Part shown: positions 1 to 64,000 of the stretch, one piece after another
Layout of the letters: each line of letters begins with the position of its first letter
Numbering within the stretch: the first letter of the stretch is position 1
Source: Aquificaceae bacterium
GTDB taxonomy: Bacteria; Aquificota; Aquificia; Aquificales; Aquificaceae
Assembly: GCA_037925075.1 (NCBI GenBank)
Contig: JAXSNR010000001.1
Span: forward strand, 288,001-352,000
Direction of reading: 5' to 3'
Length of the DNA: 64,000 bases
Position numbers and translations under genes: made by a program
The notes under the pieces: model-generated
Databases searched by the model: none
Told to the model about the DNA's origin: nothing
What the model saw: the letters and a program-made list of their open reading frames with translations, nothing else

Positions 1-3000
1 TTAGAGGGGTTCAAATCATACGGAAAGGAGAGGGTGGAGATACCCCTTGGTCAGGGCTTTATAAGCGTTGTTGGTCCAAACGGTGCGGGCAAATCCAACA
101 TAGGCGATGCCATATCCTTTAGCCTTGGCATAGCTACCGCAAAGACCCTAAGGGCAAGAAACCTCTCCTACCTCATATACTCAAAAGACTCCGATAGGGC
201 GGATTATGCCTATGTGGAGGTACATTTTAAAAACTATGGGCTTTTCCCGCTACAGGAGGAGGACATATTTATATCAAGAAAGGTCTATCAAGATGGAAGA
301 ACGGTCTTTAGAATAAACGGGGCGGTGGTGAGAGAAAGGGACCTGATGGACTTTCTTTCTAAGGCTGGCATATACGAAAACGCCTACAATGTGGTGCTTC
401 AGGGAGATATAGTAAGGTTTCTGAAGATGACCCCTGTAGAGAGAAGAAAGCTAATTGAAGAGATAGCAGGTATTGAGGAGTACGAAGAGAAAAAGCAAAA
501 GGCTCTGGCAGACCTTGGAGAGGTGGAACTAAAGCTAAGGGAACTCAGGCTCCTTATGGATGAGATGGAAGTTCAGATGGAAAAGCTAAAAGAAGAACTA
601 AAAAGGCTGAACCTCTACAGGGATCTGGAAAGCAGGAGGAAGAGCCTGGAGATAAGGCTAAACCTGAAAAATGCCTACGACCTTCAAAGGAACATAAGGC
701 AAATATCTGAAGGCATGGCTCTAAAGGAGGAAGAACTTGAAAAACTCAGAGAAAGGCTTAAAGAATACCAAGAAAAGCTTGCTCTGGTGGAGGAGGATTT
801 AAAGGGGGTAAGCGAGAGCCTCTTTCCATACAAAGAGAAGGTAGGCAGGCTGTCCCAGTCCATAGAAGGCATAAGCCAAGAGGTAGAAAGGTACAGAAGT
901 AAAATCAACCATATTGGGGAGGAAGTCTTTTCTACACAGGAGCAGATAGGGTCTCTTCAAGCCCAAAGGGAGGCTCTAAACAGGGAAGAGGAGGAACTTT
1001 TGAGAGAGATTGAAGGGCAAGAGGTGGAGCTTTTGGGCTTAGAAGAAGCTACAAGCCTTCTATGGAAGGGCATAAAGGAAAAAGAAGAGAGCTTAAAGAT
1101 CTCCCTTGAAGAGATGGAAAGGACAGAGGAAAAACTCAGAGAGCTTTCTTCCGCTTTGGAAGGTGCAAAGAAGGAACTCTCAAAGATGGAGCTAAAACTA
1201 AAAGAATTGGAGCTAAAAAAGGAAAGAGTAAGGGAGGATATGGAAAGGCTTAAGGAGGAAGAGAAAAAAATAAAGGTAAGCATGGGAGAGTCCATTACAA
1301 GGAAGGAAAACTACCAGAAGATGCTTAGGGAAGAAGAAAAGTCCATGCGTACAAAGAAGGAACAGCACCAGAGGTCGGAAGAAAAGCTAAAAAAGATAAG
1401 ACAGGAAAGGGAAGAGGTTCTAAAGGAAATAGCCATGCTCAAGGGCAGACTTGCCAGCATGCCACCGGAGGACCTTCCCTTTGAGGGCATAGAGGGGGTG
1501 TACGGCAGGGCTTCGAGCCTCGTAAGGGTGAAAGACCTTGAATACCTTAGGGCGGTTGAAACCGCAGGGGGTGGGAGGCTCTCTTACGTGGTGGTGCAAG
1601 ACGAAGAAGTGGCAAAAAGGTGCATACAAAGACTGAAGGAGCTCAAATGGGGAAGGCTAAACTTTATACCCTTAAACAGGATAAGGGAAACAAACCTACC
1701 CCCCTATCCACCAAGAAACAGAGGAGTTATAGACTTTGTGGTGAACCTTCTTGAGTACGACAAAAGGTTTGAAAGGGCAGTAAGGTTTATCTTTGGAGAT
1801 ACGCTACTCGTGGATAGCTTTGAAACCGCCAAAAGCCTTGGAAACTCTTACAGGATGGTTACCCTTGATGGAGAGCTTTTTGAAAAAAGCGGTGTTATAA
1901 GCGGTGGGCACAGCGATGAGAGGGCAGAGCTTGGAAGAGGCTTCTATCTTGAAGAATTAAACAGGCTTTTAGATCTTGAACAAAGACTAAAGGAAGAGGA
2001 GCAAAAGGAGGAAAAACTCCTAAAAGTCCTCAGAGATGAGCTTCTTGAAAAGGAAAGCGTTATAGCTATACTCCGAAGAAGGCTTGAGGAGGTGGAAGAA
2101 GCAGACAAGTCTGGCTATCAAAGGCTAAAAGACCTACAAGAAAAACTTCAGAAGGCGGAAGAATACCTTCAAATACTGGAAGAAGAGTCCCAAGAGACAA
2201 AAAAGAAATCACAATCTCTAAGAGAAGAGATAGCTTACCTTGAGGAAAAGCTGGAAAACCTCCACATAAAGAGGCAATCGGTCTTGATCCACTACAAGGA
2301 GTCTGGAGTGGAAGACCTTAGACGAGAATACGAGAAACACAAGCAAAGGATAGAAAGGCTTAAGGAATCCATACACCTTCAACAGCTTAAACTAAAAGAA
2401 CTCCAGATGGAAAAGGAAAGCTTGCAGAAGGAAATAGGTAGAAAACTTGCCTTTATTGATAATGCCCAAGAAGAAGTCAAAAAACTAAACTACGAGCTGG
2501 AGGAGCTACACAGAAAAAGGCAGGAGATGGAGGAGGAGCTAAAGGAGATCAACCTACAGGCTTACGAGCTATACAGAAGAAAGGACAAACTGGAAGAAGA
2601 GCAAAAAGGTCTTCAGTCGGAGCTTGGAAGGCTGAAGTTTCATGAAGAAACCCTAAAAGAAGAACTTCATAGGCTTGGGCTTGAGAGGGCAAAGCTTGAG
2701 GAAAAATACGAGGAAAGTCTCAGCAGGCTAAAAGAGCTTGGCTATGAGGGAGATGTGGTGGAGGTAAAAGAAGGGTCTGGAAAGCTCAGGGAAGAGCTCT
2801 CAAGCATACTTAGGGAACTATCTTCTTTGGGTGGTGTAAACTTCAGGGCGGAGGAAGAGTATAAGGAATACGAAGAGAGATACAAGGACTATCAGGAAAG
2901 GTACAGAAAGCTAAGGGAAGAAAAGGAGTCCATAAGGAACCTTATACAGGAAATAGAAACAAAAAAGCTGAAAGCCTTTATGGAGACCTTTCAGGCGGTA

Positions 3001-3435
3001 GATAAAAACCTAAGGCGCATATTTTCGGAGCTTTCTCCCGGCGGGAAGGCGTACATGGTGCTTGAAAGAGAAGATGACCCCCTTTCTGGAGGCGTGAGCT
3101 TAGTGGTAAAACCAAGAGGCAAAGAGGTACAATATTTGGAAGCCATATCTGGTGGTGAGAAAACCCTTGCGGCACTGTCGCTCATATTTGCCATACAAGA
3201 CTACAGACCATCACCCTTTTACTACTTTGATGAGGTGGATGCCCATCTTGATGAGGCAAACGCCAGAAGGGTTGGGGAGCTTCTAAAGGAAAGGTCAAAG
3301 AAGGCTCAGTTTATAGTGGTTACCCTGAGGGAGGTGCTCGCCAGCTTTGCAGACAAGGTTATAGGCGTAAGTGGAAGGGGTGGGGTCTCCAAGGTCTTTA
3401 CCCTGGAAAACACCACCCAACTTCTCACTGGTTAA
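1..3435 (+). CDS. smc: Chromosome segregation protein SMC (5'-truncated by window edge)
   Basis: Frame open from base 1 (LEGFKSYG...). Walker A GPNGAGKS, long coiled coils, hinge GRLNFIPL, signature ISGGEK, Walker B FDEVDAHLD. Confidence 0.97.
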   Translation, partial: LEGFKSYGKERVEIPLGQGFISVVGPNGAGKSNIGDAISFSLGIATAKTLRARNLSYLIYSKDSDRADYAYVEVHFKNYGLFPLQEEDIFISRKVYQDGRTVFRINGAVVRERDLMDFLSKAGIYENAYNVVLQGDIVRFLKMTPVERRKLIEEIAGIEEYEEKKQKALADLGEVELKLRELRLLMDEMEVQMEKLKEELKRLNLYRDLESRRKSLEIRLNLKNAYDLQRNIRQISEGMALKEEELEKLRERLKEYQEKLALVEEDLKGVSESLFPYKEKVGRLSQSIEGISQEVERYRSKINHIGEEVFSTQEQIGSLQAQREALNREEEELLREIEGQEVELLGLEEATSLLWKGIKEKEESLKISLEEMERTEEKLRELSSALEGAKKELSKMELKLKELELKKERVREDMERLKEEEKKIKVSMGESITRKENYQKMLREEEKSMRTKKEQHQRSEEKLKKIRQEREEVLKEIAMLKGRLASMPPEDLPFEGIEGVYGRASSLVRVKDLEYLRAVETAGGGRLSYVVVQDEEVAKRCIQRLKELKWGRLNFIPLNRIRETNLPPYPPRNRGVIDFVVNLLEYDKRFERAVRFIFGDTLLVDSFETAKSLGNSYRMVTLDGELFEKSGVISGGHSDERAELGRGFYLEELNRLLDLEQRLKEEEQKEEKLLKVLRDELLEKESVIAILRRRLEEVEEADKSGYQRLKDLQEKLQKAEEYLQILEEESQETKKKSQSLREEIAYLEEKLENLHIKRQSVLIHYKESGVEDLRREYEKHKQRIERLKESIHLQQLKLKELQMEKESLQKEIGRKLAFIDNAQEEVKKLNYELEELHRKRQEMEEELKEINLQAYELYRRKDKLEEEQKGLQSELGRLKFHEETLKEELHRLGLERAKLEEKYEESLSRLKELGYEGDVVEVKEGSGKLREELSSILRELSSLGGVNFRAEEEYKEYEERYKDYQERYRKLREEKESIRNLIQEIETKKLKAFMETFQAVDKNLRRIFSELSPGGKAYMVLEREDDPLSGGVSLVVKPRGKEVQYLEAISGGEKTLAALSLIFAIQDYRPSPFYYFDEVDAHLDEANARRVGELLKERSKKAQFIVVTLREVLASFADKVIGVSGRGGVSKVFTLENTTQLLTG

Positions 3436-5860
3436 ATATGGCTTCTAACTTTTCCTTCTTTTTGACAGGCTTTATGTAAGGCTTGTCATCCTTTACCTTT
3501 ATCTCTACAAGCTCCACATCCGCAAGGGTTCCCTTGAGTAGCTCTTCCGCCAGAAGGTCTTCCACATGGTGCTGGAGTGCCCTTTTGAGGCTTCTTGCTC
3601 CATACTCGGGCTTGTACTCTTTGTCTATTATCCAGTCTACAAAGCTCTTGTGCAGTTTTACCCTTATGCCCCACTCTTGGAGGCTCTTGTTCACCTGCTC
3701 AAGCTGAAGCTCAAGTATCTTGACCACATCGTTCTTTTCAAGAGGTCTATACACTATAACCTCGTCTAACCTGTTTAGAAACTCTGGACTAAAAGTCCTT
3801 TTAACCTGGTCAAGGACGTTCTTCTTCATCTGTTCGTAGTCTATCATGCCAAACTTCTTTTCAAAGCCCATCTGAGACCCATGGGCTATAAGCCTTGCAC
3901 CCAAGTTGGAGGTCATTATGATTATGGTGTTGGAAAAGTCTACCGTCCTTCCCATGGCATCGGTAAGCCTTCCGTCGTCAAATATCTGGAGGAAGATGTT
4001 AAACACATCAGGATGAGCCTTCTCTATTTCATCAAAGAGAAGCACCGAATAGGGTCTTCTTCTTACCTTCTCCGTAAGCTGTCCGCCCTCTTCATATCCC
4101 ACATAGCCCGGAGGCGCACCCACAAGCCTTGAAACCGTATGCTTTTCCATGTATTCGGACATGTCAAACCTTATGAGGGCTTCTTCTGATCCGAAAAGGT
4201 ATTCCGCGAGGGCTTTTGCGGTTTCTGTTTTCCCTACTCCCGTGGGTCCAAGGAAGAGGAAAACGCCTATAGGTCTGTGTCTTCCTTTCAGTCCAACCCT
4301 TGACCTTCTTATGGCTTTGGCTATAACCTTTATGGCATCATCCTGACCTATAACCCTTTTGTGAAGTTCCTCCTCTATATGTAGGAGCTTTTCCATATCG
4401 TTCTCGTGTATCCTCTTTACAGGTATGCCCGTCCATCTTGCCACCACCTCCGCCACATCCTCTTCCGTAACCTTTGGCCTGTTTGTGGTCATTTCTTGCT
4501 TCCACTTAGCTTTCAGGCTTTCAAGCTTTGCCCTAAGCCTTAGCTCCTCGTCTCTTAACCTTGCCGCTTTTTCGTAGTCCTGTTCGCTTGCAGCTTGGTC
4601 CTTTTTCTGTTCTATCTCCCTTATATTCTCCTCTATTTCCTTTAAATCTGGAGGCAACTGGTAAGCCCTGAGTTTTACCAGCGAGCCAGCCTCGTCTATT
4701 ACATCTATGGCTTTGTCTGGGAGGTTTCTCTCTGTTATGTACCTTTCAGAGAGAGTAACAGCCTTTTCTATGGCTTCAGGCGTGTATTCCACGTTGTGGA
4801 ACTCCTCAAACTTGGGCTTGAGGCCATACAGTATCCTTATGGTGTCTTCCTGTGAGGGTTGGTCCACTATTATGGGCTGGAACCTTCTCTCCAAGGCACC
4901 ATCTTTCTCTATGTATTTCCTGTATTCATCAAGGGTGGTGGCACCTATGACCTGTATTTCGCCTCTTGCAAGGGCTGGCTTTAGCATGTTGCTGGCGTCT
5001 ATGGAGCCTTCCGCAGAACCCGCACCCACAAGGGTATGTATTTCGTCGATGAAGAGTATCACATTGGGTGCCTTCTCAAGCTCTTTGAGGATGTTTTTGA
5101 GCCTTTCTTCAAATTGCCCCCTGTACTTTGTTCCTGCAACAAGGGCCGCAAGGTCAAGGGCTACAACCCTCTTGTTTAGAAGTGGGTCTGGAACCTGTTT
5201 GTAGGCTATCCTTTGAGCAAGCCCTTCCACTATAGCGGTTTTCCCAACGCCAGGGTCTCCAAGAAGAACTGGGTTGTTTTTCCTTCTTCTGACCAGTATC
5301 TGAATTACCCTATCTATTTCCTTTTCCCTTCCTATAACCGGGTCTAACTTTCCTTCCCTTGCCATCTGGGTGAGATCTCTGGAAAACCTATCGAGGTTTG
5401 GCGTGGGTGCGTACTTGGTGGTCTCTTGTGGCGGTAGCTCTCCAAGAATTTGAAGGACTTCTCTTCTGACCGAATACTCGTCAAGACCAAAGCCTCTGAG
5501 GATCCTTCCACCCAAGCCCGTTTTTTCCCTAACTATGCCTATAAGCAGGTGTTCCGGTCCAACAAACTGGTGGTGGAGTATGCGTGCTTCCTCTACCGCA
5601 AACTCAAGGACCCTTTTGGCATCGGGTGCGAAAAGTATTTCACCCGAATGGCTACCACGGGTTATCTGACCCATTATGGCTTTGCGCACCTTCTCTTGGG
5701 TCAACCCAAAGCGAGCAAGCACAAGGGAAGGCAAGTCTTCTTCCCTTATGAGAGAAAGTAGTATGTGCTCACTGCCAAGGTATGTATGCCCAAGCTCTAT
5801 GGCTTCCTCTCTTGCTTGAAGTATTACCTGCCTTGCCTTTTCTGTAAACTTCTCAAACAT
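3425..5860 (-). CDS. clpC: ATP-dependent Clp protease ATPase ClpC
   Basis: [11 protein letters not shown]-domain repeats, two AAA+ modules ([16 protein letters not shown]), UVR-type middle domain, MGF ClpP-docking loop. Start placed at ATG 5860 after GAGGTG. Confidence 0.95.
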
Positions 5861-5935
5861 CTCTCGCACCTCTCTTATAGGATAAAGATAAGGAGGGGAA
5901 AAAGTTTTGCAATAAGGATTATACTATTTAACATC

Positions 5936-7387
5936 ATGTACATTCCCTTTGCAAGGAAGTACAGACCAAGAAACTTTTCTGAGGTGGTGGGTCAAGAGAC
6001 TGCGGTGCGCGTTCTAAAGAACGCGGTAAGACTGGGTAAGATTTCCCACGCCTACCTGTTTGCGGGGACCAGAGGCACTGGAAAAACCACCCTCGCAAGA
6101 ATACTTACAAAGGCGGTGAACTGTCTGAACCCTTCAGAGGGAGAGCCCTGCGGAAAGTGTGAGAACTGCCTTGCCATAGATAGGGGAGTTTTCCCAGACC
6201 TGATCGAGATAGACGCTGCGTCCAACAGGGGGATAGATGATATAAGAGCCATAAGAGATGCGGTATCCTATACGCCCATAAAGGGTAGATACAAGGTTTA
6301 TATCCTTGATGAGGCGCACATGCTTACCAAAGAAGCCTTTAACGCTCTTCTGAAAACTCTTGAGGAACCACCACCAAGAACCATATTCATCCTTTGCACC
6401 ACCGAATACGAAAAAATAATGCCAACCATACTATCAAGATGTCAGAGGCTCATATTCTCAAGACTAAGGGATGAGGAGATAGCCCAACACCTTAAAAGCA
6501 TATGCGAAAAAGAGGGGCTTCAATACGAGGATAGGGCACTTATGACCATAGCCAAGATAAGCGGTGGTGCCATGAGGGATGCTGTCTCTCTGCTTGACCA
6601 GATAAGCATATACGGTGAGGGAAAGGTAAACTCTGAGCTTTTGGAGGAATTTTTAGGGATAGTCTCCCAGGATAGGGTAAGGGATTTTTTGAAGATGCTG
6701 TTGAATGCAGAAGTGGACAATGCCCTGAACTTTCTCAGGGACATAAGTCAGAAGGGCTTTAATCTTTTGAGGTTCTGGGATTTTCTTGAGGAAGAGCTCA
6801 ACAGCCTTATACTCTACAAAAGCCTAAAGGATCCTGAAAGGGTAATCAGGGTCGATGATTTCCACAGGCAACTAAAAGATGCGCCCCTTAACGCACTGCT
6901 TTATCTTGAAAAAGTTATAAACACCGCAAGGTTAGACGCCAGAAGTAGGGACTTCATAAGAGCCTGTGAGCTTGCCGTCGTAAAAACTCAGATAGTAAAG
7001 GACATACTTCCCATAGGCGAACTGCTAAGCCACCTCTCTTCTCAAAGGGTCTCAGGAGAATCCAAAAGTCAAGAGGAAGCCAAAGAAGACCCCTTGAAGG
7101 ATTTGGAGGGTAAGCTGGACACCTTGATCCTTGAGGTTCTAAGAAGGTCAAGGAGAGAGTTTAAGGGGGATAAGGTTGTTTTTTACATAAGGGAAGGAGA
7201 GCTAAAAGAGCAGGACATGCAGAAAATAAGAGCTTTAAACCCAAGGATTGACTTTCTTATTGAAACAGAGAAAGAAGAGGGTAGTCTTCCTCCCTTTGTG
7301 GAGAAGGTAAAGGATATATTTGGAGCCAAGTTGATAAGTCATGAGCAAAGAGGTAAGGGCAAGGGTACTTCTGGTAAAGGTTCCTAA
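5936..7387 (+). CDS. dnaX: DNA polymerase III subunit gamma/tau
   Basis: ARKYRP, GTRGTGKT, Zn-finger C-x8-C-x2-C-x2-C, EIDAASN, DEAHML, SRC. Start placed at ATG 5936; the track's 5765 start overlaps clpC. Confidence 0.96.
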   Translation: MYIPFARKYRPRNFSEVVGQETAVRVLKNAVRLGKISHAYLFAGTRGTGKTTLARILTKAVNCLNPSEGEPCGKCENCLAIDRGVFPDLIEIDAASNRGIDDIRAIRDAVSYTPIKGRYKVYILDEAHMLTKEAFNALLKTLEEPPPRTIFILCTTEYEKIMPTILSRCQRLIFSRLRDEEIAQHLKSICEKEGLQYEDRALMTIAKISGGAMRDAVSLLDQISIYGEGKVNSELLEEFLGIVSQDRVRDFLKMLLNAEVDNALNFLRDISQKGFNLLRFWDFLEEELNSLILYKSLKDPERVIRVDDFHRQLKDAPLNALLYLEKVINTARLDARSRDFIRACELAVVKTQIVKDILPIGELLSHLSSQRVSGESKSQEEAKEDPLKDLEGKLDTLILEVLRRSRREFKGDKVVFYIREGELKEQDMQKIRALNPRIDFLIETEKEEGSLPPFVEKVKDIFGAKLISHEQRGKGKGTSGKGS

Positions 7388-7592
7388 GGAGAAGATAGGG
7401 CTTTTTACAGCCCTTATGGATGGGTCTGGTAGAAGGGCGGTGGTCAGGACAAAGGAGAAAAGCTCGCAGGAGGTCTACCTCATAGCCACACCGGACACCT
7501 TTCCTGAGCTTTTGCCTGTTCTGGAGTTAATAAAAAAACACATGCCGGAATTGGAGATACTTGGAGAGAGTGAGGACTTGGATGTGGGATAG
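7341..7592 (+). CDS. Small hypothetical protein, DUF4911-like
   Basis: 83-aa ORF coupled to dnaX; the KEKIGLF...AVVRT...LIATPD pattern resembles DUF4911. Confidence 0.6.
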   Translation: MSKEVRARVLLVKVPKEKIGLFTALMDGSGRRAVVRTKEKSSQEVYLIATPDTFPELLPVLELIKKHMPELEILGESEDLDVG

Positions 7593-8715
7593 AAACAGAG
7601 CATACAGGTTTATAGTTCTGATGGGGTTTGTAAGCCTTCTGTCCGATTTTACCTACGAAGGAGCAAAGGGTATCATAGGTCCGTACCTTGCCAGTTTGGG
7701 TGCAACCGCCTTCGCAATAAGCCTTATATCGGGGCTTTCTGAGTTGGCGGGGTATTGGATCAGGCTTCTTTCTGGCTTGCTATCGGACAGGCTAAGAAGC
7801 TACTGGTTTTTTACCCTTTTTGGCTATGCCCTTAACTTGCTTTCTGTACCCTTGCTGGGGTTTGCCAAGAGCTGGCATGTTGCGGGCTTTTTGGTTTTTC
7901 TTGAAAGGGCTGGCAAGGGGCTAAGGACTCCTTCCAGGGATACACTCCTTTCGGGGGCTACGAGCCTGGTGGGACACGGTAAGGGCTTTGGACTTCATGA
8001 ATTTCTTGACCAGCTTGGTGCGGTGCTGGGACCTCTGGTGGTGGGCTCCTTGCTCCTTTTGGGGTTTGGTTACAAGTACGCCTTTTTTATGCTGTTTTTC
8101 CCTACAATGCTTGCCTTGATCCTTCTTATGGTTGCAAAGAAAAGCTATCCTTTAAAGGTGGAGCAAAGGGCTACAGACCCGGCGGGAATGGGCTTTAGTA
8201 AAGGCTTTTATCTTTACCTTTTTGCGTCCTCCTTTGTTGCTCTTGGCTTTCTTCAATTTCCTCTCGTGGGTTTTCATCTTTCGGAGGTCTTTTCTTTGCA
8301 GGGTTGGCAGGTTGCCTTTTTGTTTGCTCTTGCCATGTTGGTGGATGCCTTTTCCGCCATAATTTTTGGTCTTTTGTACGATAGAATAGGGTTTTCATCT
8401 CTTATGCTTGGCTTATCCTTTGGCTTGTTGGCACCAGCCCTTTTGTTCCTGTGGAGTAAGCCAGTAATAGCGGTGGTGCTATGGGGTATAAGCCTTGGCG
8501 TTCAGGAGTCCATAATGCGTTCCGCCATCGCAGACCTGTCTCCCAAAGACCTCAGGGGCAAAGCCTACGGAGTTTTCCACTTCTTCTTTGGTCTTTCCGC
8601 CTTTCTTGGTGGTGCCTTGATGGGCCTTTTGTATGAACTTTCTCCCAAGTATCTTGTTATTTATTCCCTTGTGCTTCATCTTTTAGCCCTCGGGTTTATG
8701 CTAAGGCTAAGATGA
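7582..8715 (+). CDS. MFS transporter
   Basis: About 12 hydrophobic segments; motifs SGLLSDRL, ERAGKGLRTPSRD, GLLYDRIG. Confidence 0.9.
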   Translation: MWDRNRAYRFIVLMGFVSLLSDFTYEGAKGIIGPYLASLGATAFAISLISGLSELAGYWIRLLSGLLSDRLRSYWFFTLFGYALNLLSVPLLGFAKSWHVAGFLVFLERAGKGLRTPSRDTLLSGATSLVGHGKGFGLHEFLDQLGAVLGPLVVGSLLLLGFGYKYAFFMLFFPTMLALILLMVAKKSYPLKVEQRATDPAGMGFSKGFYLYLFASSFVALGFLQFPLVGFHLSEVFSLQGWQVAFLFALAMLVDAFSAIIFGLLYDRIGFSSLMLGLSFGLLAPALLFLWSKPVIAVVLWGISLGVQESIMRSAIADLSPKDLRGKAYGVFHFFFGLSAFLGGALMGLLYELSPKYLVIYSLVLHLLALGFMLRLR

Positions 8716-9365
8716 AGAGGGAAGACCTGCCCACAGTCCTTGAGATAATGAGGGGAGAATATCCAAAGTGGCATGCTCCCATCGTCAAGCTTATAGCCCA
8801 GAAGAGAAGGGACCCTCTTAGTGCCCTTCTTTGTGCCCTTCTTTCCACAAGAACAAGGGACGAGACCACAGCGGAAGTATGCGGAAGGTTTTTACAAAGG
8901 GTAAAAAGCCCGCAGGACCTTTTGGAGATGGGCCTTCAGGAGCTCGAAAAGCTCATATACCCTGTGGGCTTTTACAGAAACAAGGCAAGGCATCTAAAAG
9001 AGCTTGCAAAACAGCTTTTAGAGGAGTTTGAGGGCAAGGTGCCAGATACTTTAGAGGACCTTCTCAGGCTTAGGGGGGTTGGCAGAAAGGTGGCAAACAT
9101 AGTGCTTTCCGAGGGCTTTGGAAAACCCGCCATAGCGGTGGATGTGCATGTGCATCGCATAAGCAACCGCTGGGGGCTTGTGCATACAAAAACACCAGAG
9201 GAAACAGAAGAAGCCCTGATGAAAATCCTTCCGCAAGAGTACTGGAGGGACTACAACAGGCTTTTGGTGGCTTTCGGACAGACCATATGCAAGCCTGTAA
9301 AGCCAAGATGCCAAGATTGTCCAATAAAAGGATGGTGCGACTATTATAATAGTTTGTCATGGTAG
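8712..9365 (+). CDS. nth: Endonuclease III (HhH-GPD, 4Fe-4S)
   Basis: LRGVGRKVAN HhH motif, AVDVHVHRI, C-x6-C-x2-C-x5-C cluster motif. Confidence 0.95.
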   Translation: MKREDLPTVLEIMRGEYPKWHAPIVKLIAQKRRDPLSALLCALLSTRTRDETTAEVCGRFLQRVKSPQDLLEMGLQELEKLIYPVGFYRNKARHLKELAKQLLEEFEGKVPDTLEDLLRLRGVGRKVANIVLSEGFGKPAIAVDVHVHRISNRWGLVHTKTPEETEEALMKILPQEYWRDYNRLLVAFGQTICKPVKPRCQDCPIKGWCDYYNSLSW

Positions 9366-10768
9366 TTTCGCGCTTTGCACCCAGTCCCACAGGCTATTTA
9401 CATCTTGGAAACGCAAGGACCGCCATCTTCAGTTATCTTTTTGCAAGACACCACGGAGGTAAGTTTATCCTCAGAATTGAGGACACGGACAGGGAAAGGT
9501 CCACAAAGGAGTTTGAGGAGATGCTCCTTGAGGACCTAATGTGGCTCGGTCTTGATTGGGATGAGTTTTACAGACAGTCAGAGAGGTTTCACATATACGA
9601 GGAGTATGCCCAAAGGCTTGTAGAAAGCGGACATGCCTACCCATGCTTTTGCTCCGTAGAAGAGCTTGAGGAAGAAAGGAAAAAAGCGGAAGAAAAGGGC
9701 ATTCCTTACAGGTACTCTGGCAAGTGTAGAGCCCTGAGCAAGGAAGAAGCTGAGGATTTAAAAAAAGATGGAAAGCCTTATACCATACGTTTTAGGGTGC
9801 CAGATGGAAGGGTTGTGGTCTTTGAAGACCTAATAAAGGGGCATATAGCCATAAACGTGGATGATTTTGGAGACTTTGTAATAGTCAGAAGCGACGGCAC
9901 GCCCACCTATAACTTTGTGGTGGTTGTGGATGACGCCTTGATGGGAGTGACCCATGTGATAAGGGGGGAGGACCACATACCAAACACGCCAAAGCAAATA
10001 CTCATATACGAAGCTCTTGGCTTTGATGTTCCAAAGTTTGCCCACCTTCCGGTTATACTGGGTGAAGACAGAAGCAAGCTTTCCAAAAGGCACGGAGCGG
10101 TCTCCGTAAGGAACTACAGAGAGGAGGGCTACATTCCCGAAGCTCTGTTTAACTACCTTTGCCTCCTTGGCTGGGCTCCAAAGGAGGAAGGGAAGGAGAT
10201 ATATTCAAAGGAAGAGCTTATAGGGATTTTCCAGCTTGAGGATGTGAACTCTTCTCCTGCGGTGTTTAGTAAAGAGAAGCTCAGGTGGATGAACGGGGTT
10301 TACATAAGGGAGGTTTTGCCTCTTGACAGGCTTGTGGAGGAGTTTATACCCTTCCTTGAAAGGGCAGGCTACAAAGTGGAAAGGGACTATGTAAAAAGGG
10401 TGCTTCAAAAGACAAGGGACTCCTTTGAAACACTTCTTGAGGGAGTTGAAAGGCTAAAGCCCTTCTTTGCACAGGAGGTAAGCTATTCGGAAGAGGCGCT
10501 TGCGGTGCTTGAAAACCAGTCCTCGAGAAGTGTGCTTGAACTTTTCCTTCAAAAGGCACAAGAAGGTGATCTAAGCTCCCAAAGGATAAAGGAGATAGCC
10601 AAAGAGATACAAAAAGAACTAAACTTAAAGGCTAAGGATGTGTGGCATGCTTTGAGAGCGTCCCTTACGGGAGAGTTAGAGGGAGTGGGCGTGGACATCA
10701 TATGCGATGTGATGCCAAAGGAGAAGGTTTTGGAAAGGGTTATAAGAGCCTTGAAACTCTTGGGCTAA
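9359..10768 (+). CDS. gltX: Glutamate--tRNA ligase
   Basis: RFAPSPTGYLHLGN (HIGH), LRIEDTD, IRGEDH, KLSKR. Confidence 0.97.
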   Translation: MVVSRFAPSPTGYLHLGNARTAIFSYLFARHHGGKFILRIEDTDRERSTKEFEEMLLEDLMWLGLDWDEFYRQSERFHIYEEYAQRLVESGHAYPCFCSVEELEEERKKAEEKGIPYRYSGKCRALSKEEAEDLKKDGKPYTIRFRVPDGRVVVFEDLIKGHIAINVDDFGDFVIVRSDGTPTYNFVVVVDDALMGVTHVIRGEDHIPNTPKQILIYEALGFDVPKFAHLPVILGEDRSKLSKRHGAVSVRNYREEGYIPEALFNYLCLLGWAPKEEGKEIYSKEELIGIFQLEDVNSSPAVFSKEKLRWMNGVYIREVLPLDRLVEEFIPFLERAGYKVERDYVKRVLQKTRDSFETLLEGVERLKPFFAQEVSYSEEALAVLENQSSRSVLELFLQKAQEGDLSSQRIKEIAKEIQKELNLKAKDVWHALRASLTGELEGVGVDIICDVMPKEKVLERVIRALKLLG

Positions 10769-10771
10769 AGG

Positions 10772-13552
10772 TTAGTCAAAAGCCTCAAGGAATATCTCTC
10801 TGAGTCTTTTCATGCTTTGCTGAACCATCTCTTGAAGCTCTTCCGCTTGCATACCCAACGAGCTTGCGACCCTTTTGCTGTCCTGAGGTCCAAGCCATGA
10901 GCCCGCATTTTCCTTGGAAAGCCTGAGCCTTGTCTCCACAAGCCTCAAAAAGGTGTAGTGTTCGTAGGTTTCTCTCAAAAGTGCATACCTTTCCATAAGT
11001 CTTTGGCAGGCTTTTATCATGGAAGGCTCCCTGATTTTTTCCAAAAGCGAGTAGTACTGAATAAGAAACTCCGCATCTATAAGACCTCCGGGAGAGAACT
11101 TAAGGTCCAAAAGCCCCTTTCCCTTCTTTGCGTTTCCCTCAAGGGCAAACCTCATATCCCTTATTTCCCTCCTTTCCCTTTCACCCAAAGGCTTATCAAA
11201 GAGAAAAGACCTTAAGATATCCTCAAACTCTTCAAGGATCTCATCCTCACCCACCACATACCTGCACCTTGTCCATGCAAGCCTTTCCCATGTTCTTGCC
11301 TGAGAGGAAAAGTACTCTCTGTAAAAGTCAAGGGATGGCACTATCTCACCCGCACTACCCATGGGTCTTAGCCTAAAATCCACCTTGTAAAGGTATCCCT
11401 CTGAGGTATGCTTTGTGAGGAAGGCTATAAACTCCTGAGCCTTCTTTGTTTTATCCTCCCCATGCTCTTTACAAACAAAAACCAAGTCCAGGTCAGAGCC
11501 TATGGTTAGCTCCCTACTTCCGTACTTTCCCAATGACACGATAAGCACGCCCTTAAGGTTTAGCTCCCTGTAGAGGCTTTTGAGGATAAAGTCCGCAAGG
11601 TCCGCAAGCTTTTCAAAGAAGTTAAAAAGCTTTTTGTATCGCTCTTCCTTCTTTACGAGATAAACAAGGGCTATCCTTATTTCCCATATTTTCTTAAACC
11701 TTCTGTAAAGGTTTTCTAAGGTGAGGCTTAAGGTCTCCCTGTACTTCTCAAACTCTTCCACAAACTTTTCCTCCTCCGGAAAGTCCTGATACAGAGTAAG
11801 CACATCCTCCACAAGGTCTGGATACCTGCTTATCAAGGTGGAAAGGTAAGAGGACAGGGAAAAGACCCTACACAAGCTTTTGCCTATGTCTTCCTTTGCT
11901 GGGCTTAAAAGTACCTTCCTGCCTGTAGGGTTTGAAAAGAACTTGTCAAAGTTTGAAAGGGTTTCATCAGGGTCTATGGTTTGTGCCATGCTTTCCACAA
12001 GCTGTGGCACTATCCCTATAAAGGCCTGCTTTTCTTGGGTGGAAAGCTTTATACCCTCCCTTCCGCTTATGTAACTCCACAGTATGTTGTATGCTCTTAC
12101 AGGCTCCTTAAAACCGTAAACACTGAGAATCTCCTTTGCCTCTTCAAGGTCACCGTTAAGCAAGGCTCTTTGTATGGGGTGTAGCTCCTCTTCTTCTTGG
12201 GAAGGCATTATTTGGGAAAAGATAAGGCTCACACCCTTCTTGAACTCTTGGTATTTTTCCCTTAGCTCAAGCTCTTGCATGCCCATAGCCTTTGCAAGCC
12301 TTGGCATATCCCCATCCGATAAGTTTTGAGTCTGCGTACAATTTAGCATCTGCACCTTATGCTCAAGCCTTCTGAGAAACTCATAGGCCCTTTCCAAAAA
12401 TAAGGCTTCTTCGTTTGAAAAAACGCCCTTTTGACTGAGCCTCCATATGGTTCTAAAGGTGTTGCTTTCTCTTAGGAAGGGAAACTTGCCACCGAGCAAC
12501 AGCACAAGGGACTGAACAGCAAACTCCACCTCCCTTATTCCACCCTCTCCCGTCTTTATGCTTTCTTTGCCAAGAAGCCTCTTCCTTGCCTCGCTGGCTA
12601 TCTGAGCCTTTATAAGCCTTATTTCGTCAAGTATTCGGTAGTCTACAGATTTTCTAAACACAAAGGGTTCTTTGACCTCCCTTTCAAAAGCCTTGTAAAG
12701 CTCCTCATCTCCCGCACAGTACCTTGCCCTCAAAAGGGCAAACCTCTCCCATGTTCTCCCGTAGGATTCATAATAAAGCTCCGCACTTCTCAAAGACATG
12801 CTTATGGGTCCCGACTTTCCAAAAGGTCTAAGGTCCAAATCCACCTCATAGGGCTTGCCTTCCGGCGTCATTTGAGTCATAAGCTTAAGGACCTTCTGAA
12901 AGACCCTTGAGAAAAACTCATTTATTGTAAGCTTTCCCGCCTGACCTTTATCCGTTGAATGAATAAACATCAGGTCTATATCCGAGTAGTAGTTTAGCTC
13001 ATAGCTTCCCAACTTTCCAAGGGCTATTATGCAGGCGGTCGCAGGCCTTTTATCTTCGTCAATAGGCTCTCCGTACCTTTCCACTCCCTCCCTAAGGGAC
13101 CTTTGATAGGAAAGCTCAAGCATGGCATCTGGAAGCTGTGAGTATTCATGAAGGATATCTTCGTACCTTGCGGTGCCCAGAATCTCCTTTGCCATTATTC
13201 TCATAAGCTCCTTATGTCTATAGTATGCCAAGGTCTTTGAAAATTCTTCGTCAGACACGCCATCTGAAATGAGAGCCTTAAGTTCCGTTATATATGTCTC
13301 TCTCTCCTTGAACACATACCACAGGCCCGGTATGGTTTTCTGAAAGTCTTCAGGATGGTTTATAAGAAACTTCCTCATACACTCAGATTGGTCAAGAAGC
13401 TCAAGAAGGAGCACAAACCTTCTTTCGTTAAGGTACTTTACAAGGCTCTGAGGGTCAGGATGTTTCCTGAGTAGCTCATCAAGGCTTTCTCTTGCCTTTT
13501 GGATGTTATAAATCTTCTCTTCCGCATTCTTCCACCACTCCGAAGGGAACAT
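10772..13552 (-). CDS. glnE: Glutamine synthetase adenylyltransferase/adenylyl-removing enzyme
   Basis: Two nucleotidyltransferase repeats (LGKLGSYELNYYSDIDL; LGKYGSRELTIGSDLDL), DLRP/RLRP and WER motifs. Confidence 0.95.
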   Translation of the reverse strand: MFPSEWWKNAEEKIYNIQKARESLDELLRKHPDPQSLVKYLNERRFVLLLELLDQSECMRKFLINHPEDFQKTIPGLWYVFKERETYITELKALISDGVSDEEFSKTLAYYRHKELMRIMAKEILGTARYEDILHEYSQLPDAMLELSYQRSLREGVERYGEPIDEDKRPATACIIALGKLGSYELNYYSDIDLMFIHSTDKGQAGKLTINEFFSRVFQKVLKLMTQMTPEGKPYEVDLDLRPFGKSGPISMSLRSAELYYESYGRTWERFALLRARYCAGDEELYKAFEREVKEPFVFRKSVDYRILDEIRLIKAQIASEARKRLLGKESIKTGEGGIREVEFAVQSLVLLLGGKFPFLRESNTFRTIWRLSQKGVFSNEEALFLERAYEFLRRLEHKVQMLNCTQTQNLSDGDMPRLAKAMGMQELELREKYQEFKKGVSLIFSQIMPSQEEEELHPIQRALLNGDLEEAKEILSVYGFKEPVRAYNILWSYISGREGIKLSTQEKQAFIGIVPQLVESMAQTIDPDETLSNFDKFFSNPTGRKVLLSPAKEDIGKSLCRVFSLSSYLSTLISRYPDLVEDVLTLYQDFPEEEKFVEEFEKYRETLSLTLENLYRRFKKIWEIRIALVYLVKKEERYKKLFNFFEKLADLADFILKSLYRELNLKGVLIVSLGKYGSRELTIGSDLDLVFVCKEHGEDKTKKAQEFIAFLTKHTSEGYLYKVDFRLRPMGSAGEIVPSLDFYREYFSSQARTWERLAWTRCRYVVGEDEILEEFEDILRSFLFDKPLGERERREIRDMRFALEGNAKKGKGLLDLKFSPGGLIDAEFLIQYYSLLEKIREPSMIKACQRLMERYALLRETYEHYTFLRLVETRLRLSKENAGSWLGPQDSKRVASSLGMQAEELQEMVQQSMKRLREIFLEAFD

Positions 13553-13571
13553 ATTTATATTCTAATCTTAC

Positions 13572-13600
13572 TTTACAAAAGCTACATTGCGGTATATAAT
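13572..13600 (+). promoter_or_regulatory. Sigma70-type promoter for the Rrf2 gene (probably leaderless)
   Basis: TTTACA-17 bp-TATAAT, ATG 8 nt downstream, no SD sequence. Confidence 0.65.
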
Positions 13601-13608
13601 TTATCTTC

Positions 13609-14073
13609 ATGATATACTCAGAAACTGTTAAATATGCCCTACTGGCTTTGGCATACCTCGCCCTGAACAGGGACAGGCTTGTCAAGGTGGAAGAGATAGC
13701 GGAAGCCCAAAAGATTCCAAAGCCCTTCCTTTCAAAGATCTTTCACAAGCTGGCAAGGGAAAGGGTTTTGAAGTCTTTTAAGGGTCCCACCGGCGGTTTT
13801 ACCCTTGCCACACCCCCTGAAGAGATAACCATAATGGATGTTATACGTTACCTTGATGAAGACTACAAGTTAGACTACTGTGCCCTCAGACCAGGAAGGT
13901 GCGAAGAGTGGCAAAGCTCCCCCTGTATGGTCCACCACAAATGGACTGAGCTTAGAGAAAAGATACTCGAATATCTTACTACCACTACCATAGCGGAGCT
14001 TGCTGATGTGGAAAGCAGGCATAGGCGAGAGACCCATGCCCACAAGAACTCCCCTCTAAATCACATACTCTAA
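13609..14073 (+). CDS. Rrf2-family transcriptional regulator (IscR/NsrR-like, three Cys)
   Basis: YAL...EIAE..IPKPFLSKI...GPTGGFTLA wHTH; CALRPGRCEEWQSSPCMVH. Confidence 0.9.
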   Translation: MIYSETVKYALLALAYLALNRDRLVKVEEIAEAQKIPKPFLSKIFHKLARERVLKSFKGPTGGFTLATPPEEITIMDVIRYLDEDYKLDYCALRPGRCEEWQSSPCMVHHKWTELREKILEYLTTTTIAELADVESRHRRETHAHKNSPLNHIL

Positions 14074-16161
14074 TCTTTCCTTAAACTCCTCCTGCTTGCC
14101 CTTGTTCCATCTCTGGACTGGTCTGTAGTATCCCACTACCCTTGAATAAACCTCCGCAGGCTTTCCACACCAAGGACAATGGAAGTGCTCACCCCGTATG
14201 TAGCCATGTTCTTCACATACAGAAAAGGTAGGCGTAATGGTAAGGTAGGGTACAGGGTACCTTTCAAAGGCTGTCCTTATGAACTTTGCAACCGCCAATT
14301 CATCTGGAGATTCTTGGAGGAAGGTATGTATAACCGTTCCACCCGTGTAAAGGACCTGAAGGTCCTTCTGATGCTCAAGCACCTCAAAGGGGTCATCGGT
14401 GTAGTTCACCGGCAGGTGTGTTGAGTTGGTGTAGTATGGTTCCGCCTGCCCCGCGGTTATTATGTCAGGATATTTTGCCTTGTCTATCTTTGCAAGCCTG
14501 TAAGACGTTCCTTCTGCCGGTGTTGCTTCAAGGTTGTAAAGATGCCCTGTTTCCTCTTGAAAGTCTGATAGCTTCCTTCTCATGAAATTAAGCACCTTTA
14601 TGGCAAACTCTTTACCTTCTGGCTTTGCTATAGATACACCCAAAAAGTTAAGACAAGACTCATTCATACCCACGAGCCCTATTGTGGAAAAGAAGGTTTC
14701 AAAGGATTGCAAATACTCCTTTGAGTAGGGCATCAAGCCTCTTTTCAAATTCCTCTCTATGACTTTTCTCTTTATCTCAAGGCTTTCCTTTGCAAGTTCC
14801 ATGAGTTCTGAAAGCCTTCCGAAAAACTCCTCTTCAGACTTTGAAAGATAGGCAATCCTTGGAAGGTTTATGGTCACTACACCTATGGAACCTGTCTTGT
14901 CCGCACTTCCAAAAAGACCACCCATCCTGTTTTTTAGCTCTCTCAGGTCAAGCTGAAGCCTGCAACACATGCTTCTTACGTCGCCCGGTTTTAGGGAGCT
15001 TGATATGAAGTTATGAAAGTAGGGTATGCCATACTTTGCGGTCATCTTCCACAAAAGCCTAGCATTTTCCGAGTCCCATTCAAAGTCTGGAGTTATGTTG
15101 TAGGTGGGTATGGGGAAGGAGAATATTCTTCCTTCATAGTCCCCTTCCATCATAACCTCAATAAAAGCCCTGTTTATAATGTCCATTTCCCTTTGAAATT
15201 CGCCGTAGTATCCGATGTCAGGCCTTTCTTTACCCCCGATTATGACAGGTCTGTTTTTCATGTCCTCTGGTACTGTCCAGTCAAAGGAGAAGTTTATAAA
15301 GGGTGCCTGACCTCCCCATCTTGAAGGGACGTTAAGGGAAAAGACAAGCTGTTGCAATAGCTGTTTCACCTCATGGTATTCAAGCCTGTCCACTCTAACA
15401 AAGGGTGCAAGGAAGGTATCAACTGAATTCAGAGCCTGAGCACCCGCAAACTCCATCTGGGTTACACCGAGAAAGTTAACCATTTGACCAAGGAGTGAAG
15501 ACAAATGTTTTGCGGGACCCGCGGTGACTCTACCCGGACCTCCCCTAAAACCTTTTGTTAAAAGGTCTTCCATAGACCACCCTGCACAGTAACCCACTAT
15601 GCCATGGGAAAGGTCATGTATATGAAAGTCCCCTTCCCTGTGGGCCTTTGCGATCTTTTCAGGATAGACATGGGTGAGGGTGTAGTGGGCTATGATGGTT
15701 CCGGCGGTGTGAAGCATTAGACCAGAAAAGGAATAGCTTGCGTTGGCGTTTTCTTGAACCCTCCAATCCTGTTGGTATATATAGTCCTGAACCACCCTTT
15801 CCGCATCAACTATAGCCCTTGATATATCTCTTAGTTCCTCCCTCTTTTTCCTGTATAGAATGTAAGCCTTTGCAGTCTTTGCAAAACCATGAAGTATAAG
15901 GGTCTCTTCCACTATATCCTGTATTTCCTCCACATGAACCTCCCCTTTCCCCAATCCCAGCACCTTGAAAATAACCTCCTCCGTAAGTTCCTCTATTAGG
16001 GAAGCATCCACCGGCTCCTCAACGGCTTTGAAGGCCTTTGATATTGCCCTTTCTATTCTGCCTCTGTCAAAGCTTACAAGGGTGCCGTCCCTTTTTATTA
16101 CCTTTGGCAAGGCCTTTTGGTGTGATAAGAGCCTTTCCTTGGGAATGTCCAATTTCAGCAT
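14056..16161 (-). CDS. nrdD: Class III (anaerobic) ribonucleoside-triphosphate reductase with ATP cone
   Basis: VIKRDG ATP cone, HIHDL, SMCCRL, ATPAEG, C-x2-H/C-x2-C Zn site, glycyl-radical motif RVVGYY. Confidence 0.95.
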   Translation of the reverse strand: MLKLDIPKERLLSHQKALPKVIKRDGTLVSFDRGRIERAISKAFKAVEEPVDASLIEELTEEVIFKVLGLGKGEVHVEEIQDIVEETLILHGFAKTAKAYILYRKKREELRDISRAIVDAERVVQDYIYQQDWRVQENANASYSFSGLMLHTAGTIIAHYTLTHVYPEKIAKAHREGDFHIHDLSHGIVGYCAGWSMEDLLTKGFRGGPGRVTAGPAKHLSSLLGQMVNFLGVTQMEFAGAQALNSVDTFLAPFVRVDRLEYHEVKQLLQQLVFSLNVPSRWGGQAPFINFSFDWTVPEDMKNRPVIIGGKERPDIGYYGEFQREMDIINRAFIEVMMEGDYEGRIFSFPIPTYNITPDFEWDSENARLLWKMTAKYGIPYFHNFISSSLKPGDVRSMCCRLQLDLRELKNRMGGLFGSADKTGSIGVVTINLPRIAYLSKSEEEFFGRLSELMELAKESLEIKRKVIERNLKRGLMPYSKEYLQSFETFFSTIGLVGMNESCLNFLGVSIAKPEGKEFAIKVLNFMRRKLSDFQEETGHLYNLEATPAEGTSYRLAKIDKAKYPDIITAGQAEPYYTNSTHLPVNYTDDPFEVLEHQKDLQVLYTGGTVIHTFLQESPDELAVAKFIRTAFERYPVPYLTITPTFSVCEEHGYIRGEHFHCPWCGKPAEVYSRVVGYYRPVQRWNKGKQEEFKERLEYVI

Positions 16162-16264
16162 GTTTTTACCTCCTGAATAAATTTACTTTAAAATCTTAAA
16201 CGGAAAATTCTATACAGACAACAAGAGTAAAAGCTTAAAACATGGTATTTAGGCAATCCGCTCC

Positions 16265-17029
16265 CTAAGCCTTGGGAACTTCAAGGGTTTTTCTGGAGGT
16301 TTCAAACCATGCCAGATAGTCTTTTAACTCCACCACCTTACCCACCACCATAACCGCAGGAGGCTTTACCTCTGGAGGGTATTTAGAAAGCTCCTCAAGG
16401 CTCGTTATAACAACCCTTTGCTCAGAGGTGGTTCCCTTCTCTATAAAGGCCACAGGCTCCTTTGGGTCCCTTCCCACCTCTATTAGCCTTTTTGCCACCT
16501 CCTGCCTATTGGAGACCGCCATAAGAAACACAAGGGTGTTTATTCCCTTTAGACTATCCCAGTCTATGCTGGAGTTTTTCTTTTTAGGGTCCTCATGCCC
16601 TGTTATCACCGCAAAGGAAGAGGATACTCCCCTGAAGGTCAATGGTATGCCCGCATAGGCTGGGACCGCTATGGCGGAGCTCACCCCCGGAACAACTTCA
16701 AATTCTATGCCATGCTGGGCTAAGAATAGGGCTTCCTCGCCACCTCTTCCAAAGACAAAGGGGTCGCCACCCTTTAGTCTAACCACAACCTCCTTTATTT
16801 GGGCATACTTAAGGAGAAGCTCGTTTATCTTTTCCTGCTCCATCAGGTGCTTTCCGTCCTCCTTTCCCACATAAACAAGCTCACAGCTTGGATTTGCAAG
16901 CAGTAGGACTTCAGGGTTTACCAGCCTATCGTAAAGGATCACATCCGCAGACCTTATGAGCCTGTAAGCCTTTAGAGTAAGAAGCTCCATATCTCCTGGA
17001 CCTGCCCCAACAAGATAAACCTTACCCAT
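16265..17029 (-). CDS. nirE: Uroporphyrinogen-III C-methyltransferase (NirE/CobA)
   Basis: VYLVGAGPGD, RLKGGDPFVFGRGGEE; last gene of the nir operon. Confidence 0.9.
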   Translation of the reverse strand: MGKVYLVGAGPGDMELLTLKAYRLIRSADVILYDRLVNPEVLLLANPSCELVYVGKEDGKHLMEQEKINELLLKYAQIKEVVVRLKGGDPFVFGRGGEEALFLAQHGIEFEVVPGVSSAIAVPAYAGIPLTFRGVSSSFAVITGHEDPKKKNSSIDWDSLKGINTLVFLMAVSNRQEVAKRLIEVGRDPKEPVAFIEKGTTSEQRVVITSLEELSKYPPEVKPPAVMVVGKVVELKDYLAWFETSRKTLEVPKA

Positions 17030-17041
17030 GGCTAAACCTCC

Positions 17042-18085
17042 TTACCTTATAAGAAAAACCCCTGATGGGTTTGGTATGCTTATCTCCTCCAACACTTCAA
17101 GGGATGGCACAGAAAGAACCTTCAGCTTTGAATCAAAGTAGGAAGAGATGTAAAGCCTTTTGCCATCCTCTGAAAACCTCATATGCATAACCCTCTTACC
17201 TACGCGCTCTTCCTTCACAACTTTTGGCTCCACTGCATCTACAAGGGCTATGTGGTCCTCCCTGTCCCCGCTGAAGTTTACCGCCAAGTACCTTCCGTCC
17301 TTAGATATGGACGCAAAAACAGGCAGTCCTGAAAGCTCCACGTACCCCTCTAAGCTAAAGTTTTTAAGATTGACCACATAAAGCCTTCTTTCTCCAACCG
17401 CTGGTATAAACGCCCTATCTTCCAAGACTCCCCATGTGCCAAAGTGTGGTATTTTGAAGACTACCTGCTTACCTTCGGAGAGGAAAGAAACCTTTCTGTA
17501 TACATCCCCTTTTACATCCAACAAGCCAACACCCCCCTCCTTGAAAAAACCCACCACATAAACATCCCCTTTTAGAAGGGCGTCAAAGGGCATGGCTCCA
17601 ACCTCTTTAAAGACCCTTAGGTTTTTACCCTTTACAAGCCATATTTCATCTTTGTCCATGAGAGAAAAGACAAAGCCACCTTTAAAACCTTTTATGCCCA
17701 CGTTCCTTGAACCTGTAATTAGGGTCTGGACTACCTTTAGTTCTTCATCAAGGACCAAAACTGTCTTTGGCTCGTAGTTGGCCACCACTATATGGTCTTC
17801 CGTAAAGTCTATCCCTATGGTGCTTTCTCCAACCTTTACCTTTTTTAATAGCTCATCCTTTTGTACATCTATCTGGCTCAGATAACCGTCCCTGCTTATC
17901 AGGTAAGCCTTTCCCTTCCAGAGCTTGAGGGTGGCATGGTTCAGATTTCCAAGGTTTTCTATCTCCTTTACAAGCCTTCCATCCTTTACCACCGCAACAG
18001 CACCCCTTTCCCTTTCAACCACATAGAGCTTTTCGCAGAAGGCAAAGGCAGGGAATATTACAAAAAAGATTATCAGAGGTAGCAT
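17042..18085 (-). CDS. nirF: Heme d1 biosynthesis protein NirF (beta-propeller)
   Basis: Signal peptide from ATG 18085; VVERE, HAT, SRDG, KIPH..W, PSGVF motifs; nir context. Confidence 0.85.
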   Translation of the reverse strand: MLPLIIFFVIFPAFAFCEKLYVVERERGAVAVVKDGRLVKEIENLGNLNHATLKLWKGKAYLISRDGYLSQIDVQKDELLKKVKVGESTIGIDFTEDHIVVANYEPKTVLVLDEELKVVQTLITGSRNVGIKGFKGGFVFSLMDKDEIWLVKGKNLRVFKEVGAMPFDALLKGDVYVVGFFKEGGVGLLDVKGDVYRKVSFLSEGKQVVFKIPHFGTWGVLEDRAFIPAVGERRLYVVNLKNFSLEGYVELSGLPVFASISKDGRYLAVNFSGDREDHIALVDAVEPKVVKEERVGKRVMHMRFSEDGKRLYISSYFDSKLKVLSVPSLEVLEEISIPNPSGVFLIR

Positions 18086-19158
18086 GCTGGATCCTCCTCC
18101 CTGTAATCTCCATAGACCGCATAGGCTCTTGCCCTTGAATTCCCGTTGCATATATCAATAAAGGAACACTTACCACACCTTCCCTTAAGCCTTCGTGGCT
18201 TTTCTCTGAGAAAGCTCAACAGCCCATTACCCCGCCATATCTCAACTATGTCCCTTTCTTTCACATTGCCCACCTTGTGGAAGAAGAAGGGGTCAGGTTT
18301 TACGTTGCCTCTGAAGTCTATGTTCATGAGCCTCACACCCGCCTGATTACCACCCCACAGAAGAAGTCTCTCATAAAGGCTTCCCTCAAGCCTTGGATAT
18401 CTTTTCGCAAACTCTCTGTAAAGCATGACCGCATCCGTTTCGTTGTTGCCCGTGACCACATCTATGGGAATGCCCCTTTCCACATACTCAAAGGACTTGT
18501 CAAGAATAAACTTCACCCATCTTTTGTATTCTTCCCTTTCAAGGTCCGAAAGCCTTCTACCCCTGCCAGAGTACACAAGATGGGAGATGTAGATTTTTGG
18601 AATCCCTTCCTTCTCCGCAAGGTCAAAGACAAAGGGAAGGCTTCTTGAAGTGATGTGTGTAAGGGTGAACCTGAGCCCTACTCTTATACCTTCCTTCAGG
18701 CATGCCCTTATTGCCTTCAAAGATTCCTCAAAGGCTCCTTTTTTTCCTCTGAAGGCGTCATGAATCTCTGGCTCGCCGTCTATACTTATACCCACATAGT
18801 CAAAGTGCCTTTTTATTTCTTCCATGTATTCCCTTACAAGAAGGCCGTTGGTGGAAAGGTATGTCCTTATACCCTTTTCCTTCAAAAGTCTGGCAATTGT
18901 GAAAAGGTCCCCCCGTAGGAGCGGTTCGCCCCCCGATAGTATGGCAAACCTTACTCCCACAGAAGGAAGGTTATGCGAAAGGCTCACCACCTCCTCATGA
19001 GAAAGCTCCCCTTCCCTTTCTTGGTTGGCGGAGGAGTAGCAGTGTTTGCAGTAAAGGTTGCAGGCGTTGGTAAGGTTCCATATGAGTATCACACCCTCAA
19101 AAGGCTTTCGCTTTTTACCTTCAAGGGGCTCTCTTATGTACTCCGTTATCCTAAGCAT
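18073..19158 (-). CDS. nirJ: Radical SAM heme d1 biosynthesis protein NirJ
   Basis: WNLTNACNLYCKHCY, SGGEP, C-terminal SPASM-type Cys motif (CGKC...ICNGNSRARA...DPACY). Confidence 0.9.
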   Translation of the reverse strand: MLRITEYIREPLEGKKRKPFEGVILIWNLTNACNLYCKHCYSSANQEREGELSHEEVVSLSHNLPSVGVRFAILSGGEPLLRGDLFTIARLLKEKGIRTYLSTNGLLVREYMEEIKRHFDYVGISIDGEPEIHDAFRGKKGAFEESLKAIRACLKEGIRVGLRFTLTHITSRSLPFVFDLAEKEGIPKIYISHLVYSGRGRRLSDLEREEYKRWVKFILDKSFEYVERGIPIDVVTGNNETDAVMLYREFAKRYPRLEGSLYERLLLWGGNQAGVRLMNIDFRGNVKPDPFFFHKVGNVKERDIVEIWRGNGLLSFLREKPRRLKGRCGKCSFIDICNGNSRARAYAVYGDYREEDPACYL

Positions 19159-19639
19159 AGTTAAGCTCCACCGCCACTTCGCATATGCCGTCTCCGTGAG
19201 CGTTGCACTTTGTTTCGTAAGCCCTTACCCTCTTGTTTAGGTAGCTTTCCACTATCCCAGCCACAAAGCCAGCCTCAAAGTGGCATATCCTCTTGCCTAT
19301 GTTTGGCATACCCGAGCAAGTTATGCATTCATCAAGAGCTACCACTATCTTCTCTTGGCTTACATCCACGGGCACCAATAGACCTATCTTTGAGTCTTTG
19401 ACAAAATCTATTACCTTTCCAAGATAAGCGTTAAGGTCTTCATCCTTTAAGGTGTTCCCAACCTCTCTTCCTAACTCTCTTCCCGCCTTTTGAATCAAGG
19501 TTATGGCACCCATATGCCCCACCATATCCTCCAGATGCACGCCAGTAAAGACCCTGAAGGCTCTGAAGACAAGTATGGGTATGTCCTCGCCGAGGTGTGG
19601 CCTTCTTACCTGTGATATGGTTTCAATCCATCCAGCCAT
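19151..19639 (-). CDS. Stand-alone V4R-domain protein
   Basis: ECITCSG...ICHFEAG...ETKC...GDGICE; overlaps both nirN and nirJ. Confidence 0.85.
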   Translation of the reverse strand: MAGWIETISQVRRPHLGEDIPILVFRAFRVFTGVHLEDMVGHMGAITLIQKAGRELGREVGNTLKDEDLNAYLGKVIDFVKDSKIGLLVPVDVSQEKIVVALDECITCSGMPNIGKRICHFEAGFVAGIVESYLNKRVRAYETKCNAHGDGICEVAVELNYA

Positions 19640-21242
19640 CCTTCAGTGCCTCCATAAAGCTTATTAGTGCCTTTAGCTCCTCTTCTTTCAGCTTTATCTT
19701 TGGCATGGCGTTCCTTGAATAACCCAAAAGCCTGTAGGTATTCTGAGGGTCCAGTATCTGGGCCATAACTAAGGAAACATCCCTGTTCCGCACGGACCAT
19801 TTTAGCGGTGGTCCAAAGGCTTGCTCTGTGGTATGATGGCATCCCCAACACTTCTCCATAAAAACCTGATAGCCAAGCTGTGCGGAGTCAAAGCTCCTGC
19901 TTTTGTTAAAAAAGTTGTATTTTCCGGCGGGAAAGCTTGCGGGATATTCCCTTAACTTTTTCAAAGTTACGCCGTCGTAGACCACAAGAAAGCCTTCCCC
20001 TTCATACAGGCTTACATAGGCAAGCCTTCCGTCTCCCGAAAACTCCGTGTGAAGTGCCTTTTTACCCTCTGAGGGCTTTATCCTTTTAACATCAAGGCTT
20101 CTTTTGTCCACAAGGGCAATGCTGTCTGAGGATTCGTCCACCCATAGATAGGGTGTTCCGTAATTGCTCCTTGCCAAGAAGCCCACCCCCTCCAAAGGTA
20201 TATCCTTTACATGCTCCCAACTGTAAGCCTTCCAGATGGAAAGTATTGGTTTTTTTATTATGGGTGTTGCAAAGTAAAAATCACCCTTTGAGTACCAAAA
20301 GTAAGAGGAGGCAAGGTGAGGAAGCCCCGGTATGTTAAGGCTCTTTACAAGCCTCAGGTCTTTCAAAGAGTATATCCTTAGCCCTTCTTTGATGGTGCCT
20401 ATGAGATACTCCTCCAAGGGGTCAAGGGTGAAATCCTCCAGCAGGGCATCTAAGTTTTTGTATGTAATCTGATATCCCTCTTTTTTCAAAAAGCCCACGT
20501 AGGGCTTGTCTCTAAATGTGAAGATAAATTCCTTCCTTGTGTTAAGCTCATAGACCGCGTTTATCCTTCCTTCAACCTCCTTTATCTGAATGGGGTTTAA
20601 ATCCCTATCAAGAAGGACCAAAGAGGTGGGAAGCCAACAGGAGGCTACAAGAATGTCCTCAGAAAGGGCTATGTTCCTTAGGTATATACATACCCTCACC
20701 TTCTTTAGTTTTCCGTCTTTTGGCGAATACTTACCAACCCAACCACTCCTTGAAGGTATGTAAATCTCACCCTCCTTTGAAAACTTTATCCCGCCGTGGA
20801 TGTCTGAAAAGGGTACCTTTGTAAGTATCTCATCACCTTCCATAACCCAGAGAAGGTTCTTCCCCCTTTCTACCAATACCGTGTAATCCTTTAGCCTTCT
20901 GATTTTTATACTTTGAAGATCCGACACTTCTTTGCTTTCCCTTATCTTCTCAACTCCCCAAGCTATTTTCTCTTCATCTATAGGCTTTTTGATAAATTCA
21001 ACAATAGACCTTATCTCTTCATCCCTTAGATGTTCAAAGCTTGGCATTCCAGCGGTGCCCTTTTTTATTACGTGGTAAATCTTCTCATCAGATTTAGGTA
21101 TAAAAAAGGGGGGAAAGAGGGGAGGTGCGCTCTTTCCAAGCCTGTCTTCACCATGGCAGGAGGCACAGTGCTTTTTATAAAGCTCTCCCCCTACTCCAAA
21201 GGAGAGGGAAAAGAGGAGTAGGGAGAGAAACAAGTACCTCAT
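19623..21242 (-). CDS. nirN: NirN-like cd1 protein with an extra C-terminal cytochrome c domain
   Basis: Signal peptide, CASCH heme c, d1 propeller (HGGIKFS, HTEFS, PAGKYN), second CWGCH domain. ATG overlaps the nirS stop (TGATG). Confidence 0.85.
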   Translation of the reverse strand: MRYLFLSLLLFSLSFGVGGELYKKHCASCHGEDRLGKSAPPLFPPFFIPKSDEKIYHVIKKGTAGMPSFEHLRDEEIRSIVEFIKKPIDEEKIAWGVEKIRESKEVSDLQSIKIRRLKDYTVLVERGKNLLWVMEGDEILTKVPFSDIHGGIKFSKEGEIYIPSRSGWVGKYSPKDGKLKKVRVCIYLRNIALSEDILVASCWLPTSLVLLDRDLNPIQIKEVEGRINAVYELNTRKEFIFTFRDKPYVGFLKKEGYQITYKNLDALLEDFTLDPLEEYLIGTIKEGLRIYSLKDLRLVKSLNIPGLPHLASSYFWYSKGDFYFATPIIKKPILSIWKAYSWEHVKDIPLEGVGFLARSNYGTPYLWVDESSDSIALVDKRSLDVKRIKPSEGKKALHTEFSGDGRLAYVSLYEGEGFLVVYDGVTLKKLREYPASFPAGKYNFFNKSRSFDSAQLGYQVFMEKCWGCHHTTEQAFGPPLKWSVRNRDVSLVMAQILDPQNTYRLLGYSRNAMPKIKLKEEELKALISFMEALKDGWMD

Positions 21243-22882
21243 CAATAGATATCCTTCATGGTGTTGTAGACGTTAAAGTGTCCCGTGGGAGTTGCTACCC
21301 AATCTCCTGTAATTTCCTGTTTTAGCTTGAGGGTTTTATCGTCATAGACAAGGATGGCTTGCTTTTGAGGTTCATTCTTTTTGCCCCAAACTACAACCCA
21401 AACCTCATCGCCGTTCTTGTTATACTCAAGATGAACCGCCCTTCCGCTGTATTTCTCTGGTATCTCTATCTGAGCCTTTAGTTTCAAGGTGTTTTTATCA
21501 AAGACAAATAGGGACCTTTGGAGTTTAGGGTCGTTGTGCAATGGTCTATCCGCCCATAGGTGAGGAGATTTAGGGTGGGTCTTTATAAAGAGGTTGCCAC
21601 CACCTTCACCAGGCATCTCTGTCTTTGCAACTACCTTCCATGCATACTGGGGATGCTTTACAGGGTCTGTGCCTATGCATTGAATTGTATTATCCCCCAG
21701 ATGCCCCGTGCACCATATGGGCCCATACTTGGGATGGTCTATGTTTGCCCCCCTTCCTGGGTGCGGTCTTATACCTACCTTTACATTTTTGACAAGCTTT
21801 TTCTCCTTTGTATCCACTATGGATATGGTGTCTCTAAAGTTTGCAGCAACAAGGAAGTATCTCTTTGTGCTGTCCCAACCGCCATCGTGTAGGAACCTTT
21901 CAGCCTCTATCATGGTTATCTTTGGAGCGTGTATGTTAGAATAATCCACAAGCCATATCTGCCCAGCCTCCTTTACATTGACTACCCACTCTGGGTCGTG
22001 GTGGGACGCCACTATGGATGCAACCCTTGCCTCCCTCAAAAATTCGTTTGTATCATAGGTATAGGCACTTGTAGCAACTATCTTCAGAGGCTCTAAGGTT
22101 TGCCCATCCACTATAACAAAGGATGGTGGCCAATAGCAACCTATGATGGCAAGCTTATCAAGAAAATCTCCTTTTGGACCTTTGTACTTGGATGTGTCAA
22201 GGGACCTTCCATCGTAGCATGTTTTTACTTCCGCAACTTTGTCGGGCTTTTTCATCCAAAGGTCTATAAGGACCACCTTACCATCTCTTCCTATGGTGTA
22301 AAGGTACCTTCCAGAGGCAGAGTACCTTGCTATATGGACCGCATAACCGGTATCTACAACGCTTACAAGCTCCTTGGTATCCCCATCAATAATAGCAGTC
22401 TTTCCTATATCCCTTAGTATGACACCCATAAAGTTTTGCCAATTTCTGTTATGTTCGGGCTTTTTCGGTCTCTTTTCTGGTGGAACATATACCTTCCAGG
22501 ACTTTTTCATTTCACCAAGTGGTAGCTCTGGAGGAGGTGGTGGGTCATGCATCAAAAACTTGGCCACTAATTCCACTTCTCCGGGCGTGAGTATTCCTTG
22601 CCTTCCCCAGTCGGGCATGCCACCGGGTGTTCCGTAGGTTATGAAGGTCTTGAGTGTTTCAAATCCCATCTTTCTTGTTTTCTCAGGCAGGAGGCTTGGT
22701 CCAGTGGCTCCCTTTCTTAAAGCTCCATGGCATCCTGCACATCTGTCAAAGTAGATCTCTGCTGCCTTTTTCATCTCCTCCTTTGTGATGGGAGGAGGCT
22801 CTTGGCTCTGTGCATAAACTACTGAACTAACTGCGAGGGACATGGCCCCCAGCACACCGCTTAAGAGCACCTTCTTACCCAT
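21242..22882 (-). CDS. nirS: Cytochrome cd1 nitrite reductase
   Basis: RCAGCHG, GYAVHI, FLHDGG, PHPGRGAN, FIKTHP, PTGHFNV; signal peptide; SD GGAGG. Confidence 0.98.
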   Translation of the reverse strand: MGKKVLLSGVLGAMSLAVSSVVYAQSQEPPPITKEEMKKAAEIYFDRCAGCHGALRKGATGPSLLPEKTRKMGFETLKTFITYGTPGGMPDWGRQGILTPGEVELVAKFLMHDPPPPPELPLGEMKKSWKVYVPPEKRPKKPEHNRNWQNFMGVILRDIGKTAIIDGDTKELVSVVDTGYAVHIARYSASGRYLYTIGRDGKVVLIDLWMKKPDKVAEVKTCYDGRSLDTSKYKGPKGDFLDKLAIIGCYWPPSFVIVDGQTLEPLKIVATSAYTYDTNEFLREARVASIVASHHDPEWVVNVKEAGQIWLVDYSNIHAPKITMIEAERFLHDGGWDSTKRYFLVAANFRDTISIVDTKEKKLVKNVKVGIRPHPGRGANIDHPKYGPIWCTGHLGDNTIQCIGTDPVKHPQYAWKVVAKTEMPGEGGGNLFIKTHPKSPHLWADRPLHNDPKLQRSLFVFDKNTLKLKAQIEIPEKYSGRAVHLEYNKNGDEVWVVVWGKKNEPQKQAILVYDDKTLKLKQEITGDWVATPTGHFNVYNTMKDIY

Positions 22883-22920
22883 GACTATGACCTCCTTAGG
22901 TGATTTTACTCATGTTTATA

Positions 22921-22949
22921 AATATAAGTAATTATTTACAAAATGTCAA
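22921..22949 (-). promoter_or_regulatory. nirS promoter
   Basis: Minus strand TTGACA-17 bp-TATATT; the spacer contains the near-palindrome GTAATTATTTAC. Confidence 0.7.
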
Positions 22950-23701
22950 GATTTTCCGACTAAAAAATGAGGAAGTGAGTTGAAAAACCTGTAGACGTCC
23001 TTGCCCCATACGAGTACTGGAACAAGGGTAAAAGTAAGCACTCCTCCAACCACGTTAAGGACAAAAAACCAGTCTATCTCATAGGTTCCTCTCTCTTGGT
23101 TGTACCTGAAGCATCTCAGCCAAAAGCCTTCAACGGGGTTGAGTTTAACCTCTTCCCTTTTGGCTTCAAGTACCGCAAGCTTAAAGTCTCTGAGCTTTGG
23201 ATTAACCCCATAAAGATACCTTGATATCCTTCCAGACGGTGTAAGCACCACATAAAGGTTGGGATGGTCAAATTCTCCGAGCCTTTCATCGTACCTGTAC
23301 TTGTAATCTATAGCCCGTAGTAGGCTTTCCGCTTCTTTGCTCCTCACCACATACCAGTTTTCTGGAAGGTTATGGACCTCTCTAAACCTTTTGAGGTCTT
23401 CAAGACTATCCCTTGGGTCAAAGGTCAGGGAAAGGACCACAAGGTCCTCCCTAAGGTCCCTTATGGTTCTCTTTAGGGCTTGCGTCATAAGGTAGCAGGC
23501 CGAGGTGCATTTGGTGTATATAGGGTTAAGCACCACAACCTTGTTAAACTCCCTTATGCCAAAAACCCTCCCTTCGCTATTCTCAAGGCTCACATTGGGC
23601 ACATAGGTGCCTATGGCTTTTTTCTCATCGGGTAGTAGTTCATTGCTCCATGACAGAAGGATGGGAAACAGCAAAAGCAGGAAACTAAAAATCCTTAGCA
23701 T
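22946..23701 (-). CDS. SCO/SenC-family copper chaperone
   Basis: YTKCTSAC (CxxxC), LTFDPRD, FDH; C-terminal CFRY plus TM helix. Start at ATG 23701. Confidence 0.88.
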   Translation of the reverse strand: MLRIFSFLLLLFPILLSWSNELLPDEKKAIGTYVPNVSLENSEGRVFGIREFNKVVVLNPIYTKCTSACYLMTQALKRTIRDLREDLVVLSLTFDPRDSLEDLKRFREVHNLPENWYVVRSKEAESLLRAIDYKYRYDERLGEFDHPNLYVVLTPSGRISRYLYGVNPKLRDFKLAVLEAKREEVKLNPVEGFWLRCFRYNQERGTYEIDWFFVLNVVGGVLTFTLVPVLVWGKDVYRFFNSLPHFLVGKS

Positions 23702-24932
23702 TTCTGTAGCCTCTAAAAAGAGAAAGGGTGGCGTAGGATATGAAAAGCAGTCCACCAAGCACGGCTAACAATCCACCAAAGCCCATAACATTCAGGGCAA
23801 GTATCACCTTTGCATCCTGAACAAACTCAAAGCCATATGTTTTTCTCGGTGCACCCATAATGCCCGCTAAGTAAAAACCAAACACAAGAAGGTTTATCCC
23901 TAAACCAAAAAGGGTTGGTTGGAGCTTTGCAACGCTTTCCCAGAAGACATAGCCAAGTCTTTCTTTGAGTATGTAATAGGTAAAGCCCATGAAGGCTATG
24001 GTTACTCCAGAGACAACGCCATGGTAATGGGCTGGAATCCTCAGGTCGCTTTGCATACCACCATAAGCTATAAGAGCCCCTCCGTGGTACACCACCATGG
24101 AAAACAAAAGGCTTACGGTGGCAACATTCCAGCCCAACCTGAGGTTTTTAACTACATAATAACTATGAAGGAGGACAGGTACACCAAGCCCAACCCCAAA
24201 GGAAAAAGCCAACTGCTTTCTAAAGTCTTCAGAAAGTGGGTCTGTGAAAAAGCCCAGCAGTAGCGGTAGAGCAAAGAGTAAAAGAAGGAAGTTCGCACCT
24301 TTCAACAGGGGACTGTTTACCACCTTGCCAGAGCTTCTTTTAAGGAGTTCATGCCATACCGCAAGCATTACAGAGGTATACATGAATTGTTGTAGATGTC
24401 CCGGTATCCAAAAAAGCCTCTCAAAGAAAAGCTTCATACCACCATCAGAATGGGCTATAAGGAAGGAAAAGGGTATGGAAAGAATCGTGATAAAACCAAA
24501 AAGAACAGAAAGGGGGTAAAGCTCAGTCAGTTTTTTTACATCTTTTAATCTTTGTAGAACTTCAAGAAGAAAACCTAAAAAGAACAAGAAAAGCCCAAAG
24601 TAAAAGAGTGGGCTTCCCACAACGGGTATATAATTGTTCAGATAGGGCTCTCCGTAGGGTAAAAGGCAGGAGAGGGAAAGGAAAAGCATGCCCGTTAGGG
24701 TGGTTGGAGGTGCAACCCTTCCCTTCCTGCCTTTTTTGTAATGCCAGAAGGCAAGGGTAAAGGTCATAAGCCAAAGGGTTATGGAAAAGGTTACATGACC
24801 CACTAAAAAGTGATAAAAAAGCTCTGGAGATTTAAGGAGCGATACCGCAGGCGTTCTTGTAAGGGCTATAAGAAGTCCAAAAACACCGGCGACTATTAGA
24901 GAAAAAAGGGAGAGGGAAAGGTAGAAGAACAT
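23685..24932 (-). CDS. Divergent heme-copper oxidase subunit I paralogue (lacks CuB HH pair)
   Basis: About 12 TM; GHV in TM2, WIPGHLQQF, IPAHYHGVV, GAPRK; no HH pair. Start at ATG 24932. Confidence 0.75.
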   Translation of the reverse strand: MFFYLSLSLFSLIVAGVFGLLIALTRTPAVSLLKSPELFYHFLVGHVTFSITLWLMTFTLAFWHYKKGRKGRVAPPTTLTGMLFLSLSCLLPYGEPYLNNYIPVVGSPLFYFGLFLFFLGFLLEVLQRLKDVKKLTELYPLSVLFGFITILSIPFSFLIAHSDGGMKLFFERLFWIPGHLQQFMYTSVMLAVWHELLKRSSGKVVNSPLLKGANFLLLLFALPLLLGFFTDPLSEDFRKQLAFSFGVGLGVPVLLHSYYVVKNLRLGWNVATVSLLFSMVVYHGGALIAYGGMQSDLRIPAHYHGVVSGVTIAFMGFTYYILKERLGYVFWESVAKLQPTLFGLGINLLVFGFYLAGIMGAPRKTYGFEFVQDAKVILALNVMGFGGLLAVLGGLLFISYATLSLFRGYRNAKDF

Positions 24933-26599
24933 CACCTTACCTCCCACATGGCGGCGAGCCATCCCCAGTTAAGCAGAAGGAATATGAGGAATACCCCCAT
25001 GAAGAGGAGGGTTAAAGTCAAAGTTCCCGGTGCCTCAAAACCATGGTCTTCCTTTGCGTGTGGTGGAGGTGAGGCTATCTGAAGTTGCATGTCCTGAGGA
25101 CCCCTCACCGGCTGTCCAAAGAAGACGGAAAAGACAACTACAAGTATCCATATTAAGGCTCCAACCACAGCCATTATGCCACCTATGGCGAAGAGGACCC
25201 AGAAGAAGTCTACTGCAGGGTTAAAGGTGTAAGTGAAAGGTCCTCCAGAGAAGGTAATATCGTAGTGCCTTCTTGGAATACCGAAGGCTCCAAGGATATA
25301 CATGGAAACTGACAATATGGCTATTCCTAAGCCAAAAATCCAGGGCTGGAGCTTGGCAAGTCCGAAGAAGGCGATCTTCCTTCTGAATATGAGGGGTATA
25401 AGGTAGTAGGTTGCACCCATGAAGGCGAGGGTAGTACCACCTACAACTGTTCCTTTAAAGTGTCCGGGTATAGAAAGGGTGTTGTGTACTATTATATTGG
25501 TTTGCTCCATACCGTTAACCACGCCGGTAACGCCACCTATGAAGCCAAATATAATGATAGAAAGCAATACTGCAGAGAAGGCTGGATTGCCCCAAGGAGC
25601 GTTTTTGAGCCAATCAAAAAGGCCTTTTGTGAAGCCCCTTCTCCTTTGAGCGGATTCAACGGCGGAGGGCACTGCAAAGGCGTGTATCATGGAAGCAAGA
25701 ACAGCTATGTACATAATGTAGCTTGTGTTAAAGACCTTCCAAGCAGGGCTTGGTCCTGGGTCCACCAAAAGGTGGTGAGCAGATGCCACATTTATACCTA
25801 TGACATAAAAAACAAAGGCAAACCTACTTACCTTTTCGTTTATAGAGGTGCCACCAACCGTAAGAAAAGCTCCAAGATACCATATTGCTATCATGGCGGT
25901 TACGTTTATCTGCTGTGAGGAATGTCCAAGACCCCACCAAACCAACTTATAAACACCGGCGTCAATGGTCTTTATTATTCCAAGGGACCATAAAAGGGTG
26001 GGAATGTATATAATTGCACCACTTGCCAGAGTGAGTGTGGCAATGATCGCCGCCGCCACAAGCCCAAAGGTAAACAGCGGTAAAGAGTCTCCGTAGGTTT
26101 TCTCCCTTCTTGCTATAAGAAGGTTTGCAAAGAAAAGGAAAACCCCAATGAGAGCACCCACTGCGAAAAGGATCACACCCAAGTAATAAACTGGATGGGC
26201 TTGCAATGGAGCGTAAGAAGTCATCAGGACATCTGCATTGCCTGTGAGTATGGTATAGTTAACCAGAAGGAAGCCCAAAACCATAAGTATAAGGGCAAGC
26301 CACCCGAACTTTGGAGAAGACATGCGCGAGTTAAGAACGACCGTTGAGCCAAAGTATAGACCTGCTATCTCAAAGAAGACTATCCAGAATATGAGGGCGT
26401 TCAGACCGTGGAGGGTAAGAACCCTGTAGTACCACTCTACAGGTAGAAGATGAACTACTTGCCACCTTGTCAAGACAAGAAGCAGTGCGGCTATTACTCC
26501 GATCAGCAAGGAGACAACAGCCATAACGGCGTTGAGCTGTATAAGCCTCTCAGCTCTTAGGTCAACCTTCAACCCTGTAATATCACATGTTCTAAACAT
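24932..26599 (-). CDS. Heme-copper superfamily subunit I, eNOR-like nitric oxide reductase
   Basis: LTLHG, WWGLGHSSQQ (Gln where the cross-linked Tyr would be), SAHHLL, GMEQ, PGHFKG, GIPRR; lies between the nir and nos operons. Confidence 0.8.
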   Translation of the reverse strand: MFRTCDITGLKVDLRAERLIQLNAVMAVVSLLIGVIAALLLVLTRWQVVHLLPVEWYYRVLTLHGLNALIFWIVFFEIAGLYFGSTVVLNSRMSSPKFGWLALILMVLGFLLVNYTILTGNADVLMTSYAPLQAHPVYYLGVILFAVGALIGVFLFFANLLIARREKTYGDSLPLFTFGLVAAAIIATLTLASGAIIYIPTLLWSLGIIKTIDAGVYKLVWWGLGHSSQQINVTAMIAIWYLGAFLTVGGTSINEKVSRFAFVFYVIGINVASAHHLLVDPGPSPAWKVFNTSYIMYIAVLASMIHAFAVPSAVESAQRRRGFTKGLFDWLKNAPWGNPAFSAVLLSIIIFGFIGGVTGVVNGMEQTNIIVHNTLSIPGHFKGTVVGGTTLAFMGATYYLIPLIFRRKIAFFGLAKLQPWIFGLGIAILSVSMYILGAFGIPRRHYDITFSGGPFTYTFNPAVDFFWVLFAIGGIMAVVGALIWILVVVFSVFFGQPVRGPQDMQLQIASPPPHAKEDHGFEAPGTLTLTLLFMGVFLIFLLLNWGWLAAMWEVR

Positions 26600-26611
26600 G
26601 GCTTCACCTCC

Positions 26612-27142
26612 TCACTCCTTTACTATGATCTTTCCTATCATCATGTGATGACCTATACCGCAAAACTCATTGCAAACTATGTAGAATTCCCCAGCGGATG
26701 TGGGCCTAAAGGTAAGCACATAGTCATAACCTGGATAGACCATAAAGTTCATGTTTACAGGCTGTAGTGAAAAGCCATGAAGAAGGTCCAAAGAGGATAT
26801 GTGAAACCTGTATTCCTGACCCTTTTTAAGTACGAGTATAGGCTCCCATGCCCACATCTTCGCCAGAAGAAACACATCGCTGTTTGGAGGGGGTTCCACC
26901 ACAGGTATGCCCTTTTCTTCCCCAACCTTATACTTCTGTATGAAAGCCTGCGTCAGTGCGTTAAACTCCTGAGGCGTTGTTCTGTAGGTGGTAAAGGAGG
27001 GGTTTTGCTTTCCGTAGACATGCCATACCACCATCCAGAAGAAGAGGATAAGGCATACCACAAGGGCTATAGTGATCCACATCTTTTCATCCTTGGCGAC
27101 CCTCTTGAAATACCATCCTTCTTCAGGTGGAAGCAGTGCCAT
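26612..27142 (-). CDS. Heme-copper oxidase subunit II (CuA, single TM, B-family type)
   Basis: DLLHGF...CNEFCGIGHHMM CuA motif; one N-terminal TM helix. Confidence 0.92.
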   Translation of the reverse strand: MALLPPEEGWYFKRVAKDEKMWITIALVVCLILFFWMVVWHVYGKQNPSFTTYRTTPQEFNALTQAFIQKYKVGEEKGIPVVEPPPNSDVFLLAKMWAWEPILVLKKGQEYRFHISSLDLLHGFSLQPVNMNFMVYPGYDYVLTFRPTSAGEFYIVCNEFCGIGHHMMIGKIIVKE

Positions 27143-27143
27143 G

Positions 27144-27317
27144 TTACTTACCTCCTAAAAGGCTTTCCTTGATTTCGCTGGGTATGGGTGAAAGCCAAGC
27201 CAACTCCAAAAGCCCCCAAATGAGGTAGGAAACCGCATAGATGGTTACACCCAAAAAGAGCAGGAACATAAAGTCATCCAACACCAACTGAAGGAAAGGT
27301 GTTTTCTTTTCCTCCAT
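27144..27317 (-). CDS. 57-aa single-TM protein, probable subunit IIa-like component (absent from ORF track)
   Basis: Hand translation: MEEKKTPFLQLVLDDFMFLLFLGVTIYAVSYLIWGLLELAWLSPIPSEIKESLLGGK*. SD AGGAGG; stop 1 nt before the subunit II ATG. Confidence 0.85.
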   Translation of the reverse strand: MEEKKTPFLQLVLDDFMFLLFLGVTIYAVSYLIWGLLELAWLSPIPSEIKESLLGGK

Positions 27318-27350
27318 GGCTTTACCTCCTTTGGTAAATATTTACTTAGA

Positions 27351-27379
27351 AGATTAATAAAAAAAGGTATCTTTGTCAA
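27351..27379 (-). promoter_or_regulatory. Promoter of the eNOR-like operon
   Basis: Minus strand TTGACA-17 bp-TAATCT, followed by the perfect palindrome GTAAATATTTAC (27334-27345) near the inferred +1. Confidence 0.65.
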
Positions 27380-27477
27380 GAATTAAATTTATCAAAATTT
27401 AACTTTAAATTAAAATGTGTAAATATTTAATGAATGTCTTATATTATTAAGTAAATAACCATTTACAGGAGGTTTCC

Positions 27478-29418
27478 ATGCAGATGGCGAGCATACAGCC
27501 CTTATACGCAGGCTTTCAAAAGCTTTCCCATTTTATGAGCAGGTTCTTTTCCTCAAGACTCAACCCCCTTTACCATTTAGGTGCCATTGCCGTATTTCTT
27601 CTGATAATAGATGTCCTATCAGGCGTCTATCTCTTTCTTTTCTACAGTATAGACCCTCAAACCTCTTACCAATCGGTGGAAAAAATATCCGAAAGCCTTC
27701 TGGGAAGCATAATGAGGGGAATACACAGATACTCTTCCGATGCCTTGATACTTACAACCCTTGCCCATATGGTGCATGTGATAATAACAGATAGGTTTAG
27801 AATGTTCCGATGGGTAGCGTGGGTCACAGGCGTTGCAACCCTTCTCATATTTTTGGCCATTGGGATATCGGGTTACATACTGGTCTGGGATGTGAAGGCA
27901 CAGCTAACTGGGCTCTTGACTGCCAAGTTCTTTTCCTTTCTACCCATCTTTGGAGACGCTCTTATGAGTGCCTTCCTCGGAAGCGACATAAAATACCTTG
28001 GTGGTCTTTTCAGAATACTGCTCTTTGCCCATATAGCCCTTACCATACTCATAGTCTTTACCCTTTGGGTTCATGTTATGAGGAACGCAAGACCAAGGCT
28101 TATTCCTCCAAGGTTTCTTTATATAACCATAACTATCCTTCTAATAGCCTTGTCTCTTGTTTTTCCTGCAAAGAGTGATCCACCGGCTCATATGAATAAA
28201 CTGCCTTTTGAAATGAGCGTGGACTGGTTTTATCTCTTTGGTTATCCTCTTCTCAAGTACATACCCATGTCCGCCAACTGGCTTATGTTTTTGGGCTTTT
28301 TCACCTTCCTCTTTATCTTTCCGTGGCTCATAAAGGGAAGAAGAAACCCACCCGCACACATAGACTTTGAAAGGTGCACAGGCTGTGAACAGTGTTATAT
28401 AGACTGCCCTTATGAAGCCATAACCATGAGGGACTATGAGGGCAAAAAGAAGGCTATTCTTAATGATTCCAAGTGTGCGGGTTGTGGTATATGTGTGGGT
28501 TCATGTAGCACCTTGGTTATAGATATACCAACCTATCCAATAGACGAATACATGAGAAGGATACAGATGGAAAAACCTTCCTACGTTGTTTTTAGATGTC
28601 CCTTTAGTGCCATACCACCAGAAAAAGATAACCTTTTTGTCCTAACTGTTCCTTGTGTTGGTGCTGTAAACACGCATCATGTGGAGGAGATTTTGGATAT
28701 GGGTGTGGAAGGAGTCATCATAATCTCCTGTGAATATGAGGATTGTTATTTCAGAGAGGGAAACAAATGGCTTGAAGAAAGGTATGAAAGAAAGAGAAGA
28801 CCCATACTCAAAAGGAAGGTGTTGGGTGGAAGGGTGCTGATTCTTGAGGCACCTTATGTAAAGTCTGTGGAGAAGGAAATAATGGAGTTTATAAGCTCTA
28901 AAAAGGAGGGGCAGGATGTGAAAATTCTGGCGACAGACAGGATAAACTACCCCATTGCCCTTTCTGTGCTTGCCCTTCCCATATTCCTCTTCTATCCTCT
29001 TACCACCCATAGGGTAGCCTTCTATCCCACGGACATGTCTTCAGTGGTTATAAGCTTAAAATACAGGTCATCTCCCGTAAAGGAAACAGCAAAGGTTGGA
29101 GATGGATCTTTAAAACACATGCAGGCTAAGGGTGCTATAGTAAAAGAGAGGTCACCCATAAGGATTGAGGTTTATAGGGATAAGGAGCTTATCTACTCAG
29201 AGGTGTACAATCCCAGGGGCATAAGGAAGGATGCTTCCATATTTGTTTACAAGGAGCTCTTTTTAAAACCGGGGGGTCAGAGGTTAAAGCTGAGGCTTGA
29301 AGAGGTAGCCCACAAGGACAGGGTAAAGGAGCTTGAGTTTGTGGCTCCCGAAAAGCCAAAGGATAGCCTTCTTATAACCTACCATGAGGCTACTGGGAAC
29401 TTTCTGCTTCTGAGATAA
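27478..29418 (+). CDS. Cytochrome b / 2x[4Fe-4S] ferredoxin / MvhD(FlpD)-like fusion membrane protein
   Basis: Cyt b His pairs RGIH...LAH and FAH...WVH, GYILVWD; CTGCEQCYIDCP and CAGCGICVGSC; PCVG...CEYEDCYFREGN; C-terminal TM plus soluble tail. Confidence 0.85.
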   Translation: MQMASIQPLYAGFQKLSHFMSRFFSSRLNPLYHLGAIAVFLLIIDVLSGVYLFLFYSIDPQTSYQSVEKISESLLGSIMRGIHRYSSDALILTTLAHMVHVIITDRFRMFRWVAWVTGVATLLIFLAIGISGYILVWDVKAQLTGLLTAKFFSFLPIFGDALMSAFLGSDIKYLGGLFRILLFAHIALTILIVFTLWVHVMRNARPRLIPPRFLYITITILLIALSLVFPAKSDPPAHMNKLPFEMSVDWFYLFGYPLLKYIPMSANWLMFLGFFTFLFIFPWLIKGRRNPPAHIDFERCTGCEQCYIDCPYEAITMRDYEGKKKAILNDSKCAGCGICVGSCSTLVIDIPTYPIDEYMRRIQMEKPSYVVFRCPFSAIPPEKDNLFVLTVPCVGAVNTHHVEEILDMGVEGVIIISCEYEDCYFREGNKWLEERYERKRRPILKRKVLGGRVLILEAPYVKSVEKEIMEFISSKKEGQDVKILATDRINYPIALSVLALPIFLFYPLTTHRVAFYPTDMSSVVISLKYRSSPVKETAKVGDGSLKHMQAKGAIVKERSPIRIEVYRDKELIYSEVYNPRGIRKDASIFVYKELFLKPGGQRLKLRLEEVAHKDRVKELEFVAPEKPKDSLLITYHEATGNFLLLR

Positions 29419-29752
29419 GGCTAAGTATCCAGCTTACCATCGCCTTAGCCTCTGCCTCTTCAAGCTTTTGGGGTGGCATACATTCCCACCTTGCCTTCCA
29501 CTTTCCACAGGAACCCTCCTTTAGACTTTTTAGAAGGGCCTTTTCAGCATCCCTTTGCCCTTTGTACCTTTTAGCTATCTCCAGAAAAGGTGGACCAATC
29601 AGAGAAACCCTTTTATCATGACAGTCGGTGCAACCTCTTACTCTGAAGAGCTCCTTAACCTTCGCTGTTTCAAGCTTTTTTCCCTCAACCTTCTCCTGAC
29701 CTTCAGGCTTTCCGCAGGCAAAGACTAAAAGCATTAGAAGTAAAAGCCACAT
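29390..29752 (-). CDS. Monoheme class I cytochrome c (lipoprotein)
   Basis: LVFAC lipobox-like signal, GCTDCH, IGP, MPPQ axial Met. Confidence 0.88.
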   Translation of the reverse strand: MWLLLLMLLVFACGKPEGQEKVEGKKLETAKVKELFRVRGCTDCHDKRVSLIGPPFLEIAKRYKGQRDAEKALLKSLKEGSCGKWKARWECMPPQKLEEAEAKAMVSWILSLISEAESSQ

Positions 29753-29761
29753 GCAAACCTC

Positions 29762-30529
29762 CTAAAAGTCTTTTTTCCTGAAGGTATAAAGACCAATAAG
29801 CATTAGTATAAAAGTGTAAAAAAGAGAAAGCAAAGAGGGTATAAACCACAGTTCTTTGAGATACTTAGCCAGCCACCTTCCCACAAAGCCCATAACCTCA
29901 TAGAGTCCAGTTTCCATAAGGGCTACAAGCCTTATCAGATCAATTGGGTTCGCAAGGGTTAGGAAAAGGATAGGCTTTTCAATTGGATAATCGGAAAAGA
30001 TAAGAATAAGGTAAAGTATTATGCCGTCGTAAAGGGCGGTGGAAAAAAGCCACAGAAAGAGGGAAAGGCCAAGCCCCTTAAGCTTATCTTCCATAAAGAG
30101 GGCGGAAAGTAGCCCAAGCAGTACAAAAAGAGGAATAAGAAAGATATTAAGGATTAGGATTTTTATATAAAGGGTCTCCATGCCAAAATGATAGTAAAAA
30201 GGTAAAAGGGATCCAAGGGAATAACCTGTTGCGATTGAAATACTAAGGCTTATAACAAGGGAAGAAAACATGGAGCTTCTTCCTATGGGTTGTGTAAGTA
30301 CAAACTCTATAAAGTTTCTGTTGTTATAAAGATAGTTTGCAGAAAGAAGTACAGAAAAGAGGGTAAGCGTGATGAGAGATATGTTATTGTGGCTTATTAT
30401 TGCCTTTTTGAAATCTCTTCCCAATGCAATTAGAATGTAATTTACAAGTAAGTAAAAAAGAAACAAACCCACAATCCACTTGCTCTTTATAAGGTCATAA
30501 AGCTCATACTTTATCAACTTAGTAAGCAA
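29762..30529 (-). CDS. nosY: ABC permease NosY
   Basis: Hydrophobic; LTQPIGR and NPIDLIR motifs; follows nosF. Confidence 0.85.
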   Translation of the reverse strand: MLTKLIKYELYDLIKSKWIVGLFLFYLLVNYILIALGRDFKKAIISHNNISLITLTLFSVLLSANYLYNNRNFIEFVLTQPIGRSSMFSSLVISLSISIATGYSLGSLLPFYYHFGMETLYIKILILNIFLIPLFVLLGLLSALFMEDKLKGLGLSLFLWLFSTALYDGIILYLILIFSDYPIEKPILFLTLANPIDLIRLVALMETGLYEVMGFVGRWLAKYLKELWFIPSLLSLFYTFILMLIGLYTFRKKDF

Positions 30530-31212
30530 AGCACAGCCTCCTCAAGCCTATCTTTTCCTGTGGAGCTTTTCACTTCTTCAATACTGCCCTGAAAGACTAT
30601 ACTGCCTTCCGTAATGAAAACTAAACGGTCCGCAAGCTCTTCAATCTCTGACATTATATGGGATATGTAAATTATGGTTTTACCCCTTTTCTTCTCTTCA
30701 AGTATGAAATTTTTTAGCCTAAGGGCACTGACAGGGTCAAGACCTACAAGAGGTTCATCCAAAAGGAGTATCGGTGGGTCGAAGGCTAAGGCAATAAGGG
30801 CACCCACCTTCTGTTTTGTACCCCCAGAAAGGTTTATAAACCTTTTGGTCATTTCTCCCTCAAGCCTTAGAAGATGAAGCATCTCTTCAAGCCTTTTTGC
30901 CCCTTCTCCCCTTAGATCTTCCACCATTCTCACTATTTCCATTGGTGTAAGGTTTTCTGGAAATTCTGGGATCTGAGGCATGTAGCCTATTAGCTTTTTA
31001 TAAAGACTGTTATTCTTTGTCTCCTTGCCGTTAAACAGAACCCTCCCCTTTTGAGGTATAACCAGTCCAAGTAAGATTTTTATGAGGGTTGTTTTCCCGG
31101 AGCCGTTGGGTCCAAGCAAGGCTGTTGTCTTACCAGCTTCAAATTCAAGGCTAAGGTCTTTAAAGAGGACCCTTTTCCCAAAGGATTTGTACACAACTTC
31201 AAGCTTTATCAC
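30514..31212 (-). CDS. nosF: ABC ATPase NosF
   Basis: GPNGSGKT, LSGG, LLDEP; nos context. Confidence 0.88.
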   Translation of the reverse strand: MIKLEVVYKSFGKRVLFKDLSLEFEAGKTTALLGPNGSGKTTLIKILLGLVIPQKGRVLFNGKETKNNSLYKKLIGYMPQIPEFPENLTPMEIVRMVEDLRGEGAKRLEEMLHLLRLEGEMTKRFINLSGGTKQKVGALIALAFDPPILLLDEPLVGLDPVSALRLKNFILEEKKRGKTIIYISHIMSEIEELADRLVFITEGSIVFQGSIEEVKSSTGKDRLEEAVLCLLS

Positions 31213-32402
31213 GGCCTCACCATAAGGGGTCTTTTATCCACAAGGACTTCTGGATTAAACAAGGGCACAAGCCTTTCCACTAAATCCAAAAGACGCATAA
31301 GAAAGCTTTCGTAAAGTATGAGGGTCAAAGGATTGTTTTCAAAAAGAAAAGCTATAAAAGATACGGGTCTGTAAGGTAGGTCACCGTATCCATCCTTGTC
31401 CATGTCGTAGCCTTCATACCTATCGTAATAATTACCCACAAGGCTGTTTTTAAAGTAGGAGAGGGTGTTGGTGGATACATCAAAGGCATTTTGGATGAAG
31501 GAGTTTCCTCTAAATAGGTTATCCTCACTGTTGGCATAGATCCTAACCGCCCATCCGTTGTTTTCAAATATGTTCCCTTCGAAAATAGTTCTGTTGCAAC
31601 CCTCAAGGTAGGTACCATGGGTGTTGTTTATAAACCTGTTCCTGTACAATCTACTGTCTGTTATATCCTTTAGTAGGAGGCCGTAGTTTGCTATGCCCTC
31701 GTTCCTTTCAAATATGTTCCCTACCATATCTATGTTTCTTGAGTACATCACCGCAACACCCGCACCATTTTTGTAAAAGCGATTATTCTTATAAACGTTA
31801 TCGTTGGAAAACATAAAGTGAAGTCCATACCTTAGGTTGTACTCGCTTATGTTATCTTCTATAAGGCTATCCTTTACGAATTCAAAGTATATACCATCTC
31901 TATGTCCCCTTACAAGGTTTTTTCTTATTATCAGCCCTTCTGAGTTCCATGCATGTATGCCATTACCCGAAGAGCCTTCCGCCTTTGCAAATCCCACTAT
32001 ATGATTACCCTCCACAAGGCAACCCAAGACCCTTTCAAAGTATAGGGCGAAGAAGTTGTTTAAAAACCTGTTGTTTTTTATGGTGCAATTCTTTGAGTTT
32101 ACAACTCTCATACCAGCTATATCTTCGCTGTAGGACATGCCCGAATTCCTTATTACGAACCCATCAACCCTTACGTTGTCCGCCCTTATGGTTAGCACCT
32201 GATGTTTCCCCTCACCTTCAAGAACAGGCTCACCCTCACCGATAAGTTCAACTCCCCTGTCAACTGTCAACGCTCCCTTGTAGATTCCAGACTTTACCAC
32301 TATCCTATCACCATCCTTTGCGTTGTATATGGCACTTTGAATGTCCTTAAATTTACACTCAGAACATACGATTATTGTCGCAAATAGAAAAAGGCTTATC
32401 AT
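31209..32402 (-). CDS. nosD: Periplasmic beta-helix maturation protein NosD
   Basis: GNGIH, HRDGIY, LRYGLHFMFS, GVAVMYS, DGYGDLPY. Confidence 0.93.
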   Translation of the reverse strand: MISLFLFATIIVCSECKFKDIQSAIYNAKDGDRIVVKSGIYKGALTVDRGVELIGEGEPVLEGEGKHQVLTIRADNVRVDGFVIRNSGMSYSEDIAGMRVVNSKNCTIKNNRFLNNFFALYFERVLGCLVEGNHIVGFAKAEGSSGNGIHAWNSEGLIIRKNLVRGHRDGIYFEFVKDSLIEDNISEYNLRYGLHFMFSNDNVYKNNRFYKNGAGVAVMYSRNIDMVGNIFERNEGIANYGLLLKDITDSRLYRNRFINNTHGTYLEGCNRTIFEGNIFENNGWAVRIYANSEDNLFRGNSFIQNAFDVSTNTLSYFKNSLVGNYYDRYEGYDMDKDGYGDLPYRPVSFIAFLFENNPLTLILYESFLMRLLDLVERLVPLFNPEVLVDKRPLMVRP

Positions 32403-32403
32403 G

Positions 32404-32856
32404 TCAGTGAGAAAACTTATACTCTTTTCTTATAAACTCCCTAAGAGACTCCCATCTTAGCAGTTCTCCCTGTTTTCCTTCAAGCACCTTTTTTGCCTCC
32501 TCCTCCCCTTTGTACGCAGAAAGGTTCATACCCATGGGACTTCTTATATCAGGGCTTTTTAGGTACACAGCCTTTTCTGCTGGTATAAACTCCTCTGGGT
32601 TCAGAAAGTTTGCCACATAAGCCATCTTTATTTCTTCCTCATTTTCATTAAAGTAGCCCACCATACATTCTATGGCGTCAAACTTGTAGACCTTGCCCTT
32701 TTTGGTTATAACCTCAGCCGCAAACTTCCCGTCCGCTATAACCATCTTACAGTATTCGCACACATCCTCACCAAGTTTTATAGGCTCTGGCTTTTCTCCT
32801 CTACAAGAAAAGAGAAAAAGGGGCAGGAGGAAAGCCCATAGCACTTGGAGTATCAT
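32404..32856 (-). CDS. nosL: Copper chaperone lipoprotein NosL
   Basis: LFSC lipobox, CEYCKM, FDAIECM, SPMG. Confidence 0.9.
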   Translation of the reverse strand: MILQVLWAFLLPLFLFSCRGEKPEPIKLGEDVCEYCKMVIADGKFAAEVITKKGKVYKFDAIECMVGYFNENEEEIKMAYVANFLNPEEFIPAEKAVYLKSPDIRSPMGMNLSAYKGEEEAKKVLEGKQGELLRWESLREFIRKEYKFSH

Positions 32857-33428
32857 GCTGACTTCCTTATGTCCAGAATTATGGCAAGAAATCCCAGTGC
32901 TAAGGAAAGCACCGCTATATACCCACCCACGTCGGGGAAGGAGCTTGCAAGCATGTTAAGAAGCTGTTTTGTTCCTATGAGTGGCGGTTGGTAGGCGAGT
33001 CCTGGTATCTTTATGGGTGCGTTTGGGTCAAGATTGTGCCCATAATCGTACTCCCACTTGTAGAAATCTACAAACCCTGCTATTCCCAAAAGCAAAAAGG
33101 TTATAAACCATGCATAGAGTAGAGGACGCTTTCCAATCAAGGAAGATAAAAGACCAAAGACTATAAGAAAACCAACTATAAAGGGCATTATCTTTAGTTC
33201 TGGTATCGCCTCTGGCTCTATGGTTTTCATGCCAATGTAGTGATTAAGGAGGTTTATGTTATACAGGTCAAACTCCGTTCCACCTGTTATTTTGTTTACC
33301 CATATGAACATTCTGAGACCTTCAGGGTATTGGGGAGCTATAAGCTCTATCCTCCAAAGGGGGAAGAAGTAGGTCAGGATTAGTAAAAGTGAGGCGAGGG
33401 CAAGAAGCCCTCTTGAAAATATGTTCAT
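32853..33428 (-). CDS. nosB: Clade II nos membrane protein NosB
   Basis: PLWRI.L.APQYPEGL, NLLNHYIGMK, YGHNLDP.AP, YQPPLIG.KQLLN. Confidence 0.85.
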   Translation of the reverse strand: MNIFSRGLLALASLLLILTYFFPLWRIELIAPQYPEGLRMFIWVNKITGGTEFDLYNINLLNHYIGMKTIEPEAIPELKIMPFIVGFLIVFGLLSSLIGKRPLLYAWFITFLLLGIAGFVDFYKWEYDYGHNLDPNAPIKIPGLAYQPPLIGTKQLLNMLASSFPDVGGYIAVLSLALGFLAIILDIRKSA

Positions 33429-33439
33429 AGCTTACCTCC

Positions 33440-35422
33440 TTACTTTTGTGCGGTGGGTGGGGTGCCAGTGTAGTATTTAAGAGGTACATTAGAACCAGCA
33501 GGAGAAACCCTTATATAACCTTGCATCTCTTGATGGAGGGCGGAGCAAAAGTCTGTGCAGTAGAAGGGATAAACACCCGGAGCCTTTGGCTTCCACACAA
33601 GGGTCTTTGTCTGACCGGGCATCACAAGGAGTTCCGCTTCTTCTGAGCCTTTGACAGCAAAGCCATGGGGTATGTCCCAGTCCTGCTCAAGATTTGTAAC
33701 ATGGAAGTAAACTGTATCTCCTACCCTTATACCTTCAATGTTATCGGGTACAAAGTGGCTTCTTATCATGGTCATGTAAATATGAACCTCATTACCCTTT
33801 CTCTCAACCCTTGCATCCTTTTCAGCTTTTACAGCGTAAGGGTGCTCGTTTTCAGCAAGTGAATAAATCTTCTTTATCTTGTCCTTTATCTTGTCTGCGA
33901 CTATAGCCTGTGCGTAGTGAGGCTCGCCTATGGTGAAGAACTCATGTATAAGTTGCATCTTTTCCCCACTTATATCGTATAGCTGTGCGGACTGGATAAG
34001 TTCTGGACCTGTAGGGAGTTGCCTGTCTTTGGTTATCTTGTTCATTGCTATCAGATACTTTCCATAGGGCTTCTTTGTGTCTCCGCCTGGTACAAGAAGG
34101 TGTCCCACAGAATAGTAAGTGGGGGCTCTGTCCACCACCTTACAACCCTTGTAGTCGAACTTTACCACCTCTGAGGAGACAAAGCAAGAGGTGTACCCAA
34201 AGCCTTTTCCGTCAAACTCCGTATGTAAGGGTCCAAGGCAAGGTTTTTCGAGCTCACAATGTAGGACCGCATCGTACTTAAGAACAGGAATACCCTCTAT
34301 TTCCTTCTCAAAGGCCTTCTGTTCTATAGCCTTTAACATCTTTGAAAAGGAGTGTATGGGTATTACCGTCGCCAGCTTTCCACCACCCACTATATATTCG
34401 CCATCGTCAGAGACGTCAACGCCGTGGGGTGATTTGGGGGTTGGCAGGAAGTAGGCAACACCTGGGCAGTCTTTTGGGTCTATCACCTTGACAGATTTCT
34501 TTTCTTCTGATGCCGCCATATGCTTTTTCTCATCGTAGTAGTTGTGATAATAGGTAGCTGGCATATCCTTAGCCTTACCTTGAGCTACGCATTCTTCCGC
34601 CCTTTTCCAGTTTATGGCAGCTATAAAGTCTTTGTCGTTCTTGGATGCGTTTACTTCAAGAAGGGTGTGTGCCTGTTCTGTGTTGTAAGAGGTGAAGAAA
34701 CACCAGCCATGGGATGGACCTCTACCACACCTTGCCAAGTCATAGTCAAAGCCTGGCATGAGTATTTGGAAAGCAACATCCATCTTACCCGGCTCATTAG
34801 CCTTTATAAAGCTTATAACACCCTTGAAGTTTTCTTTGTAAGATTCTATGGGGACATCCTTCTGAGGAACTGGCACAGAAAATCTTGAGCCTGCCACCAC
34901 ATACTCCGTGTTCTCCGTTCCGTAGGGTGAAGGGTGGTTTCCAGCGGTATTTGGTATTTCTATTATTTCGGTGGTTTCAAAGGTTGTGAGGTCTATCCTT
35001 GCTATCCTTGGTGTGGCATTGGCGTTTATAAACAGCCATCTTCCGTCGTGCTCTCCATTTGTCTGAGAAAGCCATGGATGGTGCGTGTCATCCCAAGGTA
35101 GGAAACCGTGAGAAGTCATAAGCATAGGCTTTGTCTCTGGTGAAAAGCCATAGCCCGTTTCTGGGTCAACGGAAAATACCTTGATGACCTTGATTATTCT
35201 TCCAGATGGAACACCATACACCGTTACCTGACCGTTGAAGCCTCCGGAGAAGAAAACGTAGAACTCATCGTATTTACCCGGTGGGACATAGACCTTTGAA
35301 GCCGCATCCGTACCCACCGCTTGTGTCTTCACCGCTTCCTTCTTTGGCGGGCAACCCGCCAGCAAAGCACCCACTACGAGGGCCGAAAGCCCCCCCACGA
35401 CCGCTTTTTTCTTGCCCAGCAT
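33440..35422 (-). CDS. nosZ: Clade II (Sec/lipoprotein-type) nitrous-oxide reductase
   Basis: LLAGC lipobox, no Tat RR; CuZ His motifs DTHH, GNH, PHG, GPLH, EPH; CuA motif CTDFCSALHQEM. Start at ATG 35422 after GGAGGT. Confidence 0.97.
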   Translation of the reverse strand: MLGKKKAVVGGLSALVVGALLAGCPPKKEAVKTQAVGTDAASKVYVPPGKYDEFYVFFSGGFNGQVTVYGVPSGRIIKVIKVFSVDPETGYGFSPETKPMLMTSHGFLPWDDTHHPWLSQTNGEHDGRWLFINANATPRIARIDLTTFETTEIIEIPNTAGNHPSPYGTENTEYVVAGSRFSVPVPQKDVPIESYKENFKGVISFIKANEPGKMDVAFQILMPGFDYDLARCGRGPSHGWCFFTSYNTEQAHTLLEVNASKNDKDFIAAINWKRAEECVAQGKAKDMPATYYHNYYDEKKHMAASEEKKSVKVIDPKDCPGVAYFLPTPKSPHGVDVSDDGEYIVGGGKLATVIPIHSFSKMLKAIEQKAFEKEIEGIPVLKYDAVLHCELEKPCLGPLHTEFDGKGFGYTSCFVSSEVVKFDYKGCKVVDRAPTYYSVGHLLVPGGDTKKPYGKYLIAMNKITKDRQLPTGPELIQSAQLYDISGEKMQLIHEFFTIGEPHYAQAIVADKIKDKIKKIYSLAENEHPYAVKAEKDARVERKGNEVHIYMTMIRSHFVPDNIEGIRVGDTVYFHVTNLEQDWDIPHGFAVKGSEEAELLVMPGQTKTLVWKPKAPGVYPFYCTDFCSALHQEMQGYIRVSPAGSNVPLKYYTGTPPTAQK

Positions 35423-35447
35423 GGCAATACCTCCTTTATAAGATTTA

Positions 35448-35909
35448 TTACTTTTCATCAACGCTTCTCAGATATTCAAGTATTGCCCTTGCATCATCCT
35501 TTGAAACATCTTGAAAGGGCATCTGTATTGGGTACTCAGCCAAATGCCCCTTTGCTACAGGGTCCTTCTGAACCATCTCCGCAGGGTTTAGTATCATGTT
35601 CATTATCCATTCTGGCTTTCTTCTTTTTGTAACACCTTTGAGAGGTGGTCCCACATACTTTTCTTCAAGCTTGTGGCACGATGCACACTTGGAGTCAAAT
35701 ATCTCTTTTCCCTTCTTTGCCAAAGCCTGGTCTATAGGCCCAAGCTGTACCTCTTGTATGGGTCCTATGCCTTTATCGCTCACCGCTTCCTCCTTCTTTT
35801 CCACCTGGGTAGGCTGTGGTGGAGATGCCTCCACGGGTTTTTCCGCAGGTTTTTGCTGACAGGATAAGAAGAGGCTTACAAGGGGAACAACCAAAAAGAA
35901 CTTTCTCAT
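35448..35909 (-). CDS. Cytochrome c lipoprotein (NosC-like electron donor)
   Basis: LFLSC lipobox, CASCHK, VGPPL, WIMNMILNP, distal Met. Confidence 0.88.
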   Translation of the reverse strand: MRKFFLVVPLVSLFLSCQQKPAEKPVEASPPQPTQVEKKEEAVSDKGIGPIQEVQLGPIDQALAKKGKEIFDSKCASCHKLEEKYVGPPLKGVTKRRKPEWIMNMILNPAEMVQKDPVAKGHLAEYPIQMPFQDVSKDDARAILEYLRSVDEK

Positions 35910-35937
35910 ATCACACCTCCGATGGTTTTACTAATCT

Positions 35938-35967
35938 TAATATAAGTGATTAAGGTCATTTTGTCAA
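35938..35967 (-). promoter_or_regulatory. nos operon promoter
   Basis: Minus strand TTGACA-17 bp-TATATT; shares TAATYACTTATATT with the nirS promoter. Confidence 0.7.
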
Positions 35968-36034
35968 GATATAAGAAAAACTTATATGATAGTAGTCATT
36001 TACATACTCAACTTAAGGCTCTATTTTATAAACC

Positions 36035-36526
36035 ATGCGGTTAATACCTGAGGTAGGAAAAGCTATCAGTTTAGATGGTCTTTATTTAAGGCTTTTGAAG
36101 GACCACCTTATGCCTTCTGCGGTAGGTTATGAAAGGGTCTATATACTTTCAAAAGGCTTAGGGAGATACATACTTGGGCAGAGGTTTGATAAGGTAGAGG
36201 CTCCAGCAGTGTTTTATGTGAAGAAGGCGGAGCTTTTTGGTTTTTCCTGTGAAGGGGATGTGGATATGTACGAAATAGCTTTTGGTAAGGGAGATATACA
36301 AGGGGGTGAGACTATTGACTTGAGAGAAGTTGAGCATGGCAGAAGACATCCCTTGGTAATGGAAAAGTTCTCCAAAATTGGAGATGGTGAAGCCTTCTTT
36401 ATCATTAACGACCATGATCCACTGCCCCTTTATTTTCAGATGAGTATGTCTTTTCCCAAAAAGGTGGGATGGGAGTATGTAGAGTATGGAGGTAGCTATT
36501 GGAAAATATGTATAAGGAGGTTATAG
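36035..36526 (+). CDS. DUF2249-domain protein with N-terminal cupin-like region
   Basis: C-terminal IDLRE...RHPLV...NDHDPLPLYFQ is DUF2249-like; the cupin call is tentative. Confidence 0.75.
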   Translation: MRLIPEVGKAISLDGLYLRLLKDHLMPSAVGYERVYILSKGLGRYILGQRFDKVEAPAVFYVKKAELFGFSCEGDVDMYEIAFGKGDIQGGETIDLREVEHGRRHPLVMEKFSKIGDGEAFFIINDHDPLPLYFQMSMSFPKKVGWEYVEYGGSYWKICIRRL

Positions 36527-36527
36527 C

Positions 36528-36944
36528 ATGAAAAGGCTTGTATTTTCTTTGCTCTTGAGCCTAAGCTTTAGCCTTGCCCATGAACATATGGAGGAAAGCT
36601 CTCTTACCTTTAAACAGGTTATGCAGATGGTAAATAATTCAGCTTTGAAAATGCTTCAAGGATTCCTTTTAAACAACGATGCTATGGTTCTGGAAGGTGC
36701 CAAGGAGATAGCAAACCATCCAGTGCCCAAGGGAGGACCCTTAAAGTACATAGACCCATCAAAAAGGGAAGAGTTTGCCAGGCTTATGCCCACCTTTGAA
36801 AGACAAGTACATGGCGGTGCGGAGGAAGTTATAAAGTTTATAAAGGAAGGTAAAAGGGAGGAAGCTTTTAGGACATATACAAACATGCTTCAGGGTTGTA
36901 TGGCTTGTCATGAGCTTTTTAGGGACAAGATAAAAGGGCGGTAG
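36528..36944 (+). CDS. Class II cytochrome c (cytochrome c'-like)
   Basis: Signal peptide, helical body, C-terminal CMACH..FR. Confidence 0.8.
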   Translation: MKRLVFSLLLSLSFSLAHEHMEESSLTFKQVMQMVNNSALKMLQGFLLNNDAMVLEGAKEIANHPVPKGGPLKYIDPSKREEFARLMPTFERQVHGGAEEVIKFIKEGKREEAFRTYTNMLQGCMACHELFRDKIKGR

Positions 36945-36946
36945 CC

Positions 36947-37195
36947 ATGAAGGGTGTGATGGATGTGCTAAAAGAAGTTATAGACCCACACACGGGTATG
37001 GATATAGTCAGCATGAACATGGTTAAAGAGGTGAAGGAGCTTGGTAAAGGAAGGCTTAAAGTGGTCATAAAGCCTACAAGCCCCTTTTGCCCTGTTGGAG
37101 GCTACCTTATGCAGGCTGTAAAGGAGAAGGTGGAAAGCCTCGGTTATTCCGCTGATGTGGAGCTTGAGGGATATATCTTCGGAGGTGAGCCATGA
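36947..37195 (+). CDS. DUF59/SufT-like metal-sulfur cluster assembly protein
   Basis: LKEVIDP...DIVSM...PTSPFCP. Confidence 0.85.
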   Translation: MKGVMDVLKEVIDPHTGMDIVSMNMVKEVKELGKGRLKVVIKPTSPFCPVGGYLMQAVKEKVESLGYSADVELEGYIFGGEP

Positions 37196-37671
37196 AAAGG
37201 CTTGATGTGAGAGACCTTGAACCCCCAAAGCCGATGGTAAAGGTAGCCCAAGCCCTTGAAGAGCTAAGGGAAGGGGAAATTCTTGAGGTGCTTGGTTCAA
37301 GGCCCTTTACCCATCTTCTCCCAAGGCTTGAGGAGTTGGGATACGCCTATGAGCTTACAGAGACCCAAGAGGGATACCTTCTTAGAATATGGAAAAAGTC
37401 CTCCCAGCCTCTGAAGGTTGAAGAGCCCAAATGTGAAAAGGAGATTGAGTTTGAGATAGATGAGAATACCAACGTGGGAGAGCTTTTGAAAAGAATCCCT
37501 GAGTCTCTTGATGTGCTTATAAAATACGGCTTTACGCCACTTAAAAACCCCATTCTTAGGAAGACGCTTCCCCATATGGTAAGCCTTGGTCAGGCAAAAA
37601 AGATAAGGAGAATGTCCGATGAAAAGTTTCAGGAGCTTCTTGAGGAGCTAAGAAGGCTTACGAAAGGATGA
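37192..37671 (+). CDS. DUF2249 + DUF1858 domain protein
   Basis: LDVRDLEPPKPM...PFTHL..L; IDENTNVGELL...GFTPLKNP. Confidence 0.8.
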   Translation: MKRLDVRDLEPPKPMVKVAQALEELREGEILEVLGSRPFTHLLPRLEELGYAYELTETQEGYLLRIWKKSSQPLKVEEPKCEKEIEFEIDENTNVGELLKRIPESLDVLIKYGFTPLKNPILRKTLPHMVSLGQAKKIRRMSDEKFQELLEELRRLTKG

Positions 37672-38801
37672 TAAAGCCCGTATCCTTTGTGAGGCTTACC
37701 CCCCTTTACGTACTTCTATGTCTTTTTCTTATTGACCTTTCTCTAATTTTGAAACTTTTTAACATGCCTTACAGAGACCTTCTTCTCTTTATAGCCTTTC
37801 CATCCCTTATAATGGGAACACTCTTTCAGATGTATCCAACCCTGCAAGGTATGAGTATAAGAGGGAATTGGCTCACATACCTTCACCTTTTACTCACCTT
37901 TATAAACCTAATCCTTTTTCTTTGGAAATTCCAGATATTCTGGTTGCCCTTCATGTCTCTGAGCCTTCTAAGTTTTTTCTTTCTTGCCTTAAACACAAAA
38001 AACCTAAAAGACCCACTTATTCTCTTTTTCCTCCTCGGTGGTGCATACTTTGCCCTCTCCAGCCTATTTATGTTTATGAAACTAAGCCCCACCCTTATAA
38101 AGCATACCATTACCGCAGGCTTTTTTATGAACGTGATAATAGGAGCTTACTATGTTTTTGTTCCCATGCTCCAGATTGAGGAAATAAAGCACCGAAGATT
38201 GGTATGGTGGAACCTTATCCTTTACAATCTTTCCCTTCCCCTCTTCCTTTACAGTTGGCATAGGCAAAACCTTGTGCTACTTGCCCATTCTGGCCTTTTG
38301 TTGCTACTTTCTTGTTTTTTACTGGCTTTTGTCCTCTATGTTAGCCTTATTCAAAGAAAGAGTCCACTGAAAGGTCTTGACATATCGGTGCAGTACCTAC
38401 TCTTGGGGCTTTTTATGGTTATCTTCTTTATGGCTGTGGGGATAGCTTCCGCAGGAAGTGGAAACTACGGCTTTTTAAGCTGGCACTGGGATGGCATGCT
38501 CTACGGCTTTCTTACCTTTATAACGGTGGGTGCTTCTTACCATATAGTTCCCTTTTTGCTTTGGTGGAGAGCATACGCTTCCATGATGGGAAGACAAAAG
38601 ATACCCACCCTTAAGGAGCTACTTGGTCTGGAGGTTCCTCAAAGGGTGCTGTTCATCGGTCTTCCTCTTCTTGTCTTTGGGCTTATCACAGAACCCTTTA
38701 ACCCATACCTTTCAAGGCTCTTTTACTTTGCCCTTCTTCTTGTAAAGGGCTACTACACCCTTAAGCTTTTACCCCTTGCCTACTCTTCCATAAAAACTTG
38801 A
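37668..38801 (+). CDS. Polytopic membrane protein (NnrS/HCO-subunit-I-like, DUF2249-associated)
   Basis: About 12 TM; repeated G..fQ..P / H..G...GA.Y..VP motifs (MGTLFQMYP, HTITAG...GAYYVFVP, HWDG...GASYHIVPFL). Confidence 0.6.
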   Translation: MIKPVSFVRLTPLYVLLCLFLIDLSLILKLFNMPYRDLLLFIAFPSLIMGTLFQMYPTLQGMSIRGNWLTYLHLLLTFINLILFLWKFQIFWLPFMSLSLLSFFFLALNTKNLKDPLILFFLLGGAYFALSSLFMFMKLSPTLIKHTITAGFFMNVIIGAYYVFVPMLQIEEIKHRRLVWWNLILYNLSLPLFLYSWHRQNLVLLAHSGLLLLLSCFLLAFVLYVSLIQRKSPLKGLDISVQYLLLGLFMVIFFMAVGIASAGSGNYGFLSWHWDGMLYGFLTFITVGASYHIVPFLLWWRAYASMMGRQKIPTLKELLGLEVPQRVLFIGLPLLVFGLITEPFNPYLSRLFYFALLLVKGYYTLKLLPLAYSSIKT

Positions 38802-38825
38802 CAAAGATACACTAAAGCATATTAT
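38797..38825 (+). promoter_or_regulatory. clpB promoter with HAIR-like operator
   Basis: CTTGACA-N7-ACTAAAG overlapping the TTGACA -35 box; TATTAT -10. Confidence 0.65.
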
Positions 38826-38855
38826 AAAAACCATTATTAAGTTAAGGAGGTATGC

Positions 38856-41816
38856 ATGTTCAGTGAAAACCTTTTGTCCGCAAAGTCCCTTGAGTACATA
38901 AACAGGGCAAAGGAGATGGCAAAGAGGGGTGGGGACAGCAAGGTGGATACGGACCATCTTCTTCTTGCCATGCTTGCGGACGAAAAATCTCCCTTAGCCA
39001 AGTATCTTGAAAAGAGAGGTGTTGAGGCAAAGTCCCTTTACAGGAAGGTTTCTGAATACCTTGAAAAGCTCTACTCCCAGATAGGCAAAGCGGTCCAGCA
39101 AGAGGCACAGCACCTTATAGACCTAAGAAGCAAAATAATGCAGGTAAAGTCGGACATAGGTCAAGTGCAGATAGAGTTAGAAAAGTTAAAAAGGGCAAAG
39201 GAAAGGGTAAGAGGTGAGCTGGAAAGGGCAAGGAGGTACGCAGACTACTGGAACCTTCAGGAGCTTCAGGTGGAGCTTGCCCGCCTTGAAAGGCTTGAAA
39301 GCCAGTACAGAAGCCAGCTTGAGGGTGTGGAAAGGAGCCTTTCAACCGTCTTTAAGCCAGAGGATGTAAAAGCCTTTCTTGAAAACAGGCTAAGCATTGA
39401 CGGGCTTATAAGGAAAGCCCTTAAAACCTCAAGCCTTGTGGAGCAGGTAAAGGAGCTTGGCATATCACCCGAAAGGGTTATAGACGCGGTAGGGAAGATA
39501 GTCTTTGGTAAAGAGCCAGCCTTTGACTACGCTCAGAACCTTGTGAGGGTGCTTGAAAGAGCTCAGGACAAGGCCATCTCCGAAGGTCTTTCTCAAGTAG
39601 AGCCCTATCACATGGTAGCCAGTCTAATAGAGGCAAAGGATACCATAGCAGGTAAGATTTTAGAAGATATAGCAGGAGGTGAAAAAATGAAGGATGTGTC
39701 TCAGGAACTAAGGGAAGAGGAAAAGTCCGCCCTTGAAAGGTTTGGGACGGACCTAACCCAGCTGGCAAGGGAAGGCAAACTGGACCCAGTGATCGGCAGA
39801 GAAAAAGAGATAAACCAGCTTATAGAGGTTCTCTTAAGAAGGACTAAAAACAATCCAGTGCTTGTGGGAGATCCAGGTGTGGGAAAGACCGCCATAGTAG
39901 AAGGCCTTGCTCAGAGAATAGTTAGCAAAGAAGTTCCCGCGGAGCTTCAAGACAAGGCTATCATCTCCGTAGACATGGGCTCTATAATAGCAGGCTCCAA
40001 ATATAGGGGTGAGTTTGAAGAAAGGTTCAAGAGCCTTTTGGATGAGGTAAAGCAAAAGGGAAACGTAATACTCTTTATAGATGAGATACATACAGTGGTA
40101 GGTGCCGGCAAAGCGGAGGGTGCGGTGGATGCGGGCAACATGCTAAAGCCATCCCTTGCAAGGGGTGAGATAAGGGTGATAGGTGCTACCACGGTGGATG
40201 AGTACAGAAAATACATTGAAAAGGACCCAGCCTTAGAAAGGAGGTTTCAACCCATCTATGTGGATGAGCCCACAGAAGAAGAAGCCCTTGAGATACTAAA
40301 AGGTCTAAGACCCAAACTGGAAAAGCATCACAAGGTTAAAATATCCGACCAAGCCTTAGAATCTGCGGTAAAGCTTACAAAAAGGTACGTAACCTTTAGA
40401 AAACTACCCGACAAGGCCATAGACGCCCTTGACCAAGCATCCGCCCGTAAAAAGCTTATGGCAGTTTCCTTACCTCCAGAGGTGCAAGAGATAGAAAGAA
40501 GGCTCAAAAGCCTTGAGGAGGAAATACAAAAGGCATACCTTGAAGGAAACTACGAAAAGGAGGCACAGCTTAAGATAAAGAAAGTCCAGCTTGAGAAGGA
40601 AAAGCAGGCACTCCTTTCCAAGTCAGGTGGTGTAGAAACCAGAATATCGGAAATAAAAAGGCTTATGGAAGAGCTTGACCAAGAAATCCTTAAGGCCTCC
40701 GAAAGGGGGGACTACGAAAGAGAGGCAAGCCTAAAGATAGAGAAGGTAAAGCTTGAGAAAGAGCTAAAAGAGCTTGAAAGCAAAAAGGCACAGGAGCTTG
40801 TGGTTGGTTGGGATGATGTGGCGCAGGTGGTCTCCGAATGGACCGGTATACCAATTACAAAGCTAAAGGAAGAAGAGATGGAAAGGCTTCTCAAGCTTGA
40901 AGAGGAGCTCCACAAAAGGGTTATAGACCAAGAGCATGCGGTGGTAGCCGTCTCAGAAGCCATTAGAAGGGCAAGGGCAGGGCTTAAGGACCCAAAAAGG
41001 CCCATAGCCAGCTTTCTGTTCCTTGGTCCCACAGGTGTAGGAAAGACGGAGCTTTCAAAGGCTCTTGCCGAGCTACTGTTTGGGGATGAGGATGCCCTTA
41101 TAAGGCTTGATATGTCCGAATTTAAAGAAGAGCATAGCGTGGCAAAGCTTATAGGTGCACCTCCGGGTTATGTTGGATACGAAGAGGGCGGAAAGCTTAC
41201 AGAGGCAGTAAGAAGAAAGCCCTACTCTGTAATACTCCTTGATGAGGTGGAAAAGGCACATCCAAGGGTCTTTGACCTATTCTTGCAAGTGTTGGACGAC
41301 GGAAGACTTACTGACTCTCACGGAAGGACTGTGGACTTTAGAAACACGGTTATAATCATGACTTCCAACGTAGGCTCTCAGTATCTTCTGAGCATATCGG
41401 TGGATGGAGACGAAGAAAAGGTTCAGAGGGAGTTTGAAAAAGCAAAGGAAAAGGTCTTAGAAGAGCTTCGCTACCACTTCAGACCCGAGTTTCTCAACAG
41501 GATAGATGAGGTTATCGTTTTCAAGCCCCTTACCATGAAGGAGCTCTTCCAGATAATAGACCTCTTGGTGGCAGGTATAAACAGGAGACTGGCGGAAAGA
41601 AACATAAGCATAGAGCTAAGCGAAAAGGCAAGGGAGTATCTTGTAAGGCTTGGCTATGATCCAGCATACGGTGCAAGACCTCTCAAAAGGACTTTGCAAA
41701 AGCACTTGGAAACCCCTCTGGCAAACCTTATAATAAAGGGAGAAGTAAAGGACGGTCAAAGGGTTCTGGTGGAATTGGTAGATGAAAAGCTCTCCTTTCA
41801 GCCCATCAACCTTTGA
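38856..41816 (+). CDS. clpB: ClpB-like AAA+ chaperone (extended N-domain)
   Basis: Two AAA+ modules, duplicated middle-domain helices ([10 protein letters not shown] / [10 protein letters not shown]), no obvious IGF-type loop, coiled-coil insertion in the N-domain. Confidence 0.88.
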
Positions 41817-43891
41817 AGGCTTTCTACGCCCTCCAGCCTTTGGAGGGCTTCCTTTATCCTTAGAAAATCTTGATAGCTTTCCACCTGCAGGGTAAAGTCC
41901 ATAAGAGCCTGACCGGAGGGAAGGCTTTTTGTCCTTGCTTCTGTGATGTTTGCTCCAAGCTTTGCAATGCTAGTGGTCACCTCCCCCAGTATGCCTACCC
42001 TGTCTTTTACCAAAAGCCTTAGCCTTACAGGATGAAGCCCCTGAGACCTGTCCCACAAAACTTTTATAACCTTTTCCGGTGAAAACTTCAAAAGATAGTT
42101 TAGGTTTGGACAATCTTTTGAGTGGATCACAAGCCCCTTACCCCTTGATATAACACCATAAACCTCCTCTCCCGGCAGCGGATTACAGCACTCCGCAAGA
42201 TTATGAAGTACTTTACCAAGACCATCTATTTGCAAAACATCTTCAACCTTTTCCTGAGCCTTCTCCTTCTGAGCCTTCTTAAACAGGGAATAAACCCTTT
42301 CCTTCTGAATCTTGCCACTTCCAAGAAGTAGGTATATCTCCTCTTCCCTTTGAGCGTTTGTTTCTTCCATCAACTTCCTTAAAAGGGTTTCCCGACTAAT
42401 GCCAAGCTTTTGTGAATAAAGTTCAAGCTTTTCCCTTCCAAGCTGTATATACCTTTCCCTTTCAAGCTCTTTAAGCACAGCCTTTATTTTGCTTCTTGCC
42501 TTTGAGGTGACCACAAAACTGAGCCATTCCTGATTGGGCTTTTTGTTGGGGTTTGTGATTATCTCTACCATATCTCCGTTCTGAAGCTTGTAGTTTAAGG
42601 GTACAATCTTACCTTTTACCTTTGCCCCGGCGCAGTGGTTGCCCACCTCCGTGTGTATGTGATAGGCAAAGTCCACCGGAGTTGCACCCTTTGGAAGAAC
42701 AATGAGGTCACCCTTTGGAGTAAAGACAAAAACCTCCTCGGAAAATAGCTCAAGCTTTAGGTTCTCCAAAAGCTCCTGAGGGTTTTTACTACCCTTTACA
42801 CTTTCCACAAGGCTCTTTAGCCAAGAATATACCCCTCCATCCTTTACGGTTTTGCCCTCCTTATAAGCCCAGTGGGCTGCAATACCCTTTTCTGCCCTTT
42901 CGTGCATCTCCCAAGTGCGTATTTGCACCTCCACCATTCTACCCTTTGGACCTATCACCGCGGTATGAAGGGACTGGTACAAGTTGGGCTTTGGTAGAGA
43001 TATGTAGTCGTCAAACTTACCCGGTACAGGTTTAAAGGCACTGTGAACCACTCCAAGTACAAGGTAGCATTCCTGAACCGTATTGACTATTACTCTCACA
43101 CCCAATATATCGTGCACATCCTCAAGCCTTATACCTTTTTTTAAAGTCTTTTGCCATATGCCGTACAGATGCTTTGGTCTGTAAGACACATGTGCCTCAA
43201 TGCCTTCCCTTTTTAATTCCTCCTTTAGTTTTGGTATGAATATCCTCTTTAAGTAATCTTCAAGCTCCTTTTTGCTTTTGCCTACAAAGTTTTTAACCTC
43301 TTCGTATTCCTTGGGATAAAGATACATAAAGCAAAGGTCTTCAAGCTCCGTCTTGATTCTCCATAGACCAAGCCTGTTGGCTATGGGAACGTATATCTCA
43401 AGGGTCTCTCTTGCAATTCTAACTTGCTTTTCCCTGCTGAAAAACTGAAGGGTTTTCATGTTGTGAAGCCTGTCCGCAAGCTTTACGAATATGACCCTCA
43501 GATCCTTTGAGAAGGCAAGGATGAGCTTTCTATAGTTTTCCGCCTTTCTGGTCTCTACATCCTTAAAGGGAATCTTCCCAAGCTTGGTTACCCCATCCAC
43601 TATGTCCGCCACATCTTTATCAAACTTTTCCTTTAACTCCTCGTAGGTGGTTTCCGTATCCTCAAGCACATCATGAAGAAGCCCAGCGACCACCGTATCC
43701 CTGTCCATACCAAGCTCCGCCAGGATTATGGCAACTTCAACAGGGTGTATCACGTAGGGTTCTCCAGATTTTCTAAACTGCCCTGCGTGCTTTTCTTCTA
43801 TAAACTCAAGGGCTTTTCTCACTTTGTCGTCTTCATATCCCAGAAACTTGAAGAGTCTTTCTTCTTGTTTTTTATTTAAAGTAGTTTCCAT
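41798..43891 (-). CDS. spoT: Bifunctional (p)ppGpp synthetase/hydrolase Rel
   Basis: [23 protein letters not shown] (intact HD), YQSLHT, EVQIRT, TGS and ACT domains. Confidence 0.95.
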
Positions 43892-43908
43892 AGTTTATAA
43901 TATTATGG

Positions 43909-44940
43909 ATGTTAAACAAATTAGCAAACTTTTTTGGTTTTATTACCAATAACATAGGCATAGACCTAGGCACGGCCAACACGGTTGTTTATGCACAGGG
44001 GAAGGGTATAATGCTTTATGAACCCTCCATAGTTGCGGTGGATGTGCGCTCTGGCAGAATTCTAGCAGTAGGTAAAGAAGCAAAGGATATGCTTGGAAAA
44101 ACTCCAGAAAACATACAGACCATTAGACCTCTCAGAGATGGTGTAATAACAGACTTTGAAGCTACAAAGGTTATGCTTTCCTATTTCATAAACAAGACTA
44201 TAGGTGGTGGCATATTTAAGGCAAAACCGAGGGTTGTTATAGGTGTGCCCTCTGGGGTCACGCAAGTGGAAAAGAGAGCGGTTATAGATGCCGCAAAGAG
44301 TGCAGGAGCAAGAGAGGTCTACCTTATAGCTGAGCCTATGGCTGCGGCTATAGGTGCTGGGCTTCCCGTAGAAGAGCCCATAGGCAACATGGTGGTAGAT
44401 ATAGGAGGTGGGACTACGGAAATAGCGGTTATATCCCTTGCAGGTATAGTGGTTTCCAATTCAATAAGGGTAGCAGGCGATGAGATGACAGAAGCCATAA
44501 TACAGCACGTTAAGAAAAAGTATCACCTTCTCATGGGGGAACAGACCGCAGAAAAGGTAAAGATAGAGTTAGGCAGTGCCATATACGAGGAAGAGGAAAG
44601 GTTTATGGAGATAAAGGGAAGAGACATAACAGGGCTTCCAAGGGTAGTAAGGATAAGTAATAAAGATGTTACAGAAGCCCTTGAGGATGTGCTTTCCTCT
44701 ATAATAAACGCAGTTAAGTCCACCTTGGAAAGGACTCCCCCAGAGCTTGCCTCTGACATAGCGGAAAGGGGTATTACCTTGGCCGGTGGAGGTTCTCTCC
44801 TTAGAAACCTCAACCTAAGAATAGAGCGTGAAACAGGCATAATAACCCATTACTGTGAAGACCCTATAACTGCTGTCGCCCGAGGTGTGGGGAAAGTCCT
44901 TGACAATATAGAACTTATAAGGAAAGTTTCCATGGAATGA
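43909..44940 (+). CDS. mreB: Rod shape-determining protein MreB
   Basis: IGIDLGTANT, EPMAAAIGAG, DIGGGTTE, LAGGGSLL. Confidence 0.97.
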   Translation: MLNKLANFFGFITNNIGIDLGTANTVVYAQGKGIMLYEPSIVAVDVRSGRILAVGKEAKDMLGKTPENIQTIRPLRDGVITDFEATKVMLSYFINKTIGGGIFKAKPRVVIGVPSGVTQVEKRAVIDAAKSAGAREVYLIAEPMAAAIGAGLPVEEPIGNMVVDIGGGTTEIAVISLAGIVVSNSIRVAGDEMTEAIIQHVKKKYHLLMGEQTAEKVKIELGSAIYEEEERFMEIKGRDITGLPRVVRISNKDVTEALEDVLSSIINAVKSTLERTPPELASDIAERGITLAGGGSLLRNLNLRIERETGIITHYCEDPITAVARGVGKVLDNIELIRKVSME

Positions 44941-45725
44941 CAAGCTATGTTAAACCTTTTGTCGCTATATTCTTAAGCATTGTGGTTTACTTTATGAACC
45001 TTTCTACCTTACCGTATATAAGCCAAGTTTATAACCTATTTAGGTCTGCGGTCTATCCCTTTTTTGAATTAAAGGGAAGCCTCCAAGAAGGCACAAGAAA
45101 AATTGTAGAAAAATATGTGCTTTTAAAAGATTTAAAAGAAGAAAACAACAGACTAAGGAAGGAACTTGAGGAGTATAAACTTTACAAAGCCCAACTTCTA
45201 GCCTGCGAAAATAGCCTAAAAAGCCTAAGCCAAGCCATGGACATTCCCTTCAAACCAAGCGACTACCCAATAGTTTATGCGAACGTGATTGCCTATGACC
45301 CGTCAAGTAGAGACACCTTTGTGCTAGTAAACAGGGGACAGGATAAGGGTATATCCGAGGGCATGTTGGCATATTCTGGGGAGAATCTGGTGGGCATTGT
45401 GGACAGCGTGTATGTGGGCTCCTCAAAGATAAGGACGGTTTTCTCCGAAGACTTTACATTTAGTGCAGGGGTGGGGGACAAGGCGTACATATACAAAGGA
45501 GGGTTTCCCATGGGTTCTTTGCTCCATGTTAAGGCTGACGACGAGGTTAATGTGGGCGACGTGGTTTATGTAAGGGTGCCGGGCAAAGTCTTCCCTCAAC
45601 TCAAGATCGGTACTGTTCAGCAGGTTTCTTACGATGGAAAGGGGTTTTTTAAAAAGGTCTACGTCAAACCCTTTGCAGACATAAGAAGGATTTCACTTCT
45701 TTTGATTATAAGTGAGCGGTTATGA
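44937..45725 (+). CDS. mreC: Rod shape-determining protein MreC
   Basis: N-terminal TM, LKEENNRLR coiled coil, NRGQDKGI; operon position. Confidence 0.88.
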   Translation: MTSYVKPFVAIFLSIVVYFMNLSTLPYISQVYNLFRSAVYPFFELKGSLQEGTRKIVEKYVLLKDLKEENNRLRKELEEYKLYKAQLLACENSLKSLSQAMDIPFKPSDYPIVYANVIAYDPSSRDTFVLVNRGQDKGISEGMLAYSGENLVGIVDSVYVGSSKIRTVFSEDFTFSAGVGDKAYIYKGGFPMGSLLHVKADDEVNVGDVVYVRVPGKVFPQLKIGTVQQVSYDGKGFFKKVYVKPFADIRRISLLLIISERL

Positions 45726-46171
45726 AATTCTACCTGATTGCCTTTTTACTTGCATATTTCCAGAGTTCGGTGCTGATAGCCATCTTCCACAACATGCTTA
45801 TCACTCCCAATCCTCTCCTTGTCTACCTTTTTCTCAATATCTTCAGAGAAAATGGTGGATGGCTTTTAAGAACGATTACGGCGGGTTTTTTCCTTGACCT
45901 TTTTCAGGATTCTCTAGGGTTGAATTTATCGGGGTATATTTTCTTTGCCACCCTTTTTAGCCTAATGAGATCGAGGGTAGAAATCCCGAACAGGCTTTCC
46001 TTATTATTTGCCTACCTTCCTCTCTCTCTGATGGAAAAGCTCTGGGTGATCTTCCTGTTCAGAATAAGGTACTATGCGGACCTTACCTTATGGCTCTTGC
46101 CCTTTAGCCTCTTTCTTGAAACGCTTTTCCTTTATCTTATTTCAGGAAGATATTTTCGCAAGGGGTCATGA
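45722..46171 (+). CDS. mreD: Rod shape-determining protein MreD
   Basis: Hydrophobic 149 aa, GFFLDLF...LGLN; lies between mreC and mrdA. Confidence 0.8.
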   Translation: MKFYLIAFLLAYFQSSVLIAIFHNMLITPNPLLVYLFLNIFRENGGWLLRTITAGFFLDLFQDSLGLNLSGYIFFATLFSLMRSRVEIPNRLSLLFAYLPLSLMEKLWVIFLFRIRYYADLTLWLLPFSLFLETLFLYLISGRYFRKGS

Positions 46172-47937
46172 GTAGAAGGCGGTTTTTATTTCTTGGGCTT
46201 GTGGGTATCTTTGCTTACATCTTGGTCTTTCTTAGACTGGTTTACCTTCAGCTTTTCAAAAGCAAACACTACAAGGAGCTTGCTCAAAGGAATTACGTAA
46301 GAAAAAGGGTCATCTATCCTCAGAGAGGAGATATACTTGACAGAAGGGGTGAGAAGTTAGCCTACGATACACCAAGATATCTACTTCTTCTTGACCATCA
46401 AAAATTGCAGGATGAAGGCAACCTTGATGAGGTTTTAATAAATGTTGAAGAAATATTTGGAATCAAGCTGGATCAGGAAGGCATAAAAAAAAGGAAGGCA
46501 ATAGAACCGGTGGTTCTTACCGAGCTAAAGACACAAGAAGAGGTAGACAAATTCTATAACCATAGCTACAAGCTCCCAGGAGTTTTTATAAACACGGTGC
46601 CAACGAGGAACTATCCTCTGGGTGAGATATGCGCCCACGTGGCGGGATATGTTTCTTATCCAACAGAAACACACTATCAAAAGTATGGAGACAGGATTGG
46701 AAGTCAGAGCTTGGTAGGTGTTTATGGGCTTGAGAAAGCCTTTGATACAGACCTTTTGGGCAAGGTCGGGGCTGAAGAGGTTATGGTAAACGCTGTTGGA
46801 AAGGTTATAGGAAATATGGGATACAAGGAGCCAGAAAAGGGTATAACTCTTTTAACTACCATAGACACAAGGATACAAAGCATAGCTTATGAGGTCTTCA
46901 GAGATTCAGGGCAAAAAGCTGGAGCGGTGCTCCTGCTCGACACAAGAACTGGAGAAGTACTGGCACTTCTAAGCTATCCATCCTTCGAGCCCAACAGGGT
47001 CGCAGAGCTATGGAGTCAGTACAACAAGGACAGGTTAAAGCCTCTCTTTAACAGGGCAACACATGCCAAGTACCCTCCCGCATCTGTCATAAAGCCCGCA
47101 CTTGGCTTGGTCTTGCTTGAAAGGGGTCTATCCGCAAAGGAAGGTGTTGTATGCAAAGGTTACCTTGAACTGGGAAACAGAAAGTTTTCCTGCTGGAACA
47201 GGGCAGGACACGGCTGGGAGAACCTACACGGAGCAATAAGGGATTCATGCGATGTGTATTTTTACCACTACGGCTACTACAAACTTGGTCCAAGAGAGAT
47301 AGAGAGAATTCTCAGAGGTTTTTCTTACGGTGAAGATGTACCCTTTGACCTTCCTCTTACAAAAGGTTTTATACCCACGCCCGAATGGAAAAGGAATAAG
47401 TTGAAAGAGCCGTGGTATGGTGGAGACACAGTTAACATGTCCATAGGACAAGGATACATAAGGTCCACCCTTTTTGAGCAGGTGCTTATGATGATGGCAA
47501 TAGCCAACAACGGGGTTATTTATAAGCCCTTGTTGGTGAAGGAAAAGAGGAATGCGGAAGGAAAAGTGGTGTGGAAGGCAAGCAAAAGCGTTTATAAGGT
47601 GGTAAAGGCTAAGCCAGAGCACTTTGCCATCATAAGGGAAGCACTCAGGGATGTGGTAAGGTTTGGAACCGCCACCTCCGCCTATTCTAGAATAGTTGAT
47701 ATAGCAGGGAAAACGGGCACCGCCCAAGTGTCCGCTCACAGCGCAAGAAGAAAAAACCTTCCTTATCACCTTAGGGACCATGCTTGGTTTGTGGGTTTTG
47801 CACCCTACAGGGATCCAGTCTTTGTAATAGGTGTAATCGTAGAACATGGAGGTTCCGGAGGTGCGGTCGCCGCACCCATAGCAAGAAGGATTCTTGAGAG
47901 GATATACATGGAAGGCATACACAAAGAGCTTACTTAA
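46168..47937 (+). CDS. mrdA: Penicillin-binding protein 2
   Basis: RGDILDR, YPPASVIK (SxxK), SCD, KTGTAQ, HAWFVGFAP. Confidence 0.95.
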   Translation: MSRRRFLFLGLVGIFAYILVFLRLVYLQLFKSKHYKELAQRNYVRKRVIYPQRGDILDRRGEKLAYDTPRYLLLLDHQKLQDEGNLDEVLINVEEIFGIKLDQEGIKKRKAIEPVVLTELKTQEEVDKFYNHSYKLPGVFINTVPTRNYPLGEICAHVAGYVSYPTETHYQKYGDRIGSQSLVGVYGLEKAFDTDLLGKVGAEEVMVNAVGKVIGNMGYKEPEKGITLLTTIDTRIQSIAYEVFRDSGQKAGAVLLLDTRTGEVLALLSYPSFEPNRVAELWSQYNKDRLKPLFNRATHAKYPPASVIKPALGLVLLERGLSAKEGVVCKGYLELGNRKFSCWNRAGHGWENLHGAIRDSCDVYFYHYGYYKLGPREIERILRGFSYGEDVPFDLPLTKGFIPTPEWKRNKLKEPWYGGDTVNMSIGQGYIRSTLFEQVLMMMAIANNGVIYKPLLVKEKRNAEGKVVWKASKSVYKVVKAKPEHFAIIREALRDVVRFGTATSAYSRIVDIAGKTGTAQVSAHSARRKNLPYHLRDHAWFVGFAPYRDPVFVIGVIVEHGGSGGAVAAPIARRILERIYMEGIHKELT

Positions 47938-48466
47938 AGGCTACAAGCGTGGATACATTAAATTCTTCCCTGTAAAAAATTATTCTAAAACCTTCAAAAA
48001 GCTTGAGTAGTTCTCCTTCTTTAAGTAGATAATCGGGGTTGAAGTCCTTTTTTACAAGTGTGTGTTTTTCATTGTAAGTTTCAAAGATGAGTAAGCCACC
48101 ATTTTTTGAAGCCTTTTTCATATAAGGTATAAGCCTTCTGTTTAGATAGTAAAAGTTGGCAATAAGGGTATATGTGTTTTCTTTCAGGATAAAGTAATCA
48201 AGATCAGCACATATAAAATTTACATTAAGTTTTTTCTCATATGCCAACCTTTTTGCCTTTTTAAGTGCAAGGAGAGATATATCAATCGCATCTACAATAA
48301 AGCCTTTTTCTGCAAGAAAAACAGCGTTCTCTCCCGTTCCGCAGGCAACATCAAGAGCCCTTCCAAGTGGTGCATAGGTGTAAAACTCAACCAAAGTTTT
48401 ATGAAGCGTACTTTGCCAGCCGTGTAGATATTTAAAGTCCCATCTTTCCTTGTCCCAAAGTGCCAT
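47930..48466 (-). CDS. Class I SAM-dependent methyltransferase (TehB-like)
   Basis: ALDVACGTGENAVFLA, DAIDIS, NFYYLNR. Confidence 0.85.
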   Translation of the reverse strand: MALWDKERWDFKYLHGWQSTLHKTLVEFYTYAPLGRALDVACGTGENAVFLAEKGFIVDAIDISLLALKKAKRLAYEKKLNVNFICADLDYFILKENTYTLIANFYYLNRRLIPYMKKASKNGGLLIFETYNEKHTLVKKDFNPDYLLKEGELLKLFEGFRIIFYREEFNVSTLVAFK

Positions 48467-48484
48467 GGTAGAATTTTAAACTCA

Positions 48485-49744
48485 ATGAAAAGGGTCCTTG
48501 TTTGGGGTCTTGGTGTAAGTGGAAGGTCTGCGGTGGAGCTATTGAAGGCTAAGGGCTTTGAGGTTTATGCGGGTGATGATGCAAGGGGTGATAGCTACAA
48601 GGAATATCTTGAGCTTGTGGATACAGTGGTGCTATCTCCGGGCATACCGCCAAGGCATCCTCTTTGGAGGGAAGCAGAGAAAAGAGGTATAGAGGTTATA
48701 GGAGAGCTTGAGTTAGCTTGGAAGTTTTTTAAGGGCAAAGCCTTAGCCATAACAGGCACCGACGGGAAATCCACAACCACAAGGCTCACATACCTTATGC
48801 TAAGGGAAACCTACGCCAACGTGGAAGAGGGAGCAAACGCAGGAAAGCCACTATCTGAGATAGTTTTGGGCAATCCTTCATGCCTTGCGGTCCTTGAGGT
48901 CTCTTCCTTTCAGGGAAAGACGCTAAAAACCTTTAGACCCATAGGGGGAGCCTTTTTGAACTTTTCCGAGGACCACCTTGATTGGCATCCAAGCCTTGGA
49001 GACTACCTTGAGAGCAAGAGGAACATATTCTCAAGACAAGAAGAAGAGGACTTTTTGCTTTTGAACGCCCAAGACCCAAGGGTAAAGGAAACGCCAAGCA
49101 AGGCAAGAAGTTTTTTTCTTCTCCAAGAAAGCTTGCATGGATACATAAAAGGGGGAAGGGCTTACTTTCTCGGTGAAGAGCTCTTTGAAGTGGAAAAGCT
49201 AAAAATAAAAGGAAAACACAACTGGCACAATGCCCTTTTTGCGTCCGCCATGGCAAGGCTTATGCAAGTACCAATGGAAGTCCTACAAGAGGTCCTTTAC
49301 AGCTTTGGGGGGCTTCCTTACAGAATGGAATACTTGGGAAGCTTTGGCGGTGTGGAGGTGTATAACGATTCCAAGTCCACCACCGTTAACGCCCTCAGGT
49401 CTGCCCTTGAAAGCTTTGATAGTGGAAAGGTGATCCTTATAGTGGGTGGAAGAGACAAGGGTGGGGATTTTGAGAGCATAAGGGAACTCGTTAAGAAGAA
49501 GACAAAGCTTAGCCTTATCATAGGTGAGGCAAAGGAAAGGATTGCAAGGGCGTGGCAAGGTTGTGAAACCTACTTGGTGAAAGACCTTGAGTCTGCAGTA
49601 TCAAAAGCCTTTGAGTTTGCAAAGCCTGGAGATGTTATTCTTTTCTCACCAGCCTGTGCTTCCTTTGATATGTTTAGAGACTACAAGGAAAGGGGAGAGA
49701 GGTTTAAGGAGTTGGTATTTAGGCACAGTGATAAAAATATATGA
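48485..49744 (+). CDS. murD: UDP-MurNAc-L-Ala--D-Glu ligase
   Basis: SPGIP, ITGTDGKSTT, EVSSFQ, DHLDWH, NDSKST, SPACASFDMF. Confidence 0.96.
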   Translation: MKRVLVWGLGVSGRSAVELLKAKGFEVYAGDDARGDSYKEYLELVDTVVLSPGIPPRHPLWREAEKRGIEVIGELELAWKFFKGKALAITGTDGKSTTTRLTYLMLRETYANVEEGANAGKPLSEIVLGNPSCLAVLEVSSFQGKTLKTFRPIGGAFLNFSEDHLDWHPSLGDYLESKRNIFSRQEEEDFLLLNAQDPRVKETPSKARSFFLLQESLHGYIKGGRAYFLGEELFEVEKLKIKGKHNWHNALFASAMARLMQVPMEVLQEVLYSFGGLPYRMEYLGSFGGVEVYNDSKSTTVNALRSALESFDSGKVILIVGGRDKGGDFESIRELVKKKTKLSLIIGEAKERIARAWQGCETYLVKDLESAVSKAFEFAKPGDVILFSPACASFDMFRDYKERGERFKELVFRHSDKNI

Positions 49745-49945
49745 GATGGCGTACTTCACATAATCTCAGCTTTGGGTCTTATGCCATCACAGTCAGGAAA
49801 GATAACTTTTTGCCAGTTTGCAAACAAAGAGCTCCCCAACTGGAAAGGGCTATCCTTTCTTTTATTTAGTGCCCTCTGGATGTATTTCTCTTGTTTGATC
49901 CCTTGACAATGCAATAAATCATAAATAAAAAATATAATATTAAGC

Positions 49946-50080
49946 ATGGACAAGATTAAAAAATTTCAGGAACTACTTAGGGAGATTTTTGAGTTTGAAG
50001 CATCGGACCTTGACAGTGACTTTGGTGAAGCAGAGATTAAATATATTGAACCAGAGTTTAAAAGATTGGTGGAGGAATAA
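49946..50080 (+). pseudogene. Remnant of a type III R-M methyltransferase (mod): N- and C-termini fused
   Basis: MDKIKKFQELLREIFEFEASDLD|SDFGEAEIKYIEPEFKRLVEE*. First half resembles Mod N-termini (KFQxLLRELFxFxxxDLDFG), second half resembles Mod C-termini (IExEFKRL). Recognised from memory, not searched. Confidence 0.7.
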
Positions 50081-50081
50081 A

Positions 50082-51248
50082 GTGTTAAAATTAAGAGGGC
50101 TTTATTATATAACACACATTGATAATATCCCTTCAATTTTAAAGAGGGGTATTTTATGCCATAAAAAAATAGAAGAAGAGGGAATAGAATTTACTCCCAT
50201 CTATGATGCTAATATAGTTTCAAATAGAAAAAATATCAAGTCGCCTGATGGCAAAAGTTTATGGGATTTTGCCAATCTATATTTTCAACCAAGAAATGCA
50301 ATGCTTTATAGTTTAGTTTTTTCCGGTAGGATAAAAATGGAAGATTTAGCAATTATCGGATTGAGTGCTAACATATTATATGAAAAAGATGTTCTAATTA
50401 CCGATGGCAATGCGGCCAGTTCAGATACCAAGATTTTCTCTAAGAAAGAAGCGCAAGAACGAATAAAAGCTATCAGAAAACAAGTTGACAAAGAATGGTG
50501 GACATCTGAAGATGGTTCTAAAAGGAAGTTAATGGCAGAATGTTTAGTACCAGATGAGGTTCCTCCAAAATATATCAGTGAAATATATGTTCCAAACCAT
50601 GAATCGCTGAAAAAATTGCAATCTAAAATAGCAGGCTCAAATATTTCGATTATTCCGGAACCAGAATTGTTCTTTCTTCCTTCTCGTAGTATTAAACTCA
50701 CAGAAAATCTTTCACTCGTTGAAGGAGATATGTTTTTTTCAAGAATGCAGACATTAACTATAAGTGTTAATACTATGGGGGTGATGGGCAAAGGCCTTGC
50801 CTCAAGGGCTAAATATCAATTTCCTGATGTATATGTTAAATATCAGGATTTATGTAAGAATAAAACTTTAAGAATGGGTAGACCTTATCTTTATAAACGC
50901 GAAACATCGTTAGATTATATATTAGCGGATGAGCCTGGAAACTTGACTAACATAAATTCACAGACTTGGTTTTTGCTTTTCCCCACGAAAACTGATTGGA
51001 GGAAAAAGGCCAATTTAAATGGAATAGAGGAAGGATTAAAATGGCTTGTTAATAACTATAAAAAAGAAGGTATAAAGTCTTTAGCGATTCCAGCATTAGG
51101 TTGTGGACTTGGATGGTTACCATGGGGAATTGTAGGTCCTATATTATGCCGTTATTTACAAAAATTGGACATTCCCATAAAATTATATTTGCCTGTTGAA
51201 AAAAAAATTCCTGATGAACAACTTTCAAAAGAATTTTTACTTGGGTGA
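50082..51248 (+). CDS. DarT (DUF4433) DNA ADP-ribosyltransferase fused to DarG-type macrodomain
   Basis: DarT motifs LYYITHIDN..SIL..GIL, YFQPRNAMLY, TDGNAAS, MAECLV; macro motifs EGDMF, VNTMGVMGKG, FPTK..W, IPALGCGLG. GTG start after GGAGG. AT-rich. Confidence 0.88.
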   Translation: MLKLRGLYYITHIDNIPSILKRGILCHKKIEEEGIEFTPIYDANIVSNRKNIKSPDGKSLWDFANLYFQPRNAMLYSLVFSGRIKMEDLAIIGLSANILYEKDVLITDGNAASSDTKIFSKKEAQERIKAIRKQVDKEWWTSEDGSKRKLMAECLVPDEVPPKYISEIYVPNHESLKKLQSKIAGSNISIIPEPELFFLPSRSIKLTENLSLVEGDMFFSRMQTLTISVNTMGVMGKGLASRAKYQFPDVYVKYQDLCKNKTLRMGRPYLYKRETSLDYILADEPGNLTNINSQTWFLLFPTKTDWRKKANLNGIEEGLKWLVNNYKKEGIKSLAIPALGCGLGWLPWGIVGPILCRYLQKLDIPIKLYLPVEKKIPDEQLSKEFLLG

Positions 51249-51254
51249 TACTAT

Positions 51255-51424
51255 ATGAGCATAGAAAAATACCTTTGGAAAGCTTTATCATCTCAATAAC
51301 GCCGAAACGGGAGGTAATGAAATCTACAAATTATAACGATAATATCCTATTCCTTGAAAACGAAAATTGGGTAGAAATGCTTTTTGAAAAAATTTTGCAA
51401 CAGGTTGAGGGTCAAAAATCGTAG
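51255..51424 (+). pseudogene. Remnant of a type III R-M restriction subunit (res): N- and C-termini joined out of frame
   Basis: MSIEKYL then, in another frame, LESFIISITPKREVMKSTNYNDNILFLENENWVEMLFEKILQQVEGQKS*, resembling Res C-termini (SFIIS.T...vLF.e...ie.lf.kI). Confidence 0.6.
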
Positions 51425-51513
51425 GTAGCATAAATTCTTACTTTCTTGTACTTTGCCAAATCGGTATGAGCTTTGTTATAATTTTCTGTCCATAAACCTT
51501 TACGGAGGCAGGC

Positions 51514-52668
51514 ATGAAACTGCATGAGCATCAGGCAAAGGAGCTTCTTAAAAAGTATGGTCTTCCTGTGCCAGAGGGAAGGGTAGCCTTTTCCCTTCAA
51601 GAAGCCATAGGTTTTGCGGAGGAGCTTGGTGAGTTTCCCCTTGTGGTAAAGGCTCAGGTGCATTGCGGCGGGCGTGGAAAGGCTGGCGGTGTAAAGCTTG
51701 TAAGAAATATGGAGGAGCTAAAGCAGGCGGTGGAGGGAATGCTTGGAAAGGTCCTTAAAACCTTTCAGTGCCCCGATGGAAAGCCAGTAAGTAGAGTTTG
51801 GATAGAAAAGGCAACCAACATACAAAAGGAGTACTACCTTTCCATAACCCTTGACAGGGCTGTTTCAAAGCCCATTTTGATGGCTTCCGCGGAAGGTGGT
51901 ATGGAGATAGAAGAGGTAGCAAAGGAAAAGCCGGAAGCCATACACATGCTTCACATAGACCCAGCCTTGGGACTTATGCCATCACAGGCAAGAAGGATAG
52001 CCTTTAAACTTGGATTGCCTGTAAATGACTTTGTCAAGACTGCCCTTGCCTTGTACAGGGCATACATAGAATTGGACGCAAGCCTTGTGGAGATAAACCC
52101 CCTTGTGCTTACAAAGGAAGGGAATCTTGTGCTTTTGGATGCAAAGGTGGAGATTGATGACAACGCTCTGATAAGACACAAGGACCTTGAAGAGCTTGAG
52201 GACCTTACCCAGCTTGACCCCCTTGAGGTGGAAGCCAAAAGGTACAGCCTTAACTACATAAAGCTTGATGGAAACATAGGCTGTATGGTAAACGGTGCTG
52301 GGCTTGCCATGACCACCATGGACATTATCAAGCTCGCAGGTGGAGAGCCTGCCAACTTCCTTGATGTGGGCGGTGGTGCCAACGTGGAGCAGATAGCCAA
52401 CGCCTTTAGGATCCTTATGGCGGACCCTAACGTAAAGGCTGTCTTTATAAACATCTTCGGCGGTATTCTCAGATGCGATAGGCTTGCTCAGGGGCTTATA
52501 GAAGCGGCAAAGATGGTAGATATTAAGGTCCCTGTGGTGGTGCGTATGGAAGGGACAAACGTGGAAGAAGGAAGAAGGCTACTGGCGGAGTCTGGGCTAA
52601 ACTTTATAAACGCAGTAGATATGTGGGATGGAGCAAAGAAGGCTGTGGAGTTGGCAAACAAAAGCTAA
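51514..52668 (+). CDS. sucC: Succinyl-CoA synthetase beta subunit
   Basis: [50 protein letters not shown]. Confidence 0.93.
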
Positions 52669-52680
52669 GGAGGTCTGAAG

Positions 52681-53562
52681 ATGGCAATCCTTGTGGACAA
52701 GAACACTAAGGTGGTGGTTCAAGGTATAACGGGCAAAGAAGGTTCCTTTCATGCGGTTCAGTGCAAAGCCTATGGCACACGCGTGGTTGCCGGCGTAACA
52801 CCGGGAAAGGCTGGGCAGTCGGTAGAAGGCATACCTGTTTTTAACACGGTGGAAGATGCGGTTAGAGAAACTGGAGCCAACTGTTCCCTTATCTTTGTCC
52901 CACCTGCCTTTGCAGGAGATGCCATAGTAGAAGCCCTTGATGCAGGTATAAAACTGGTGGTGTGCATCACAGAAGGCATACCGGTCAGAGACATGATGAT
53001 GGTAAAGGACTACATGAAGAAAAACTATCCCGATGCCAAGCTCATAGGTCCCAACTGTCCGGGAGTTATAACTCCGGGAGAGGCAAAGGTGGGCATAATG
53101 CCGGGGCACATATTTAAAAGGGGAACGGTGGGCATAGTTTCAAGAAGTGGAACGCTTACATACGAAGCTTCCTATCAGCTAACCCAGTATGGTCTTGGGC
53201 AGTCTACAGCGGTGGGCATAGGTGGAGACCCAGTTCATGGTCTTTCCCACAAGGATGTAATTGCCATGTTTAATGAAGACCCAGAGACAGAAGCCATACT
53301 GATGATAGGTGAAATAGGTGGTACCGCGGAAGAGGAAGCGGCAGAGTACATAAAGGAGCATGTGAAAAAGCCAGTCTTTGCCTACATTGCAGGCATAACC
53401 GCACCACCGGGAAGACGTATGGGACACGCAGGAGCCATAATAAGCGGAGGAAAAGGTACAGCCCAAGCAAAGATGCAGGCTTTGAGAGAAGCGGGAGTAA
53501 AAGTTATAGAAAACCCAGCCTTTATAGGCAGGACAGTGGCGGAATCTCTTGGCAAAGCATGA
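52681..53562 (+). CDS. sucD: Succinyl-CoA synthetase alpha subunit
   Basis: [26 protein letters not shown] (phospho-His). Confidence 0.95.
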
Positions 53563-53631
53563 TTAAGTTTATATTGATAAAATAAACCTGTGATATATTT
53601 TATAAGCCTAATCTTTTAAGGAGGTGTTAAT

Positions 53632-53850
53632 ATGGCTCTAAGGACCAAGGTTGATCCAGACACCTGCACTTCATGCGAGCTTTGTTATGACAGAGTGCCA
53701 GAGGTATACAAAAACAGGGGCGACGGTATAGCAGAAGTAGTCAGCCCTGGACCCGACGGATGGATGGCAGTACCAGCAGAACTTGAAGGCGAAGTCAAAG
53801 AGGTTACCGACGAATGTCCCAGTGGGTCCATCATAACAGAGGAAGTGTAA
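53632..53850 (+). CDS. fdx: [4Fe-4S] monocluster ferredoxin (Fd1)
   Basis: CTSCELC...ECP; SD GGAGGT. Confidence 0.93.
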   Translation: MALRTKVDPDTCTSCELCYDRVPEVYKNRGDGIAEVVSPGPDGWMAVPAELEGEVKEVTDECPSGSIITEEV

Positions 53851-54035
53851 GCGTAAAAGTTGACATAGATACATGCACCGCCTGTGAGCTGTGTTATGAA
53901 AGGCTCCCTGAGGTTTTCGTAGATAGGGGGGATGGTATCCCCCTCGTTTTCATAAAGGTACCCATACAAAAGGTCTACGAAAAGCTACTTAAGGTGGCAG
54001 AGGATTGCCCGAGCGGTTCTATAATTCTTTACTAA
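53850..54035 (+). CDS. Second tandem [4Fe-4S] ferredoxin (start uncertain)
   Basis: SVKVDIDTCTACELCY...DCPSGSI, a clear paralogue of the upstream ferredoxin. No ATG/GTG/TTG at the homologous start. Confidence 0.75.
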   Translation, partial: SVKVDIDTCTACELCYERLPEVFVDRGDGIPLVFIKVPIQKVYEKLLKVAEDCPSGSIILY

Positions 54036-54036
54036 G

Positions 54037-54792
54037 TTGGACAGGATAGTTTTTCTTGGTACTGCGGGCGGTAGGGCAAGCGTTTTTAGGTTTTTAAGAA
54101 GATCTGGAGGTTTTCTTCTTTTTCTTTCGGGAGGGCTTGTACATGTGGACCCAGGTCCGGGTGCCTTTGTATACTTGCATCAGATGGGAATAGACCCAAG
54201 AAGTATTGACCTTGTGGTTCTCTCTCATATACACCTTGACCATTCGTCGGACATAAACGCGGTTGTAGAGTCTGCTACCGACGGAGGAAAGACAAAAAAC
54301 GTGGCAGTCTTTGCTCCAGAGTCTGCCTTTGAAGGGCACGAAAGGGTGATTCTACCCTTTATAAGGCAAAGGCTTGCCATGGAAGGATTCCTGAAAGAAG
54401 GAAAGGAGCTTTCCTACAAGGGTGTAAGTGTAAAGGCGGTAATGAAACACACCCACCACGGGGCGGAAACCTATGCCCTTCTTTTTAACAACAGAGTCCT
54501 TTACGTATCCTGTGCTCTTTACGAGGAAAGGATGCTACAGGTATACCCTTACGGTGTGGATGTGATGATAATAAACACTACCCTTTACAGGAAAACAAAG
54601 CAGATAGACCATCTAACCGTTGAGGATGCGGAAAGGCTTATAGCCAACCTAAAACCCAAAAAAGCCATACTTACCCATTTTGGTTACGAGCTTTTAATAG
54701 ATCATGACCCAGAAGCGGTGGCAAGGGAGCTTTCCCAAAAGTATGGAATTCCAGTACTTTCCGCAAAGGACTTTATGGAGGTAATCCTGTAG
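54037..54792 (+). CDS. MBL-fold metallo-hydrolase
   Basis: FLGTAGG, VDPGPG, SHIHLDH (HxHxDH), LTHFG. Confidence 0.88.
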   Translation: MDRIVFLGTAGGRASVFRFLRRSGGFLLFLSGGLVHVDPGPGAFVYLHQMGIDPRSIDLVVLSHIHLDHSSDINAVVESATDGGKTKNVAVFAPESAFEGHERVILPFIRQRLAMEGFLKEGKELSYKGVSVKAVMKHTHHGAETYALLFNNRVLYVSCALYEERMLQVYPYGVDVMIINTTLYRKTKQIDHLTVEDAERLIANLKPKKAILTHFGYELLIDHDPEAVARELSQKYGIPVLSAKDFMEVIL

Positions 54793-55268
54793 TGCTTGAA
54801 GGCTTTTTCCCAGAACTTAAAAGATGGGCAGAGGGCTTTGTCTATGAACATGGCTACACAGCTCTTTTTATACTCTCTTTTTCCGAATCTATAATACAGC
54901 CTATTCCTCCCTACCCCTTTATAGTAAGTGCTCCCGTGTTTAAGCTTAGTCCCTACATGGCAGGGCTTGTTGCCTTTGTGGGAAACATACTTGGTGCCCT
55001 TTTTGCCTACTATCTTGCAAAGCTTCTTGGAGAAGCCTTTGTGAGGAAAATCTTGAGCCAGAAGATGTACCTAAAAGGCGAAGCCCTTTTTAACAGGTAC
55101 GGCTTTTGGGCAGTGCTTATAGGAGAGCCCTACAAATTGGTCTGTTGGCTTGCGGGTCTTTTTCACATGCCTCTGTGGGTCTTTTTGCTGGCAAGCCTTA
55201 TAGCGAGAGCCATAAGAATTGGGCTTTTTGTTTTCTTTGGTGATCTTTTGGGTAAGCTTCTAAGTTAG
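54792..55268 (+). CDS. YqaA/DedA-family membrane protein
   Basis: LSFSESIIQPIPP, PYK...AG, F..ASLIARAIR. Confidence 0.85.
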   Translation: MLEGFFPELKRWAEGFVYEHGYTALFILSFSESIIQPIPPYPFIVSAPVFKLSPYMAGLVAFVGNILGALFAYYLAKLLGEAFVRKILSQKMYLKGEALFNRYGFWAVLIGEPYKLVCWLAGLFHMPLWVFLLASLIARAIRIGLFVFFGDLLGKLLS

Positions 55269-55340
55269 TGGGTGCGGGAGGACTCGAACCCCCAACCGGG
55301 CGGTTATGAGCCGCCCGCTCTGCCATTGAGCTACGCACCC
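55269..55340 (-). tRNA. tRNA with CAU anticodon (probably tRNA-Ile2; elongator Met not excluded); CCA not encoded
   Basis: GGGTGCGTAGCTCAATGGCAGAGCGGGCGGCTCATAACCGCCCGGTTGGGGGTTCGAGTCCTCCCGCACCCA folds as a cloverleaf. Paired G1-C72 (not initiator); G3 and C29-G41. Upstream TTGCAA-17-TATAAT promoter. Confidence 0.92.
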
Positions 55341-55422
55341 TCAAAAAAATATTATAAAACCTCTTGACAAGCTTTGCAACTCTATGGTAGAGTTTTGGAA
55401 ATCTAGCCAGGGAGGTATTGCC

Positions 55423-56025
55423 ATGAAAAAGTTCATTTTTACCTTCGCCCTGGTGGGAGTCCTTTGCAGGCCCATAATGTATGTGTCCCCCTTAGGCATA
55501 GGTGGGCCTTCAGAGGTTTCCCACCAAAGTATTGAGTCCAACGAGGAACTTTTTGATGTGGACACAGTCAGCAAGATTGTGGCTACAGAGTTGTCTATAG
55601 AAGAAGCCATGAAGGAGCTTCTTAATGTTAAAACTGTGGAAACCGTCAAACCAGACCTATGGCCTGTGGTGGGTGTTATAACCTCTGATTACGGATGGAG
55701 AACTATGGGAAGGAGAAGGGAATTCCATACCGGTATAGACATATCCGCACCTTATGGAACGCCTGTGGTTGCCTCCTCCGATGGTAGGGTCATATACGCA
55801 GGATGGATAAGGGGTTATGGAAAGACGGTTATCATCTATCACGGTTATGGTTTTGCAACTCTATACTCACACCTATCGGACATAAAGGTCTTCTATTCAG
55901 ACAGGGTTGTAAAGGGACAAATAATAGGAAACATAGGGACTACTGGCAGGGCTTTTGGACCGCACTTGCATTACGAGGTCCTAAAATACGGTGTGAGACA
56001 AAACCCCATAGCATACCTGCCTTAG
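55423..56025 (+). CDS. M23-family metallopeptidase
   Basis: HTGIDI, YSHL, GPHLHYEV; signal peptide from ATG 55423. Confidence 0.92.
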   Translation: MKKFIFTFALVGVLCRPIMYVSPLGIGGPSEVSHQSIESNEELFDVDTVSKIVATELSIEEAMKELLNVKTVETVKPDLWPVVGVITSDYGWRTMGRRREFHTGIDISAPYGTPVVASSDGRVIYAGWIRGYGKTVIIYHGYGFATLYSHLSDIKVFYSDRVVKGQIIGNIGTTGRAFGPHLHYEVLKYGVRQNPIAYLP

Positions 56026-56573
56026 AGCAAACCCCTCCTTTTTAGGGCGTCTTCGTATATTCTTTTGTAGAGATGGTTCCACTCGGGAGTGCCCTCCACT
56101 ATCCTCTTTGAATAGGACCTTATCCTCTCTCTTACTTCCTTGTCTATCTCCTCTTCTTCTCTAAGTGCTTCCATAAGGATTTCCCTTATCCTGTTTCTTA
56201 TTACGCTTGGCTCCTCGTATATTTCCACGTTGGGGTCTTCCATTATCATGTCCCTTATTCTGTGGGCTATCTGGTTCATCCTTTCCCTTCTTGAGGTGTG
56301 TATGTTCATCTCCTCTGCAAGCTTGCTTCTGACCGTTTTGTAGGCAGTTCTATAATCAAGGCTGGTTTCTTCAAGAAGCTCTAACTTTTCTTTGAGTATT
56401 TCCTTGGTTTTTTCATCAAGCATTCTCTCTTGCTCCTCCGCCTCCTTGAATATGGCTATTATCTTTTTCTTAAAGGTGTATGGGTCTTCTGGCTCTATTA
56501 TTTTCTCGTTCTCGTATAGCTCCTTTATTATCCTGTCTGCTATCCTATCCACAAGCTTCTCAGGTAGCCTCAT
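56022..56573 (-). CDS. DUF507-family protein (two internal repeats)
   Basis: MRLPEKLVDRIA..., EEEIDKEVRERIRSYSKRIVEGTPEW..LY. Confidence 0.75.
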   Translation of the reverse strand: MRLPEKLVDRIADRIIKELYENEKIIEPEDPYTFKKKIIAIFKEAEEQERMLDEKTKEILKEKLELLEETSLDYRTAYKTVRSKLAEEMNIHTSRRERMNQIAHRIRDMIMEDPNVEIYEEPSVIRNRIREILMEALREEEEIDKEVRERIRSYSKRIVEGTPEWNHLYKRIYEDALKRRGLL

Positions 56574-56602
56574 ACACAGCCTCCTAAATCCTATCAATTA
56601 TA

Positions 56603-57307
56603 TCATAGAAAACTCTCAAGAAGACCTTTGACTTCTTGTGTGTATTCACCGCTGTCTTCGTTGATTATCAGAGGTTTTTCAACAACTGGCAAGGGTTTTA
56701 AATTTTTAAGACCATGTATGCATACAACTTTTGAGTTTTTATTTAGCTTTGGATGAAAAAATCTTAGTGATTCTACTTCCATTCTATGTTTTTTCATATG
56801 CACTATAGCTTCTACAAGGCGATTTGAAGCTATCAAAAGGTTAAAATGTCCACCATCTCTAAGCAAAAAGCTCGTTGTTTTTATAAAATCTTCAAGACTT
56901 GTATCCGTTTCATGATGGTAGGTGTTGCCCGATTTCTGCCCTCTATAAAAGGGTGGATTGGCAACCACCACATCAAAACTTTGAGCCTTTAGAAAATTTT
57001 CTATAGTTCGGAGGTCAAGGTCAAGAACATGGATTTTATCTTCAAGTTTGTTAAGCCTTATATTCTCTCTGAGAAGCTCAAGCATGAGGGGATCTCTTTC
57101 CAAAGCCCAGACTTGGCATCCATGTCTAAGAGATAGGAGTATGGAAAGAGCACCAAAGCCCGCGCCAAGGTCAAGGACTTTAGAACGCTTTTTTATACCT
57201 TTTAGATTTGCGACAAAGAGAATTTCCACTATGGATAGTCTGTGTGCCTTTGGCTGCCTAAACCTTACCTTTCCCCTGAAGAACTCAAACTCCTTAGACC
57301 CTTCCAA
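56603..57307 (-). CDS. SAM-dependent methyltransferase, TrmN6/YfiC-like
   Basis: VLDLGAGFG, VVANPPFY, HE. Confidence 0.8.
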   Translation of the reverse strand: MEGSKEFEFFRGKVRFRQPKAHRLSIVEILFVANLKGIKKRSKVLDLGAGFGALSILLSLRHGCQVWALERDPLMLELLRENIRLNKLEDKIHVLDLDLRTIENFLKAQSFDVVVANPPFYRGQKSGNTYHHETDTSLEDFIKTTSFLLRDGGHFNLLIASNRLVEAIVHMKKHRMEVESLRFFHPKLNKNSKVVCIHGLKNLKPLPVVEKPLIINEDSGEYTQEVKGLLESFL

Positions 57308-57695
57308 ACCTTTCTACAAGCTCAAGTAGTGTCCTTGCCCTCTCCTTAAGTCTTTCTAACTCTCCTATCTCTTCCATAGTCTGGGCGGTTGCCAACTTTC
57401 TCATGGCTTGGTCAAAGAGCTCCTTCTCCTTGCCGGGGTCAATATCTCCTATGTTGTAGGCTTCTTCCGCAAGGATTATGACCTTTTCGGGTGTCACATC
57501 CACAAAGCCATAGGTTACCGCAACGCCGTTTTCTTGCTTTCCATCAAAATAGACAAGTCCAGGCTTTAACATGGTCATAAGATACATATGCTTTTCAAGA
57601 ACTCCTATCTCACCTTCTGCGGTGGGTATGTTTACAGAGTTTACCTCCCTTGAAAAATGAAGCCCTTGAGGTGTGACGATTTCTACCTTTATCAT
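57294..57695 (-). CDS. atpC: F1 ATP synthase epsilon subunit
   Basis: VEIVTP, PTAEGEIGVL..H, GFVDV...VIILAE, helical C-terminus. Confidence 0.93.
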   Translation of the reverse strand: MIKVEIVTPQGLHFSREVNSVNIPTAEGEIGVLEKHMYLMTMLKPGLVYFDGKQENGVAVTYGFVDVTPEKVIILAEEAYNIGDIDPGKEKELFDQAMRKLATAQTMEEIGELERLKERARTLLELVERFGRV

Positions 57696-57712
57696 GGCGT
57701 TAAAATTATAGC

Positions 57713-58528
57713 ATGAAGGCTTATCTTCTTGGCAAACTTCCGCGGATGCTTTCCACTACATTTTTTCATGCCATGGCTGAGCTGGGGTACGAGGGCCTTA
57801 TAATCTGTGAGCCAGAAGATACATACATAAGCCTTGGATACTTTGACAGGGCACAGGACCTTATAGACTTAGAAAGGTGTAAGGAGCTTGGAATAGGGGT
57901 TATAAGGAGGCAGATTGGGGGTGGAGCGGTGCTTTTGGCACCGGGTCAGGCCTTTTACCAGCTAATACTTCCCAAAAACCTGGTTCCCTTTAAGGTAGAA
58001 GACGCCTACAAAAAGCTATCTCAACCGGTTATAAGGGCTTACAAAAGGCTTGGGCTTGAGGTGGAATACAAGCCTATAAACGACCTTGTGGTTAAGAAAA
58101 CCCAAAGGAAGATAAGCGGGCAGGGTGCGGGAGACATAGGGAAGTTCTTTGTGTTCGTAGGAAATATACTTTTGAGGTTTGACCCAGACCTTATGGCGGA
58201 GCTCTTTAACCTTCCGAACCAAAAGGTAAGAAACATGGTAAGGCAAAGCCTTTGGGAAAACATAGGATGGTTGGAAAGAGAGCTGAAAAGACGCTTTGAC
58301 TTTCAGGAAGTGGCCGGGGTTCTTCTTGAGGAGTTTTCTAAAGAGATTGACCTTGAAATCAAGCAAAAAGTTCCAGAAGATGCCCTTGAGCTTGCGGAAG
58401 GGTTAAGAAAAGAAATGACTTCAGAGGAAACCATCCTTGAAGACACGGGAAGAAGGCACGAAGCTATAAAGATAAGGGAAGGGGTATATGTGCCAAGGCA
58501 CGAAAAACAAGAAGTTGCTAAACTTTAA
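57713..58528 (+). CDS. Lipoate--protein ligase family protein (catalytic domain)
   Basis: RRQIGGGAVL, PINDL, RKISGQG. Confidence 0.85.
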   Translation: MKAYLLGKLPRMLSTTFFHAMAELGYEGLIICEPEDTYISLGYFDRAQDLIDLERCKELGIGVIRRQIGGGAVLLAPGQAFYQLILPKNLVPFKVEDAYKKLSQPVIRAYKRLGLEVEYKPINDLVVKKTQRKISGQGAGDIGKFFVFVGNILLRFDPDLMAELFNLPNQKVRNMVRQSLWENIGWLERELKRRFDFQEVAGVLLEEFSKEIDLEIKQKVPEDALELAEGLRKEMTSEETILEDTGRRHEAIKIREGVYVPRHEKQEVAKL

Positions 58529-58564
58529 CTATTGGTTTACGATACTATTAAGAGGGAGGATTGA

Positions 58565-60107
58565 ATGTTTGGTGCCACCTTTGGAATAGTAGCTCAGGGG
58601 CTTGAGCTTTTTAGAAAATCTGCGGACATAAGAAACAGAAACATACTAAACGCCAACAACCCCGATTATGCCCAAGAGGATCCAGTAATAAAAGGCTGGA
58701 GGACATAATAAGAAGTCAGAATTTTTACTACATGTCTCTCAGAAACCAAAAGCTCGCTTTAGTCTCTTCTCTTGATACCACCATAAAGGGAAACTCTCAG
58801 GTGGAAGACCTTTTTCAGGAGTTCACTCAGGGGCTGGGTGGTAGTGAATACATAAACCGCTTCTTCAACGCCTACCAAAACCTTATGAAAGAACCTACAA
58901 ACGAGGGAGCAAGAAGTGAGCTTATAAACTCCGCTCAAAGCCTTGTTTCTTATTTGAAAGACAGAAGAAAAGACATGGACAGGACTCTTGCTAGCACAGA
59001 CTACGATATGAGGCAGTATATAAACAAGGTGAACACCCTCGCAAAAAAGATAGCCCAGATGAAATACTCACGGGCTACGCCCAGACTTATGCCCGTGGTA
59101 AAGATTACAAAAACCTGCTGGATGAGAGGGACAGCTACCTAAGGGAGCTATCCGAACTCATCAACATAAACCTTCAAGAGGATGAAATGGGAAGGGTGAG
59201 GGTAGAAACCAGTCATGGGTTTGTGCTTGTGGAAGACCGCTACAGCTGGGAGCTAAAGTACGACGCCGGAAACAGAAGGGTTTTGTGGAAGTCAAAGGAT
59301 GGTTCAGAGGTAGACATAAGCGGTCTTATAAGCGGTGGTAAGATAAGGGGTCTTTTAGACTTTCAGCAAGACCTTTTGGGTTACATAAACCAGCTTGAAG
59401 GGCTTTCCAGAAGATTGATAAGCGAAGTAAAACTACCCCTGAATGCACAAGCAACCCAGAATTGGTTCTGGCTTAAAAATATTAGCGACCCAAACGCAGA
59501 CCTTGGCTTTTCCGGAAGCATAACCTTTAACTTCCCCGGTGGTCCTGTAGTCCTTAACTATTCATCCACAGATAGCCTTAACGACATAATAAACACCATC
59601 AACACAGACCCAACCCTGAGCACTTATTTTTCCGCAAGCCTTTTGCAAAATCCTGATAGCACCTACACGATGCAGATAACCGCCAACGACCCATCTTACA
59701 CTGTGCAAGACAGCAACAACCTTATACACAGGTCTGAACCTCTTTTTACTGGGACAGGTATTGGAGACATGGCTCTAAATTCAAACATTAACAACCACAT
59801 ACAGAACCTTGACTACGAAAAGGTGGATGAGTTTATGGATTTCTCAAGAGGCTGGTGGGAAATTGTAAAAGCTATATACAATCAGCTGGTAGATAGCGTA
59901 GCCTCAAGGCAAAGGGACCTAAGGACAAAGCACGAAATAGAAAACGCCCTTCTCAACTCTCTTAACGCAAGGCTTCAGGAGATGCAGGGAGTTTCTGTGG
60001 ATAATGAATTTATTGAGCTTATGAAGCTTCAAAGAAGCTACGAGGCCTTGGCAAGAACCATAAACGCCATGGACGAGATGCTTCAAGCTACACTTAATAT
60101 GGTGTGA
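58565..60107 (+). pseudogene. flgK: Flagellar hook-associated protein FlgK, two frameshifts
   Basis: ATG 58565 MFGATF...NILNANNPDY; shift near 58692 into RLEDIIRSQ...; shift near 59058 into EILTG...NLLDERD; C-terminus GVSVDNEFIELMKLQRSYEA. Confidence 0.85.
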
Positions 60108-60118
60108 GGTAAAAGGCC

Positions 60119-61291
60119 ATGAAAGTACCCGATAATTTGCTCTTTTCTCTCTTTCAGGAACAGGATGCGAGGATAAGAAGACAACTGTCTGAAAAATCTT
60201 TGGAGATCTCCACCGGTAGGAAGTACCATAGCATATCCGATGAACCCTCCGCCACCTACAATGTGCTTGAACTCAAAAAGGACATAGCCCAACTTTCCCA
60301 GTATTCAAAAAACAGGCTTTTTGCGGATACATCTTTGAGCTACATAGATTTCAATCTCGGGAAAATTGTGGACAGCCTTAACATGCTTTATGCCAAGACC
60401 ATACAGGCCAAAAATCAGGTGCTTCAATCAGACCAGCTTATGGCAATAGGTGAGCTCTTCTCTTCAAGCCTAAGGGCTCTTCTTGATAGGGTTAACGACC
60501 AGCTTGGTGGCAACTACATCTTTGGAGGTGCAAGCCTTACACAAAAGCCCTTTGATGAAAGTACCCTTGATTACAGGGCTTCCGCAGAAGGTTTTAAGGT
60601 ATGGCTTTCGGACAACTACAAGGTGGACGCCTTTTTAAATGGAGCGGAGGCCTTTGGTCTTAATGTGGCCATATCAAGGGCTAGCTTTTCAAGCCCTGCT
60701 ACCAACTTCAATGTTTCGGGCACTTTGAACATAAACGTGGGTACTACCACCATAACCGTAAACTACACCGCAACGCAAACTCTCAGCGACCTTGTAGATT
60801 TTATAAACGCTAACTATTCAAGCATACTTAGGGCAAAGGTCAGCCAAAACCCTAATGGAACATACTCACTTATGCTCATGCCTGTAGATATAAGCAAGGA
60901 TATCTCTGTTTTTGATACAAGCGGTGGAGACTTTGACGTGGGGGTGGTAGACTTTTACTCTCCAAATATACTACAAGCGGTAAAAAGAGTAGGAGATAAA
61001 CTATCTTCCGCCCTTTATCCTGATGACTCTGACCTTATGCTTTTACAAAGAGCCTTTGACAGGGTTTCTTTCAGGAGGTCTAAGGTAGGAAGCGTGCTTT
61101 CACAGGTCAAAAACCTCCAGCCAGTGCAGGAAAACCTTGGAGATAATCTGAACAAACAGAAATCCGACATAGAGGATGCTGACCTCTCTCAAAGCATAAT
61201 GGACTATACCCGCTACAAGCTTGCCTACGAAGCCCTGATGCGTATAATAGCAGACCAAAAGGATATGAGCATACTTAGGTATCTAAGGTAA
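60119..61291 (+). CDS. flgL: Flagellar hook-associated protein FlgL
   Basis: ISTGRK...SDEP, GNYIFGG, SDIEDADL...AYEA; follows flgK. Confidence 0.88.
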   Translation: MKVPDNLLFSLFQEQDARIRRQLSEKSLEISTGRKYHSISDEPSATYNVLELKKDIAQLSQYSKNRLFADTSLSYIDFNLGKIVDSLNMLYAKTIQAKNQVLQSDQLMAIGELFSSSLRALLDRVNDQLGGNYIFGGASLTQKPFDESTLDYRASAEGFKVWLSDNYKVDAFLNGAEAFGLNVAISRASFSSPATNFNVSGTLNINVGTTTITVNYTATQTLSDLVDFINANYSSILRAKVSQNPNGTYSLMLMPVDISKDISVFDTSGGDFDVGVVDFYSPNILQAVKRVGDKLSSALYPDDSDLMLLQRAFDRVSFRRSKVGSVLSQVKNLQPVQENLGDNLNKQKSDIEDADLSQSIMDYTRYKLAYEALMRIIADQKDMSILRYLR

Positions 61292-61680
61292 AAAAATCCA
61301 TTTCCGGCTCCTTGGAGCCCTTCTTTGGGAAATTTATTAAAAAGCCCTCATTGAGGTCCTTAACTCCGCATATGAAGAGTGCCTTATGGATGCAAGGTAT
61401 GCCCTTAGTTGAACTACATGGCTATCGTTTAGCTTTTCTACAGCCTTTAACTCTATTATCAAAGGTTTTTCAATACATAACCCTTGGACGGTGCAGGGTC
61501 TTATTATGAAATCTGGTCTGCTCAATCCGATGGGTGTACCCTTATAGAAGATTTCTATGCTTACCTCCCTCTGAAAACGAAAGCCTCTTTGTCTAAGCTC
61601 ATAAGCTAAAGCACTCTGATATACGCTTTCATCAAAGCCTGAACCCAGATGCGTATAAACCTCCTTGTGCCAGCAATCTC
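61283..61680 (-). pseudogene. GxxExxY (PD-(D/E)xK-like) protein, frameshifted, degraded 5' end
   Basis: LGSGFDESVY, RPDFII, IIELKA, QLRAYL. The conserved G(F)LINF end lies in a shifted frame after ~61358; no plausible start. Confidence 0.7.
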
Positions 61681-61700
61681 TAAAAACCTTACATAAAAAA

Positions 61701-61730
61701 CTTGACAAAGCTTTGCTAAAGTTTTATATT
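61701..61730 (+). promoter_or_regulatory. dnaK promoter with HAIR-like operator
   Basis: TTGACA-17 bp-TATATT, with CTTGACA-N7-GCTAAAG over the -35 box. Confidence 0.7.
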
Positions 61731-61761
61731 AGATACCATACTCTGGAAAAGGAGGTGTCTT

Positions 61762-63627
61762 ATGGCGGAGAAGATAATAGGTATAGACCTTGGAACTACC
61801 AACTCTGTGGTAGCTGTTATCATAGGTGATGAGCCGGTAGTTATTGCCAATCAGGAGGGTTCAAGGCTCACACCTTCTGTGGTCTCATGGACAAAGGAAA
61901 GGGAGGTGCTAGTAGGTGAGCCAGCGAAAAGGCGTGCCATCCTTGACCCTGAAAACACGGTTTATGAGTCCAAGAGGTTTATAGGTAGAAAGTATGAGGA
62001 GGTGATTGAGGAAGCAAAGAGGGTTTCCTACAAGGTGGTTCCAGATGAAAAGGGGGATGCCAGCTTTGAAATACCTAACATAGGAAGGGCGGTGCGACCA
62101 GAAGAGGTGGGTGCTCAAGTTCTTAAAAAGCTAAAGGAAGCTGCGGAAGCATACCTTGGAGAAAAGATAACAAAAGCTGTTATAACTGTGCCCGCCTACT
62201 TTAACGAAAGGCAAAGGCAAGCTACAAAGGATGCGGGAAAGATTGCAGGGCTTGAGGTCTTGAGGATTCTCAACGAACCAACAGCGGCGGCATTGGCTTA
62301 CGGTCTTGACAAAAAGAGCGATGTAAAGATTCTGGTTTATGACTTTGGTGGTGGTACCTTTGACGTTTCTATCCTTGAAGGTGGAGAAGGTGTTATTGAA
62401 GTAAAGGCTACCGCGGGAGATACACATCTTGGGGGAGCAAACATAGACGAGAGAATAATGGAATGGCTAATAGAGGAGTTTAAAAGGGAAACGGGTGTAG
62501 ACCTAAAGAGGGACAGAACCGCCCTTCAAAGACTAAAAGAAGCCAGTGAACAGGCAAAGAAGGAGCTATCCTTCAAGCTTGAGACCGAGATAAACCTACC
62601 CTTTATCACCATAGACCCTTCCACCAATCAGCCCCTTCACCTTCAGAAAAAGCTCACAAGGGCAAGGCTTGAGGAGATGATAAAGGACCTCGTGGACAGG
62701 ACTATGGAGATAGTAAAAAGAGCCCTTGAGGATGCCAAGCTCAGACCTCAGGACATTGACGAGGTGGTGCTTGTGGGAGGCTCCACAAGGATTCCCTTAG
62801 TCCAGCAAAGAATAAAAGACTTCTTCGGAAAAGAGCCTCACAAGGGTGTAAACCCCGACGAGGTAGTGGCTGTGGGTGCTGCCATACAGGCTGGTGTGCT
62901 TTCTGGAGAGGTAAAGGAAATACTCCTTGTGGATGTGACACCCCTATCCCTTGGCGTGGAAACTTACGGTGGTGTTATGACAGTTCTTATTCCAAGGAAC
63001 ACACCCATACCTTACAGAAAGTGTGAAACCTTTACCACCGCAAGCGACTATCAGACAGAGGTAGAAATCCACGTGCTTCAGGGCGAGCGTCCCATGGCAA
63101 AGGACAACAAATCCCTTGGAAGATTCTACCTTACAGGCATACCACCCGCACCAAGGGGTGTTCCCAAGATAGAAGTATGCTTTGACATAGATGTGGATGG
63201 AATACTGCACGTGACCGCAAAGGACTTAGGCACTGGCAAAGAGCAATCTATAAGGGTTCAGGCATCCTCCGGTCTTACGCAGGAAGAAATAGAAAAGATG
63301 ATAAAAGAAGCTCAGCTTCATGAGGAGGAAGACAAAAAGAAAAGGGAGCTTGTGGAAGCCAAAAACCAACTGGACCAACATGTATACAACCTTGAAAAAG
63401 TACTAAAAGAAAACAGAGAAAAGATACCTGCGGATATCTTATCTGAGGTAGAAAGGGCCATAGAAGAGGCAAAAAGGGTCTTTGCCAGCTCTCAGGATGT
63501 GCAGGAAGTAAGAAAGGCTACTGAGCGTGTGCTTGAGGTAGCTGGAAAAGTAGGAAGCTACCTGTATCAAGGGCAGACAACCCAAAAGGGTGAAGGCGGA
63601 GATGTTATAGAAGGAAAGCCCATGTGA
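61762..63627 (+). CDS. dnaK: Chaperone DnaK
   Basis: [42 protein letters not shown]. Confidence 0.98.
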
Positions 63628-63636
63628 TATAATAAT

Positions 63637-63670
63637 GACCGCCTATGGCGGTCGGCTTTACCTTTTTTTT
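63637..63670 (+). terminator. Putative terminator hairpin after dnaK
   Basis: GACCGCC-TAT-GGCGGTC stem followed by a T-rich tract (T8 offset by ~9 nt). Confidence 0.5.
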
Positions 63671-64000
63671 CATCCTATTCCTTTTAGAAATATCCGTAGC
63701 TTATGAACAAAAAATAAGGGAAAATTGGGGAAGGCTTTCAAATCCTCAGAAGGTACATAAGCTTTATAGGCTCCTTGACTTCAAATGCATATGGTACTGT
63801 GAGGGCTTGCCGACCAAAGAACTGTCTGCTTTTCATGATATCCTTAAGGAAGTGGCTTACCATGGACTTGACCCAGATAGCTACAAACCTGCAGAAGGCA
63901 TAGATCCCGAATTGGCTACCACGGATAGCCTAATAAAGCTTGCCTACCATCTGTACTACGGAAGAACAAAACCAGCGGAACTTTACAAGGGATGGAGCCT
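63645..64000 (+). CDS. L,D-transpeptidase (YcbB/LdtD-like) N-terminal scaffold, runs off the window
   Basis: Hand translation MAVGFTFFFILFLLEISVA...HGLDPDSY...ELATTDSLIKLAYHLYYGRTKP; open to the window end. Confidence 0.6.
   Translation, partial: MAVGFTFFFILFLLEISVAYEQKIRENWGRLSNPQKVHKLYRLLDFKCIWYCEGLPTKELSAFHDILKEVAYHGLDPDSYKPAEGIDPELATTDSLIKLAYHLYYGRTKPAELYKGWS

Follow-up and report, generated by a model that had tools for sequence, protein, structure and literature searches.

The window analysed here, a 64,000-nt stretch of DNA from an Aquificaceae bacterium, carries a five-gene operon that very probably encodes eNOR, a type of NO reductase that has already been described. The small membrane protein, CuA subunit II, subunit I, subunit I paralogue and SCO named in the original prediction were all found, in that order on the minus strand (22946..27317; Table 1). 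Their reading as a non-canonical, eNOR-like NO reductase is borne out by the residue at the cross-linked Tyr position, the channel residues, the heme ligands and the accessions that flank a published reference eNOR, as detailed below. The anticipated mislabelling was also seen, as the database names say cytochrome c oxidase. NO reduction itself would be expected by analogy with the family member of R. marinus.

Table 1. Features of the eNOR operon, its neighbourhood and the norCB locus (window positions, except those prefixed C1)
Feature	Position	Strand	Description
Rrf2-family regulator	13609..14073	+	Genome's only one; three conserved Cys
nirS, cytochrome cd1 nitrite reductase	21242..22882	-	PF02239; NO source; own promoter
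16-bp palindrome, nirS promoter	22924..22939	.	Between -35 and -10 box; score 19.0, rank 1
SCO1/SenC	22946..23701	-	251 aa; likely start 23701; CxxxC
Subunit I paralogue	23685..24932	-	415 aa; likely start 24932; PF00115, 69 bits
eNOR subunit I	24932..26599	-	555 aa; COX1 family; PF00115, 225 bits
eNOR subunit II	26612..27142	-	One TM helix and CuA cupredoxin; PF00116
57-aa single-TM protein	27144..27317	-	Putative subunit IIa-like accessory helix
16-bp palindromic operator-like site, eNOR operon	27334..27349	.	Score 15.3, genome rank 6
16-bp palindrome before divergent cytochrome b-FeS gene	27451..27466	.	Score 16.9, rank 4
Cytochrome b + 2x[4Fe-4S] + FlpD/MvhD-like membrane protein	27478..29418	+	646 aa
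nosZ, clade II (Sec)	33440..35461	-	TIGR04246, 960 bits (cut-off 625)
norC	C1:19210-19887		
norB	C1:19900-21309		Helix-VI HLWVE, HH and HGH motifs

The HSSQQ motif of subunit I (H226-Q230) aligned with H233-Y237 of the ba3 oxidase, placing Gln230 at the position of the cross-linked Tyr (ba3 Y237), just as the original prediction had it when it noted HSSQQ in place of HPxVY. This Gln was found in all 121 homologues, as were the metal-site His residues H226, H275 and H276 and the high-spin heme His H380. The low-spin heme ligands are H64 and K382, the latter position being Lys in 114 and His in 7 of the 121 homologues; a His/Lys low-spin heme is a known eNOR variant (Murali et al. 2024, PMC11214002). 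The channel residues Y241, S303 and H306 are each invariant (121/121), and their offsets from the Gln (+11, +73 and +76) equal those of R. marinus eNOR (Q245, Y256, S318 and H321; residue numbers from Dataset S1 of Murali et al. 2024, PMC11214002). The Glu of the GMEQ motif (G363-Q366), to which attention had also been drawn, is present and invariant (E365, 121/121), but it aligns with ba3 F369, after helix IX, and not with the FeB-ligating His+4 Glu of cNOR; E365 was rejected as an iron ligand.

Subunit II carries the CuA ligands H122, C157, C161, H165 and M168, and has a Glu (E19) ahead of its TM helix, a candidate for the channel-entry Glu (E21 in R. marinus). The 57-aa single-TM gene precedes subunit II in 20/20 Aquificaceae loci and its product had no Pfam match; its position is that of the B-family subunit IIa, as described in PMC3128077. 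The SCO protein (PF02630, 24.8 bits; cut-off 22.8) is the copper chaperone for CuA. Both subunit II (88% identity, P0020) and the paralogue (68%) match H. thermophilus proteins, WP_012962804.1 and WP_012962802.1, respectively, which flank WP_012962803.1, a protein that Dataset S4 of Murali et al. 2024 (PMC11214002) assigns to ENOR. Given the residues above and the match of its neighbours to the genes flanking this reference, we regard the enzyme as eNOR and not as a new enzyme. Judged from the flanking accessions and the residue spacing, the H. thermophilus orthologue of subunit I is almost certainly WP_012962803.1 itself. Consistent with this, a quick tree grouped subunit I with the Gln-type proteins (SH-aLRT 100), set apart from A-family and B-family rows and from those of cNOR; the tree held one B-family row, and its scope did not extend to bNOR, sNOR, nNOR and gNOR.

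The other NOR families were compared by their diagnostic residues. bNOR and sNOR need Asn at the Tyr position (N245/N243, Dataset S1, PMC11214002), where the present protein has Gln. Membership of nNOR, cNOR or qNOR requires Glu at this position as a fourth metal ligand; here Q230 occupies that column, in which the genome's own norB carries Glu, and E365 lies after helix IX. gNOR needs Asp for an active-site His and a subunit II that lacks CuA; the present enzyme retains all three His as well as its CuA ligands. Features in common with the eNOR family (PMC11214002) comprise the Gln for Tyr, the three metal His, the Tyr/Ser/His channel residues, the CuA subunit II, a mistaken database label of cytochrome oxidase and co-occurrence with cNOR in Hydrogenobacter. 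The differences are the His/Lys variant and the placement of ctaA and ctaB, which lie outside the operon at C1:793440-795181 beside a second copy of the paralogue. Literature searches found no biochemistry of an Aquificaceae eNOR.

The annotation as cytochrome c oxidase would make the operon a B-family-like O2 reductase that works without a cross-linked Tyr. The ba3 oxidases (T. thermophilus 1xme and A. aeolicus 7deg) are indeed its nearest solved relatives by sequence and fold (TM about 0.8), with the same IIa-II-I gene order, CuA and a K-like channel, and NO reduction in this organism is already covered by cNOR. However, identity to the ba3 oxidases is about 25%, and they have the cross-linked Tyr, a bis-His low-spin heme and O2 reduction. 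The Tyr is replaced by Gln throughout the 121 homologues, the B-family enzyme encoded in the same genome carries HPVVY, and three Tyr-bearing O2 reductases are encoded elsewhere in the genome; membership of the B-family O2 reductases was rejected on the Q230 evidence. The purified R. marinus enzyme, which contains heme As, reduced NO and did not reduce O2 (Murali et al. 2024, PMC11214002), and the operon has a promoter site in common with nirS and norC. We consider an O2 reductase extremely improbable. As the cross-linked Tyr is missing, eNOR should not reduce O2, and O2 is not an expected substrate.

The original prediction also proposed that the operon fills the NO step between nirS and nosZ. 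Its position between these genes was confirmed, and the window contains no norB or qNor. The genome search for norB that it had called for, once run, located intact norCB about 290 kb from the operon. The gap-filling proposal therefore fails in the host genome: with an intact cNOR present, eNOR fills no missing step. That eNOR is nevertheless the organism's sole or essential NO-reducing step is very unlikely. eNOR, and not norCB, lies in the nir-nos island, and norB matches were absent from 15 of the 29 Aquificaceae genomes with eNOR; four of the five high-quality eNOR genomes without a norB match had no other NOR-type subunit I. Against this, the intact norCB bears the same palindrome, a norB match was found in 14/29 eNOR genomes overall and in 12/17 of high quality, and both Hydrogenobacter species shown in Dataset S8 of Murali et al. 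2024 (PMC11214002) have cNOR plus eNOR. On gene content, gap-filling by eNOR does hold for some relatives. The genome's cNOR has the inferred reaction and the upstream palindrome in common with eNOR, but uses a cytochrome c subunit in place of CuA, carries Glu at His+4 and is unlinked to the nir-nos island. cNOR is described as having no conserved cytoplasmic channel (Murali et al. 2024, PMC11214002).

Subunit I, paralogue, SCO and nirS follow one another in 10/10 loci of genus groups g1 and g4, with nos genes on the opposite side in nine of them; here, nosL, nosD and ABC-transporter genes come after nosZ. The cytochrome b-FeS gene, which the original prediction did not list and which here is transcribed divergently from the operon, adjoins it in 20/20 Aquificaceae loci. 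A 377-aa and a 402-aa membrane protein showed no significant pairwise similarity. Against the narG model, the type II DMSO-reductase operon located at C1:105871 scored 158 bits, below the cut-off of 1084.

A 16-bp palindrome seems to act as a common regulatory signal for the eNOR, cytochrome b-FeS, nirS and norC genes; at the eNOR operon, it lies between the promoter and the ribosome-binding site. When ranked by a matrix built on 25 sites found in 20 relatives, the top six sites in the genome, all intergenic, were those of nirS, norC, a molybdo-enzyme, cytochrome b-FeS, hemerythrin and eNOR. A palindrome scoring at least 12.5 was present 12–36 nt before norC in 18/20 relatives, compared with at most 6.3 in coding controls. 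The two A-family oxidase operons scored 3.3 and 7.6, the nos operon scored 9.1 (rank 26 of 1720), and for nirS of genus group g3 the score exceeded 10 in 2/8 loci. Total matches at three thresholds (17/7/4) were not above those of column-shuffled matrices (means 35/12/3.4), and the case therefore rests on position and conservation. As the seed consensus was picked after viewing the DNA upstream of the host's nirS and norC, only the norC test in relatives and the nirS rows are blind. An FNR/DNR box was rejected (33 matches to an FNR-type pattern versus 41 expected, and none in 27318-27477), and scans for sigma-70 promoters and terminators did no better overall than chance.

The palindrome is placed as for a repressor, probably an Fe-S protein of the Rrf2 family, and the single Rrf2 protein of the genome is the predicted binder, an assignment we hold with modest confidence. 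This protein scored 44 bits against the NsrR model, well under the cut-off of 182. NsrR-type Rrf2 control of nir/nor genes is known in Thermus thermophilus (PMC5748679), where, as here, the nir/nor genes are accompanied by one for a Cys-bearing Rrf2 protein and the nirS and norC promoters carry a palindrome; the Thermus box has a different sequence.

The paralogue of subunit I, joined to it by a stop/start overlap, has the 12-helix HCO fold and keeps the heme His residues H46, H302 and H304 and helix-VI H179. The helix-VII metal His pair is absent, with Leu-Gly in those columns, and no conserved pair was seen in paralogue alignments of 98 and 120 rows; a catalytic HCO subunit I was rejected on this ground. 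CtaA/Cox15 heme A synthase was rejected too: only PF00115 and no PF02628 matched, and among the fold matches listed all 50 were HCO subunit I chains. The family comprises 733 clusters at E<=1e-30 in a 50%-identity library, which may include some eNOR-type matches, and its Atlas look-alikes are unnamed COX1-like clusters. Literature searches returned no tested function for the paralogue or the cytochrome b-FeS partner. A 2014 study on HCO-homology (HCOH) families may already cover the paralogue.

Because it keeps both heme sites, has no metal His pair in helix VII and accompanies heme O/A synthases, with the second copy beside ctaA and ctaB, we slightly favour a maturation factor, a non-catalytic protein that helps to make or deliver farnesylated heme. 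It is possible, with lower probability, that the paralogue is a true eNOR subunit, a two-heme wire that would feed the catalytic core from quinol or the cytochrome b-FeS protein. The overlap with subunit I, the retention of both heme sites and of two residues of the eNOR type (matching Q229 and H306), its place as sister to eNOR in the quick tree (SH-aLRT 96) and one natural cytochrome b-paralogue fusion (P0313) are consistent with such a wire. However, the paralogue is missing from the operon in 10/10 loci of genus group g3, and its family occurs in 75/90 Aquificaceae genomes, 46 of them without an eNOR match, compared with 29 that have eNOR. Fusions to UbiA/CtaB (one) and SCO (three) among 12 long members scanned also argue against it.

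A heme-modifying enzyme that replaces heme A synthase (CtaA), or supplies its oxidant, seems unlikely. In 17 loci that lack ctaA, the paralogue is adjacent to ctaB or within two genes of it, 15 of the genomes having no CtaA match and two only a weak one, and when 50 genomes were tested a CtaA match was missing in 24/39 of those bearing eNOR. Most of the 50 genomes, though, are MAGs whose completeness is not given, and divergent forms of CtaA score poorly with the Pfam model (E about 1e-15 here). Several CtaA-less genomes also carry strong A-family-like COX1 matches, and heme-o oxidases are known. Across 90 Aquificaceae genomes the paralogue accompanies CtaA rather than replacing it (both in 74, neither in 15, discordant in 1), counts that are not independent because the genes are operonic. 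The form such chemistry might take is similarly doubtful: heme O made by CtaB could enter the empty high-spin pocket of the paralogue and be oxidized there, or the paralogue could drain electrons from CtaA via its low-spin heme. If true, it would let a heme A-type cofactor form with little or no O2, and the NO-regulated copy in the operon would serve eNOR. This would address the stated puzzle that eNOR heme needs an O2-dependent synthase yet is made in anoxic cells, and account for the CtaA-less eNOR genomes.

A comparable gene may exist in Ferrigenium straubiae, for which bioRxiv 10.64898/2026.01.22.701106 describes an operon with eNOR subunits II and I, sco1 and cytochrome b/Fe-S neighbours. 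It also has what is named there an 'eNOR scaffold protein of unknown function' and described as very common, which probably corresponds to the paralogue. That operon includes a gene for heme o synthase and a cytochrome b fusion that binds FAD/NADH; the fusion in the present genome has an FlpD/MvhD-like domain at its end and is transcribed divergently.

We propose a mechanism in which periplasmic cytochrome c would donate electrons to CuA of subunit II, loaded by SCO, from where they would pass to the His/Lys low-spin heme and on to the high-spin heme/non-heme metal site of subunit I. There, two NO from NirS would be reduced to N2O, which would then pass to NosZ. The K-like channel (Q230, Y241, S303 and H306) could take protons from the cytoplasm, so conserving energy. 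eNOR would act beside the unlinked cNOR, and one palindromic operator would be common to eNOR, cNOR, nirS, the cytochrome b-FeS gene and the hemerythrin operon. The genes, their residues, the fold, the neighbourhood, norCB and the conservation of the palindrome are observations, and NO reduction (from the R. marinus family member), proton uptake, the role of the paralogue and the identity of the regulator are inferred.

The eNOR identification is correct, and the enzyme type is already known. What the locus adds is a culturable thermophile group in which a single operator seems to govern both eNOR and cNOR, and where it becomes directly testable why cells maintain two NO reductases. A role of the paralogue in heme maturation, if true, would bear on the O2 need of eNOR denitrification.

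The original prediction placed a five-gene eNOR-like operon between nirS and nosZ, and all five genes were confirmed there in sequence. The window corresponds to G000:C1:288001-352000, and named homologues belong to the Aquificaceae. Alignment of subunit I with the ba3 oxidase of T. thermophilus pairs H226 with H233 and puts Q230 at the position of Y237. According to Dataset S1 of Murali et al. 2024 (PMC11214002), this Tyr position is held by Gln in eNOR, by Asn in bNOR and sNOR, and by Glu in nNOR; the Gln is also an eNOR diagnostic in the accessible text of Schwartz et al. (PMC8756737). The same Dataset S1 gives Y256, S318 and H321 as channel residues of the R. marinus eNOR, and Y241, S303 and H306 of subunit I are spaced identically relative to the Gln. 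Across the query and 120 aligned homologues, Q229, Q230, Y241, H275, H276, S303, H306, E365 and H380 were invariant (121/121), and the second low-spin heme ligand was Lys in 114 rows and His in seven, the Lys variant being named for eNOR in the available part of PMC11214002.

The predicted structure of subunit I (pLDDT 89) is closest to ba3 structures. In a quick tree, subunit I joined all the Gln-type proteins (SH-aLRT 100) and stood clear of the A-family, the B-family and norB; the 53 rows included 11 A-family sequences, one B-family sequence and norB, and none of bNOR, sNOR, nNOR or gNOR. Gln at the Tyr position and channel residue spacing bear out the eNOR-type call, and by sequence subunit I belongs to eNOR. 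The Glu of the GMEQ motif (E365), noted in the original prediction, is a family signature; in the alignment it falls on ba3 F369, beyond helix IX, and not on the helix-VI position of the norB Glu.

The eNOR described here is an already known family. Subunit II is 88% identical to WP_012962804.1, the paralogue of subunit I is 68% identical to WP_012962802.1, and subunit I is 94% identical to P0173, another protein named H. thermophilus. From these two flanking accessions, subunit I is assigned as the orthologue of H. thermophilus WP_012962803.1, which is listed as ENOR in Dataset S4 of PMC11214002. The one functional basis for predicting NO reduction is the purified R. marinus enzyme, which reduces NO and not O2 (available text of PMC11214002).

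Features of the eNOR island and related loci (window coordinates unless a contig is named; C1 and C2, contigs of this genome, G000; G019, a relative genome; L, other loci)
Feature	Location	Strand	Size or detail
IIa-like protein	eNOR operon	-	57 aa, single helix
Subunit II	eNOR operon	-	176 aa, CuA
Subunit I	eNOR operon	-	555 aa
Paralogue of subunit I	eNOR operon	-	415 aa; likely start overlaps subunit I stop by one base
SCO protein	eNOR operon, fifth gene	-	
Cytochrome b-FeS gene	27478-29418	+	cytochrome b + 2x[4Fe-4S] + FlpD fusion, 646 aa
V4R-domain gene	19151-19639	-	stand-alone
DUF2249 stretch	36035-38801	+	two DUF2249 genes, 138-aa ORF, 377-aa membrane protein
DarT/DarG-like ORF	49989-51248	+	419 aa; DarT-like 38-228, DarG-like 243-410
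norCB	C1:19210-21309		norC directly before norB
Molybdopterin protein	L189:544-1137 (G000:C2:282540-283136)	-	small, sulfite-oxidase fold; third-best operator site (17.3)
Hemerythrin operon	L190:1007-2637 (G000:C1:797503-799136)	-	hemerythrin + 402-aa membrane protein
DMSO-reductase type II operon	L188:372-5803 (G000:C1:105871 onward)		alpha/beta/gamma
COX1-type frame	L237 (G019:C15:138282-139547)		483 residues, unclassified
COX1-end proteins	L130:4094-4501	-	136 aa; also at 9 other loci

On its 3' side the operon is followed by nirS, a second cd1-like gene, the V4R gene and nirJ-, nirF- and nirE-like genes; on its 5' side lie the divergent cytochrome b-FeS gene and then a clade II nos cluster. 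We surveyed 20 of the 29 eNOR regions of family genomes. The order IIa-II-I-paralogue-SCO-nirS is kept in 10/10 loci of genus groups g1 and g4, nine of which carry nos genes on the opposite side, and in genus group g3 SCO directly follows subunit I (10/10). All 20 loci carry the divergent cytochrome b-FeS gene, which many distant loci likewise place close to eNOR or the paralogue. The V4R gene, a possible sensor, sits in the nir operon of most g1/g4 loci.

The original prediction had this operon filling the NO step; the strong form of that claim, that it is the only NO step, is refuted for this genome (1.6 Mb, 99.95% complete), since the genome search for norB that it proposed found norCB elsewhere, so that the step is occupied even without the eNOR operon. 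A family search recovered seven COX1-type genes, comprising two A-family oxidases and one B-family oxidase, all bearing the Tyr, eNOR, two paralogues and norB. Among 90 family genomes, 29 carry this eNOR, 31 a norB match and 14 both; norB is found in 12 of the 17 high-quality eNOR genomes. In four of the five high-quality eNOR genomes lacking a norB match, nothing beyond Tyr-bearing oxidases, eNOR and the paralogue turned up; the fifth, G019, carries an additional subunit I that is unclassified. The COX1-type frame of G019 is possibly another NOR family. A gap-filling role for eNOR is reasonable in the relatives that have no other NOR-type subunit I.

Alignment of 21 intergenic regions revealed a 16-bp palindrome, consensus GTAAGTAATTACTTAC, just 5' of each ribosome-binding site. 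We derived a matrix from 25 distinct sites in 20 relatives and scanned both large contigs of this genome with it. The top six sites, all intergenic, precede nirS (19.0), norC (18.9), the molybdopterin oxidoreductase (17.3), the cytochrome b-FeS gene (16.9), the hemerythrin operon (15.4) and eNOR (15.3), the seed having been fixed after the nirS and norC promoters of this genome had been viewed. Among 1720 upstream regions, those of the A-family operons scored 3.3 and 7.6, that of ctaA 1.3 and that of the nos operon only 9.1, and match counts across the two large contigs were no higher than with shuffled matrices. Another 30 genomes have norB; among 20 of these, retrieved once the matrix was final, 18 had a site scoring at least 12.5 at 12-36 nt upstream of norC, and coding controls reached a maximum of 6.3. 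At nirS, scores exceeded 10 in 10/10 g1/g4 loci versus 2/8 g3 loci; in this genome the nirS palindrome falls between -35 and -10 boxes, positioned as a repressor site would be. A literature search listed no publication on this palindrome, its coverage excluding most subscription papers on H. thermophilus.

The 402-aa membrane protein beside hemerythrin has no Pfam or NCBIfam match; in g3 both genes are located inside the eNOR island, and they are possibly an NO-handling pair. The DUF2249 stretch, whose 138-aa ORF and 377-aa membrane protein have no family matches, is divergent from the nos cluster, with a weak operator-like site (9.1) between. Elsewhere, a stretch of low GC content (37%) holds the DarT/DarG-like ORF, which resembles a bacterial toxin-antitoxin pair fused into one protein, both matches falling below model cut-offs, and the DMSO-reductase type II operon, below all cut-offs, may encode a periplasm-facing nitrate reductase.

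The best candidate binder of the operator is an Rrf2 protein with three conserved Cys, because its gene, the only Rrf2 gene in the genome, lies in the window and, in the six g3 loci long enough, follows cytochrome b-FeS, hemerythrin and the 402-aa membrane protein inside the island. Two Crp-family genes and the V4R gene are alternative candidates. In Thermus, an Rrf2 protein acts at nirS and norC through a box of different sequence (available text of PMC5748679).

The paralogue is predicted to be a 12-helix HCO subunit (pLDDT 95.6), and fold matches agree. Helix II retains its His, helix VI its His and helix X its His-Tyr-His, but the helix-VII His pair is absent, so the protein could plausibly bind two hemes and would have no CuB/FeB site. 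Residues matching eNOR Q229 and H306 are present, and the quick tree makes the paralogue sister to eNOR (96). In this genome a second copy follows ctaA-ctaB. Across 80 loci of other genomes the paralogue often stands beside ctaB, within an eNOR or A-family operon, or by itself, and 15 of these loci have DUF420 close by; the 136-aa proteins that recur near the paralogue match only the last third of COX1. Among 12 long paralogues scanned, fusions were to SCO (3), TPR (3), UbiA/CtaB (1) and cytochrome b (1). Within the 90 family genomes the paralogue occurs in 75, CtaA in 74 and both in 74, and 46 have the paralogue without an eNOR match. These neighbours, fusions, CtaA co-occurrence and presence without eNOR suggest that the paralogue assists heme O/A enzymes in general and that the copy in this operon is a dedicated one under NO regulation. 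An enzymatic role is possible, because 24 of the 39 eNOR genomes among 50 other paralogue-bearing genomes show no CtaA match, but these 50 are mostly MAGs and the CtaA model is weak on divergent CtaA. The accessible text of a 2026 Ferrigenium preprint (10.64898/2026.01.22.701106) calls an 'eNOR scaffold protein of unknown function' common, mentions cytochrome b/Fe-S neighbours of eNOR and raises the puzzle of how anoxic cells make heme A when its synthesis depends on O2; that of the eNOR preprint (10.1101/2021.10.15.464467) mentions only ctaA and ctaB.

The genes, ligands, fold, synteny, second NO reductase and conserved shared site were computed here, and they can be set within a proposed mechanism. 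Electrons would pass from cytochrome c through CuA and the low-spin heme to the binuclear site, where 2 NO would yield N2O, and protons would be drawn from the cytoplasm. SCO would load CuA, the paralogue may handle heme, and Rrf2 may free the operator promoters on NO or low O2. A division of labour is plausible, in which eNOR would serve energy-conserving microoxic denitrification and cNOR would serve anoxic or high-NO conditions.
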